NCBI GenBank assembly: GCA_964016885.1
Contig: OZ024743.1
Location: 236,096,001-236,160,000, forward strand
From: Eledone cirrhosa
Taxonomy: Eukaryota
Length of the DNA: 64,000 bases
Reading direction: 5' to 3'
The notes below the pieces were generated by a model that saw nothing but the letters and a program-made list of their open reading frames with translations, was not told the origin of the DNA and made no database searches. Below, piece after piece: positions 1 to 64,000 of the stretch (within the stretch, counting starts at the first letter, position 1; each line of letters begins with the position of its first letter). The translations under genes and the position numbers were made by a program.

Positions 1-139
1 ATTTGAGAATAAAAAGTAATTAAAATATCTAATTACTGTAATATTGTCTTTGAAATTAATTATTTATAACGAGTTATATATTAACAAAACTGTGAAAATA
101 CATTGTAATATTTTTGATTTTTATTGAAATACATCAGCG

Positions 140-610
140 ACACCATCACTACCACCCCCAGCATCATCACTACCACCACTACCATCACTATCACCATCAT
201 CACTACCACCACTACCACCACTACTACCAACCCCACCATCATCACTACCGCCACTACCATCCCCACCATCACCACTACCATCTCTACCACCATCACTACC
301 ATCCCCACCATCATCACTACCGCCACTACCATCCCCACCATCATCACTACCGCCACCACCATCATCACTACCACCACCACCATCATCACTACCACCACTC
401 CCATCATCCCCACCATCATCACTACCGCCACTACCACCACTCCCATCATCACTACCGCCACTCCCATCCCCACCACCGCCACTACCATCCCCACTACCGC
501 CACTCCCATCCCCACCACCGCCACTACCATCCCCACCATCATCACTACCACCACTACCATCCCCACCATCACTACCACCACTCCCATCCCCACCATCATC
601 ACTACCGCCA
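140..610. repeat. ACC/ACT/ATC-rich degenerate trinucleotide minisatellite
   Basis: Units such as accatcatcactaccgccact repeated; the His-, Thr- and Val-rich ORFs are its translations. Confidence 0.9.
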
Positions 611-624
611 TTGGCGGTACAACA

Positions 625-730
625 TTTTTACCAGCTGAGTGGACTGGAGCAACATGAAATAAAGTGTCTTGCTCAAGGACACAACACCACTGAAGTAAGG
701 ACCTTACACTCACGAGTTAACCACTAGACC
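625..730 (-). mobile_element. tRNA-derived SINE family A fragment
   Basis: ctggagcaacatgaaataaagtgtcttgctcaaggacacaacac is the reverse complement of the core in the copies at 2920, 24937 and 35725. Confidence 0.75.
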
Positions 731-1054
731 TCATATTTTAATGAGGATCTTCGTCAGTAATTAAACAGGAAGATATAGAGATTTACAATAATTAAGGTGA
801 TCTTTGTTGTTTTGCCAGTTTTCACTGTTTTATGTCAAAATCTGTAAACAGAATATCTTTGATTTTTGGTAACTTGAGATATTTCTAATATTCTTATAGC
901 ACCACTGTCACTACTACTACCACCACCTCTGTCACTACCACCACCACCACTGTCACTACCATCCCTACCATATATATGTCCAATTACATACATGGATTGC
1001 ATGTATGCATGTGTATATAAACAAAACCTGACAAAGGGCGGAAGAACTCATAAG

Positions 1055-1345
1055 AGTCAACGGCCATCCAAAAGTGTGTAAATATGTATATAGACATGTA
1101 CCGCACGGTTAAACTACTGGGAGTGAAGGACCCCTAGTCTTTGTCAGGACATTCCTCTAGGAGAAGGTATCTCAGGAAGCTGGGATAACTCTGATATAAA
1201 ACCTGCAGCTCAGTAGTTACCGATGATGTTGATCTTTTCTTCTTTTCAGGTTATAGCTACTGTCTCTCAGAGAGTGGGATTGGCTCAGTGCACAGTCTTT
1301 CCTCACTTTAAAAAATATCTTCATGCACAAGCATTGCACGATTGC
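1055..1345 (+). mobile_element. Diverged copy of the RTE-5'UTR-like repeat family (see 39490)
   Basis: Shares gagtcaa-ggccatccaaaa, ctaggagaagg, actctgatataa-acctgca and gatgttga blocks with the reverse complement of 39700-39930. Confidence 0.6.
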
Positions 1346-1530
1346 ATTAATTAATAATTATTAATAATGGTATATCATGCAATGGCCATACTCGATAACG
1401 AGGGGGCAGCCATCATACATACACAAATGTATGTTAAAATATATGTATATATATATATATGTGTGAATGAAGTAATTCCATCAGAAAAGTTCAGGAAAAA
1501 AGAGTGCTCTATGTAGGTAACAGAGCTTAA

Positions 1531-1800
1531 TAGTTATGTAATAAACAACATAAGGCAATTATTCCATTTACCAGTGGTTTCTTAAAAGCAAAAAATTTTG
1601 CTTTCAATCAGAATGAAAAAAATCCTGGTCTGTTTATTGAATTTGGATTTTAAAAAAGTTTTAAAAAAAGTTTTTTTTAAATCCAAATTCAATGAACAGA
1701 CCAGGATTTTTTCATTCTGATGATTGAAAGCAAAATTTTTTGCTTTTAAGAAACCACTGGTAAATGGAATAATTGCCTTATGTTGTTTATTACATAACTA
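1531..1800. repeat. Fold-back (~125-bp arms) with degenerate hammerhead core
   Basis: tagttatgtaataaac...tggattt mirrors aaatcca...gtttattacataacta. Right arm has CTGATGA-tt-GAAA-gcaaaa-tt-ttttgc (1717-1743) with stem II deleted. Confidence 0.85.
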
Positions 1801-2919
1801 TATATATATAGTAATAATAAATTTGAAGACTAAAATCCATAGTTTCAGAAGATCCCGTTAAGGGTGAAAGCGATTCTTTGCTTAAACTTTAATCTGTTAT
1901 TTTTAATAAATATATATATATAGTTAAATGAAATAATACAAAACACAGAAAGCAAAATTAGTTATATTGGGTTCATGTTTATGAATGTATCTATATATAT
2001 ATATGTATATGTGTGTGTGTGTGTATATACATATATATACATACGTGTATGTATATGTATATATATATATATATATATGAATGTATATATATAAATCATT
2101 GATAGTGAGATGATCAACATCCAATGTTCATTAATGGAACTATAAATATATTATTGATCACTGAAGAAATCTACACAATAGAAACATCACTTCATATCAA
2201 GACTATATTGATAATTAAACATCAATTAGTGTTTTACATCTAATTACTTATAATTACAGTGGGATTCAGTGATATAGAGTTTCTAAACTGGGTTGGAGGA
2301 CGTCTTCTTCATTTCTACATTTCATGTATACTATCTACATCTAAATTTCCTAACACCCAGCTGGATGTCTTATCAAGACACCAACACTTTACAGAGTCTA
2401 CTGGGTGTATTTTACCATGGCACTACCAGTAGAGTGGTTGTCATGTCATCAACAAGACTTGAGTATTCTCTACCATGTTTTGTCTTCATACAGACATACT
2501 GACACACACACAGACACTGACACACACACACACACATATATACTGACACACACACACACACTAATATATACTGACACACACACTAATATATAGTCACAGA
2601 CAGCCATACTGACACGTAGTCACACAGACAACTACACATACATACACTGAGATATACAAACACATACATACACTGACATACAAACACAAACACACCCACA
2701 CACATACACTGACATATACACACACACACATGTAAAAGAAAGTCAAGACAGCCAAAACAATCAGGTTAGAGTAGACACAAATTACCAGCTTACCCCCACC
2801 CTGAGTACTGTCTGGATAATGACCTTTTGATGAAGCACCCACCTCCCTCCTCTACCCACACCACCCTCTCCTGACATCTACCCCCCCCTCCCATCACATC
2901 TCCCCACAACATAAACATG

Positions 2920-3190
2920 GTGAAGGTACATGGCTTCGTGGTTAGAGCATTGGGCTTGCAATCAAAAGGTTGTGAGTTCAATTCTCAGACCAGGTGATGT
3001 GTTGTTTCCTTGAACAAGACACTTTATTTCACATTGCTCCAGTTTACTCTGCTGTAGAAATGAGGACTGGAGTCCCTATCATTAAATCACCCAAGACACC
3101 TCCAACGAGATATACCTTGGAGGAGGCCAGCTAAACCTGTATAGGTGTGAGCTGTCACACACACACATAGGTGTGAGCTGTCACACACAT
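2920..3190 (+). mobile_element. tRNA-derived SINE family A
   Basis: A-box-like tggcttcgtggttagagc, B-box-like gttcaattc, then a CORE-like gtgttgtttccttgaacaagacactt block; multiple copies in the window. Confidence 0.8.
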
Positions 3191-3419
3191 GGAACATAAA
3201 ACTCCATTACCATATTTCTAATGAAAAACACTGCCTCTAATTTTCAGATGATTTTGAAAATCAAGAATTTAAGACTTAGCAATATAAATTTTTATATCAT
3301 TATTTTATTTCTCCTCCTGGTGTGTGATAAGGCTTAGGAAATCCTGTTTTAGAGAAATATTTTACAAACAGAAGTTATACAATGATGGAAATATTGAAAA
3401 AAGTTAAAAACAAAATTAA

Positions 3420-3638
3420 CCCTTTGGCATTTAAACCAGTTGTATCCGACCAGAATTCTCTCACCTCTTTCTGTTCAAACCAGCTGTAACTAGCTGCTCA
3501 AACTGACGTTAAGTTATTGTTCTCAAAATAAATAATATCAAAATCTCGTAGATTCAATATTATGAGATAATTATGTAAGGTAAAACCTTTACCATGAAAA
3601 TAAAATAGTATATATAGAGTTATGTAAATGTTAAAGGG
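3420..3638. mobile_element. piggyBac-like MITE
   Basis: TTAA on both sides (3416-3419, 3639-3642); termini ccctttggcattta / taaatgttaaaggg form a 12/14 TIR. Confidence 0.75.
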
Positions 3639-3644
3639 TTAAGT

Positions 3645-4295
3645 AATGAAAAAACAGGGGGGAATGGGTAAAGACGGGAAGATCTGGCTGTATAGGAAAG
3701 TAGAGGGCTATAGATGACATAAATGTGAAGGAGGGAAAGAGTAAGATATATTAGACAACTTTATAATTATTAAGCAGGTGTTTGGAACGAAGTTTCTAAG
3801 AATTATGATAGGTCTTTTTTAAACTTGTGACATACAGGTGTGTTGCGTTGTCAACACTAATAAAACCAAACTTGTGACATACAGGTGTGTTGTCAGTTAA
3901 CTCCACTGAAACCAACAAATTCCCCAGCCAGTTGTCATGGGACAGACATACATTTTTTATTTTTCCATTTAATAGTTGAGCTCTCAGGTGTTCTTGGACT
4001 CTGTACAGCAGAGCTTCTCCATAACATTGGAACATCAGTAGCATGTTTGAGGAAGGAGCCCCACGAGGTTGTGTGACTGGTACAGTGAATGTTGCTGGCT
4101 ATTGTCCACGGAAATGCCTTTACAGTTGTTTGCGGGGCACAGACAAAACACAGCCCCGATGTAGGAATAGATCCTGTCACCCTCTCCCTTTTTCCTTCTA
4201 TTTCTTCACATTTACAACATTTATAATCCTTTCCTCGACCTCCCTATACAGCCAGATCTGCCATTCTTTACCTCCTCCCCGTTTATTTCATTAAA
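3645..4295. repeat. Old inverted-repeat (fold-back/MITE-like) element
   Basis: agatctggctgtatagg (~3680) mirrors cctatacagccagatct (~4245), with degenerate flanking similarity. Confidence 0.5.
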
Positions 4296-4589
4296 TAATT
4301 ATGAAAACTTTAATTTGTAGATATTAAAACATTTAATATCAGTAATATCTTTGGGGATGTTTCTTGTTTCTCCTCATCTCTAAAAATGTCAACCTCTAAA
4401 GAAATAACATATTATTAATGTATTAGACAAAATACCTTGCAGTATTTAGTTAGGGTCTAAGTTAAAATCCTGTCATGACTGGCTTTGACTTCCATCCTGT
4501 TGGGGTTTGATAAAATGATTGCTCCCAATTACTTTGGTCCAATTACTTTGAAGTAGTAAGACTAACTGTATTAGTCATATTATTTGGAT

Positions 4590-4970
4590 ACATTAAGACC
4601 AATCACAACATTATGTCATATGGTCACATGTTTCAATCATTATATATCATATGTGGTCCTATCTCTGATGTATTAAGACCAGCTATAACATATGTGGTCC
4701 TATCACTGATGTATTAAGACCAATCATAACATTATATATCATATAGTCCTATCACTGATATATTAAGACCAATCAGAACATACATCATATAGTCCTATCG
4801 CTGATGTATTAAGACCAGTCATAACATATATCACATGTGGTCCTATCTCTGATGTATTACGACCAATCATAACATATCATATAGTCCTATCACTGATGTA
4901 TTAAGACCAGTCATAACATTATATCATGTGGTCCTATCACTGATGTATCAAGACCAGTCATAACATATGT
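4590..4970. repeat. ~40-45-bp minisatellite
   Basis: Unit gtcctatcactgatgtattaagaccaatcataacat..., about 8 copies. Confidence 0.9.
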
Positions 4971-5591
4971 ACGAGTTGTGTCAGGCCAATCTTATTACAT
5001 CACATTGTCTTAAATGTTATGTAAACAAGAGTTAGAAGTGATAAGACTTATCACTTCTTACTGACAGAGGTTGTACAAGAGAAAATGTGTTACTAAAGCA
5101 CACCATAATAATTATGTGACATCTATATATATATTGATTAGTTCTTTCATTGTTTTGGTACTGTATGGTTGGGTTTTGCCTACCACAATTTTCAATTTGT
5201 CAAGCTATTTAAACATAATGTTATTACTCTAAGGACCTACCCTTATTGAGTGATTTGCTGCTCATTCCTTATTGTAAATCGACTTTGCTTAGCCACAGCC
5301 AAAGCTTCGATTTTACTAAGCTTCCACTTGTGTGTGTATATATATATATATATATATTTATATCTATCTATTTATCTATATATTTATATCTATATATTTA
5401 TATCTATCTATCTATATATTTATATCTATATATATAGCTATATATTTATATCTATATATATAGCTATATATTTATATCTATATATATAGCTATATATTTA
5501 TATCTATATATATAGCTATATATTTATATCTATATATTTATATCTATCTACATATATCTATATATCTATCTATCTATATATCTATATCTAT

Positions 5592-5760
5592 CTGGACGGA
5601 GGGCCCGGTGAAATTGCTCGGGGTCTGGTTCGGACCAGACCTCCAGGTGGAGAAGAACTGGGGTGAGGTGACGAGCAGGGTGTTTGCACTGACCCAGAAG
5701 TGGGCCGAGTGCAAACTGTCCCTGAAAGGTCGGGCGGAGGTGGCGAACACTTATATAGTT
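5592..5760 (+). pseudogene. Tx1/L1-like LINE RT-region fragment
   Basis: WTEGPVKLLGVWFGPDLQVEKNWGEVTSRV...RAEVANTYI matches the ORF2 peptide of 57707-59026; directly follows a (TATC)-rich tract. Confidence 0.85.
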
Positions 5761-5799
5761 GCTCGTAAAAGCAGTCTTTCTCTTCTTTGCCTAGGCCTG

Positions 5800-6150
5800 C
5801 TTGGGGAGCATAGGCAGAGATGATTGTCAGTAGTCTCCTGCCTACAACTAATCTAAGCTTAATTATTTGATTATTAACTCAAACTAATTCTATTGTCTTA
5901 TTGATCCATCTCTCAGCCAGGAAAATTCCTACTCCCCCTAACCCATCATCCTTACCTACCCAGAAAAGCTTATAGCTAAGATGTTTGCCTGCGACTAGTC
6001 TCACAGAGGCACCTCTCCATCTCACCTCTTGCACGCAGCACACATCCACATGCCTTTTCTCCAGCATCTCCACTATTTCACCAGTTCTACCTGTGAGAGT
6101 GCCAACATTAAGTGTTGCAGCTCTGAGATGGGACGTCTTCATATTTTTGT
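5800..6150 (-). pseudogene. RTE-clade LINE AP-endonuclease N-terminal fragment
   Basis: TLNVGTLTGR...VDVCCVQEVRWRG...GVGIFL motifs. Confidence 0.8.
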
Positions 6151-6785
6151 TGTTCCTATATATTTGTTGCTGTGCTCATAATTGTTTTGGCATTGATACA
6201 CTGGTTGGATGCATTTCCTAACACCAGTGCCACTTTACAGCATGGGCTGGGTGCTTTTATTCGTGCCACCGGCACTAGAGAGTATGTCTTACTGGACTCA
6301 TGGGCCCTCTCTACCCCTCCATTTTACAGCATGGTCATAAAAAAAAACAAAAAAACACCACTTATTGACACTCACTGCGCGCACACCAACACATGCATAC
6401 AAACACACACACATACATTACCGTCAGTACTCATAAGATCATGTCAACTGTTGACTTTTACAGTTCAGTTTTTATATAATAATAATAATTGTTTGCTTTA
6501 CAGCATAAAGCAACAGCCCTCCATGCTCCGGGCCCAAAACAAGGCACCAGCAATGTGCTGGGACAATCGCTGCCCCGTGCCAAGAACAGAATAGTTATTT
6601 AATATTATAGTTGTTTTCTTCTTCTTAAGGCCTGATCGCTGGTGATGGTGGTGGATGGTGTCAGTGATGATAATAGTGGTGGTGGTGGTGGGTGGTGTCA
6701 GTGATGGTGATGGCAGTTGTTATCGTTGTTGTTGTTGTTATATATCTATTTATATCTATCTATATATATATCTATTTATATCTAT

Positions 6786-6830
<45 letters not shown>

Positions 6831-6833
<3 letters not shown>

Positions 6834-8078
6834 GGTGCGGATGATATTTGTTCGCAAGATTACTGTCTAGGAAAAAATAACACAGTAGTTTTATTTTTTT
6901 AGATATATTTATCAAAATTAGATCAGTTTGTCTTCATGACTTGTTCTATTGATCTCACTCGATAAACCCGCCATTGGCTTTGATGACGGCCTCGGAACCG
7001 GCTACAGGGCTTTGTCACTGTCCCCCCGACTTAGGCCCCTAAAGGCTCTTGTGATCCTGGCCTTCAGATCGTCTTTCGTATTGCAGCTAGATCTGTTGGT
7101 GTCTCATTCCACTGCGTCCCACACAAAGAAGTCAAGGGGGTTGCAGTCAGGCGAGCTGGGAGGCCAGATGTCAGGTGAAGTGTGGTCGACGAAGTTCTGA
7201 CAGCCAGGCTTGGGTTTTTCGGCTGGTATGGCAGGGCGCTGAGTCTTGCTGCAACACGTACGGCCTACCTGCAGCTACCTGGTCAATCCGGGGCGTTACT
7301 ACCTTACTCAGAATGCGGATGTAGCCATCGGTGTTTAGCTTGAAGCCCTCAGGGAAGAAGTGAGGTGGCATGACGTCACCTTGACTGCTGACAAGACCTA
7401 AGACCAATGTTGTCGCTGGAAACTTTGTCTGCATGACTCTGGGCACGTCTTTGGATGAGACAGCGAGCCACCTGTTGTTCTGGGAGTTGATCTGGTCTTG
7501 GCAGAAGTTTTTCTCGTCGGAGAAAAACCACAGCATGTCTGGCTCCAGTGGGTGTTTCAACTTGTTGATCAGCTTCTTTGTGTGCTTCAGGCGCTTTTCT
7601 TGGATCGCCTTTGACAGAAATTGTCTTTTCCTCATCTTGTATGAAACGTAGCCAATGTCTTCATGTACCACCAGCCTAATGAGCTTTTCATCCACACCTT
7701 TCTCCTTTGCAATGGCACGCATCGACTTGCTAGGTTCATTGTTGATGATATCCTGAACTTCAGCGACGAACTCGGGCGTTCTGATGGCGTAAGATCATGT
7801 GTTGCTTCGTAGTCGAATCCTGAATCTTCCAATTCCTTTCTGACCTTTTCCATCATTCTCCTGCCGACGCCTGAAATTTCCTTATTTGTCCTCCCGGCAC
7901 GGATTCCAAGAAGAACTCCGTGTCTCTTCCACAAATTTGGAGGTTCAAAATTATTCATAATCAATTATTCTGAAAATAAATAATGGAAATATAGTGACTG
8001 TTTTTATGAAGACAAGAGTGACAACGGAAGTAAAAAAAATTTGCATAAAATTAGCAAACAAATATCGTCCACACCCTG
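6831..8078 (-). mobile_element. Tc1/mariner DD37D (maT-like) DNA transposon with frameshifted transposase
   Basis: TIRs cagggtgcggatgatatttgttcgc / gcaaacaaatatcgtccacaccctg, left end preceded by TA. Motifs WFFSDEKNF, QQDSAPCH and, after a frameshift, WPPSSPDCNPLDFFVW; 37 residues between the second and third D after repair. Confidence 0.9.
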
Positions 8079-8086
8079 TCTATAAC

Positions 8087-11000
8087 TATCTATCTACCAC
8101 ACATCACTAACACAGTTCTGTTCTATCTACAACACATCACTACCACAGTACTGTTCTATCTACCACACATCACTAACACAGTACTGTTCTATCTACCACA
8201 CATCACTAACACAGTACTGTTCTATCTACAACACATCACTAACACAGTACTGTTCTATCTATCACACATCACTAACACAGTACTGTTCTATCTACCACAC
8301 ATCACTAACACAGTACTGTTCGATCTATAACCTATCACTAACACAGTTCTGTTCTATCTACAACACATCACTAACACAGTTCTGTTCTATCTACCACATA
8401 TCACTAACACAGTTCTGTTCTATCTATAACCTATCACTAACACAGTTCTGTTCTATCTACAACACATCACTAACACAGTTCTGTTCTATCTACAACACAT
8501 CACTAACACAGTTCTGTTCTATCTACCACATATCACTAACACAGTACTGTTCTATCTACAACATATCACTAACACAGTTCTGTTCTATCTACAACACATC
8601 ACTAATACAGTAGTTCTATCTACCACACATCACTAACACAGTTCTGTTCTATCTACCACATATCACTAACACAGTACTGTTCTATCTACAACATATCACT
8701 CACACAGTTCTGTTCTATCTACAACACATCACTAATACAGTACTGTTCTATCTACCACACATCACTAATACAGTACTGTTCTACCTACCACACATCACTA
8801 ACACAGTTCTGTTCTATCTACCACATATCACTAACACAGTACTGTTCTATCTACAACATATCACTAACACAGTACTGTTCTATCTACAACATATCACTAA
8901 CACAGTACTGTTCTATCTACAACACATCCCTAACACAGTACTGTTCTATCTACAACACATCACTAACACATTACTGTTCTATCTACAACATATCACTAAC
9001 ACAGTACTGTTCTATCTACCACACATCACTAACACAGTAGTGTTCTATCTACAACACATCACTAACAGTTCTGTTCTATCTACCACACATCACTAACACA
9101 GTTCTGTTCTATCTACCACACATCACTAATACAGTACTGTTCTATCTACAACACATCACTAACACAGTTCTGTTCTATCTACAACACATCACTAACACAG
9201 TACTGTTCTATCTACAACACATCACTAACACAGTTCTGTTCTATCTACCACACATCACTAACATATTTGTTCTATCTACCACACATCACCAACACAGTTC
9301 TGTTCTATCTACCACACATCACTAACACAGTACTGTTCTATCTACCACACATCACTAACACAGTACTGTTCTATCTATAACCTATCACTAACACAGTTCT
9401 GTTCTATCTACAACACATCACTAACACAGTTCTGTTCTATCTACCACATATCACTAACACAGTACTGTTCTATCTACAACATATCACTAACACAGTTCTG
9501 TTCTATCTACAACACATCACTAATACAGTACTGTTCTATCTACCACACATCACTAACACAGTTCTGTTCTATCTACCACATATCACTAACACAGTACTGT
9601 TCTATCTACAACATATCACTAACACAGTACTGTTCTATCTACCACACATCACTAACACAGTTCTGTTCTATCTACAACATATCACTAACACAGTACTGTT
9701 CTATCTACAACACATCCCTAACACAGTACTGTTCTATCTAACACACATCACTAACACAGTACTGTTCTATCTACCACACATCACTAACACAGTCCTGTTC
9801 TATCTACCACACATCACTAACACAGTAGTGTTCTATCTACAACACATCACTAACAGTTCTGTTCTATCTACCACACATCACTAACACAGTTCTGTTCTAT
9901 CTACCACACATCACCAACACAGTACTGTTCTATCTACAACACATCACTAACAGTTCTGTTCTATCTACAACACATCACTAACACAGTTCTGTTCTATCTA
10001 CAACACATCACTAACACAGTTCTGTTCTATCTACAACACATCACTAACACAGTACTGTTCTATCTACAACACATCACTAACACAGTACTGTTCTATCTAT
10101 CACACATCACTAACACAGTTCTGTTCTATCTACAACACATCACTAACAGAGTTCTGTTCTATGTAACATACAACACTAACACAGTACTGTTCTATCTACA
10201 ACACATCACTAACACAGTACTGTTCTATCTACAACACATCATTAACACAGTACTGTTCTATCTACAACACATCACTAACAGTACTGTTCTATCTATCACA
10301 CATCACTAACACAGTTCTGTTCTATCTACAACACATCACTAACACAGTACTGTTCTATCTACAACACATCACTAACACAGTACTGTTCTATCTACCACAC
10401 ATCACTAACACAGTTCTGTTCTATCTAACACACATCACTAACACAGTACTGTTCTATCTACCACACATCACTAACACAGTTCTGTTCTATCTCCCACACA
10501 TCACTAACACAGTTCTGTTCTATCTATCACACATCACTAACACAGTTCTGTTCTATCTACAACACATCACTAACACAGTTCTGTTCTATCTACAACACAT
10601 CATTAACACAGTACTGTTCTATCTACAACACATCACTAACACAGTACTGTTCTATCTACAACACATCACTAACACAGTTCTGGTCTATCTACAACACATC
10701 ACTAACACAGTACTGTTCTATCTACCACACATCACTAACACAGTTCTGGTATATCTACCACACATCACTAACACAGTACTGTTCTATCTACCACACATCA
10801 CTAACACAGTTCTGGTCTATCTACCACACATCACTAACACAGTACTGTTCTATCTACCACACATCACCAACACAGTTCTGGTCTATCTACCACACATCAC
10901 CAACACAGTTCTGGTCTATCTACCACACATCACCAACACAGTTCTGGTCTATCTACCACACAACACTAACACAGTTCTGGTCTATCTACAACACATCACT

Positions 11001-12233
11001 AACACAGTACTGTTCTATCTACCACACATCACTAACACAGTACTGTTCTATCTACCACACATCACTAACACAGTACTGTTCTATCTACCACACATCACTA
11101 ACACAATACTGTTCTATCTAACACACATCACTAACACAATACTGTTCTATCTAACACACATCACTAACACAGTACTGTTCTATCTACCACACATCACTAA
11201 CACAGTTCTGGTCTATCTACCACACAACACTAACACAGTTCTGGTCTATCTACAACACATCACTAACACAGTACTGTTCTATCTACCACACATCACTAAC
11301 ACAGTACTGTTCTATCTACCACACATCACTAACACAATACTGTTCTATCTACCACACATCACTAACACAGTTCTGGTCTATCTACAACACATCACTAACA
11401 CAGTACTGTTCTATCTACCACACATCACTAACACAGTTCTGGTCTATCTACCACACATCACTAACACAGTACTGTTCTATCTACCACACATCACTAACAC
11501 AGTTCTGGTCTATCAACCACACATCACCAACACAGTTCTGGTCTATCTACCACACATCACCAACACAGTTCTGGTCTATCTACCACACAACACTAACACA
11601 GTTCTGGTCTATCTACAACACATCACTAACACAGTACTGTTCTATCTACCACACATCACTAACACAGTACTGTTCTATCTACCACACATCACTAACACAA
11701 TACTGGTCTATCTACCACACATCACTAACACAGTTCTGGTCTATCTACCACACATCACTAACACAGTACTGTTCTATCTACCACACATCACTAACACAGT
11801 TCTGGTCTATCTACCACACATCACTAACACAGTTCTGGTCTATCTACCACACATCACCAACACAGTTCTGGTCTATCTACCACACAACACTAACACAGTT
11901 CTGGTCTATCTACAACACATCACTAACACAGTACTGTTCTATCTACCACACATCACTAACACAGTACTGTTCTATCTACCACACATCACTAACACAATAC
12001 TGTTCTATCTAACACACATCACTAACACAATACTGTTCTATCTACCACACATCACTAACACAGTTCTGGTCTATCTACAACACATCACTAACACAGTACT
12101 GTTCTATCTACCACACATCACTAACACAGTTCTGGTCTATCTACAACACATCACTAACATAGTTCTGTTCTATCTAACACACATCACTAACACAATACTG
12201 TTCTATCTAACACACATCACTAACACAGTTCTG
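8087..12233. repeat. 33-bp tandem satellite, about 125 copies
   Basis: Unit acacatcactaacacagt(a/t)ctgttctatctac(c/a); period 33 measured at 8101/8134; no unique spacers. Confidence 0.97.
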
Positions 12234-12439
12234 TGTTGATCTGTCTAACTATTTATCTATGTAAATAAAGAAATATATCTATGTAGATTCTGAAATAACA
12301 ATTGTGTAACACACACGTCTAAGACTGACACACACACGTCTAACACTGGCATATACACATTTTTCTGGCAACTGAATTACACACACAAACACACATACAT
12401 GACACTGACATTCTCCCACACATACATACACTCCCTTTC

Positions 12440-12820
12440 ACTGTCATATATAAACATCTCTTACACCTCATCTCTCTCCCTCTTACTGTCAAACATACAT
12501 CTCTCTCCCCCTCTTACTGTCATACATACACCTCTCTCTCTCTCCCTCTTACTGTCATACATACACCTCTCTCTCTCGCTCTTACTGTCATACATACACA
12601 CCCCTCTCTCTCCCCCTCTTACTGTCATACATACACCTCTCTCTTCCCTCTCTTGCTGTCATACACCTCTCTTTCCCCCTCTTACTGTCATACATACACC
12701 TCTCTCCCTCTTACTGTCATTCTATCTATCACTCACAATCTCACTCTCTCACTGTCACCTTACAGTTCTCCCTGTCTCTCACTGTCACCTTACAGTTCTC
12801 ACACTTTCTCTCTCTCTTAC
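12440..12820. repeat. CT/CA-rich minisatellite
   Basis: Repeated ctcttactgtcatacatacacctctctc. Confidence 0.8.
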
Positions 12821-13061
12821 AACTGACTTTATCTCTATCACACACGTGTGAACACCCCGCCCTATTCTCCATCACACACAAACATGTATTTACATCGCTA
12901 AACAGACAAATATGGATATGAATGAAGACACACACAGACCTATACATATACACACACATATATACATACACGATTACATAACATAAATACGTATATATAC
13001 ACATGCACTCCTACATGTTTATATGATGTCGATGTTATATACCCAATAATTTCATTATTTT

Positions 13062-13170
13062 AATAGCCGAGGTTGACTTTGCCTTTCATCCTTACGGGTC
13101 GATAAAATAAAGTACCAGTAATGCACTGAGTAATTGGTGGCCTTGTGCCTAAAGTAGAAACAATTATTTT
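13062..13170 (+). mobile_element. SINE family B 3' fragment
   Basis: gccgaggttgactttgcctttcatccttacgggtcgataaaataaagtaccag. Other copies at about 16300-16380(-), 17630-17760(+), 18100-18205(-), 20850-21000(+), 26420-26580(+), 37910-38030(-). Confidence 0.8.
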
Positions 13171-13237
<67 letters not shown>

Positions 13238-13266
13238 TATATATACGTACATGTTGGCATCATGTT

Positions 13267-13302
<36 letters not shown>

Positions 13303-13692
13303 TATACATATAAGCCTATTCTGATGTATGTATACATACCGAAATATATACTTTCCTAGTTTTGTAAATGCCCTTGGCCCTACAAAAAAGTACAACACAC
13401 ACACAGATATATATATACACACACATGCACACAAATATATAAATATATATACACACACATAGATATATAAATATATATTTATACACACACACATCTATCT
13501 ATTTAAAGGAAACATAAAATTTTTCACAGACGCACTCAACATACCTAATACACACACATATTTATATATATACACTCGCTTACATATTTAATCTTAACAG
13601 AACTAGAGCATCTTACAATGAATAGACAACGCGTGTAACATACATGTGTGTATGTATGTGTCTGTGTGTGTATATATATATATATCAGATAT

Positions 13693-13866
13693 ATGTGGTA
13701 AAACCCAGGTAGACTATAACCCTCCAGACTACTCGATACTTGGGGTAGAAGAGTGGGTAACATGAAAATATTCAGGACCCCGACGACTGAGCTCCGGCCG
13801 TTTCAACAGCTAGAATCTAACTAGTTGTTGAAAGGGCCGGAGCTCAGCCGTCGGGGTCCTGAATAT
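13693..13866. repeat. Hairpin repeat family inserted in (TA)n
   Basis: ttcaggaccccgacgactgagctccggccgtttcaacagctag ... ctagttgttgaaagggccggagctcagccgtcggggtcctgaa; relatives at 35500-35700 and 36422-36600. Confidence 0.8.
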
Positions 13867-13972
13867 GTTGATATATATATCATTTATTAAACTATATATA
13901 TATATATATAGGAAAAGGTTCAGGACCCCGACGGCAGAGTTATGGTCCACCTGGTTTCTTACCACACTTCCT

Positions 13973-14030
<58 letters not shown>

Positions 14031-14720
14031 ATAACACAAATGACATATCGATTTTAGACATATGTATGTGTTTACATATAGATATACGTGTATATAGAGA
14101 GAAAGATATATATATATATATATATATATATACACGTGTATATGTGTGTATATGTATAAATATACACGTGTATATGTGTGTGAGTATAAATGGTGATTTT
14201 GTTCATAAAAACTAACTTTTGTAATGTGATATTTTCGATTTTCCACGTATAAACCAACTGTTTATAAATAGAGCGGTCCTCCGTCGGTATCAGCGATGAA
14301 CAGTTCGATCAACGGAATTATCCATTCGTGTATTAGCGTGGAAGTGGTTGAATATTCCACTAGTACGTGTACCAATAATAAGTTCTTAGAACCAGCGTGG
14401 TTGTGTGTAATAAGACTGGTAGTCTTATATATTATAGTATAAGTGGTTGTGTTCTCCACAGACACGTGTACTGTTAATGTAATGTCTCGGTCGAATTGGT
14501 CCATAACAGCACACACCCAAACATTTGATACAAGGGCAACTAAAATACAAAGCATCGAAATACGCAAGTGGAAATATTTTAAAGGTAGACACATACAATC
14601 ACACACACACATACAATCACACACAGACATACAATCACACACATACACCAACATACAATCACACACACACACCAACATACAATCACACACGCATACAATC
14701 ACATATACACACACACACAA

Positions 14721-14755
<35 letters not shown>

Positions 14756-15074
14756 ATCACAAAAGTGGAGGCCCCCAAGTTAGATGGAGAGTATTTTCAG
14801 CTTCAAATATATACACGAACATCAATAGGAGTATCCATCAGCTTCTGTGTTACCACAGCCTCGGGTCGACCCAAGCTTTGTAATATTTTGGGTAGACAAG
14901 AACTGTTTGGTAACCCGTCCTGTGGAATCTCCCTGAGAATTGCGTCAGGTGTACACATGTCTTTGGAATGCTCAGTCACTTTACAATAATACCATAATAC
15001 CTGTAATTCAAGGGGCCAGCAATAATTAATTATATTTATTGTTTATATTTTCATGCTGAAACAATTTCTGGGGC

Positions 15075-15452
15075 AGTAGCAGCAGCAGTAGTAGTAGTAG
15101 TAACAGTAGTAGTAACAGTAGTAGTAGTAGTAACAGTAGTAACAGTAGTAGTAACAATAGTAGTAGTAGTAACAATAGTAGTAGTAGTAGTAACAATAGT
15201 AGTAGTAGTAGTAACAATAGTAGTAGTAGTAACAATAGTAGTAGTAGTAACAATAGTAGTAGTAGTAACAATAGTAGTAGTAGTAACAGTAACAGTAGTA
15301 GTAGTAGTAGTAGTAGTAGTAACAGTAGTAGTAGTAACAGAAGTAGTAGTAGTAGTAACAATAGTAGTAGTATTAGTAACAATAGTAGTAGTAGTAGTAA
15401 CAATAGTAGTAGTAGTAGTAGTAGTAACAATAGTAGTAGTAGTAGTAATAGT
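15075..15452. repeat. (TAG)n/(TAACAA) microsatellite
   Basis: Direct reading; source of the poly-L and poly-T ORFs. Confidence 0.95.
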
Positions 15453-17369
15453 ACATGCCATGTCTCTCTTTCACTCACTGTCTCTCTTGCTCTACCAATC
15501 TCTCATTATTATGAACAAATAGGGTCCACACTCGCTGGCGGCCCCGACAGAATAGAGAAGGCTTTTCCCCGGATAGTGAAGGGGTCCTGTGAACAACTTG
15601 TACTGTTACTGTGTTAATGAAACAACATATAGGGCCACTTACATCATGGACATATGTAGTCCAATGTTTAGTACAGGCACACGACTATATTGCAGTAAAC
15701 AAAGTGTGGAGCCAATAACAAGATGATGATGATTGTTATTTTCCACGAGGGCATAGCATGAAGGGGACATTAGAAACTAGTTACTACATTATAGTAGGGG
15801 GTTTACATAGAAATGAGAAAATTAGTAACAAGTATAATACACTCGGGTCCTAAATAATAGGGGTGGGTGGAATAAGTGGGAGAAATCGATCATGTTTCTA
15901 GGTTGTCTCTATTGATTTAAAAAAAAAACAGAATTAGTCGTTTAGTTTACATATTGAGACCCCAAACCATCCTATTTATTTTATAACACATGGGATTTCT
16001 AGTAAATGTACTTTTTTGTCCTGTATAAAGAGAGTTGTCGCAGTAATGCTACCACTTAAAATAACATTTCACTGGAGACAGATTAGCCAAAATTAATAAG
16101 TGGAAGGTGGGACGATTATTGGAGACCCTAGAGTATGTACACATAATACATACAGGAATCCCAATTGTACACTATTATATAAGGTGTTCAGTCCTCGTGG
16201 TACAGAGAGTTAAATACCTAAGGCTATATGAGGAACACCACAGCTCCATTAAGCTGAGAAGGGTTTCTTTCTTTATTCAGACAACAAGGCTAACAATTTA
16301 GGGGAGGGGAAGTCGATTAAATCGACCCCAGTGTGTTACTGGTACTTTATTTTATCGACCCCACAAAGATGAAAGGCAATAGTAATAGTATTCACTTTTT
16401 TATTGACCACCTGGGCCAAGGGTTCAAACAAAAGCGAACCTAAGAGTAAAAGGGCAGGGGGTGGGGGCTGGTGGTTTAACAATAAGGACTCAATGATAAT
16501 TGTTTCTAATTTTGACACAAACCCAATAATTTCATTAATTTGCCACAAGGGTCCCAGATGAACGGAACATTACAAGGACATGTTACATAACATGTGGGAA
16601 CAAAGGTGATGAGGACGATAGAAGGCCAACATTGACAGAGGTGTGGGTCTACCTGTGCTCATTTTCTATCATTGGGACCAAAACATCAAATGTTGGGGAG
16701 GACAAGGAACAGGCAATTAATCATATCGATTATTTGATTTGATTGGTTTTATCGATTTTGTTGTCCCCCCCCCCCCTTCCTACTCGGTTGGATGGGGGCA
16801 CAAAATCAACTACAGGGAGATTTGACCTGATAAACTAATACGTATAGATTTTGCGGGGCGCTCAACCGATTATTCCAACTCACTTATCCCACCAACGGGA
16901 GATCCACTTGGCCACGAGATCGAGTTAAACAACAGCTTTTATTTATTGTTTATATGGTCAGCTTCGGAAGAGTGGACACAGCATGGTTGAGTGGTTAAGA
17001 AGTTCGATTAGCAATCAATAAATCCCTAGTTCAACCCGAGTGATATCTTGGTTGTGTGTGTACCACAGCCTCAGGCTTACCCAAGCTTTGTAATATTTAG
17101 GGTAGACAAGAACTGTTTAGTAACCCATCCAGTGGACTGTACCTGTAATTCAAAGGGACAGCTGCGTCTCACACTGTGTCATGCTGAATCTCACTGAGAA
17201 TTACATTAAGTGAACACGTGGCTGTGGAATGCTCAGTCACTTAAACACTAAATGGACTGCACCTGTAATTTAAAGGGCCAACCTTGACTACCTGTAAATT
17301 AAAGGGCCAATCTTGACTACCTGTAGATTAAATGGTCAGTCATGTCACACACTGGATTTCTTAGCCACT

Positions 17370-17575
17370 GACTGTACCTGTACAAGGTGGTCTGTACGTG
17401 TAATTTAGAGGGTGAGTCTTGTCTGTACCTGTACAAGGGGGACTCTACCTGTAATTTAGAGGGTCAGTCTTGTCTGTACCTGTACAAGGGGGACTCTACC
17501 TGTAATTTAGAGGGTCAGTCTTGTCTGTACCTGTACAAGGGGGACTCTACCTGTAATTTAGAGGATCAGTCTTGT
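17370..17575. repeat. 51-bp tandem repeat, about 4 copies
   Basis: ctgtacctgtacaagggggactctacctgtaatttagagggtcagtcttgt repeated. Confidence 0.85.
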
Positions 17576-18564
17576 CACAAAGTGTCACACTGAATCTTCC
17601 TGGAAACTATATTAAGTAAGACAGTGATTATATTCTGAGTTCAAATTCCACCGAGGTCAACTCAACCTTTCGTCCTTGCAGGGTCGATAAAATAAGTTAC
17701 CATCCAGTATTGGGGTGATACGGTGTTCCCATAAAACTGATCTTCTACCTAAATTAGAGACTATATTTCCTGTTCTTTATCATCTCGTTTCAAATCCCAC
17801 CGGAAACCAGTTGCCTTTCATCCTTGTGGTATTCGATAAGTAAAATACCAATCAAGTATGTAGTTCGATATACCCCCCCCCCACACACACACACACATAC
17901 ATACATACAATGTATATATACATACATCCCCCTCTACACACATACATATATATATATATATACATCCCCCTCTACACATACATATATATACATACATCCC
18001 CCCTCTACCCACATACGTATATATACATACATCCTTTCCACACACGTGTATACATACAGCCCTCCACACACACATGTATATACATACACACCTACACAGA
18101 TAATTGTTTCTACTTTTGGCACAAGGCCAGCAAATACCCAGTACATTACTAGTACTTTATTTTTTCGACCCCGTAAGGGTGAAAGGCAAAGTTAACCTCG
18201 GCGGGACACCTACACAGATAATGAGAATGTGTTAGACAGGTAACTCCCACCTGTTGTAACACAGTGTTAAGACTATTGAGATATCTTAATTTAGGAGTTC
18301 AAATCACAGTACATGGAATCACTTTATGTGAAAAGACAGACACTCGTTGATGTGTCTGTTTAACTACTTTCAATTGTGTAACTAATACACACATGTGGCT
18401 CACTTTTTTCAGTCATTAAGAGAATAAAAAATACACTTTAGTATTGAATATTTTTTCCTCGTGTTTGCAAATGAAAATGTATATACATATATATATAAGC
18501 AAAAGGGATATTTAATTTGTTGGTAATTCAACAAATATATATATATATATACACATACGTTTAG

Positions 18565-18750
18565 TTCTTGTATGGTGATGATGTGAGCAGGTGAAACTCC
18601 AGAGTAACAAGACTCACTATTTAGCCATAATAAATGAAAATATATATATATCCGTATTTGGTTGACAGCTGAAAGAAAAGAGTACTCAATACCGAAGTAG
18701 AGTTTTAATATGATGAGCCTGTGATAAACAGGCGAAACTCCAGTTTCTTT
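18565..18750 (+). ncRNA. Two degenerate type-I hammerhead copies
   Basis: Copy 1 keeps stem I tcttgt/acaaga and GAAA-ctc-ca-gag-TA; copy 2 keeps aTGATGA-gcctg-tgataaa-caggc-GAAA-ctc. Confidence 0.55.
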
Positions 18751-18826
18751 TTAGCTATAATAAATTATATATACATATATATAAAATTTAGATATACACA
18801 CATGTATAAATATACATATATTTAGA

Positions 18827-18860
<34 letters not shown>

Positions 18861-19521
18861 GCGGAAATCGCTTACTGTGATCACTTTGTGACGAAGTCTT
18901 CTCGATAGCAACTGCCTAATAACAGAATCGGGGTTCCCACTAATTTTGATAACACTAACCGGTTAATAAGGGGCTGCCACGATTAAAAGCTTCCTCGCAC
19001 TTTGTTTTAATAGATTTAGGACCTAACATGTTTAAAGTTATAGAAAACATATATTTTCCAACATATATTTTTAATAAACGTCCACATTATTTCTGAAATA
19101 TAGAAAATGTTTCCACATGTGTTTTTTCTCGTTTTAACAAGCTTATAATGAACTTAAAAGTCCAACGAGGTATATAACATATAAACATACACACCACAAA
19201 TGTCTGTATATACTATATACTAACATAGCTTGAAGAGGGGGCACGATTGAAACTTCGAAGTCACTGTCTCGTTTTAATTCAGATTATCTTACACTCTCTT
19301 CACATGTATTGAGTACTTAATCCTCAAACGTTCTATATACAGTAGTACATATAAGCTCACTCCAGTATATGTATTATACATACAGAGATAAAACGTCCCA
19401 AGGCAGACATGAAAACATGTAGACGACTATAACAAAGTTTCTCCCGTTAAAGACAGTTATAATGAATAACAGTTAAACTAATTACATAGCATGTACTTGC
19501 TTTAACCCTACCATACCATAC

Positions 19522-19568
<47 letters not shown>

Positions 19569-19756
19569 CGTGATGTGTACTGAAGGTACTGAGGTGGCTA
19601 TTTTAAATACTAGTCTACATAAAATGTTCCAGCATTAACTGAATGAGTACGCAATACTTGTAAGTAGAGGGTAAGATTATTTTTTGAAGCAAAAAGCAGT
19701 GGCTTCGAAGTTTCATCGATATATATATATATATGTAACAATTTTTATTCACATGA

Positions 19757-19790
<34 letters not shown>

Positions 19791-20090
19791 ATTAGAAACA
19801 CATATATATGCTTGTAATCAAACACTATCAGGACAGTTATTTCAACTTAGAGTTCGATACTTTAAACAAAGTAGAGTTTACATGTAAGCTCCACTATATA
19901 TATATATATATATATATATAAGAATTAAAATACTTGAGTGTGTTGGAGTTAAACACCCTCTTCGTATTATATATATATATATATAGTTAAACGGAGCCAT
20001 AAAAATATATTCTATACAACCCATGTGTGTGTGTGTATATATATATATATATAATTTTTTTAATAAAATGTAGGTCGGTTATGTTCTTAC

Positions 20091-20195
20091 CCTGTTAGCT
20101 CGATCGGTTTCTGAATGCTTCAGACCAAAATTAAGAACTTTAGAATGTTGAGATACAATGCCAAGAGGCTCGAATTCGGGGGCCGGCTCCGACAT
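20091..20195 (-). CDS. Candidate first coding exon of an unidentified host gene (MSEPAPEFEPLGIVSQHSKVLNFGLKHSETDRANR)
   Basis: gaaaATG context, 35 open codons, ends at AGG|gtaag donor; non-repetitive and more GC-rich than its flanks. Confidence 0.45.
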
Positions 20196-21099
20196 TTTCG
20201 GAGAGAGATCTTCCGTCAAGTAAGTGGGAACCTGCTACAGTGAACAGTGTTTTGAAGTGGTGAGTAGTGGGGAGAATAGACTAGACAGAGAGAGAGGAGA
20301 TGTAGGAGTTGTGTGAGAGGAAGTGAAAGTGTGTGGTAGAGGGTGAGGAGGAAGGAACTAACAGACTGAGAGAGAGGGGAAGCGAGAGTGTGAGAGGAAA
20401 TGAGAGAGTGTGGGAGAGGGAGAGAACTAAACAGATTGATAGAGAGAGAAAGTGAGAGTGTGTAAGACGAAATGAGAGAGTGGGCGAGAGGGAGAGAAGT
20501 AAACTAATAGAGAGAAGGAGTGAGAGGAAATAAGAGTGTTTAGGGAACGAACAGACTGATAGAGAGAGAGAGGGGGAGAGTGCTAAAATGAATTTATGTG
20601 AGAGAATGGGAGAGAGAGTGTGTGAGAGAGGGAGTGAGATAGAAAAGAGAGAGGTGCCGAGAGAAAAAAGAAAAGTTGAGATAGCGAGAGAAAAAGAGAG
20701 TGAGAAGGAAAAGGAAGAAAGTGTATTTGACAACGTATGATATATGAATAGAACTGAGTGAGAGAGAGAGAGTGTATGTGTATACGTGTATATATATATA
20801 TATATATATGTATATAGCCACCTTAAAGTACTTTTTCCTAAATATTATACCATGCTTGCAGCATAGAGTTATGGCCCTTTACATTCTGAGCTCAATTCCT
20901 GCCGAGGTTAACTTTACCTTTCATCCTTACGGGGTCGATAAAATAAAGTACCAGTAATGTACTGGGTGATTGCTGGCCTTGTACCAAAAGTAGAAACATT
21001 TATGTAAACATGTACAAAATACTGTTTCTCAAACGATATATCGCTCTCTCTCTCTCTCTCTCTCTCTCTGTATATATATATATATATCTTTTAATTTGG

Positions 21100-22620
21100 G
21101 TGATGTTTGTGTGTGTGTGCGTGTGTGTATAAGCGAGTGTATTAAAAAAAGGATGAACGTGTTTCTGTGTTATGAACGTGTGTATGTGTGTGGTGAACGT
21201 GTGTGTGTGTGGTGTACGTGTGTGTGTGGTGAACGTGTGTGTATGTGTGTGGTGAACGCGTGTGTGTGTGTGTGTGGTGAACGTCTGTGTGTGTGGTATA
21301 TTTGTGTGTGTGTGTGGTGTACGTATGTGTGGTGAACGTGTGTGTATGTGTGTGTGGTATATGTGTATGTGTGTGGTGAACGTATGTGTATGTGTGGTGA
21401 ACGTGTGTGTATGTGTGTGGTGAACGTGTGTGTGGTATATGTGTGTGTGGTGAACGTGTGTGTATATGTGTGGTGAACGTGTGTATGTGTGTGCGTGTGT
21501 AGTATATGTGTGTGCGTGTGTGTGTAAGCGAGTGTATTAAAAAAAGGATGAACGTGTTTCTGTGTTATGAACGTGTGTATGTGTGTGGTGAACGTGTGTG
21601 TGTGTGGTGTACGTGTGTGTGTGGTGAACGTGTGTGTATGTGTGTGGTGAACGCGCGTGTGTGTGTGGTGAACGTCTGTGTGTGTATGTGTGTGTGGTAT
21701 ATTTGTGTGTGTGTGTGGTGTACGTATGTGTGGTGAACGTGTGTGTATGTGTGTGTGATATATGTGTATGTGTGTGGTGAACGTATGTGTATGTGTGGTG
21801 AACGTGTGTGTAGTATATGTGTGTGTGTGTGGTGAACGTGTGTGTATATGTGTGGTGAACGTGTGTATGTGTGTGCGTGTGTAGTATATGTGTGTGCGTG
21901 TGTGGTGTATGTGTGTGGTGAACATGTGTGTGGTGAACGTGTGTGTGGTGAACATGTGTGTGGTGAACGTATGTGTGGTGAACGTGTGTGTATGTGTGGT
22001 GTATGTGTGTGGTGAACGTATGTATGTGTGTGGTGAACGTGTGTGTATGGTGTGTGGTGAACGTGTGTGTATGTGTGTGGTGAACGTATGTATGTGTGTG
22101 GTGAACGCGTGTGTATGGTGTGTGGTGAACGTGTGTGTATGTGTGTGGTGAACGTGTGTGTATGTGTGGTGAACGTGTGTGTGTGTATGTGTGTGGTGAA
22201 TGTGTGTGGTCAACGTGTGTGTATTTGTGGTGAACGTGTGTGTATGTGTGTGGTCAACGTGTGTATGTGTGTGGTGAACGTGTGTGGTGAACGTGTTTGT
22301 ATGTGTGTATGTGTGTGTGGTGAACGTGTGTGAATGTGTGTGGTGAACGTGTGTATATTTGTGGTGAACGTGTGTGTATGTGTGTGGTGAACGTGTGTGT
22401 ATGTGTGGTGAACGTGTGTATGTGTGTGGTGAACGTGTGTGTACGTGTGTGGTGAACGTGTTTGTATGTGTGTATGTGTGTGTGGTGAACGTGTGTGTAT
22501 GTGTGTGGTGAACGTGTGTGTATTTGTGGTGAACGTGTGTGTATGTGTGTGGTGAACGTCTGTGTATGTGTGGTGAACGTGTGTGTATGTGTGTGGTGAA
22601 CGTGTGTGTATGTGTGTGTA
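21100..22620. repeat. GT-rich minisatellite (gtgtggtgaacgtgtgt) with an internal ~410-bp duplication
   Basis: Block aagcgagtgtattaaaaaaaggatgaacg occurs at ~21130 and ~21527. Confidence 0.9.
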
Positions 22621-23084
22621 AAAACACAGATTGAAAGACAGGGAAAACAGGAGGAAATTGTAAGTGTGATAGACAGATAAAACAGAGAGAGGGATTAGGA
22701 GAAAGTATGTCTAAGGGAAGGAGTGTGTGAGAGAATAGAGAGAGGGGCAGAGTGAAAGTAGAAGAGAGAGAAGAGTGACAGTAGTAGATAGATAGACACA
22801 ATAGAGAGAGGGGGAGTGATAGTAGTAGATAGATAGACAAATAGTGAGAGGAGGAGTAAAAATGTGATAAAGAAATTAGAGTAAAGAAGAAAGAGTAAAT
22901 GTATGATAGACAGACACAATAGAGAGAGGGGTAGTAACAGTGGTAGATAGATAGACAGACACAACAGATGAGAGGGGGGGTGACAGTGGTAGATAGATAG
23001 ATAGACAGACACAATAGAGAGAGGGGGAGTGACAGTGGTAGTAAGATAGACCGACACAATAGAGAGGGGGGAGTGACAGTGGTA

Positions 23085-23372
23085 GATATATTTCTTTATT
23101 TGCCACAGGGGCACAAAAGAAGGGGACAAATACAAAGGGGGAAGTTTACATACAATAAAAACGTGTAAAATGTTATCACAGATGGAATTTAAAAGTTAGT
23201 CGATTTTCCCCAATAGAGGGAGACAGTTTATATGGGTAACACATACCCCCGAAAAAAAATGTGCAACCCTCATCTCCAGGAGTACGAAGAGCTTGTACTC
23301 CTTTCCTCTCCTCCTCCTTTTCCTCAACCTACAGGCTGATATAGAGAGAAGGCCCATTCACTCGGGCCATTC
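23085..23372 (-). mobile_element. 5'-truncated 3' end of the Tx1-like LINE inside a GATA-containing minisatellite
   Basis: Similar to 63065-63345; gtggtagata occurs on both flanks (possible TSD). Confidence 0.75.
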
Positions 23373-23859
23373 GTGGTAGATAGATAGATAGACAGACACA
23401 ATACAGAGAGGGGGAGTGACAGTGGTAGATAGATAGACAGACAAAATAGAGAGAGAGGGGGAATGACAGTGGCAGAGGGACGGAAAGAGAGTGATGGTGA
23501 AAGGGAATAAGAATAAAGAGTGGGGAGTGAAAGAGTAATAGATAGATAGAAAGAAAAAGAAATTAGATAGAGAGATAGTAATAGTGTGATAGAAAAATAC
23601 TTGGAATAGAGGGGGGAGGAGTGGAAGAAAGGGAAACAAAGAGATCCGAAAGCCGGTTACTTCCTCCTAGTTTACAAACTTTTCGCCAGGTTGTGCCACC
23701 ATCTGCTCCTGTTTATTTAACTCTGTTATGGCTAGATTTTTCTAATAAAATCTTTGACTTCAGCCAAGACCTTTGATCTAAGATATTCCAGTCGTGACCA
23801 TCCCATCCTCTTTTCCGACCAAATGTATCCTCCGTCGGTTTCGACGAAGGGCAAACAAA

Positions 23860-24368
23860 CCTTTTCCTATGGATTATGAACCTTTGGTAATGACCAAAAG
23901 AATACGAACGCGAATACAAGCGGCCGAAATGTGGTTCGTCCGAAAGGTCTTTGGAGTAACGTTACTCGATAAAGTGTGTAGCTTAGAGATGAGAGAGTCA
24001 CTCCATGTAGAGCCGCTACTTCTCCGAATTGAGAGATTACAGCTCCGATACTATGGACATGTGGTTAGACTGTCTCAGGAAAGAATCACTGGGTAGATTT
24101 TACGGCAAAATCAACCGACAGAAGACCCCAAGCAAGATGGTTGGATAACATCCATGAGCTTGACTGGTCTCGCTTTGGGATCCAGCCAGATCAGTTGGTG
24201 ACAGTTGCTTCTGACAGGACCCACTGGAAGGAGTGTTTAAGGACGCTGTCCCCACGACCCTCTCAGGAATATGTGGGTGAAGAAGAAGAAGAAGAAGAAG
24301 AAGAAGAAGAAGAAGAAGAAGAAGAAGAAGAAGAAGAAGAAGAAGAAGAAGAAGAAGAAGAAGAAGAA
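23860..24368 (+). pseudogene. RTE-clade LINE 3' end with (GAA)n tail
   Basis: RIQAAEMWFVRK...VEPLLLRIERLQLRYYGHVVR, then (gaa)n at 24278-24368; degenerate sister copy at 38270-38716. Confidence 0.85.
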
Positions 24369-24639
24369 AAGTGGCAGAGTATTCCACAGACATGTGTACC
24401 TTTAATGTAATTCTTAAGCAGAAACAAGGTGAGACAATATATGAGGCCGGACCATGGAATTATAGATATAATCAATCTTGTATTTATTGTGGTTATTTGA
24501 CAGACACGTGTACTCTCAACGTAACTACCAAACATAATCAGTGAATGTCATACAATATGTGATAAGGTCAGAACTTTGAATTACATTCAATGGGTTTCTA
24601 TACAGCTTCTGTCAACCAAATTTAACTGAAAGGGCTTGG

Positions 24640-24800
24640 GTCGACTCGAGGTTGGTCTCTCGTCTAACGTCTGTCTCAAGTTGACCCGAGGCTGGTCTCG
24701 TCTACGGTCTATCTCAAGTTGACCCGAGGCTGGTCTCTCGTCTAAGGTCTATCTCAAGTTGACCCGAGGCTGTTCTATCGTCTAAAGTCTGTCTCAAGCT
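24640..24800. repeat. ~40-bp tandem repeat
   Basis: tcgtctaaggtctatctcaagttgacccgaggctggtctc, about 4 copies. Confidence 0.85.
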
Positions 24801-24936
24801 AGGAGGTTCGCCAGGCCGGTACTTATCCCGGTTACATGGTGTGAAGCGACTGAGTGTACATGACTTCTCCCTGGACAGGATGACAGTCCATTCTAGGGTT
24901 AAACCCCTATCTATAGCTGGTACTCGTTTTCAGCAG

Positions 24937-25536
24937 TGAAGGCGCGTGGCTTAGTGGTTAGAGCGTTGAGCTTACAATCGTGAGGTTGTGAGTTCGGTTC
25001 TCGGACTAGACTTTGCGTTATGTTCTTGAGCAAGACACTTTATTTCACGTTGTTCCAGTTCACTCAGCTGTAGAAATGAGTTGTGACGTCACTGGTGCCA
25101 AGCTGTATCAGCCATTGTCTTTCCCTTGGACAACATCAGTGGTGTGAAGAGGAGAGATTGGTATACATGGGATACTGCTGGTCTTCCACAAACACATCTT
25201 GCCCAGGCTGTGCCTCGAAGGGGAACTTTCTAGGTGTAAATCCCATGGTCATTCGTGACCGAAGGGTGTCTTTACCTTTATCCATTTTTTCAATTGAGTA
25301 TACTGGAGCATCGTGAAATGAAATGTTTTGCTCAAGAACACAACACACAACCCGACGCAGGAATCGAACCCACGACATTATGATTGTAAGTTCAGTACAT
25401 TTACCACTTGGCAACGCGCCTCCACGACCCAAGACTATAGTAAATAACACTTGCCCTAGATACGACGCAGTGTAATCGAACTTGGGACGTCATGGTTGTG
25501 AAGCCAATTTCCTAACCACCCTACATTTCCTGTGTC

Positions 25537-25588
<52 letters not shown>

Positions 25589-26330
25589 GTGTGACAGGTC
25601 ACACCTATGCCGGTTTTGCTGGCCTCCTCCAAGGTATATCTCGTTGGAGGTGTCTTGGGTAATTTAATGATAGAGACCCCAGTCCTATCATCTCATTTCT
25701 ACAGCTGAATAAACTGGAGCAACGTGAAATAAAGTGTCTTGCTCAAGGAAACAACACATACCCGGTCCGAGAATTGAACTCACAACGTTTCGATTGCCAG
25801 CCCAATGCTCTAACCACTAAGCCATGTACCTTCACCCTGTGTCCAGTATATTTCTATAATTGCACTTTGACTAGTAGAGGCACTCAACCGTGTGGTTAGG
25901 GGTGTTGGACACAGGATCGTAGGGTCATGGGCTCGATTCCTCGACCATGTAGCATGTTGTGTCCTAGAGCAAAAACACTTCACATCTCGTTGATTCAGTT
26001 CACTCAGCTGAAACTGTGCACCAGCAACAGCAGCTCTGTGTTAAACTTTCTATGGACTAGCGTCCCATCCAGGGGCAGTGGTATTAATACTCTACTCTTA
26101 GTCGCTTTATATTTAACGATCGACTTTCGTCAAATCGGACCAAGGAAACAATGTTTCCGTTGGTCTTTCCAATTGCTAATACTATCTATCGGTCGCAATT
26201 CCAGGTTGAAGGAGCAACGTGAAATAAAGTGCCTTGCTCAAGGACATAACGCATAATCCGGTCCGGGAATCGAACATACAAGCTCAAGATTGCGAATCCA
26301 ATTCTCTAACCACTCAGCTACACGCCTTCA
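24937..26330. mobile_element. Cluster of tRNA-derived SINE family A copies in both orientations
   Basis: Copies at about 24937-25280(+), 25295-25422(-), 25595-25833(-), 25877-26075(+), 26205-26330(-), with A/B-box-like heads and the gagcaagacactttatttcac core. Confidence 0.8.
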
Positions 26331-26649
26331 CAAAAATAAAGATGACCTCCAGTCGGATTAGCTTCTTTTGCCTAGGACAGACTTATTATTTTTTTAATTG
26401 TACCTATATACAAACACTAAGTGGCGAATTGGCAGAGTCGTTAGAACATCGGGTTGGATATTTTGTAATGTTCGTTCTGACTCTCTGCTCTCTGAGTTCA
26501 AATTACGCCGGGGTCAACTTTGCCTTTCATCCATTCGAGGTCAATAAAAAAAAGTACCAGTCAAATACTGGTGACAATTCTTCCTCTATACCTCTTACTC
26601 TCTATCCTTCTCTGGAAAACCTGGATTGGAGATGGGCTCAGACAGGATT

Positions 26650-26845
26650 TAATAATTGTTTCTACTTTTGGCACAAGGCCAGCAATTACCCCAGTATATT
26701 ACTGGTACTTTATTTTATCGACCCCGTAAGGATGAACGGCAAAGTTAACCTCGGCGGAATTTGAACTCAGATCGTAAAGGCCCGTAACTCCATGCTGCAA
26801 AGCATGGCGTCCGACCCTCTACCGATACTGCCAATCCACCACCCT
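26650..26845 (-). mobile_element. SINE family B, near-complete
   Basis: Very similar copies at 29830-30060(-), 30145-30345(-) and 42755-42930(+); tRNA-like head with gttcaaat B-box. Confidence 0.8.
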
Positions 26846-26922
26846 TCAGTCAGGATTTAATAATGCCTTAGAAACGGCGTATGACAATATGGCGCCCACC
26901 ACTCAGGAGTTACGGGTCCATC

Positions 26923-27007
<85 letters not shown>

Positions 27008-27069
27008 CATTCCTTTTAAACTGACCAACCAGAATATAACTGATTCCTATAATTCCAAAATTTGAAACT

Positions 27070-27105
27070 ACACTGATGATACTGGTGAGGCTGAAACATG
27101 TATGT
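27070..27105 (+). ncRNA. Minimal type-I hammerhead motif (stem II degenerate)
   Basis: aca-CTGATGA-tactggtgaggct-GAAA-catg-TA-tgt. Confidence 0.6.
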
Positions 27106-27571
27106 CATGGCAACCTTATTGAATAAAGACAAAATATATCAACCATGGTATTACATGTTTCTAGTGCAGAACCATTGTTTTCGTGAAAAGAAGAGAAATC
27201 GTTAAAATATTGTTAAAGATATATTTCTTTATTTGCCACGTGGTTCTGTCTTTGCGCGTAATTGTTTTTCACCGCTCCTATTAATGACGTATTATTCGTT
27301 CTTTCCCGTTCTTTGCCAGCGAACGTTTCCACGAACCAAAGTATCGTCTTCCTGTCTTCCTCCGGTTGCAACGTTTTTTGAAATATCCAGTTCTGCGTTT
27401 ACAGATTGACTTTGTTAGTTTCAGAAGATCCCGTTAAGGGTGAAAGCAGCGATTCTTTGCTTAAACTTTAATCTGTTATTTTAATAAATATTTGCTCTAC
27501 GGTTCTTATATATTTGATATATATTTATCCTTATCGAGCCCTCTTCGGATTTTAGTCTTCAAATATATTAT

Positions 27572-27617
<46 letters not shown>

Positions 27618-27619
<2 letters not shown>

Positions 27620-27902
27620 CGAAATTTAATATAGAAATGGCTTCTACAAGACTAGAACTGTTTCATTCGAATGAAATCATCGGAAAGCCGACCTATATTG
27701 TAATGCGGTGGTATTTGTATTTTGGTGGTGGTGGGGGGGATCTCAGTTCCTTAAAATCCACCAGCCCATCCTTAAAATCACCATCTTCCCCACATACAAA
27801 ACATACAAGTACCACCGCATTACAATACAGGTCGGCTTTCCCGATGATTTCTTTCGAATGAAACAGTTCTAGTCTTGTAGAAGCCATTTATATTAAATTT
27901 CG

Positions 27903-27905
<3 letters not shown>
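27618..27905. repeat. Fold-back element in (TA)n with a hammerhead in each arm
   Basis: ~100-bp near-identical inverted arms; ggcttt-CCGATGA-tttc-attc-gaat-GAAA-cag..ttg-TA-gaagcc at 27639-27689(-) and 27834-27885(+). Confidence 0.85.
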
Positions 27906-27995
<90 letters not shown>

Positions 27996-28032
27996 ATTTG
28001 AAAATTGCAAACTTGACTGTCACCACAGAATA

Positions 28033-28071
28033 TGAACCTGAAGATTGCGAAAGCATGAAAGTACTTGTTCA
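28033..28071 (+). ncRNA. Minimal type-I hammerhead ribozyme motif, intact core
   Basis: Stem I tgaac/gttca, CTGAAGA, stem II t-tgc-GAAA-gca-t, GAAA, palindromic stem III gtac, CUU triplet. Confidence 0.8.
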
Positions 28072-28319
28072 ATTAACACTTAACATTTAATATTCTACCA
28101 TAATATTTCATTCTAATAACATTATAATTTTAAAGGATTGTAAATAAAACGCGTAAATCAGACAAAGTTGGAATTCCTTTTATTAATATATATATATATA
28201 GAGAGAGAGAGAATTAGTATATCTACTAACATATATAAACAGATGCATACCTATGCCAGCAAATATATAGGTTTTGTCTTAGTAACTTTGTGGTTCAATG
28301 CATGGGGATGCAGAACAAT

Positions 28320-28783
28320 AATATGAAAGACGTAAAATAAGAAAATTAGAAAAATTAACTTACTTACTAAAATTTCACTCCAACTAATTAGTTTCTAAAA
28401 GGGAATAAACATGGTTTCCGAAGAAATCCACGGAGAAGTCCTTTCGTCATCAGGGAAGTCTATTCTCAGCTAAGTTTCCAGGCAATGCGTGGACACAGGG
28501 AACTTATACAAAAATAATTCAGTGGATGGAAAAAAGCAGAGCGTGGACTAAGTTCCAAGACATTGAAAAAATCACTGCCTACTAGGTCGGTGGCAAATTC
28601 AAAAGAATCAATCATGTGTCCACGCATTGCCTGGAAACTTAGCTGAGAATAGACTTCCCTGATGACGAAAGGACTTCTCCGTGGATTTCTTCGGAAACCA
28701 TGTTTATTCCCTTTCAGAAATTAAATAGTTGGAGTGAAATTTTAGTCAGTAAGTTAATTTTTATAATTTTCTTATTTTACGTC

Positions 28784-28790
<7 letters not shown>
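28320..28790. repeat. Fold-back (~175-bp arms) with hammerhead-like core
   Basis: 28322-28497 mirrors 28615-28790; CTGATGA-cgaa...ttcg-GAAA-ccatg in the arms, but stem I is not well formed. Confidence 0.8.
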
Positions 28791-28853
<63 letters not shown>

Positions 28854-28867
28854 CACACTCATATATT

Positions 28868-28896
<29 letters not shown>

Positions 28897-28898
<2 letters not shown>

Positions 28899-29752
28899 GG
28901 CACCAGGCAGTTGCCATTTTACGTCTGTCAGTATAGATTTAATATTTAATATTCTCTAGATCGATACAGACGGACTATATGTACTTGAATTAAGGTATTT
29001 CTATCTGGCTAAAAAATTATTGTCATTTTGCAAAAAAAAAAACACAGTAGTGTTGATCATATATTTTTTTTAATTACTTTTTAAACTATAATGTAATGCT
29101 CAGAAGTATTTTCTTAGAGCTTAATATTTGTAACTGACTACTAAACTGAAATTAAACTGCTCCTACGGTGAGCTGAATTCATAATCACATATTCACGGCT
29201 GCTATTTCTAGCGCCATGGATATGAGCCAGAATGCTGAGAAGGTCGTGTGCAAAAGCACGTGTATTAGGCTTGCGACAGATCAATCTTAAGATATTATCT
29301 TAGGAGAAGTGATTTTAATTTCTGGGTGCCTACCGAAGATCACAGAAAATTGATTACTTTACTAATAATTATTTTATAAATAGTTGTTCCGTAATTAATT
29401 AATTATTTCATTAGTATAACATCCCTTGTGAAACAGGTTTACGTTTTGAAGTTCCGCCCGATCTGCTGAAAAGGTTTGAATTTTGAAATTTAAACTTGTC
29501 TAGGCACCAGGCAGTTGCCATTTTACGTCTGTAAGTATAGATTTAATATTTAATATTCTCTAGATCGATACAGACGGACTATATGTACTTGAATTAAGGT
29601 ATTTCTATCTGGCTAAAAAATTATTGTCATTTTGCAAAAAAAAAAACACAGTAGTGTTGATCATATATTTTTTTTAATTACTTTTTAAACTATAATGTAA
29701 TGCTCAGAAGTATTTTCTTAGAGCTTAATATTTGTAACTGACTACTAAACTG

Positions 29753-29756
<4 letters not shown>
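28897..29756. repeat. 256-bp direct repeats (28897-29152, 29501-29756) in (TA)n
   Basis: Nearly identical copies, period 604; flanked by a short inverted repeat at 28848-28875 / 29801-29828. Confidence 0.9.
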
Positions 29757-29808
<52 letters not shown>

Positions 29809-30762
29809 AATATATGAGTGTGTATAATAATAGTTTCTGATTTAGGCACAAGGGCAGCAACTTTTTTTTTTGGGGGGGGGGGGGGTGAGATGGTTAAATC
29901 GACCCCAGTGTATTACTGGTACTTTATTTTATCGACCCTGTAAGGATGAAAGGCAAAGTTAACCTCGGCGGGATTTGAACTCAGATCATAAAAGGCCGTA
30001 ACTCCATGCTGCAAAGCATGGCGTCCGACCCTCTACCGATACTGCCAATCCACCGCCCTATGTGCGTATAATATTAAGGAGTAACAAGTTGGATATACTG
30101 AACTCAAAATGGCTGCAGGAAAACAGGATATCCTCCCTTGCTGATAATAATTGTTTCTACTTTTGGCACGAGGCCAGCAATTATTCCAGTGCATTACTGG
30201 TACTTTATTTTATCGACCCCGTAAGGATGAAAGGGAAAGCTAACCTCGGCGGGATTTGAACTCAGAATGGCAAGGGCCGTAACTCTATGCGTCAAAGCAT
30301 GGTGTCCGACCCTCAACCGATACTGCCAATCTACCGCCCCTTGCTGATAATAATATTTTCCCTTGTTCATATTATAATAGGGTTTACCTATCAAATATTG
30401 GTCTCACATCTCCATTTAAGGTCATACAATATAAATTAATTTACATATGAATTAAACACAGACTTTATATGTCAGATCTACCACAAAAGATACAAATGAT
30501 CCGGTGGTCTTAAGAAACATCCACAGAGATGGAGACGATTCAGGATAGAATACTTTACCATCAATACCATCCAGACTGGATTGCTCCATGTGAGGACTTA
30601 GGACTATTTATGTGCTCTTGGTAGAAAATGTTCTACTTAAAAATATATAAATAAATATATGAATAAATATATGAATAAATATATGAATAAATGAATATTG
30701 CACAATCAAGATGAGACTTGCTCGTTCATCAACTGCCAACCATTATATATATATATATATAT

Positions 30763-30991
30763 ATATAAAGAATGAATAATAACAGGTAGACATCATAAAA
30801 AGGTAATTTATTCCGCGTGATTCTGCTCTGAGGATACAGTGGTCACAGCATTGGATATTTGAGTTCTGCAAATACTTGTAAATTTGCACATAGCATAACT
30901 AGGCTGTAGTACCACCGTGGAAACATTTGTAAGCACGCGGAATAAATTACCTTTTTATGATGTCTACCTGTTATTATTCATTCTTTATATA
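30763..30991 (+). ncRNA. Fold-back element enclosing a hammerhead with extended stem II (30824-30935)
   Basis: Arms 30763-30819 / 30934-30991; tgct-CTGAGGA-(85 nt, ends pair)-GAAA-catttg-TA-agca. Confidence 0.75.
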
Positions 30992-31127
30992 CACTCCGGA
31001 ATACAGAAGGATCAGGAACTAAGTTTCTTCAACAATTCTTCCATAACTCGTAGAGTAACCTCTCACCGTACGTCAACCATATCCAGTGTAGTAATTAACC
31101 ATTACTACATCTTGGATAATCCTATAC

Positions 31128-31725
<598 letters not shown>

Positions 31726-32055
31726 ATTACTGTTGACGAAGTGGCAGCCTTGTTCGATCATTATACCAAAAGCTTAATATGTAAGCAGGCAGTATAATTG
31801 ATTTAGGTGTCGCAGAAACCCTTTACTGGATTATACCATCAATTCCGGGTGTCCAGGTAAATTCTTTTGTTTGACCTGTTTAGCTTGCTTCGTTTTTTAG
31901 TCCATGGAACGCTTGCCGCATATCTCGGAAATTGCATTTCGCTTTGTTTTCGACCACTGCTGAAATTCGATCTCGCTGAAATTATATATATATATATATA
32001 AATTAATAAAAACAATGAATAAAAACAAAGAAACAGTTCCTTATACTAAAAAATT

Positions 32056-32191
32056 CATCATTTTACGATCGTTTCTAGGATATATATGTGTGTGTTGGTA
32101 TGTATATCATATAGATCTATGTAAAATTTTTACAAACTATCAGAGGGAATATACATACCTACACATATATATGCTGTCTTCAGAAATAATG
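32056..32191 (-). ncRNA. Type-I hammerhead with long stem II, same sense as the PLE ORF
   Basis: Minus strand: cattattt-CTGAAGA-(~100-nt hairpin)-GAAA-cgatcg-TA-aaatgatg; 8-bp stem I. Confidence 0.75.
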
Positions 32192-33252
32192 ATATTTGTT
32201 TATTGAAAAAAACCAACAAAGATTTAATATAATAGGTCTGTTTTGGGAACAGGTTTTGAATTGACCAATAGAAAGGTAGTAAGTGGTCAAGATGGTAGAA
32301 TAGTAGTAATGGAACTTTAATTTAGGGGTAGAGAAAAGCAGACTTCAGTTTTGAATGGAAAGAGTATTTTGGATGAAAATATTACTTTGGGGATGAAAAT
32401 AGGTCAAGTCGGTAAAAGGTACACGAAGATTTGATGTTACAACAGAATAATGCTAATGTAAAAGTCTAAGGAGAATTAAATTTTACGATAAATGTGTTAG
32501 TGAAAAATATCAATCTTATTTAAAACATAAGGAATTTACATCTATAAAAAGAAAATAAATTAATTAAATTGATAGGTATATTTATATTGATAAATTTATA
32601 TTAATTCATATAGATATGATAAATAAGAGTTAGATGTAATTGAAGAATGTTGTTAAAAACTAAGGGAAAATAAAAAAATAGTAATAATAATTGGGGGGGG
32701 GGGGGATAAATGTATTAGTGAGAAATAACAAATTTATATAGATTATAAGGAATATAGATTCATAACCTAAAATTAAAATAGTTTATATGTATACTTATTG
32801 GTATAAATTTTAGGAAAAGATAGCTGTAAAAGGGAAATAAAATTATGCAGTTCATTAGTAGTAGAATATTAATTATAGGTTAACTAATTAATTAAATTGA
32901 TAGGTATATTTATATCGATAAATTTATATTCATTCATATAGATATGATAAATAAGAGTTAGATGTAATTGAAGAATGTTGTTAAAAACTAAGGGAAAATA
33001 AAAAAATAATAATAATAATTGGGGGGGGGGGATAAATGTATTAGTGAGAAATAATAAATTTATATAGATTATAAGGAATATAGATTCATAACCTGAAATT
33101 AAAATAGTTTATATGCATACTTATTGGTATAAATTTTAGGAAAAGATAGCTGTAAAAGGGAAATAAAATTATGCAGTTCATTAGTAGTAGAATATTAATT
33201 ATAGGTTAAAAAAAATTAAAAAAAATTATTATAATAATTTGTAAAGTATATA

Positions 33253-33879
33253 TTAATTAGGTTTATAATATTTAAAAGTTCTTCTAATTTTATGATTACA
33301 TGATATAATTAATTCTTGTCGCTTATTTAATAGGATATCCTTAGATTTCATTATTTCAAAAAGTTCCTGGGAACATAATCTACATTCATATCTATTATTT
33401 TGATAAGGGGTGGCCCTTTTGAGCACACTCCAGGTCAGGTTATAATCGATATTCATTTTTCTATAATTATTAATTATTTCAGCTAAGGATGTTGTATTAG
33501 CTAATGCGGCATTTTTAAAACTGTGTTTGTGGGTATTAAATCTTACTTTAAATTGGTTAGAAGTAGCTCCTATATATGAATAAGTTGAGTCCTTAGTGTT
33601 AATTTTACATTTATATACTATGTTATTAATAAGGCAATTTCCTTTTAATGGGCAATTTGCTTTGTTTCTACAGTTACAACCTTTCGTGAATGTTGTATCA
33701 GAGGAGATAGTCAAATTAGGTGTGAAATTTTCTCGACTTGTTGTATGTGAATGAGATGGTGGTTTGCTGTGGTTTATTTTAGTATTATGGTTAGTTCGAT
33801 GTATTGGTGGTATATTTATGTTTTTTTTACATTTATATGCATTATAGGCACTTATATTTTGTTGGACACTACCGTACAT
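33253..33879 (-). pseudogene. PLE GIY-YIG endonuclease C-terminal region
   Basis: CNCRNKANCPLKGNC, NIVYKC, YIGATSNQFKVRFNTH, CRLCSQE, LLNKRQE..SCNH motifs; no RT domain upstream. Confidence 0.85.
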
Positions 33880-33914
33880 TTTGGTAGATTTATCTACATA
33901 TATATATATATATA

Positions 33915-34877
33915 TATATGCATTTTTTTTCTAACTTTAATTTTATACCTAATTGTGTATGGTTGACGATATATTTAATCGATTTCCACGTGCTATTGAA
34001 ATGCTGGGTAAATATTCTATGGTTGTTGGTCGCGAATAAATGGCTATCGTTTATTTATCTATTATTTCTTCACAGGTGCCTTTTAATCTTATAGCCTGGT
34101 TTAATTGTTTTTTTTGTGTGGTTGATTATGCTAATTGGGAGAGGAAATTGAGTATATATTTTATCAAATGATTCTAAGGACATAATTTATAGTATATTGC
34201 TCTGATTATTTAATTTATTAATTCATCATTGAGCCACATCGTGAATGGTTGTCAAAAACATATCTATGACTTTGTCTAGTTTGTGTATATGTAAATCTTT
34301 ATATTTGATAATCTCCCATAAGGTTGAGATGCAATTTAGGCAATATTAGGCTGCGCTTTCTAGCAACCAGCCTACTAGCCGTAAGGCACCAATCAGATTC
34401 TTTCTGACTTGACCACTGCCACGTCACAGTTCTTAGCTATTTTGAATTCGTTTCTGGCGGGGATCATTTAAGAAAAATCTTTGTCCAAGTGAGTTTGTTT
34501 CCTGATGAGTTCGAAGCTCAAGAATTTATCCTTGATAGGATATTTCCGAAAGCGAACCAAACCCTAAAGGGTAGAAACGTAATCTTGGTATGTGTATATG
34601 CATTTTTTCTTCTAACTTTAATTTTATATCTAATTGTGTATGGGTGACGATATATTTAATCGATTTCCACGTGCTATTGAAATGCTGGGTAAATATTCTA
34701 TGGTTGTTGATCGCGAATAAATGGCAATCGTTTATTTATCTATTATTTCTTCACAGGTGCCTTTTAATCTTATAGCCTGGTTTAATTGGCTTTTTGTGCG
34801 GTTGATTATGCTAATTGGGAGAGGAAATTGAGTATATAGTTTATCAAATGATTCTAAGGACATAATTTATAGTATAT
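33915..34877 (+). repeat. Partial tandem unit (~280-bp direct repeats, period 680) containing a hammerhead
   Basis: 33915-34197 is repeated at 34595-34877; hammerhead at 34497-34578: gtttc-CTGATGA-gttcg...cgaac-cAAA-ccc-taaa-ggg-TA-gaaac (GAAA mutated to CAAA). Confidence 0.8.
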
Positions 34878-35030
34878 ATATATTTATTTATTTAGGTTTG
34901 AAGGTTCACCACTGGATAGAGCTGGTCATTCCGTATGGTCAATCTTGATGTAATAATATGGAGAGTACTCAACGTAAAGCAGCTCAACTGTCTTCGTTTG
35001 TGTAGTTGGTGGTGCGAGTACGGAGTTAAA

Positions 35031-35407
35031 TATTATAATAAAATAACAGGAGGCTGAACTTGCGTAAATCCTTGAAAGGTTTATTATACTATGATTTATT
35101 TTTTATTTTTTATTTGACCGGGAGGTTAGTAGCACATTATAAGCTTTCTCCCCCTCACCAGATAGCCTTAAGTAGACCGAATAGCCAGCACTTGAGGGCG
35201 ACCGGCTAAAGTGGAAGATGCTAGGTGGTCGGTCGTCCTCGGGTCTATGATTTTCAACCCCATGGATTTTATCTGTTACATTCATTTATTATATTTCGAA
35301 TACCTGATGATATCACCGGATTCATACGATACCCTGTCATTGAAATGATCATAGTATAATAAACCTTTCAAGGATTTACACAAGTCCAGCCTCCTGTTAT
35401 TTTATTA

Positions 35408-35412
<5 letters not shown>
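35031..35412 (+). repeat. Fold-back element with hammerhead (35300-35357)
   Basis: Arms 35031-35095 / 35348-35412; atac-CTGATGA-...-GAAA-tgatca-TA-gtat; stem II degenerate. Confidence 0.75.
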
Positions 35413-35481
<69 letters not shown>

Positions 35482-35724
35482 TATATAAATATATATATCA
35501 GGATGGATTCAGTTTGAAACTGGTTAGACCATTACTCAACAGAGAACTCGATACTTGGGGTAGTAAAGTATGGTTGTATTATAAAGAGTCAGGACCCAAC
35601 GGTTGAGCTCTTGCCGTTTCAACAGCTAGTTTCAGCGTGGAACTAGCTGTTAAAACGGCAAGAGCTCAGCCATTGAGTCCCGAGTCTTTATAATATAATA
35701 TATATTATGGAGGCACATGGCTTA

Positions 35725-36060
35725 GTATGGAGGCACATGGCTTAGTGGTTAGAGCATTGGCCTTGCAATCGAAAGGTTGTGAGTTCAATTCTCAGACCGG
35801 GTGATGTGTTGTTTCCTTGAGCAAGACACTTTATTTCACATTGCTCCAGTTTACTCAGCTGTAGAAATGAGATGATAGGGACTGGGGTCCTTATCATTCC
35901 ATTGCAAAGTGGTCGTGGAGGTGCCACGGCAAAAAAGCACCCAGCACTCACTGTAAATGAGGTTGGTGTTAGGAAGGGCATCCAGCTGTAGAAATCAAGC
36001 CAGCATCAGTTCCCGTCCCACCCTTGCAAGCAGGGAAAAAGCGGACGTAAAATAAAATGA
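35725..36060 (+). mobile_element. tRNA-derived SINE family A
   Basis: tggcttagtggttagagc...gttcaattc...gagcaagacactttatttcac; the 5' end is locally duplicated. Confidence 0.8.
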
Positions 36061-36064
36061 AATG

Positions 36065-36103
<39 letters not shown>

Positions 36104-36606
36104 CAAAAGGGATAATCAATTTGTTGGTAATTCAACAAATATACATGTTTATAACTGATTCAGAGCACTCGACAGTTTTTCTGGGGTATAATATTCAATG
36201 ATATTAAATAAATGGAAACTATATTTATAAAACCATATTTATTCTATTATATATATTTCAAGGGTACAAACACTTTGGTACCCTTGGTACGCTCTCATCA
36301 AATACAAAGTTTGTTTTATAAATGTTGACATAAGAAAATATACCTTAACGGTTCAAGTTTTCCTAGGGGTATATATATATATACCCCCCCCCCCCCACCA
36401 ACACACATATATATATATATATGAAAAATTCAGGATTTCGACGGTTGAGCTCCTGCCGTTTCAACAGCCAGTTTGAATCTAGCAGTTGAAACGGCAGGAG
36501 CTCAGCTGTCGGGGTCCTGAATTTTTCATATTACCCACTCTACTACCCCAAGTATCAAGTAGTCTGGTGAGTAATGGCCTACCTGGGTTTTACCACCTCC
36601 AATATG

Positions 36607-36638
<32 letters not shown>

Positions 36639-36804
36639 ATGTGTAGGGATTGTAACGTCCAGTTACTGTAGGTACACCAGTGAGCACTCAATAGGTAGTA
36701 TCCAGTAGGTATATTGGTGTGTACTAAGCAGAGTGTAATACTGCTAATAATAATAAAAGGGATAAGGTGTTAGATATTCATTATGTTTATTGAGGTGTGA
36801 CGTG

Positions 36805-36954
36805 CGTTTCGCGATAATCAGCTCAAGGTTCGATCTCTATCGATGTGGTCCGACTCTGGAATCAAAAGCTCCTCGGACTTCTGTTATGGTAATAGCATTC
36901 AGAGTCGGGCCAGATCGATACAGATTGAACCTTGAGCTGATTAATCGCGAAACG
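36805..36954. repeat. Fold-back (~54-bp arms) adjoining a hammerhead 3' half
   Basis: cgtttcgcgat...gactctg / cagagtc...atcgcgaaacg; the minus strand continues GAAA-cgcacg-TC-acacc. Confidence 0.75.
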
Positions 36955-36998
<44 letters not shown>

Positions 36999-39489
36999 CA
37001 GACAGAGAGGGAGATTGAGAGAGAGTGAGAGAGTGTGAAAGAGAGAGAGTGATAGAGAGAGAGTGTGTGTGAGAGAGTTACTTGTACTTGTAGCAACATT
37101 CACAAGGTAATATATATATTTTATGTGCTAGTGATGTCAAACGAATAAAACAATTCAGTTGTGTATATGAAATATATATGTATAATGTATATACATATAC
37201 ATATATATATATGTATACCGTATAATGTATAGGGCGTATGTGTGTGAGCGTGCTTATGTGTGTGCATGTATGTATGTGTTGTATGTAATTGTGTGTATGT
37301 GTGTGTGTGTGTATGTGCATATGCGTGTGCGTGTATGTGCGTGTGAGTGTGTGCGTGTATGTGTATGTGCATGTGTGCATGTGGGTGTGTGGCTGTATAT
37401 ATATATGTGTGTGTGCATGTATGTATGTGTGTGTGTATGTGTACGTGCGTGTGTGCATGTGTGTGTGTGTGCGTGTATAGTGTTGTAGGGAGACGAGAGA
37501 GAAGAAGTAGAGAAAGTGAGAGAAATATTTGTGTTGAGAGTGGAGGGGGGGGGGGGGCAGAATTATGTAATGAAATATTTACCTAATAACAGGGCTTCAC
37601 TTTGATGTCTTAGTATTGTTACATCTTTCACATCTTGCCATCGGGATTTAGAAATATTATCTAAAGCTTTACTTAGTCTGGTATTGTTAGGGAGTTAGGT
37701 AAAGTTGTCAGCTGAAATACTCTATTGTTGGTATAGTCTTGTAATCAGAGCTGGCGCTTGGTTATAGACTGCTCTACAATGAGCTCCCCACTTTCTCCCA
37801 GTTATGCACCCCCCCCCCCCCTCAACATTCTCCCAGTTATGTACCTCACAGCACTGCCCAGCTCAGCCATACTCACCCTCGGCACAATTGCGATCCTCTA
37901 AGGTTTAATAATTGTTTCTACTTTTGGCACAAGGCCAGCAATTACCCAGTGCATTACTGGTACTTTATTTTATCGACCCCGTAAGGATGAAAGGCAAAGT
38001 TAACCTCGGCGGGATTTGAACTCAGAACGATATTACCAATCCACCATGCCAATCCTTTATACACAGATATTTCTACAACACTGATACACAGCAACGATGT
38101 TTTGTAGTACATTTATTGATCGTAAGAAATTATGTATTCAAACTAATTATACAAATGATGAAAGTGTTGTTGAGGAAATTTAGAATATGTTTGTAGAGGC
38201 AGATAAAAAAGAAAAAAGAAAAACTATTAACCACATGACAATAGTATCAGAGGTGTGATCTCTTAATTCGGAGAAGTAGAGGCTCTACCTGGAGTGACTC
38301 CTGAGATTTTTTTCTTGAGACGTTCTAACCACATGCCCATACTATCGGAGCTGTGATCTCTCAATTTGGAGAATTAACGACTCGACTTGGAGTGACACTT
38401 TGATCTCCGAGCTACTCCAAAAACCCTTCGGAGGAAGTCTTAGGAAAGAATCGTTGGATAGATTTTACGAGCAAAATCAACCGGCAGGAGTCCCAGGGGT
38501 AGACTCCGAGTAAGGTGTTTGTTTGGATAACATCCATGAGCTTGGCTGGTCTCGCTTGGATATCTAGTCGAATCAGTTGGAGGCGGTTGCTTCTGACAAG
38601 ACCCACTGGAAGGAGTGTTTAAGGACTCCACGACACTCTCACGAATAATTGAAAGAAGAAGAAGAAGAAGAAGAAGAAGAAGAAGAAGAAGAAGAAGAAG
38701 AAGAAGAAGAAGAAGATATTAAATAGCGAAAGCAAGGGAGATGTGAGGGAGAGATAAACTCTACACCCAGTCAAGGCAGTATATTTCCTTTACAACCGAC
38801 GGACAAAATGGTGAATGAATTTCCATGGGGAACAACCAGTGATACCCATTACACCTGCCATTCCACCTCACTGGGCTTCTTTCTTGGGAACTGTTCCCTA
38901 TCTTGCAGAGGAATGTGACAGGACTGAGAACACGAGGAGTCATGACTGCCACTGACACGAAAAAGAAGCATTCGGTTAAGTCCTGATATTTGGATATCTT
39001 CCGTTCCTTTGATTATTGGGCGACAATGCCCCGGGATTGTGGCCGAAACGACATGGTTTGGAGGCGGAGAACCTGCCAGAGCACGTGAGGTCCCAGATTA
39101 AAGATTTGCCTGCATCCCTCGAACGGGTGAAGGGTAACCTTTGGGCGCTTACCATCACCGTCGTCGAAGCCGGAAGGCACCAGTTCTGACGGGTGATTCT
39201 TAAAGGTTTAGTAATGGGAGGTTTTGCGCCCCGAGCGGTTGCTTAGTTAGCCTTAATAGTAGCACCAGACCTGACTATTTGTCGAGAACAGTGGATTGCC
39301 TTGGGGGAGGAGGGAGTAGTACATTATTGTTTATGAAAGAAATGGCGAGAATAAAGAGTTCAGATTAACGGGAGGTAATAAACGATATGACTTGTTGATG
39401 TTATTGTTGGTTCTGTGCCAGTGTAGGCGTACATAATTATATATACATATACATACATACATACACACACACACATACATACACACATA

Positions 39490-40098
39490 CATGGTGGCTG
39501 CCAACTCGTTTTCGAGTACGGCCACTACTTTATATCCATGTAGGAGAACCCCTACCGATGCGCTGAACGAGTGTGACTTTTTAGTCCAGCCAGCGACTTG
39601 AAAACTCTGGTACAAACACTACACCTGTCACAATTATTGTCACATAGTGCTGGGCCCATGGTACCATGTGACGACAAGTGCAGAGAGATCTCCAGATATA
39701 AAGCAATGCCTGTGCCGTGAAGCTTTTATAGTGAGCAAAGGCACTGCAAAGCCAGTCCCACTCTCTTGACCAAGATGATAATTACCAAAAAGAAGAACAA
39801 GTCAACATCATTGGATACCATCAGGGTTGCAGGTGTTATATCAGAGTTTTCCTTCTCCTAGAATTCTGCATTGACAAAGGCTAAGGGGTCATCTCTCCCG
39901 GTGATTTTGGATGGCCATTGACTCTTAAGAGCTCCTTTGCTCTTTGACAAGTTTTGTTTTTAGTCCTGCAGGATGTCCAAAGTCACCCTCCTCACCAAGA
40001 AACCTTGGTAGGGTTGCCAGTTTAGTCGCCAACGACCCGACCATGGGACAGGTTGTACTAGAATACATGTTACCAGTAGCACCAATTGGTGACCTGAC
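39490..40098 (-). mobile_element. ~600-bp non-coding repeat, RTE-5'UTR-like, flanked by (CATA)n
   Basis: Near-identical copies at 40700-41298 and 51418-51832 (partial), diverged copy at ~44560-44862; contains a ctag(g)gagaaggaaaactctga motif typical of RTE 5' UTRs. Confidence 0.65.
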
Positions 40099-40183
40099 AT
40101 ACACACATACATACATACACACATACATACACACATACATACATACATACATACATACATACATACATACATACATACATACA

Positions 40184-40212
<29 letters not shown>

Positions 40213-40216
<4 letters not shown>

Positions 40217-40673
40217 TTATGCAGAACTGATGAGAAATCTGCAGATACTCCACCCTGATTACACCTTCAGATTTATGCCTGTGATTATTGGGGCACTGGG
40301 ATATGTTAGTAACTGCCTCAATACAAATCTTGAGAAGCTGGGCTTCACAGGAACAGAAAGAACACAACTATTTAGGAAACTACAAGTACAATCCATTAAT
40401 GGAACAGTAAAAATATGTAAAACATTCCAAAAAATGTGCATCTAATAACTGCATATACACATGTAGAGATACAAAGCATATACACATGCACACATACAAC
40501 TCAAAACATATACATCCACACATACAATAACATCCATATCTACACATGCATGCATACATACATATCTACTAAGTTGATGTTGTGTAAATTCCAATGAGAG
40601 AGTCTTGTGTCTATGTTAGAAACCGACTCTCTCTCTATTGGTAAAACTTTGTGAAATTATAAAACCAGAAGAA
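40213..40673 (+). mobile_element. 5'-truncated 3' end of the R4-like LINE in (CATA)n
   Basis: Nearly identical to 54868-55305 (MRNLQILHPDY...CKTFQKMCI plus 3' UTR). Confidence 0.9.
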
Positions 40674-41341
40674 CATACATACATACATACATACATACAT
40701 GGTGGCTGCCAACTCGTTTTCGAGTACGGCCACTACTTTATATCCATGTCCTACCGATACACTGAACAAGTGTGACTTTTTAGTCCAGCCAGCAACTTGA
40801 AAACTCTGGTACAAACACTACACTTGTGACAATTATTGACACATAGTGCTGGGCCCATGGACCATGTGACGACAAGTGCAGAGAGATCTCCAGATATAAA
40901 GCAATGCCTGTGCCGTGAAGCTTTTATAGTGAGCAAAGGCACTGCACAAAGCCAGTTCCACTCTGTTAACCAAGATGATATTTACCAAAAAGAAGAACAA
41001 GTCAACATCATTGGATACCATCAGGGTTGCAGGTGTTATATCAGAGTTTTCCTTCTCCTAGAATTCTGCCTTGACAAAGGCTAAGGGGTCATTTCTCCCG
41101 GTGATTTTGGATGGCCATTGACTCTTAAGAGCTCCTTTGCTCTTTGATAGGTTTTGCTTTTAGTCCTGCAGGATGTCCAAAGTCACCCTCCTCACCAAGA
41201 AACCTTGGTGGGGTTGCCAGTTTAGTCGCCAACGACCCGACCATGAGACAGGTTGTACTGGGATACATGTTACCAGTAGCACCAACTGGTGACCTGACAT
41301 ATACATACATACATACATACATACATACATACATACATACA

Positions 41342-41372
<31 letters not shown>

Positions 41373-41729
41373 GTGTAAGTGTATGTATATATATATATAT
41401 ATATATACATATATGTGTGTGTGTGTGTGTGTATGTATATGTATATATATGTATATGTATATATATATATGTGTGTATAGGTATATGAACGCCTAATTAT
41501 ATGTGGACATATATCATTAGAAGTATGGTATGTGTGTGTATGTGTATCATATATATGTATGTACGTACGTATGTATATATATATGTGTGTATGTATGTGT
41601 ATGTGTGTGCGTGTAATGCATAATTATTGGTGTGAGTATACTTCCATGGTGTACTGAATATGTGTGTGTGTGTGTGTGTGTTTTATTTACCCATTTACAT
41701 CTCAACAGGTGAGGGAGGGGGGGGGGGGA

Positions 41730-42268
41730 GATGGAAAGGAGAAGAAGAAGAAGGATGAGGAGAAGGGGGAGGAGGAGGAGGAGGAGGAGGAGGAGAAGAA
41801 GAAGAAGAAGAAGAAGAAGAAGAAGAAGAAGAAGAAGAAGAAGAAGAAGAAGGAGGAGGAGGAGGAGGAGGAGAATGAAAAGAAGAAGAAGAAGAAGAAG
41901 AAGAAGAAGAAGAAGAAGAAGGAGAAGAAGAAGGAGGATGAGAAGAAGAAGAAGAAGAAGAAGAAGAAGAAGAAGAAGAAGAAGAAGAAGAAGAAGAAGA
42001 AGAAGAAGAAGAAGAAGAAGAAGAATGAGAAGAAGAAGAAGAAGAAGAAGAAGAAGAAGGAGGAGGAGAAGAAGAAGAAGAAGAAGAAGAAGAAGAAGAA
42101 GAAGAAGAAGAAGAAGAAGAAGAAGGAGGAGGAGGAGAAGAAGAAGAAGAAGAAGAAGAAGAAGAAGAAGAAGAAGAAGAAGAAGAAGAAGAAGAAGAAG
42201 AAGAAAAACGAGGAGGAGGAGAAGAAGAAGAAGGGGAAGAAGAAGAAGAAGAAGGAGGAGGAGGAGGT
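41730..42268. repeat. (GAA)n/(GAG)n microsatellite
   Basis: Direct reading. Confidence 0.95.
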
Positions 42269-43496
42269 GTAACTCCTGTCGTCTTAATGTTTAAAATAAG
42301 ATTGTCACTCAACACAGAAGGAGAATGTCCGTCATTCTCAGACATCTAATTTCACCCAGTTTTATTTGCTATATTTATTTTTAATAGGTCAACTCTTTCA
42401 TTCATCCAGGTTTCGATAAATACCAGTCATAATCTGTGGGTCAGTATAAACTATTCCAGCCCCACCCCACGGGAGAATTAATTCAATCCTTCGCGGTATC
42501 TGTTCTATATTCCACCGCGGTAAACTTTTCCTTTCACCCTTCTTGGGTTGATAAGATAAAGTACTCTCCACCCCCACCCACGCAATACCAATTTTTTACC
42601 CATATGTTATAAAATAGGATGGGTTGGGGTCCAATATGTAAACCAAATGACTAATTCTGGTTTTTTAAAAATCAACGGAGACAACCTAGAAAAATTACCG
42701 ATATTCCAAACCCCGCCTCCGCTTATTCTAACTACCCCCTATTATTTGCGAGCCGTTGGATTGGCAGTATCGGTAGAGGGTCGGACACCATGCTTTGCAA
42801 CATAGAGTTACGGCCCTTTACGGTTTGAGTTCAAATTCCGCCGAAGTTAACTTTGCCTTTCATCCTTACGGGGTCGATAAAATAAAGTACTGAGATAATT
42901 GTTGGCTTTGTGCCAAAAGTAGAAACAATTGTTTGGGACCCGAGAGTAGCAGTTAAGTACTCATTGTTGAGACCCATGGAGGACCCATCGTCATCAAGAT
43001 GTCGTTAGATGCCTTCTTCCCGATTTAGTGGAAGAAAACGGAAGTCCTGTGACGGAGGACAGCGGAAGTATTGGTGGCCACCACTATAAAAAGGTAACTG
43101 TCACTCAATACTTGGTATTTAGTCAATAATAAATGTGTCACATAAGAATTATACTTGTAATATATTGATGAGTGAAATAAAATTTTACAACTCGTCAAAT
43201 AAAAAAAAGTAGAAAAGATTCAACAAAAAGAATCAACCTATTCATTAATAAAACCTTTCATTCTTATTATCTTCTCAGTCTCCCCCCCCCCACACACACA
43301 CACTACTTCATTCTCCTGTCATAACTCACACTGTCTCTTTATCACGATAGGTAAGTACCACTTATATATACATATGTGTGTGTATATATATATATGTGCG
43401 TATATAAATAAACGGAAAAAATGAAACGAAATTTCAATTCCCACTCTTAAGGAAAGTATATACTTTCGGACGTTCAACTATCCGGCAGGAAGGTAT

Positions 43497-43539
43497 ACGT
43501 TGCTGACGATAGCTAACAAGCTTGAAACTAGTACAGCGT
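43497..43539 (+). ncRNA. Minimal type-I hammerhead ribozyme motif, intact core
   Basis: acgttg-CTGACGA-t-agct-aaca-agct-t-GAAA-ctag-TA-cagcgt; sister copy at 57459-57501(-) has stem I cgatg/catcg and GAAA mutated to TAAA. Confidence 0.82.
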
Positions 43540-43881
43540 TCCTTTGTCAGTGTTGAACAAACGAGCAACGGTGGTTGCTAGACACTACAGCTTAATACGG
43601 GATGTTTGTTGACAAACACACCGAGCATTATAATATATGTTTGGTGAATCCATACGTACATATATATATATGTGTGGATGTATGTATATATATATACATA
43701 CAACTGTACGTATATATATATATGTATGTACGTATACATACTTATATGTATATATATATAGAGAGAGAGAGAGAGAGAAAGAGAGGTAGAACACTGGAAG
43801 GTAATATCTGTAATGGTAGAGCACTCAGTCCATGGGACGAGTTTGGTAGAAGTGGTAACACAACAGTTAGTTCACCATACT

Positions 43882-43917
43882 GAGAACAATTGTTTCACCT
43901 TAACGGATCCTCAGCTC
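43882..43917 (-). ncRNA. Minimal type-I hammerhead ribozyme motif, intact core
   Basis: Minus strand: gag-CTGAGGA-tcc-gttaa-ggt-GAAA-caattg-TT-ctc; degenerate relatives (cagaagatcccgttaagggtgaaa) at ~1846 and ~27423. Confidence 0.78.
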
Positions 43918-43927
43918 GTAATGGACC

Positions 43928-43990
<63 letters not shown>

Positions 43991-44181
43991 TTATAAAAAA
44001 ATACATTGACAACAGCTGGTGATATATATGTAAGTAAATATTTTCCTTATCTGATATTTTGTAACTAACCTTACATAGATCGATAACGAAGTATGGTTAC
44101 GATGTATTATCATCACCTAGAAACGATTGTAAAGTAGTGAAGTATATTTCTAATGACTTGATTTTTTATTTCATTGTTTTA

Positions 44182-44245
<64 letters not shown>

Positions 44246-44869
44246 AAAGTAAACAACAACAAGGAGTACAGTTACGAAAGGTGTTAGGTATTAGGTTCAC
44301 GCTTGAGAGTGTGTGTGGGTGGGTGGGGGTATATATATATATATATGATGGCTGCAAACTCTGCTAAGAGTATTGCAATCGCTTGTCAGATTACAAAAAA
44401 TGGTACACTTTTAGACTACGGCCACTCGCACAAACCTGTAACATATCCTGAACAAGCAATGACTGTGCTTTGAAGGTTTTTAAGAGGGGAAAGGCCTTGC
44501 ACTCGACTAATCCCACTTTATGAGCATCGGAGACACTACCCGAAAAGGAGAACTGGTCAACATCATAGGATGCTTCCGAAGCCACAGGTTCTTTTTTCAG
44601 AGTTTCCCTCTCCTAGAAAGGTGTTTTGACAACTGGGGGCCTTTCACTCCCAGGTGAAAAAAGTACTATTTGGATAGCCGTTGGCTCTGCTGAGTTCCTC
44701 CGCCCATTGCTGGGTCTTGTATTTCATCCCGCCGGGTGTCCAAATATTACCCTCCTCACCAAGCAAGCTTGGTGGGGTTGCCGGTTTAGTCGCCGACGAC
44801 CTGATCACGAGACAGGTTGTACTGGGTTACATGTTGCCAGTAGCACTCGAGAGCAACCTGACATGTATA

Positions 44870-45858
44870 TATATATATATAAAATAGACTATGTGTGTGT
44901 GTCTGTTTCCACAAAACTTCTACAACTTGCAACCGATTTTCTTCAGATTTGGCACAAACATGCGTTATGCTCCTGACCTTCGTACGAACTCCTTACATTT
45001 TCAAATGTGTGTCTACTGCGCCCTCTATAAGAGAAAAACCGACTCAAAAAAATCATTTTTGTCAATAACTTCTACAGTTTGCATCCGATTTCCTTCAAAT
45101 TTGGAACAAACATACCTTATGTTCCCCACTTTATTTTGGATTCATAACATTTTGTTTAGTGCATCCCACTGGACCAGAAAAAAAAACGAATCGAAAAAAT
45201 CCACATCGTTATAACGCCTAAAGTTTGCGACCAATTTCCTTCAAATTTGAAACAACCATGCCTCATGTACCAAACACTATTTTGGACTAGCCGATTTTTC
45301 GAGTTTTTATCTAGTTCGGGGCCTGTGTGAGAAAAACTAAATTTAAAAAAGTATCAACGTCAATAACTTCTACAAATTTGCACCAATTATGCATTGTGTT
45401 CCGTTTAATACGTTTTACTCATAAAGGTTTAGTTGTTCTGCCTACTGTAGCTCATAACAGCGGAAAATCAATTCAAACGGCCACCTTAATTGCATGGTTT
45501 ACTGCTTGGTCCATGCGGGTTTATCGATTTTTCCCCACTGGCATAACACGCGATGCACAGATGTTTAGTGTAAAGGGCGCATTTCATAAGACATCGGTTG
45601 TGCCAGAAAAAGCTTAATTGGTGAAAAAGAGTCAGAACGGATCTATTGAAAAAGTCTCCGCCAACGATTAGCAACAATAACACCGGGTGTTACGGGTTTG
45701 TTTTTTTTCACCAAAGAAGTAAGGCAAAAACTACAACCTATGTCTCCGCTCCATGTGCGCAACTCACAATCATATTTGATTTTTTATTTAGACGTGTTAC
45801 TGCACTTTTGAAGTTTAATTTTTCCAATCCCATGCAACTCTGGGCTCCACTGCTATAT
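44870..45858 (+). mobile_element. Non-autonomous Helitron-like element
   Basis: Starts tatatataaaa + gtgt/ctgt; internal ccgattttcttcaaatttgg subrepeats; ends ccca-tgcaactc-tggg hairpin then ctgcta. Confidence 0.6.
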
Positions 45859-45876
45859 ATATATATGTGCGCGCGC

Positions 45877-45946
<70 letters not shown>

Positions 45947-46010
45947 ACGTGTGTGTGTGTGCGCGTATGTAGATATATGTATATATATGTGTGTGTGTGC
46001 GTGTGTGTAT

Positions 46011-46041
<31 letters not shown>

Positions 46042-46184
46042 CTTAGGTTAATAGGAGTTAGGTATTGTATACCCGTGTCCCATTAAGGTATTGGCAGCAT
46101 AATAATTAGCTCTATGCTTTGGAGCAGAGCCGTATATATGATAAAGAACACAAGAGCGTCTACAACATCAACAGATTTTTATTG

Positions 46185-46229
46185 GCTTACAATGTTTCTT
46201 CCTTACGTAGCCGTAGGATTCGTCAGAGC
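46185..46229 (-). ncRNA. Type-I hammerhead motif, left arm
   Basis: Reverse complement of 50932-50976 with one change in the stem II loop. Confidence 0.75.
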
Positions 46230-48313
46230 TATAAAAGGGGTTTGATTGGTGTTATGGACTCTACCAGCCAAACATTCAAGAACAAAGGGTAAAGAGAGTA
46301 AAGAGCAAAAGTAGGGGACGATAAGTCTAATTTTGGTGCGGGAGGCTGGGGTGTGGGTCCTTGTTTACTAGCTGCGGTCATATTCATTCCCGGGAGTCGA
46401 GTGGTTAGCTGAACCATAGATGGGGTGGCGTCGATAGTATGGTGCAGAGGGTGTGCAGAGGCTACACAAACACAAAGGGCATACAATATATATATATATA
46501 TAACGGAGGAGAAAGTACATGAGGTAATTAGAAATGGAAAAAGAGTAATAATAATAATCTATAATTAATAATGTATAATAAGGCATGGGGAAGATTACAC
46601 TATAATAAGGTATAAAAGTAAGAATAAGGTAAAATATAAAGGAGGATAAAAGTGGAAATAATAAAGATAAAAAATATATATGTAAAAAAACATATAGAGA
46701 ATATATAAAGAAATATAAGCGAGTATTTGGAGGGGAAAACACAATGTAAAAAAAACCGATTTTTTCAAATAAAAATAAAAATATTATAATTATGGGGGGA
46801 GAAAACGGGATAGAGAAATATGATCAAATGTGATTAGTTGAGAGAATATAAGATGATAATAGTTATGTCAAGTTTATACATCTTAATAATAAATAATCTG
46901 TGTATCAGAGTTACAGAACCTTCAATTCACTTACAGGTTCAAGCCACGTGGCATAGTCCATTGTTTATCTGTGCGGTTATGCGCGTTTGTTTTTGACACC
47001 ACAGCAGATGCACAAGTTCGTAAATTCCAATGCAGGTAGAAATCTATTTTTGCTCACCCGGACATTGACGGAGGATCCAATATTCCTAGTTCAATTTGTG
47101 TGTGGTGTTATTTTGGTCGCACAAATCAATCACTTGGTTCAATATTATGGAGTATAGTTTTCTGGTCTTTGTAACAGTGTCAGTGGTTGTATATCTCGAA
47201 ATCACCAGGATCACAGTACTCCGGTTTAGTGTGATTATCGGTCATCCAGCTATGTTGTTGGTGGTTGGATTCAATTCTATTGCCCCGAACGTAGAACTAT
47301 GGTGTCGATAGAACATTAACGAGGCAGGGTGAGATCGCATCTGTGGTACAAAACGGTACACAAGGAAATTCTTCGTCTTCGTTTCATCCGGGTCCAGCAG
47401 TCACGTGCAATAACCGCTACGTAGTAATTGTGGGGTTAATCGGTCAAGTCAGCAACTGACCGAAAATTCTCTTAGGAATTCAGACAGGCATGACAGGCAC
47501 ATTTAGGTCAGCAGCTTCTTTATGTGTACGTGTGTCCGACACACACAGACACACATTTATATGTATTTCAACTCAAAAAACTCAATTGATTCACCCACTG
47601 ATACTACGATCGGTCAAGACAGCAACTGGCCGAAAATTCTCTTAGGAATTCAGACAGGCATGACAGGTACATTTAGGTCAGCAGCTTCTTTATGTGTACG
47701 TGTGTCCGATACACACAGACACATATCCATATGTATTTCAACTCAAAAAATTCAGTTGATTCGCCTATTGATATTATATCTGTGTTGCTCCGATGTGCAT
47801 GTTGTGGTGTTCTGGTCGTGCATAGCATTCACTGTGTTTTGCCATTACCTTGGAATGTGATGTTATGGTCATCAATAGTCCGGCAAGCGCATTTCTCTCT
47901 TATATTGCGGAGAATGGTGTTCCGGTCCTCAGTAAACATTTGGGTCAGCAGGAGGGGTGGTGGTTCACAGTTTCAACTTCGACAATACATATGTGTTACT
48001 CTACATATCGTGCTCCTCTCAAAGAAGAGTATTATAGGAGGAATTCATGCCAAACACCACATATAGAGAGGATTTCTACAGAAAAGTATACATACATATA
48101 CACATATATAGACACATCATACACACACACATACACATACACACACATACGCATACATACATATATTCACATACATGTCACATATACACATACACACAAT
48201 ATAATACGCATGCATACAATATACATATATATATATATATATACAACATAGATGCATACAATGCACGCACACATGCATGCATGCATGCACACACGTACGC
48301 ACACACACATACA

Positions 48314-48640
48314 TATATAGGAGCAACGTCCAATATATTTAAAACTAGATTTAACGCGCATATGTACACATTTAGGCACGATAGACATAAGAATGCCACC
48401 TCACTGGCGGTATACATCTCCTTTTTAAAAAATAATAGTACCCCATACAAACTTTTTGGGAGGAAGCTTACTAGATCCACGCCATACCGACCGCAGAGCG
48501 GAAGTTGTGACCTGTGTTTACTGGAATGCCATGCCATAATACACTCTAAACTGAACCTGCTTAACAGGAAATCGGAAATTTTCTCCTCTTGCCAACACAA
48601 AATACTGAGTTCCTTCTTCTATTTTAAACCTAGCACATAG
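48314..48640 (+). pseudogene. PLE GIY-YIG endonuclease C-terminal fragment
   Basis: YIGATSNIFKTRFNAH...ATSLA...CDLCLLE...LLNRKSEIFSSCQHK, homologous to 33253-33879. Confidence 0.85.
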
Positions 48641-48904
48641 ACGTAACATATATCACGCAACCCCCACCTAGACTATAGATCAACCCCTCCCCCCAACCTG
48701 TAACCCAGATAGATAGGTACCCTAAGGGTGGAACAGTCCCCTACAAGGTTGGTGTTTTCGCGCGTGTGTGTATGTGTGTGTATGTGTGTGTGTGTGTGTA
48801 TTCTCCTTTTCTCTCTCACACACACACACACACAGACATATGTATGTGTGTGTGCGTACGTGTGTGCATGCATGCATGTGTGCGTGCATTGTATGCATCT
48901 ATGT

Positions 48905-48943
<39 letters not shown>

Positions 48944-50931
48944 TGTATGCATGCGTATTATATTGTGTGTATGTGTATATGTGACATGTATGTGAATATA
49001 TGTATGTATGCGTATGTGTGTGTATGTGTATGTGTGTGTGTATGATGTGTCTATATATGTGTATATGTATGTATACTTTTCTGTAGAAATCCTCTCTATA
49101 TGTGGTGTTTGGCATGAATTCCTCCTATAATACTCTTCTTTGAGAGGAGCACGATATGTAGAGTAACACATATGTATTGTCGAAGTTGAAACTGTGAACC
49201 ACCACCCCTCCTGCTGACCCAAATGTTTACTGAGGACCGGAACACCATTCTCCGCAATATAAGAGAGAAATGCGCTTGCCGGACTATTGATGACCATAAC
49301 ATCACATTCCAAGGTAATGGCAAAACACAGTGAATGCTATGCACGACCAGAACACCACAACATGCACATCGGAGCAACACAGATATAATATCAATAGGCG
49401 AATCAACTGAATTTTTTGAGTTGAAATACATATGGATATGTGTCTGTGTGTATCGGACACACGTACACATAAAGAAGCTGCTGACCTAAATGTACCTGTC
49501 ATGCCTGTCTGAATTCCTAAGGGAATTTTCGGCCAGTTGCTGTCTTGACCGATCGTAGTATCAGTGGGTGAATCAATTGAGTTTTTTGAGTTGAAATACA
49601 TATAAATGTGTGTCTGTGTGTGTCGGACACACGTACACATAAAGAAGCTGCTGACCTAAATGTGCCTGTCATGCCTGTCTGAATTCCTAAGAGAATTTTC
49701 GGTCAGTTGCTGACTTGACCCATTAACCCCACAATTACTACGTAGCGGTTATTGCACGTGACTGCTGGACCCGGATCAAACGAAGACGAAGAATTTCCTT
49801 GTATACCGTTTTGTACCACAGATGCGATCTCACCCTGCCTCGTTAATGTTCTATCGACACCATAGTTCTACGTTCGGGGCAATAGAATTGAATCCAACCA
49901 CCAACAACATAGCTGGATGACCGATAATCACACTAAACCGGAGTACTGTGATCCTGGTGATTTCGAGATATACAACCACTGACACTGTTACAAAGACCAG
50001 AAAACTATACTCCATAATATTGAACCAAGTGATTGATTTGTGCGACCAAAATAACACCACACACAAATTGAACTAGGAATATTGGATCCTCCGTCAATGT
50101 CCGGGTGAGCAAAAATAGATTTCTACCTGCATTGGAATTTACGAACTTGTGCATCTGCTGTGGTGTCAAAAACAAACGCGCATAACCGCACAGATAAACA
50201 ATGGACTATGCCACGTGGCTTGAACCTGTAAGTGAATTGAAGGTTCTGTAACTCTGATACACAGATTATTTATTATTAAGATGTATAAACTTGACATAAC
50301 TATTATCATCTTATATTCTCTCAACTAATCACATTTGATCATATTTCTCTATCCCGTTTTCTCCCCCCATAATTATAATATTTTTATTTTTATTTGAAAA
50401 AATCGGTTTTTTTTACATTGTGTTTTCCCCTCCAAATACTCGCTTATATTTCTTTATATATTCTCTATATGTTTTTTTACATATATATTTTTTATCTTTA
50501 TTATTTCCACTTTTATCCTCCTTTATATTTTACCTTATTCTTACTTTATACCTTATTATAGTGTACTCTTCCCCATGCCTTATTATACATTATTAATTAT
50601 AGATTATTATTATTACTCTTTTTCCATTTCTAATTACCTCATGTACTTTCTCCTCCGTTATATATATATATATATTGTATGCCCTTTGTGTTTGTGTAGC
50701 CTCTGCACACCCTCTGCACCATACTATCGACGCCACCCCATCTATGGTTCAGCTAACCACTCGACTCCCGGGAATGAATATGACCGCAGCTAGTAAACAA
50801 GGACCCACACCCCAGCCTCCCGCACCAAAATTAGACTTATCGTCCCCTACTTTTGCTCTTTACTCTCTTTACCCTTTGTTCTTGAATGTTTGGCTGGTAG
50901 AGTCCATAACACCAATCAAACCCCTTTTATA

Positions 50932-50976
50932 GCTCTGACGAATCCTACGGTTACGTAAGGAAGAAACATTGTAAGC
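50932..50976 (+). ncRNA. Type-I hammerhead motif, right arm
   Basis: gct-CTGACGA-atcctacg-gtta-cgtaaggaa-GAAA-cattg-TA-agc, about 50 nt from the (TA)n edge. Confidence 0.78.
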
Positions 50977-51914
50977 CAATAAAAATCTTTTGATGTTGTA
51001 GACGCTCTTGTGTTCTTTATCATATATATATATATATATAGCGGGCGGAACCACCGAAGCCGTTGTTTATGATTTCCATAGTAAGCTATGTACCGGAGAC
51101 GAATTAGTATTAATAAGTTAACCATAACATACAGTTGTACTTATTTACTATAGTTATGAATCGTTATTATAAACAAATAAGTTTGGTTGGCTGGGCGCAT
51201 ACATGAGTGCATATATACATACATACGCATACATATAGGTACATTACATACATATAAATACATATACATTCACATGAATACATGAGTGCATACATACATA
51301 TATAGATTTACATAAATACATACGTACGCACATATATACATATATATATATACACACAGACACAGACACACACATGCATAATAACGTAAGTACATACATA
51401 CATATATACACATATACATGGTGGCTGCCAACTCGTTTTCGAGTACGGCCTCTACATTATATCCATGTAGGAGAACCCCTACCGATGCGCTGAACGAGTG
51501 TGACTTTTTAGTCCAGCCAGCGACTTGAAAACTCTGGTACAAACACTACACCTGTCACAATTATTGTCACATAGTGCTGGGCCCATGGTACCATGTGACG
51601 ACAAGTGCAGAGAGATCTCCAGATATAAAGCAATGCCTGTGCTGTGAAGCTTTTATAGTGAGCAAAGGCACTTCACAAAGCCAGTCCCACTCTCTTGACC
51701 AAGATGATATTTACCAAAAAGAAGAACAAGTCAACATCATTGGATACCATCAGGGTTGCAGGTGTTATATCAGAGTTTTCCTTCTCCTAGAATTCTGCTT
51801 TGACAAAGCCTAAGGGGTCATCTCTCCCGGATGATATATACATACATACACACATACATACACACATACATACATACGCACATACATACACACATACATA
51901 CACACATAAATATA

Positions 51915-54900
51915 TAATAATCGAAGAAATATTAATAATAATCGAAGAAATTTGACACCACGTGTACCATCCGAGTCTACCTCGATTGTTGTGGAAATAC
52001 TATCGATAATGATAATCAAAAGTATAAACAATTGAAATTTTCCCCCAACGAAATCTTCCAGAGAGAAATTAATTCATGTATAAATATCTCTCTTGCTGAA
52101 CGTATTAAAACGACAATGTTTAATAAAAAAAAACAAATAATGAAATACTACGTGTTATTGACGAAATAGGGGATGAATATTTACGACGGATAAAAACCCC
52201 AAAATGTTGGCACATCAACGCCTGTTTATATGCCTTAGCAACGACAGTTAAGCATTATCTTGGTGATAGCAGAGATATTAACAAGAACAGAACACCACCA
52301 AAAATACCATCATATATAACTAAAATAGAAAAAAAGAGTGCTGACCTACGAAAAAACATAGGACATGTGACAATGCTCCTTATATGCAGACAAACACAAA
52401 AAACCTCACTCCTCACCAACAAAGAGTGAAAAATGAAATAGAGACGATATTTGGTAACAGTAGAACCAGAACTCTCCAATATAAGCTGATCACCCTCAAA
52501 CAAGAATTGAGACCTGTTAGCGAAAAACGCCGATACCTGAAGAAGGTAAATGAGAGAAAAATGCTTAATAAAAGATTCAGACGAAACCAAACATCAGTCT
52601 ATAGAGATATGAAGGGCAAAATAATAAGTGTCACTGAGGCCCCATCCCAGAAAGACATAGATTCCTTTTGGAGAAAAATATGGGGTGAAAAGAAGAATTT
52701 CAACCAAGATGAAGTGTGGCTAAGAGAAATGTGAAATAACTATTGCTCCTACACTACAACAAAAACATACGAAATAAATGAGGGTACCCTTGAGACTGTG
52801 ATAGGAAAACTTCAAAATAAGAAAACACCAGGAAGAGACATGATTGTCGGCTACTGTTACAAAAAACTGATATTCTATATGAGGTATCTTACTGACCTCT
52901 ACCAACAAGTTCTTAAGGGAGATACACTTATACCAGAATGGTTGACATTAGCACAAACGTTACTGGTCCCCAAGAACAAAGACAGCCACTTGGCAAAAAA
53001 CTACCGACCCATTGCATGCCAGAACCTGATATATAAGATGTATACAGCCTGTCTGAACCTATTCCTCCAAGATCACTGTGAAAATAATAACATCATCACA
53101 GATGAACAAGCAGTTGGAAAGAAAGGGGTTTGGGGATGTGCAGAACAACTCCTAATTAACAAAACTGCGATGTCGGAGGTGCGACAACTTAGGAGGAATA
53201 TGACTACAGTCTGACTGGACTACAGGAAAGCTTTCGATTCTGTTCCCCACTCTTGAATGATAGAGGCCCTCCAACTTGCTAAAGTCCCAGACATTATTGT
53301 CACAGCCATAGAGAAGCTGTCTTCTTCTTGGGCTACTATCCTAAGGTTAAAACCAGAGAGAAAGGACTCTATTTTCACTGATAAAATAAAATATTGCAGG
53401 GGTATATTTCAGGGGGACAGTCTCTCTGTGATATTGTTTATCTTGTCATTAAACCCCTTGTCCTTTCTGCTCAAGAAATGTGAGGGATACATCATTGGCT
53501 CACAGGAGGACAGAAATACGAACCTAACCCATCATTTCTTTGTGGACGATCTGAAACTCTATGCCAAAAACATGGATGGGATGAAGAAAAATCTTGACCT
53601 GGTTACAACGTTCTCAAAGGATATAGGAATGGAGTTTGGCCAAGATAAATGCTCATACATGACTGTAAAGCGAGGAAAAACAACAATCCAATCTAGCAAC
53701 ATTGTTATCAATGACCTAACTGTTTCACCGATATCTGACGAGGACTGCTACAGATACCTGGGGATAGATGAGAACATATCCTATAATGGTATCTGTAATA
53801 AGGAACGCGTAACTAGGGAATACTACACCCGATTAAGAAAGATCTGGTCATCGGAAATCTCTGCGCAAAACAAAACAGTGGCTCACAATGTGTTTGCTGT
53901 GCCTGTCATAACACCAACTTTTGGAATACTCAATTGGACGATAGACGAAATCCGAGCAGTTGATGTTGGAACTCGAAAAATACTAAACAACACCGGAAAC
54001 TTCCACATCAACAGTGACATAGACCGCCTTTACTTGAAACGTAAGCAGGGAGGCAGAGGCCTAACATCAGTCCAAACAACATTTGAATGTCGCATCATAT
54101 CTCTCCGACAACATCTACGAACCTCGAAGCGTAGGAGCCCGTTTCTCGAGCAAGTCTATCTGCATGAAACATAAGATCATGAGAGTTGGGAAGGAACTCC
54201 TCGAGAGATATTTCCTGTGTGATAATCAAAAACTCACACCCAGGAAAGTCGCTCAGCAGTATCGCAGTAAATCCATGGATGAAAAACTGCATGCCTATCA
54301 GCAAAAAATCATGCATGGATATGTTGCCAGGAAGCTCCAGAGTGAGAGTAATATAGATAAGGAAAGTAGTCTATCTTGGACCAACAACCGCTATATTGTT
54401 TCCCACTTTGAAGGATACGCTTTTGCAATCCAAGAACAGGAGATTAGCACGAAATACCTGATTCACAAAAGAGATAGGGATGCAGGCAAAACACCTAGAT
54501 GTGATAACAAGTGCAGACTCTGCAGAACTAACATCGAGGATTTCACCCATGTCATCAGCAGCTGTCCAAAGATGTCATCGCGGTACTATCTACCTATGAA
54601 GCATGATGTAGTGACCAAAACATTGTACAATGCAGTTCGTAAAAAAGATAGCCCCGATAATAAACACATTAAAAGCTACAGCAATGTGGAAGTCATCCAT
54701 GTACATAATAATGAAAGAGTACTGGTGGAATGTTCCACTAAAAACCTCAATAAAATGCAGACATAAGAGACCAGATATTATGATATGGGAGAAGAAAACA
54801 TGCACAGTAGTGGAAATTAGCTGCCCAGCAGATGCCAATATAATATCAAAGATTAGTGAAAAGGAGAATATTTATGCAAAACTGATGAGAAATCTGCAGA

Positions 54901-55305
54901 TACTCCACCCTGATTACACCTTGAGATTTATGCCTGTGATTATTGGGGCACTGGGGTATGTTAGTAACTGCCTCATTACAAATCTTGAGAAGCTAGGCTT
55001 CACAGGAACAGAAAGAACACAACTAGTTAGGAAATTACAAGTACAATCCATTAATGGAACAGTAAAAATATGTAAAACATTCCAAAAATTGTGCATCTAA
55101 TAACTGCATATACACATGTACAGATGCAAAGCATATACACATGCACACATACAACTCAAAACATCCACATCCACACATACAATAACATCCATATCTACAC
55201 ATGCATGCATACATACATATCTACCTAGTTGTTGTTGTGTAAATTCCAATGAGAGAGTCTTGTGTCTATGTTAGTAAAACTTTGTGAAATTATAAAACCA
55301 GAACA
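51915..55305 (+). mobile_element. R4/Dong-like non-LTR retrotransposon (RT + restriction-like endonuclease), disrupted
   Basis: NYRPIAC, RGIFQGDSLS, FVDDLKLY, YRYLG RT motifs; CRLC..H...C knuckle; RPDI..VEISCP..KEN.Y REL motif; several stops and frameshifts. Confidence 0.9.
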
Positions 55306-56374
55306 TATACACAACATTTTTCTATAGTGTATATCTCTCTATATCTAAAATTCTTCGTTCTCTCTCTGTCTGTCTGTTCCTATGCATTCTCTAACGATTT
55401 GACGAAATCAAATCAAATTTTATAAGGTTAATAGTATCAGACCCCGGGAGTGTCAACATGTAATTTTTATTTTTATTTGGATTAAAACAATATAAGATTT
55501 TCTCTAAAATAATATTTCTATTGTCAACTATAGTAAACCACCACAACGACAACGTCACATTTTGTATATGAGTGTGCACACAGACAATTAAACACGCACA
55601 TACATATGTGATGACAGACAGGCGTGCGTGAATGTATATCTGTATGTGTCTGTCTTAGTATATGTGTGTGAGTGTATGTGAGAGTGTGTGTGAGTGTATA
55701 TGTGTGTGAGTGAATGTGTGATAATTTTTATTTTCATTTGGATTCAAACAATAGGACATCACATTTTGTATATGAAAATGTATGTGTCTGTAAGTGTGTG
55801 TGTGTTTGCACCTTCGTTAGGTACGTTATTAAATACACACACACATCTACACATACCTGAATTACAGAATGAATATTGTTTACCCTAAGGTGCTTCAAGA
55901 TTGGCAGGCCGCAAGCGCTAATTTACATTCGTGCCCACATTAAAAAATGGCGGTAACTCAGGTTGTTTTGATTTGTTTCTTCAAAATTCGTACATTTTGT
56001 TTTCCTCGATCGTGAAAATGATAGAAAGATAAATTACGACTGAAAAGTTAGAGTAAAAAAAATCAGAAAGATTTCACTTAGGTGACTTAGCTGAGCCATT
56101 CAGAAAGCTTCGCGGGCTGTAGGTTGCCCATGACTGTCATAGAACATGGTTTTAGAGTATTTAAACTATTCAATGATTTCCTTAGCAACTCAACGATCGT
56201 ATTCTGAAGACATGTCAATTACCTAAGTACCTGGTGTATCAATGGACAGACAGCTATTAAGGCATAGTACTTTCTAATGGTGCTCTCAAAACCACGCTAA
56301 ACTTTGGCGTCACGGCGATTTAATCGATTTTCCCCTCCTTCAAAATTGCTGGCCTTGAGCCTTTAATAGAAATC

Positions 56375-56445
<71 letters not shown>

Positions 56446-56573
56446 ATAATAATATTTATACTTATATATGGTTTATATATAATTATAAATATGGAGAGTA
56501 GTACTAAGTACTAGCCAATTACCAATAAGAGAAAAGGCTCAATGTAAATTATCAAATGTATTACAGAGCCGAG

Positions 56574-56768
56574 ATACAAAATATGAAACAATCAAATCTT
56601 AGTTTAATACATTTTATTGCTGACAATTGTTTCTTCCAGACGAATGGGATTGTAATTACTTGTTTAAACATTGTCTATGCTCCGATGGATCGAGACATTC
56701 GTATGGAAGAAACAATTGTCAGCAATTAAATGTATTAAACTAAGATTTGATTGTTTTATATTTTGTAT
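56574..56768 (+). repeat. Fold-back element with degenerate hammerhead (56678-56724)
   Basis: Arms 56574-56646 / 56696-56768; tgct-CCGATG...GAAA-caattg-TC-agca. Confidence 0.75.
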
Positions 56769-57150
56769 ATTTAGGTTTGTTGGTTCACCACTGGATAGAA
56801 CTGGTCATTCCGTATGGTCAACCTCGATGTAATATTATGGAGAGCACTCAACGTAATGCAACTCACTCGTCTTCGTTAGAGTAGTTGGTGGTGCGGGTAC
56901 GGAGTTAATTATTATAAAATAACAGGACGTTGGACTTTATAATATATTTTTTTTTTCCTGAGTCCAACCATTTTCGCTGCTATGGCAATGCGGCTGGACT
57001 GCCGATCGCTATAGTTGATTTTCAAAGCTGTCTAAACGTATTGTTATTACTCTGGGGTATAATTCTCTATCGAGTGCTAAAGCTACATTCCGAATTTGCA
57101 TTCGTTAGCTTAGCCGCAGCCTAAAGCTTCGTTAATGCTGTACTAAAATT

Positions 57151-57189
<39 letters not shown>

Positions 57190-57193
<4 letters not shown>

Positions 57194-57709
57194 AAAAGAA
57201 TGAAACGAAATTTCATTTCTCACTCTTAGTACGGCTGGTACTTAAATGTAAGTATGTATGTATATGTACATACATATATGTATACAGACGTACAGCAGTA
57301 TGTATATATATACATGCACATATATATATATATATGTACGTATGGGTTTACCGAACATTTATTATAATGCTCGGTTTGTTTGTAAACAAACAGCCCGAAT
57401 TACGCCGCACAGTGTTCAGGCAACCATCGTCACCTTTTTATTCAACACTGACACAGGAACGATGTACTAGTTTAAAGCTTATTAGCTATCGTCAGCATCG
57501 TATACATTTCTGTCAGATGGTTGAACGTCTGAAAGTGTATACTTTCCTTATGCATATTAACGGCTGAGCAGCCTAATTTGCATATCGAGTGAGTTAGTCG
57601 GCCGGGCGCACCGAAAACGATAAATGGAAAAGAATGAAAGGAAATTTCATTTCTCACTCTTAGTACGGTTTCCATTTATCGTTTTCGGTGCGCCCGGCCG
57701 ACTAACTCA
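57190..57709 (-). repeat. Hammerhead-bearing repeat with a terminal 41-bp inverted repeat
   Basis: IR 57590-57630 / 57669-57709; direct repeat ~57192-57235 / 57626-57668; rearranged relative of 43412-43740. Confidence 0.75.
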
Positions 57710-60700
57710 ATAACACCTTTTATAAAATTTGCTGGAGTACAGCACCTCTCTCTCCATCCTGATTCTTCTTCCGAAATGATATCGGAAGAAACGGATCAGT
57801 TGTTGGCCAGAGAGAAAGGTGCCTGACCTCAGTCCTTTCAGACGTGTCCACCATACAACCTCTTTCACCATGGCTATTACGCACAGAAACACCGCCTCTC
57901 CTTCATTTTTGAAGGGGGGAGGCGGCTTAATCGTTACAATGGCCTCAGTGGTCAACCGGATCGGTTCTACCCGTGACAGCAATCGTTCGACATAGCCCCA
58001 CAGATCGGCTACGCCCGAGCAGTGTACCAATGCGTGTGCAACGGTTTCCTCGTCGCATACGCATCTGGGACAGATCTTTTTGGCGGGATCCCTAATCGGG
58101 CGCCCGTGTCTGTAGAGCTTTTCTCGAACGGGTAGAGCCCCTCGGTAGCACTGCCAGGCCAGGGACTTCTGGAAGTTGTCCATAGGTCCCGGGCTGAATG
58201 TCCTACCGAATAGGCTGGCCAGTTCGTCTTCCTCCATGTCTAGGGCTTCTCCGAGGGCGTCGTCGCACCTGTTGCTGACCAGCCCTCTATAGAATGTCGA
58301 GGTGGAGTCTCCACTGATAACCGGGTCCGCCTGCCAGAGGGCCGTGAGCGCCTGGGCACACTCAGTGTGCCAAGCGCCCAGTTTTCTCGGTCTTTGCTTG
58401 ACCCAGGATTGCAGCTCGGTGAGTGAGACGAGTCTGGGAAAGGTTCGTCTCACAAACGGGGCCCACACCGGTTGACCGGTGAGGAATACGTGGAGGTACC
58501 GTAGCCTTAATGCGTGTTTACACATCATTAGCCACGGCATCCCCAGACCTTTTTTCGAAGGGTGTTGACAGCAGATGGATCTCCTCAGCAAAGGAACCCG
58601 CTTCTTCCAAAGGAATTGAAAGAGTGCGCGCTCCATCTTAGCGAGGGTTTCCCTTGGGCAATGCACGACGGTCAGGCGGTAGTAGATGACGGACGCTATA
58701 TAGGTGTTCGCCACCTCCGCCCGATTTTTCAGGGATAGTTTGTAACTGGCCCACTTCTGGGTCAATGCAAACACCCTGTTCGTAACCTCCGCCCAGACCC
58801 CGAACAACTTCACCGGGCCCTCCGTCCAGCGTCCGACGACGCCATCGGAGGGCATCGGTTTGCCCCTCCACGTGCCGAGTTGCAAACCGATCGACTTGTC
58901 CCGGTTCAGCTTAGCCCCTGTGAATTTTTCGTACTCCTCCAGTAAGGTGCCGATCGCCCCGATTTCGGAGGCCGTCGACACCATTACTGTCACGTCATCG
59001 GCGTAGGCCGACACCGCTTTCCTCAATCCCGGTTACAAAGGGATGCCCTGCAACAACTCCAACTTCCGCAGTAGTGGCTCGAGAGTCAATACATACAGAA
59101 GGGAGGAGAGAGGGCACCCTTTTCGGATGGACCGCGCGATTTCGAACGGCTCCGAGAGGTAGCCATTCACCTTGACTCTAGAGCAGATGCGGCTGCTGTG
59201 CATAGCAGTGATCCAGCCCCTGAAAACTGGTCCGAAGCCTGCCGCCACTAGCACCGCATCCAGGTAACCATGGTCGACCCTATCGAACGCCTTAGATTGA
59301 TTCAAGTTGATCAGGGCCCCACCAAAGCCGGGTTCGTTCCCAACCCTCTCTATGATGTATCGCATGAGGTGGAGGTTGTCGTGGATGGACCTGGACGGGA
59401 TAGCACATGTCTGCGCATCTCCCACCAGGTTGCCCACGACAAAGGCCAACCTCTTTGCTAGCACCTTGGCTAAAATCTGTAACTCTGTATTTAGCAGAGT
59501 TATGGGCCTGAAGTTACTTATTTCGTCCCCCTTGTTCTCGTCCTTCCTCACTAGCGTGACTACGCCCTTGGTCACAGAACAGGGAATTCTCCCGTTCTGT
59601 TGCCAGTTGCAGTAGACCGCCTCGAGAAGATCGGGGAACAAGTCCGGCATCGCTAGATATTGTTCTTATGGAAGACCATCGAGACCCGGGGATTTGCGTT
59701 TGCCGCATTGGCTCAGCACGTCTTCTATCTCAGCGGCTGAAATCGGCTCCTCGCAGGACTTCGCCTCCACGTCCGAAAGACGCGGCAGGCCGTCGAGGTA
59801 TGGACCGAAGTCCACTTCTCCAACCGGCTCCCCGCCCCTTCCGAACAATCGGGCAAAGTGCCTTTGAAAGGCCTCACACATCTGCTTAGGTTCAAGGATC
59901 GTTCGTCCATCCTGGTCTCGCAAAGACCGGATGGTGGATTTAATTCTACTCTTGGCTTCTGTCACACGGGCCCAGCTAACAGCTTTGGTCCCCTCGTTCC
60001 CCAGAGCACGTATTTTACTTCGGACAACGCAGCTTTCGTGCTTCGTGTCGAAAAACTGGCTCAACACCGTTCTCGACGCTAGCACTCTGGCCACGTCGCC
60101 GCTTCTAATTCCCTCTTCTATTCTATCTATCAGCTCCCTTTCCTTCCTATTCCTATCCGTAGCTAGAACCTTACTAAATTCTATCGAGACTAATCTAATC
60201 TCTCTCTTTAGAGATACCCACCACCTGCTGTTGACGATCGCTCCAGTCAACCGCTCCTTAACTAACGTACTAATCCGGTCCCTGTAAGCTTTACTTACCG
60301 GTAAGGACAAGTTCAGCTTCCAGTAACCGGGACCCTGTCTATGCGTTCTATCAAGGTTGACCATGCAGGTCACCAACTTGTGGTCTGAATAGCCAACCAT
60401 GAGCATTTCTGGACAACTTAAAAAGTCCCTGGCCTTATTTCTAACTAAGAACCTATCTAGGTACGATCTAGATTGACCGCTGCGATTTGTCCAAGACAAG
60501 GTTGACACCGTCAGAAAATCTAGTCGAAATCTATCGGCCAGGTCAAATCGGCCGATTAACCCCTTGAGGCTGTTGCACCCCTCTCTATCGGGACATGCCC
60601 CTGCATAGTCCCAACGTGCATCCAGGATACCATTCCAGTCCCCCACTAAAAGCAGGGAACGGGACGTCCCTAGAAAAGACTCCAGACGCTGGAAAAAGTC

Positions 60701-63058
60701 GGGCCGCTCTGTCCCAAAAGGGGCATATGCGGCTACCAGCCTAAAGGCTCCACCTTCACCACTGCCAAGGTCCAGCACCACCAGTCGACCCCCTGGGTCC
60801 AAGTGAACTATCTGTGTGGCGAGACCCAGATGTTTTTGCATCAGAACGACGACCCCACCCTCACCCCGGGCTGACAGAGAGATGCGTGCATCTCAAAGTC
60901 ATCAAAGGTGGGGGCCAGCTGTTGCACGCTGCTGATCCGAGTCTCGCAGATAATCATCACATTTATAATCGTGACCTGAGGTCATTTAGAAACATTGCTT
61001 GCTTCCAAGGTGAGCCCAGACCACGCGCATTTAGACACCCTACTCTTAGCACAACCATCTCTGTGTCTCGGGGAGCGGGCCGCTCAATTTCCATGAGGGT
61101 TGGGGATGGGTTGTTGGGTGGGGTGGTGGTTTGTGGAAGTGTAGGGGCATCAGTGTGTTGTGGGGTTGGGGTGTTTGTAGTTGAGTGGGTGTCTGGGTAG
61201 GGGGTGGGGAAATTTTTTAGGAGGACGTGGTTGATTGGCTTGGTGCAGGGGGGGGGGGGGGGGGGCACGTCCTACGTGAAATTTATTTTCAATGTTTTGT
61301 TTAAGTTCGTTGGGACTTTAATCATTTTTAAATGAGGTAGTCCCACAGCAGTTAGAAAGTTAGGCCCTTCAGTTTGGACCGAAGGGTTTGACGAAATTGT
61401 GTTCATTAGTTCTTTGTTGTTTGCGTTCAAGTATGTATATTGTAAAGTCTTTTTTTGCGGAGCAGTTAGTGCTATGTGAAGGGGAGGGGTGGTTTGTATA
61501 TAGTTTGTTTTCTCTTGGGGAGGGTTTATGTTAATAAGTGTGTCTGTGGTGCGCCTCCTCTTCTTTCTTTTTACTGTTTGGAAGGGATCTTTTTCGTCTT
61601 GCGACGAAAGTGGTTCGTCTTCCTTGTTAGGTGGGAGGGGTATATTTTCTGGTAGTGTTTGCGGTGTGTGTTTTTGTATTTGTTTTGGGTGGGGAGTGGT
61701 TGGGTGGGACAGTGTTCTGTGTTGTTTTTTCACGTGTTTGTTGTTGTTGTGGTGGTGGTGTTGTTGGTTTTTGTTGTTGTTATTTTTGTTGTTGGGGGGG
61801 GGGGATGTTGTTGTAGGGGTGTTGGTAACAATGGTTTTTTCGGTGTGAGCTGGGGACAGGTAACCCTCAGGTGACCTCTGTTGCCACAGAGGTAACAGGA
61901 GGGACGCCTACCCACCACAATAAAGTTGAGGTGGGTACGGTCATCCAGCATGACGAGTTCAGGGAATTGGGCGATACGTTCTGGCCTTATTTGGGTCAGA
62001 ACTTCAATGCTCGTTCCACTGAACGCGTCGCCGGATACCTTCCCTATTGATATAAGGTTGTCCTCGTCCAAGTTGAGGAAACCGGTTAGTAACCACCAGT
62101 AGTTTATGTTTGGGGTGATGGTAGTTATCCAAATTCTTTGGGTTTTTTTTACCCATGTAGGCTGGAAAAAAGGTGTAATGCGTGGAACGAATTGGCGACA
62201 CAGAGTATTTTTTCGCCGCCAATTCGTCTTTCATCAATATGGATAAACTCCCATAGAGTTTATCCTTTTGTATGAAAATTATATCTTTCATAGCCTCTTT
62301 CAGAACCAACTGAATTTCAGCTTGAGATGGTTGTGCTGGTTTTCTTGTTTTGTTGGCAATTGTACGGAATACAACAGTTTGTAATTCCGTCTGTTTTTTT
62401 AGTTCTGGGGGCGAATTGATGGAAAAAGATCCATTTTCGCCAAAAGATACATATTTCTTTGCTTTTTCAAGCATTTCTTTTGCATTTGTTATATCTTCAA
62501 GCACATAGGTGACTGATATTTTAGCAGTCTGTGCAAAAGATATTTTGTTTTCGTTTTTGGTGTTTGAGGTGTTCTGTTTCTCGTTGTTCTGTTTCACGTA
62601 GTTATTTTCATTTTTGTTGTTGTTGTCTTTCTCATTTTGGTGTGTTGGTTTTGTCATTGTTAGTGTTTTCGTTGTAATTAATTGGTTTTGCACCCATATT
62701 TACTTGTTTGTCAGGCATATCGCCTTTTACAAAATCTTTTAAAACGTTGACGCGGGAAAGCAAAGCGCTTTGTACCGCTTGCTCCTTTCTCTCTTCCTCC
62801 TTAGTGAGCGTGGCGTTTTCGTTCACACGTGCTACAGACATGGCGTCAATTTTTTATCATGTGAGTCAGCAAACATTTTTTGGAGTAGTTTTTACCCCCA
62901 AAAGGGGTAAAGATACGATGAACGCCCGTCTACAGACATAGCCCGGTGGTTAAAAGACACTAAGACAACACAATAAAGAGACAAACACTTACTGTCAATA
63001 GGTAAAAATTCAAAAAGGCAGGAGCCGATGTTGTACGCGTCTATACTATGCGAGATAA
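57707..63058 (-). mobile_element. Near full-length Tx1/L1-like LINE, frameshifted, 3' end missing
   Basis: ORF1 pieces 62841-61272 with a CYLCGNRGHLRVTC knuckle. ORF2 from ATG 61058: APE (LNARG, GDWN, SYLDR, SDH, GPGYWKLN), RT (NFRPITLLN, KAFDRV, GCPLS, AYADDV) and CPRC..H...C. Confidence 0.92.
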
Positions 63059-64000
63059 ATAGATAGATATATTTCTTTATTAGCCACAAGGGCGCACAAG
63101 CAAAGGGGACAATACAAAGACATGCCGGGGATTTTACATACAGTCGTGTAAAAAATATAAAAACAGACAATTTCAACAATCGAAATCCCCAATAGGGGGG
63201 AGGCGCCACAAATGGGTTGTTTAATACCCCGTCGATAGAACAACCCTCAACTCCAGGAGCGTGTTGTGCAAGTGCTCCTTTCTTCCTTTTGCTCTCTTCA
63301 ACCTACAGGCTTATACACAGAGTAGGCCCAATCACTCGGGCCATTTTCGCTTCATTCACCCACCTTTCAGTAAATTTACTGGGGTGCAGTGCCTCTCTTT
63401 CCCCCCTGATTCTCCTTCTAAAGTGATACTTAAAGAAGGGAATCAATTGTTGTCCGGAGAGAAAGGCATCTGTCCTCAGTCCTCTCAACCTCGTCCACCA
63501 TATAACTTCTTTCACCATAGCCACCGTACAGAGGAAAACCGCCTCTCTTTCGTTTTTGAAAGAGGCTGGCGGTTTGATCCTTACTATGGACTCGGCAGTC
63601 AACTGCATTTGTCCCATACGCGACAGTAGTTGTTCTGCATAGTTCCACAGGTCGCTTACGCCCGGTCAGTGTACAATTGCGTGCAGAACTGTTTCGATGT
63701 CCTGCGCACATCCTGGACACGTCCTCTTGGAAGGATCCCTGCCAGGGCGTCCGTGCCTGTAGATCTTGTCACGAACCGGTAGAGCTCCTCGGTAGCACTG
63801 CCAGGCCAGGGACCTTTGGAAGTTGTCCATAGGTCCCGGGCGGAAAGTCCTACCAAACAGACTGGTGAGCTCATCGTCTTCGACGCCCAGAGTCTCTCCG
63901 AGCACGTCGTCGCCCTTGTAACGTACAATCCCTCTATAGAATGTCGAAGTGGAGTCTCCACTGATTGCTGCGCCCGCTTGCCAGAGGACTGTGAGCGCGT
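63059..64000 (-). mobile_element. 3' part of a second Tx1-like LINE with (TCTA)-type tail, runs off the window
   Basis: PGPMDNFQRSLAWQCYRGALPVR and VKEVIWWTRLRGLR match the first copy; 3' UTR matches 23085-23372. Confidence 0.9.

Follow-up and report, generated by a model that had tools for sequence, protein, structure and literature searches.

The 4.9-kb palindrome found in a 64,000-nt stretch of Eledone cirrhosa DNA (contig OZ024743.1; hereafter the window) is real, and consists of two back-to-back truncated copies of one abundant Penelope-like retrotransposon (PLE). We place the probability at about 0.9 that positions 46040-51028 represent a single PLE insertion into a (TA)n microsatellite, with a direct 5'-truncated copy standing head to head with an inverted 5'-truncated copy (Table 1). 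Self-BLAST revealed a sole inverted pair, 46133-48316 versus 51028-48838, with 98.9% identity over 2,196 columns, and pairwise alignment identified exactly 7 substitutions and 3 indels between the arms (1 nt, a 12-nt (AT)n length change, and 4 nt). The near-identical inverted arms of ~2.19 kb described in an earlier note on this DNA, and the GIY-YIG remnant beginning at the inner junction, were thus both confirmed. The left edge had been set at 46133; this was incorrect, as the preceding 93 nt are the 'tail' of the family and not flank, and the true left limit is 46040. The arms are separated by a unique spacer of 521 nt. When the locus was mapped to a natural copy of the element (L066), both halves were colinear with it: window 46040-48316 corresponded to monomer 2912-5177 (-), and window 48311-51028 to monomer 2386-5084 (+). 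Neither arm contains the other, with the tail present on the left only and the endonuclease (EN) on the right only.

Table 1. Features of the two-armed PLE insertion (window coordinates).
Feature	Position	Strand	Basis or remark
(TA)n target microsatellite, left flank	46008-46040	.	TRF, sequence
93-nt PLE 'tail'	46040-46132	-	Follows pLTR end in full-length copies; left end only
Left arm: inverted 5'-truncated 3' UTR copy (monomer ~2912-5084)	46133-48316	-	Alignment, colinear mapping
Minimal type-I hammerhead motif, left copy (candidate)	46176-46236	-	Descriptor scan; core starts 46226
170-bp internal tandem dimer of the UTR	47439-47776 (mirror 49386-49723)	-	Self-BLAST, TRF, copy comparison
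Inner-junction microhomology ACATAT, 6 nt	48311-48316	.	Common to UTR microsatellite of inverted copy and EN Thr-Tyr codons
GIY-YIG endonuclease C-terminal fragment, Hydra-type	48311-48640	+	Frame T-Y-I-G...FKPST*, T-YIG to stop codon
Family 3' UTR/pLTR, 2.39 kb	48641-51028 (right arm 48838-51028)	+	Matches to other copies
Minimal type-I hammerhead motif, right copy (candidate)	50925-50985	+	Descriptor scan
(TA)9 target microsatellite, right flank	51023-51040	.	Sequence

The parent family is high-copy, with a monomer of ~5.08 kb in which an RT-EN ORF of about 850 codons (low-complexity insertions included) is followed by the 3' UTR. One copy (L065) retained an uninterrupted 815-aa frame with the RT motifs FDI and GLYRDD and the EN at its end. 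The EN fragment at our locus gave a weak Pfam match below the cut-off (E=0.017), and in other copies the EN is continuous with RT. Pfam analysis of the full protein recognized neither RT nor GIY-YIG and returned only a spurious D5_N match, and the assignment as an EN+ PLE therefore rests on motifs compared with published Hydra alignments. First-look searches gave 317 candidates for the EN, 255 for the start of the UTR, 597 for its middle and 1,540 for its end; these figures are not copy numbers and the query lengths differ, but a rise toward the 3' end is expected from 5' truncation.

The earlier note had read the arms as composite, apparently non-PLE cargo, that is, foreign DNA transduced and invert-duplicated at this locus. 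Every base of the arms mapped colinearly to the one PLE family, and the arm is its ordinary 3' UTR. A search for further copies of the composite, using a 1,941-nt arm query, yielded end-to-end matches in dozens of copies spread over many contigs (30 of 47 among the matches listed, the two in the window included). In other copies this sequence lies directly and colinearly 3' of the EN, downstream of the full RT-EN ORF; of the 39 copies counted, 37 have both units of its 170-bp tandem and the other 2 have one unit. PLE-mediated transfer of host DNA has a precedent, in which a host module of 4 kb was mobilized between PLE repeats (Arkhipova et al. 2013, as summarized in the review PMC6431247); here, in contrast, 283 kb of flanking sequence yielded no host donor of the arm, which is a fixed part of the family. 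Comparison of the UTR with these family-masked flanks by blastn and tblastx revealed one unmasked family fragment and microsatellite noise, and nothing else. The patchy appearance of the arm is all that speaks for local transduction, and with the whole arm recurring on many contigs, always preceded by the same EN, such an event is improbable in the extreme. What holds from the earlier reading is a PLE insertion with an inverted truncated copy, hammerhead motifs and an EN remnant.

By its motifs, the family is almost certainly a Penelope-like retrotransposon of the EN+ type with Hydra-clade features, the clade assignment being a comparison by eye with printed alignments (supplement text). The predicted protein followed the printed Hydra alignments block by block (PMC8557442). 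It carries the N-terminal motifs RIRWR (RWK-type) and SDKTR (DKT), with GFKT replacing GxKF/Y, which the clade does not conserve. The Hydra linker CxCX5C is present as CNCRRSSNC, with no CCHH and a single Cys between the GIY and YIG positions, and the surroundings of the EN E and N residues (CDLC..E..N..CQH) match the Hydra CxxC and CxH. A single RT-EN ORF, a type-I hammerhead near the 3' end and a (TA)n target are further likenesses to the clade as described by Craig et al. 2021 (PMC8557442), of which Hydra-1_Obim is a member. In contrast, the ~5.08-kb monomer exceeds the 2,084-2,729 bp of the complete Hydra families listed in that supplement and departs from the generality 'generally short (<3 kb)', which is a descriptive trait and not a diagnostic one, and its 93-nt tail is longer than the 30-40 bp given there for PLEs generally. 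Identity with Hydra-1_Obim was rejected, as the hammerhead sequence listed for that element differs.

Hammerheads had also been proposed at each outer end, ~50 nt from the (TA)n tracts. Our descriptor scan supported this at the level of motifs, identifying 5 in the 64-kb window and none in each of 20 block-shuffles. The right motif has the core CTGACGA at 50935-50941 (+) and GAAA at 50963, with cleavage predicted after 50973. No hammerhead was detected by Rfam at the gathering score in the whole window or at E<=5 in 45800-51400, where only microsatellite-driven miRNA noise was returned; the minimum-energy fold of the motif was also not a hammerhead (z about -0.9; -5.9 kcal/mol when constrained to a hammerhead versus -9.2 kcal/mol). 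Across three sister ends (four sequences only) the core was invariant and stems I and II had co-changed. Helix III is the palindrome ACA-T-TGT with a 1-nt loop, and motifs of this kind are reported to require dimers and to cleave poorly (PMC4209133). A transcript of the locus would carry one hammerhead in sense and one in antisense, and therefore no dimeric ribozyme should be possible in cis. The two hammerheads are the normal terminal motif of the family, copied twice. A non-LTR retrozyme was considered and rejected, since the unit belongs to a 5-kb coding element and not to a short non-coding tandem.

We also examined 73 other loci of the family, and the two-armed form was identified in 14 of them. 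Of 40 loci with long copies, 10 had an inverted arm reaching the pLTR end and 10 had partial tandems of the pLTR; among 33 loci selected by their 3' end, 4 had such an inverted arm. In tandem copies, the tail matches the start of the element body, namely the ~93 nt that come directly after the pLTR end. The tail was present on exactly one outer end in all 15 two-armed loci, the window locus included, and lay on the shorter arm in 6 (again including ours) and on the longer arm in 9. At two further loci, L067 and L113, the tail sequence alone was inverted. TA-rich or (TA)n sequence followed the family outer ends examined. A G at monomer 5045 was considered as a mark of tail-bearing ends and rejected, since ends without a tail carry it too; the family as a whole is polymorphic (G/T) at this position, and the difference seen between our arms separates the arms of 5 loci, an unexplained recurrence. 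These analyses bear on whether the palindrome is a fold-back chimera or another assembly artefact. No read or contig was seen to span the junctions of our copy, and public contigs contained the family but not the private alleles of this copy, results that count neither way; against an artefact stand the 10 differences between the arms, ends that both lie in (TA)n and are made asymmetric by the tail, the unique spacer and the recurrence of the architecture elsewhere, making it very improbable.

The insertion probably arose by two priming events. Both strands of the target would have been nicked, with each priming its own reverse transcription; one cDNA would have started at the pLTR end and extended 2.7 kb into the EN gene, while the other would have begun at the end of the tail, 93 nt downstream of the pLTR end, and reached 2.27 kb. 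The 3' ends of the two cDNAs would then have been joined through the 6-nt microhomology. The length of the palindrome would reflect nothing more than the long UTR and the far reach of both cDNAs. In L1 twin priming, an inverted and a direct segment are likewise joined at microhomology; these are non-overlapping segments of the RNA, each copied once, whereas our locus has two copies of one 2.2-kb stretch. The two-start-site chemistry is taken from PAc, a Poseidon PLE of Anolis and thus from a different clade, for which both strands were cleaved and extended in vitro, the tail lies between two RT start sites and a protein dimer is predicted (PMC11167929). PAc resembles the present family in its AT-rich target and its tail, but its hammerhead overlaps the start of the ORF, whereas ours is terminal and lies 3' of the ORF.

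An unlikely alternative for the same element is a DNA template for the inverted arm, through cDNA fold-back at integration or later arm-to-arm conversion, in place of a second priming on RNA. The arms differ from each other by 0.37% but from every other locus by 1.7% or more, so that none of 38 comparable copies is as close to either arm as the other arm is, and they have in common 9 variants that no other sampled copy carries. These private variants fit one unsampled source copy, and equally later homogenization or DNA-templated copying. The microhomology at the junction, and the containment of the short arm in the long arm in 9 of the 15 two-armed loci, also agree with copying from DNA. In contrast, a simple fold-back could not template a tail carried by the shorter arm, as in the window and 5 other loci, or the inversion of the tail only in L067 and L113; and as neither arm at our locus is contained in the other, we infer that fold-back of a single cDNA cannot yield both. 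Two priming events remain our preferred route; how the tandem and inverted structures of PLEs form is called open in PMC8557442.

The long UTR itself is patchy, with GC ranging from 23 to 50% in 150-nt bins, (CA)n/(TA)n islands and the 170-bp duplication. ORFs of at least 90 aa within it are mostly microsatellite or low-complexity frames. It is possible, though doubtful, that a forerunner of the family acquired this UTR in a single capture event, in which read-through starting at a Hydra ORF crossed host DNA and ended at a hammerhead end further downstream; this would move the mechanism of the earlier note to the origin of the family and is compatible with our best explanation. The patchiness points in this direction, as do a sister family (EN 59% identical) that has only the terminal ~40 nt of the UTR in common, the 2.1-2.7 kb of complete listed Hydra families (PMC8557442 supplement) and the reported transfer of host DNA by PLEs (PMC6431247). 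Against it, the flank, a very small share of 3.0 Gb, held no donor, no UTR piece tested drew an excess of candidates, and in the descriptor scan of the window the stretch from the stop codon to the terminal motif was free of any hammerhead remnant. Long UTRs are also a feature of further Hydra-like families in this genome, whose hammerhead-like motifs follow the EN match at distances of 945-1,123, 1,677 and 1,935 nt, and gradual accretion is therefore just as probable as capture. A combined scenario is also unlikely: Hydra-type PLEs in this genome would have grown 3' UTRs of 1-2.4 kb (elements up to ~2x the described size) by ancestral host read-through from ORF to downstream hammerhead, the insertion route would palindromize the captured DNA genome-wide, and the 93-nt tail, at one end and on either arm, would be the footprint of a dimeric protein priming at two RNA sites on opposite strands.

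The layout of an inverted 5'-truncated copy with a tail at one end is already published for PLEs (PMC8557442). Penelope-13_HM, a Hydra-clade element from Repbase, similarly has an inverted copy and hammerheads on both strands, although its inverted copy is 966 nt (PMC8557442 supplement) compared with 2,277 nt at our locus (2,184 nt duplicated, plus the tail). Rearranged copies with long inverted repeats are also described for Penelope of Drosophila virilis, where siRNAs match the inverted regions (PMC3681739); a dsRNA hairpin, as described for Penelope, would be plausible at our locus. The literature searched contained no paper on this long-UTR family, although an entry in the Repbase or Dfam libraries may exist. 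The text available of an Octopus vulgaris repeat paper (PMC13282606) has no mention of Hydra or hammerheads. What is new here is modest: a family of ~2x the listed Hydra element length, a longer tail and the longest arms seen. For annotation, a young, intact-ORF Hydra-type family of about twice the usual length naturally forms long palindromes, and these may be taken for captured cargo or faulty assembly; with its long, unambiguous tail and many young two-armed copies, the family would be well suited to testing the two-start-site model on genomic data.

The palindromic insertion at 46040-51028 is a real structure of a known kind, and what is new is the high-copy Penelope-like retrotransposon (PLE) family that built it, a Hydra-type family with a long UTR and a long tail. 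Self-comparison of the window revealed a single long inverted pair, 46133-48316 against 51028-48838, at 98.9% identity, and comparison of the arms identified seven substitutions and three indels, two of which are microsatellite-like length changes. The earlier note had described these near-identical arms and a spacer starting at the YIG of a GIY-YIG endonuclease (EN), and both observations were confirmed. The spacer begins there because the two copies overlap by ACATAT, a hexamer that occurs both within a microsatellite of the UTR and at the Thr-Tyr codons preceding Ile-Gly; the spacer frame matched Pfam GIY-YIG weakly, under the cut-off. The left edge of the insertion is 46040 rather than 46133, since monomer 5085-5177, the tail, corresponds to the opening 93 nt of a following unit. 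An assembly artefact is an unlikely source of the palindrome: the arms differ at ten places, the tail is on one side, (TA)n flanks the insertion left and right, and 14 other loci have a similar structure.

Features of the palindrome, its neighbours in the window and sampled loci (L-numbers; window coordinates unless a locus is named)
Feature	Position	Strand	Detail
Inverted copy	46040-48316	-	monomer 2912-5177 of L066
Direct copy	48311-51028	+	monomer 2386-5084 of L066
Spacer	48317-48837		frame (T-Y)-I-G-A-T...FKPST*, stop at 48640
Putative minimal type-I hammerhead, right	core CUGACGA at 50935	+	predicted cleavage after 50973; stem I GCU/AGC, helix II, GAAA, palindromic helix III
Further minimal hammerhead motifs	1717, 28038, 43503	+	each 38-129 nt ahead of a TA run
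Second Hydra-like family, EN end	33256-33687	-	46% identical; ~1.25-kb AT-rich UTR to ~32000 with 326-bp tandem duplication
Tandem array	8089-12234		33-bp unit, 126 copies
Presumed Tc1/mariner-like transposase fragment	7171-7794	-	
Broken non-LTR retrotransposon ORF set	52735-55100	+	RT/endonuclease/zf-RVT pieces
Broken non-LTR retrotransposon ORF set	57707-62700	-	RT/endonuclease/zf-RVT pieces
Sister Hydra-like family	L134, 7804-7400 and downstream	-	59% EN identity; hammerhead motif 1,935 nt past EN match; ~200 nt from there to (TA)n, possibly its own tail
Different Hydra-like family	L065, oriented 1-3094		1.4-kb inverted repeat of its own, spanning coding sequence
Hammerhead-motif arrays, 310-bp period	L075 (oriented 189-1931), L077 (3411-4596), L090 (67-2723)		direct array adjoining inverted array, ends close to (TA)n

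To place the arms in the 3.0-Gb genome, a 1,941-nt arm query was used, which gave 1,443 first-look candidates. Forty were scored and 47 matches listed; of these matches, 30 (including the two from the window itself) covered the whole query, with 93-100% identity. The spacer query matched 40/40 scored candidates (94-100%). Spacer and right arm formed one colinear unit in the matched loci, and an RT ORF continuous with the endonuclease lay upstream of it. Mapping used the natural copy L066 as ruler (monomer ~5,084 nt; ORF ~166-2712; 3' UTR up to 5084). First-look candidates climbed toward the 3' end (317, 255, 597 and 1,540, all lower bounds from queries of unequal length). The arm occurs in all long family copies as the 3' UTR, colinear behind the family EN; the earlier proposal that it is captured non-PLE cargo thus fails at this locus. 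PLE transfer of host DNA, reported in the review PMC6431247, is not the event here, the arm being family UTR.

The family protein displayed RWR, DKT, a CxCX5C linker and CxxC/CxH around E and N, with CCHH absent, and the elements terminate in (TA)n. Section 11 of PMC8557442 describes the Hydra clade by RWx-type/DKT motifs, the CxCX5C linker, CxxC/CxH, no CCHH and (TA)n ends, and a by-eye, motif-level match to the Hydra alignments in its supplement suggests that the family fits this clade; Pfam did not recognise the full-length protein. The complete Hydra families listed in that supplement measure 2.1-2.7 kb, compared with ~5.08 kb here. Long UTRs rich in microsatellites were likewise found in other Hydra-like families encountered at the sampled loci, where a hammerhead-like motif lies 945-1,123, 1,677 or 1,935 nt past the EN match; in several further families no such motif was found within the sequence available downstream of EN. 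The closest sister family (59% EN identity) has only ~40 nt at the hammerhead end in common with the present one. The long UTR may have been captured at the origin of the family or built by accretion; a small search, covering 283 kb of flank, found no match to the arm UTR outside the family and no donor. Separately, a SINE-like repeat of ~190 nt was identified at an ATTA-rich spot, UTR ~4650, in 8/76 UTR copies (L067, L070, L071, L074, L079, L107, L110 and L113; the window copy lacks it at ~50590). The 3' junctions are identical while 5' ends and duplication lengths vary, which suggests repeated, independent entry at a hot spot.

A descriptor scan revealed five minimal hammerhead motifs in the window compared with none in each of 20 shuffles. 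The right motif lies 49 nt ahead of (TA)9 and has a mirror copy on the left. Rfam detected no hammerhead at these sites and the lowest-energy fold is another structure; the hammerheads placed at both ends by the earlier note are therefore putative, identified by pattern and sister-family conservation rather than activity. The three further motifs probably mark the 3' termini of other families, either PLE or retrozyme. The 310-bp arrays appear to consist of retrozyme-like units arranged in the inverted layout of PLEs. The window element is not a retrozyme as outlined in preprint 10.64898/2026.07.22.740005 (short non-coding tandem units).

In having an inverted truncated copy and a tail on one side, the window element follows the standard PLE layout (PMC8557442, section 6), and the supplement lists a Hydra element, Penelope-13_HM, with a 966-nt inverted copy and hammerheads on both strands. 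An inverted arm reaching the end of the pLTR (the terminal repeat unit) was present in 10/40 loci selected for length and 4/33 selected by 3' end, two of the latter (L122 and L123) resembling one duplicated locus. Duplicated lengths ranged from ~100 to ~1,550 nt, and the window copy, at 2,184 nt, was the longest. All 15 two-armed loci, window counted, carried the tail on exactly one outer end (shorter arm, 6; longer arm, 9). The inverted part was tail sequence only in L067 and L113, L132 had an internal inverted piece without tail, and in 8 loci a tail was present but no inverted arm was detected.

PMC11167929 reports that an anole PLE cuts and extends both strands in vitro, with two start sites flanking the tail and a predicted dimer. 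By analogy, both strands of the (TA)n target would be nicked, one cDNA would begin at the pLTR end and a second at the tail end, each would stop at a random point, and the two would be joined through microhomology. Neither window arm contains the other, and therefore simple fold-back of a single cDNA cannot yield both. The arms have nine variants in common found in no other sampled copy, and diverge by 0.37% from each other compared with at least 1.7% from other copies; this fits a single unsampled source or homogenisation of the arms after insertion, and counts against a clean reading of the two-cDNA route. So does a G/T polymorphism at family position 5045 (window 46172/50989; G on 8/99 ends), at which the arms differ, without explanation, in five two-armed loci. 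PMC3681739 reports siRNAs that derive from inverted repeats of Penelope. If read through, the window copy would give a transcript in the form of a 2.2-kb hairpin, in which one hammerhead is sense and the other antisense.
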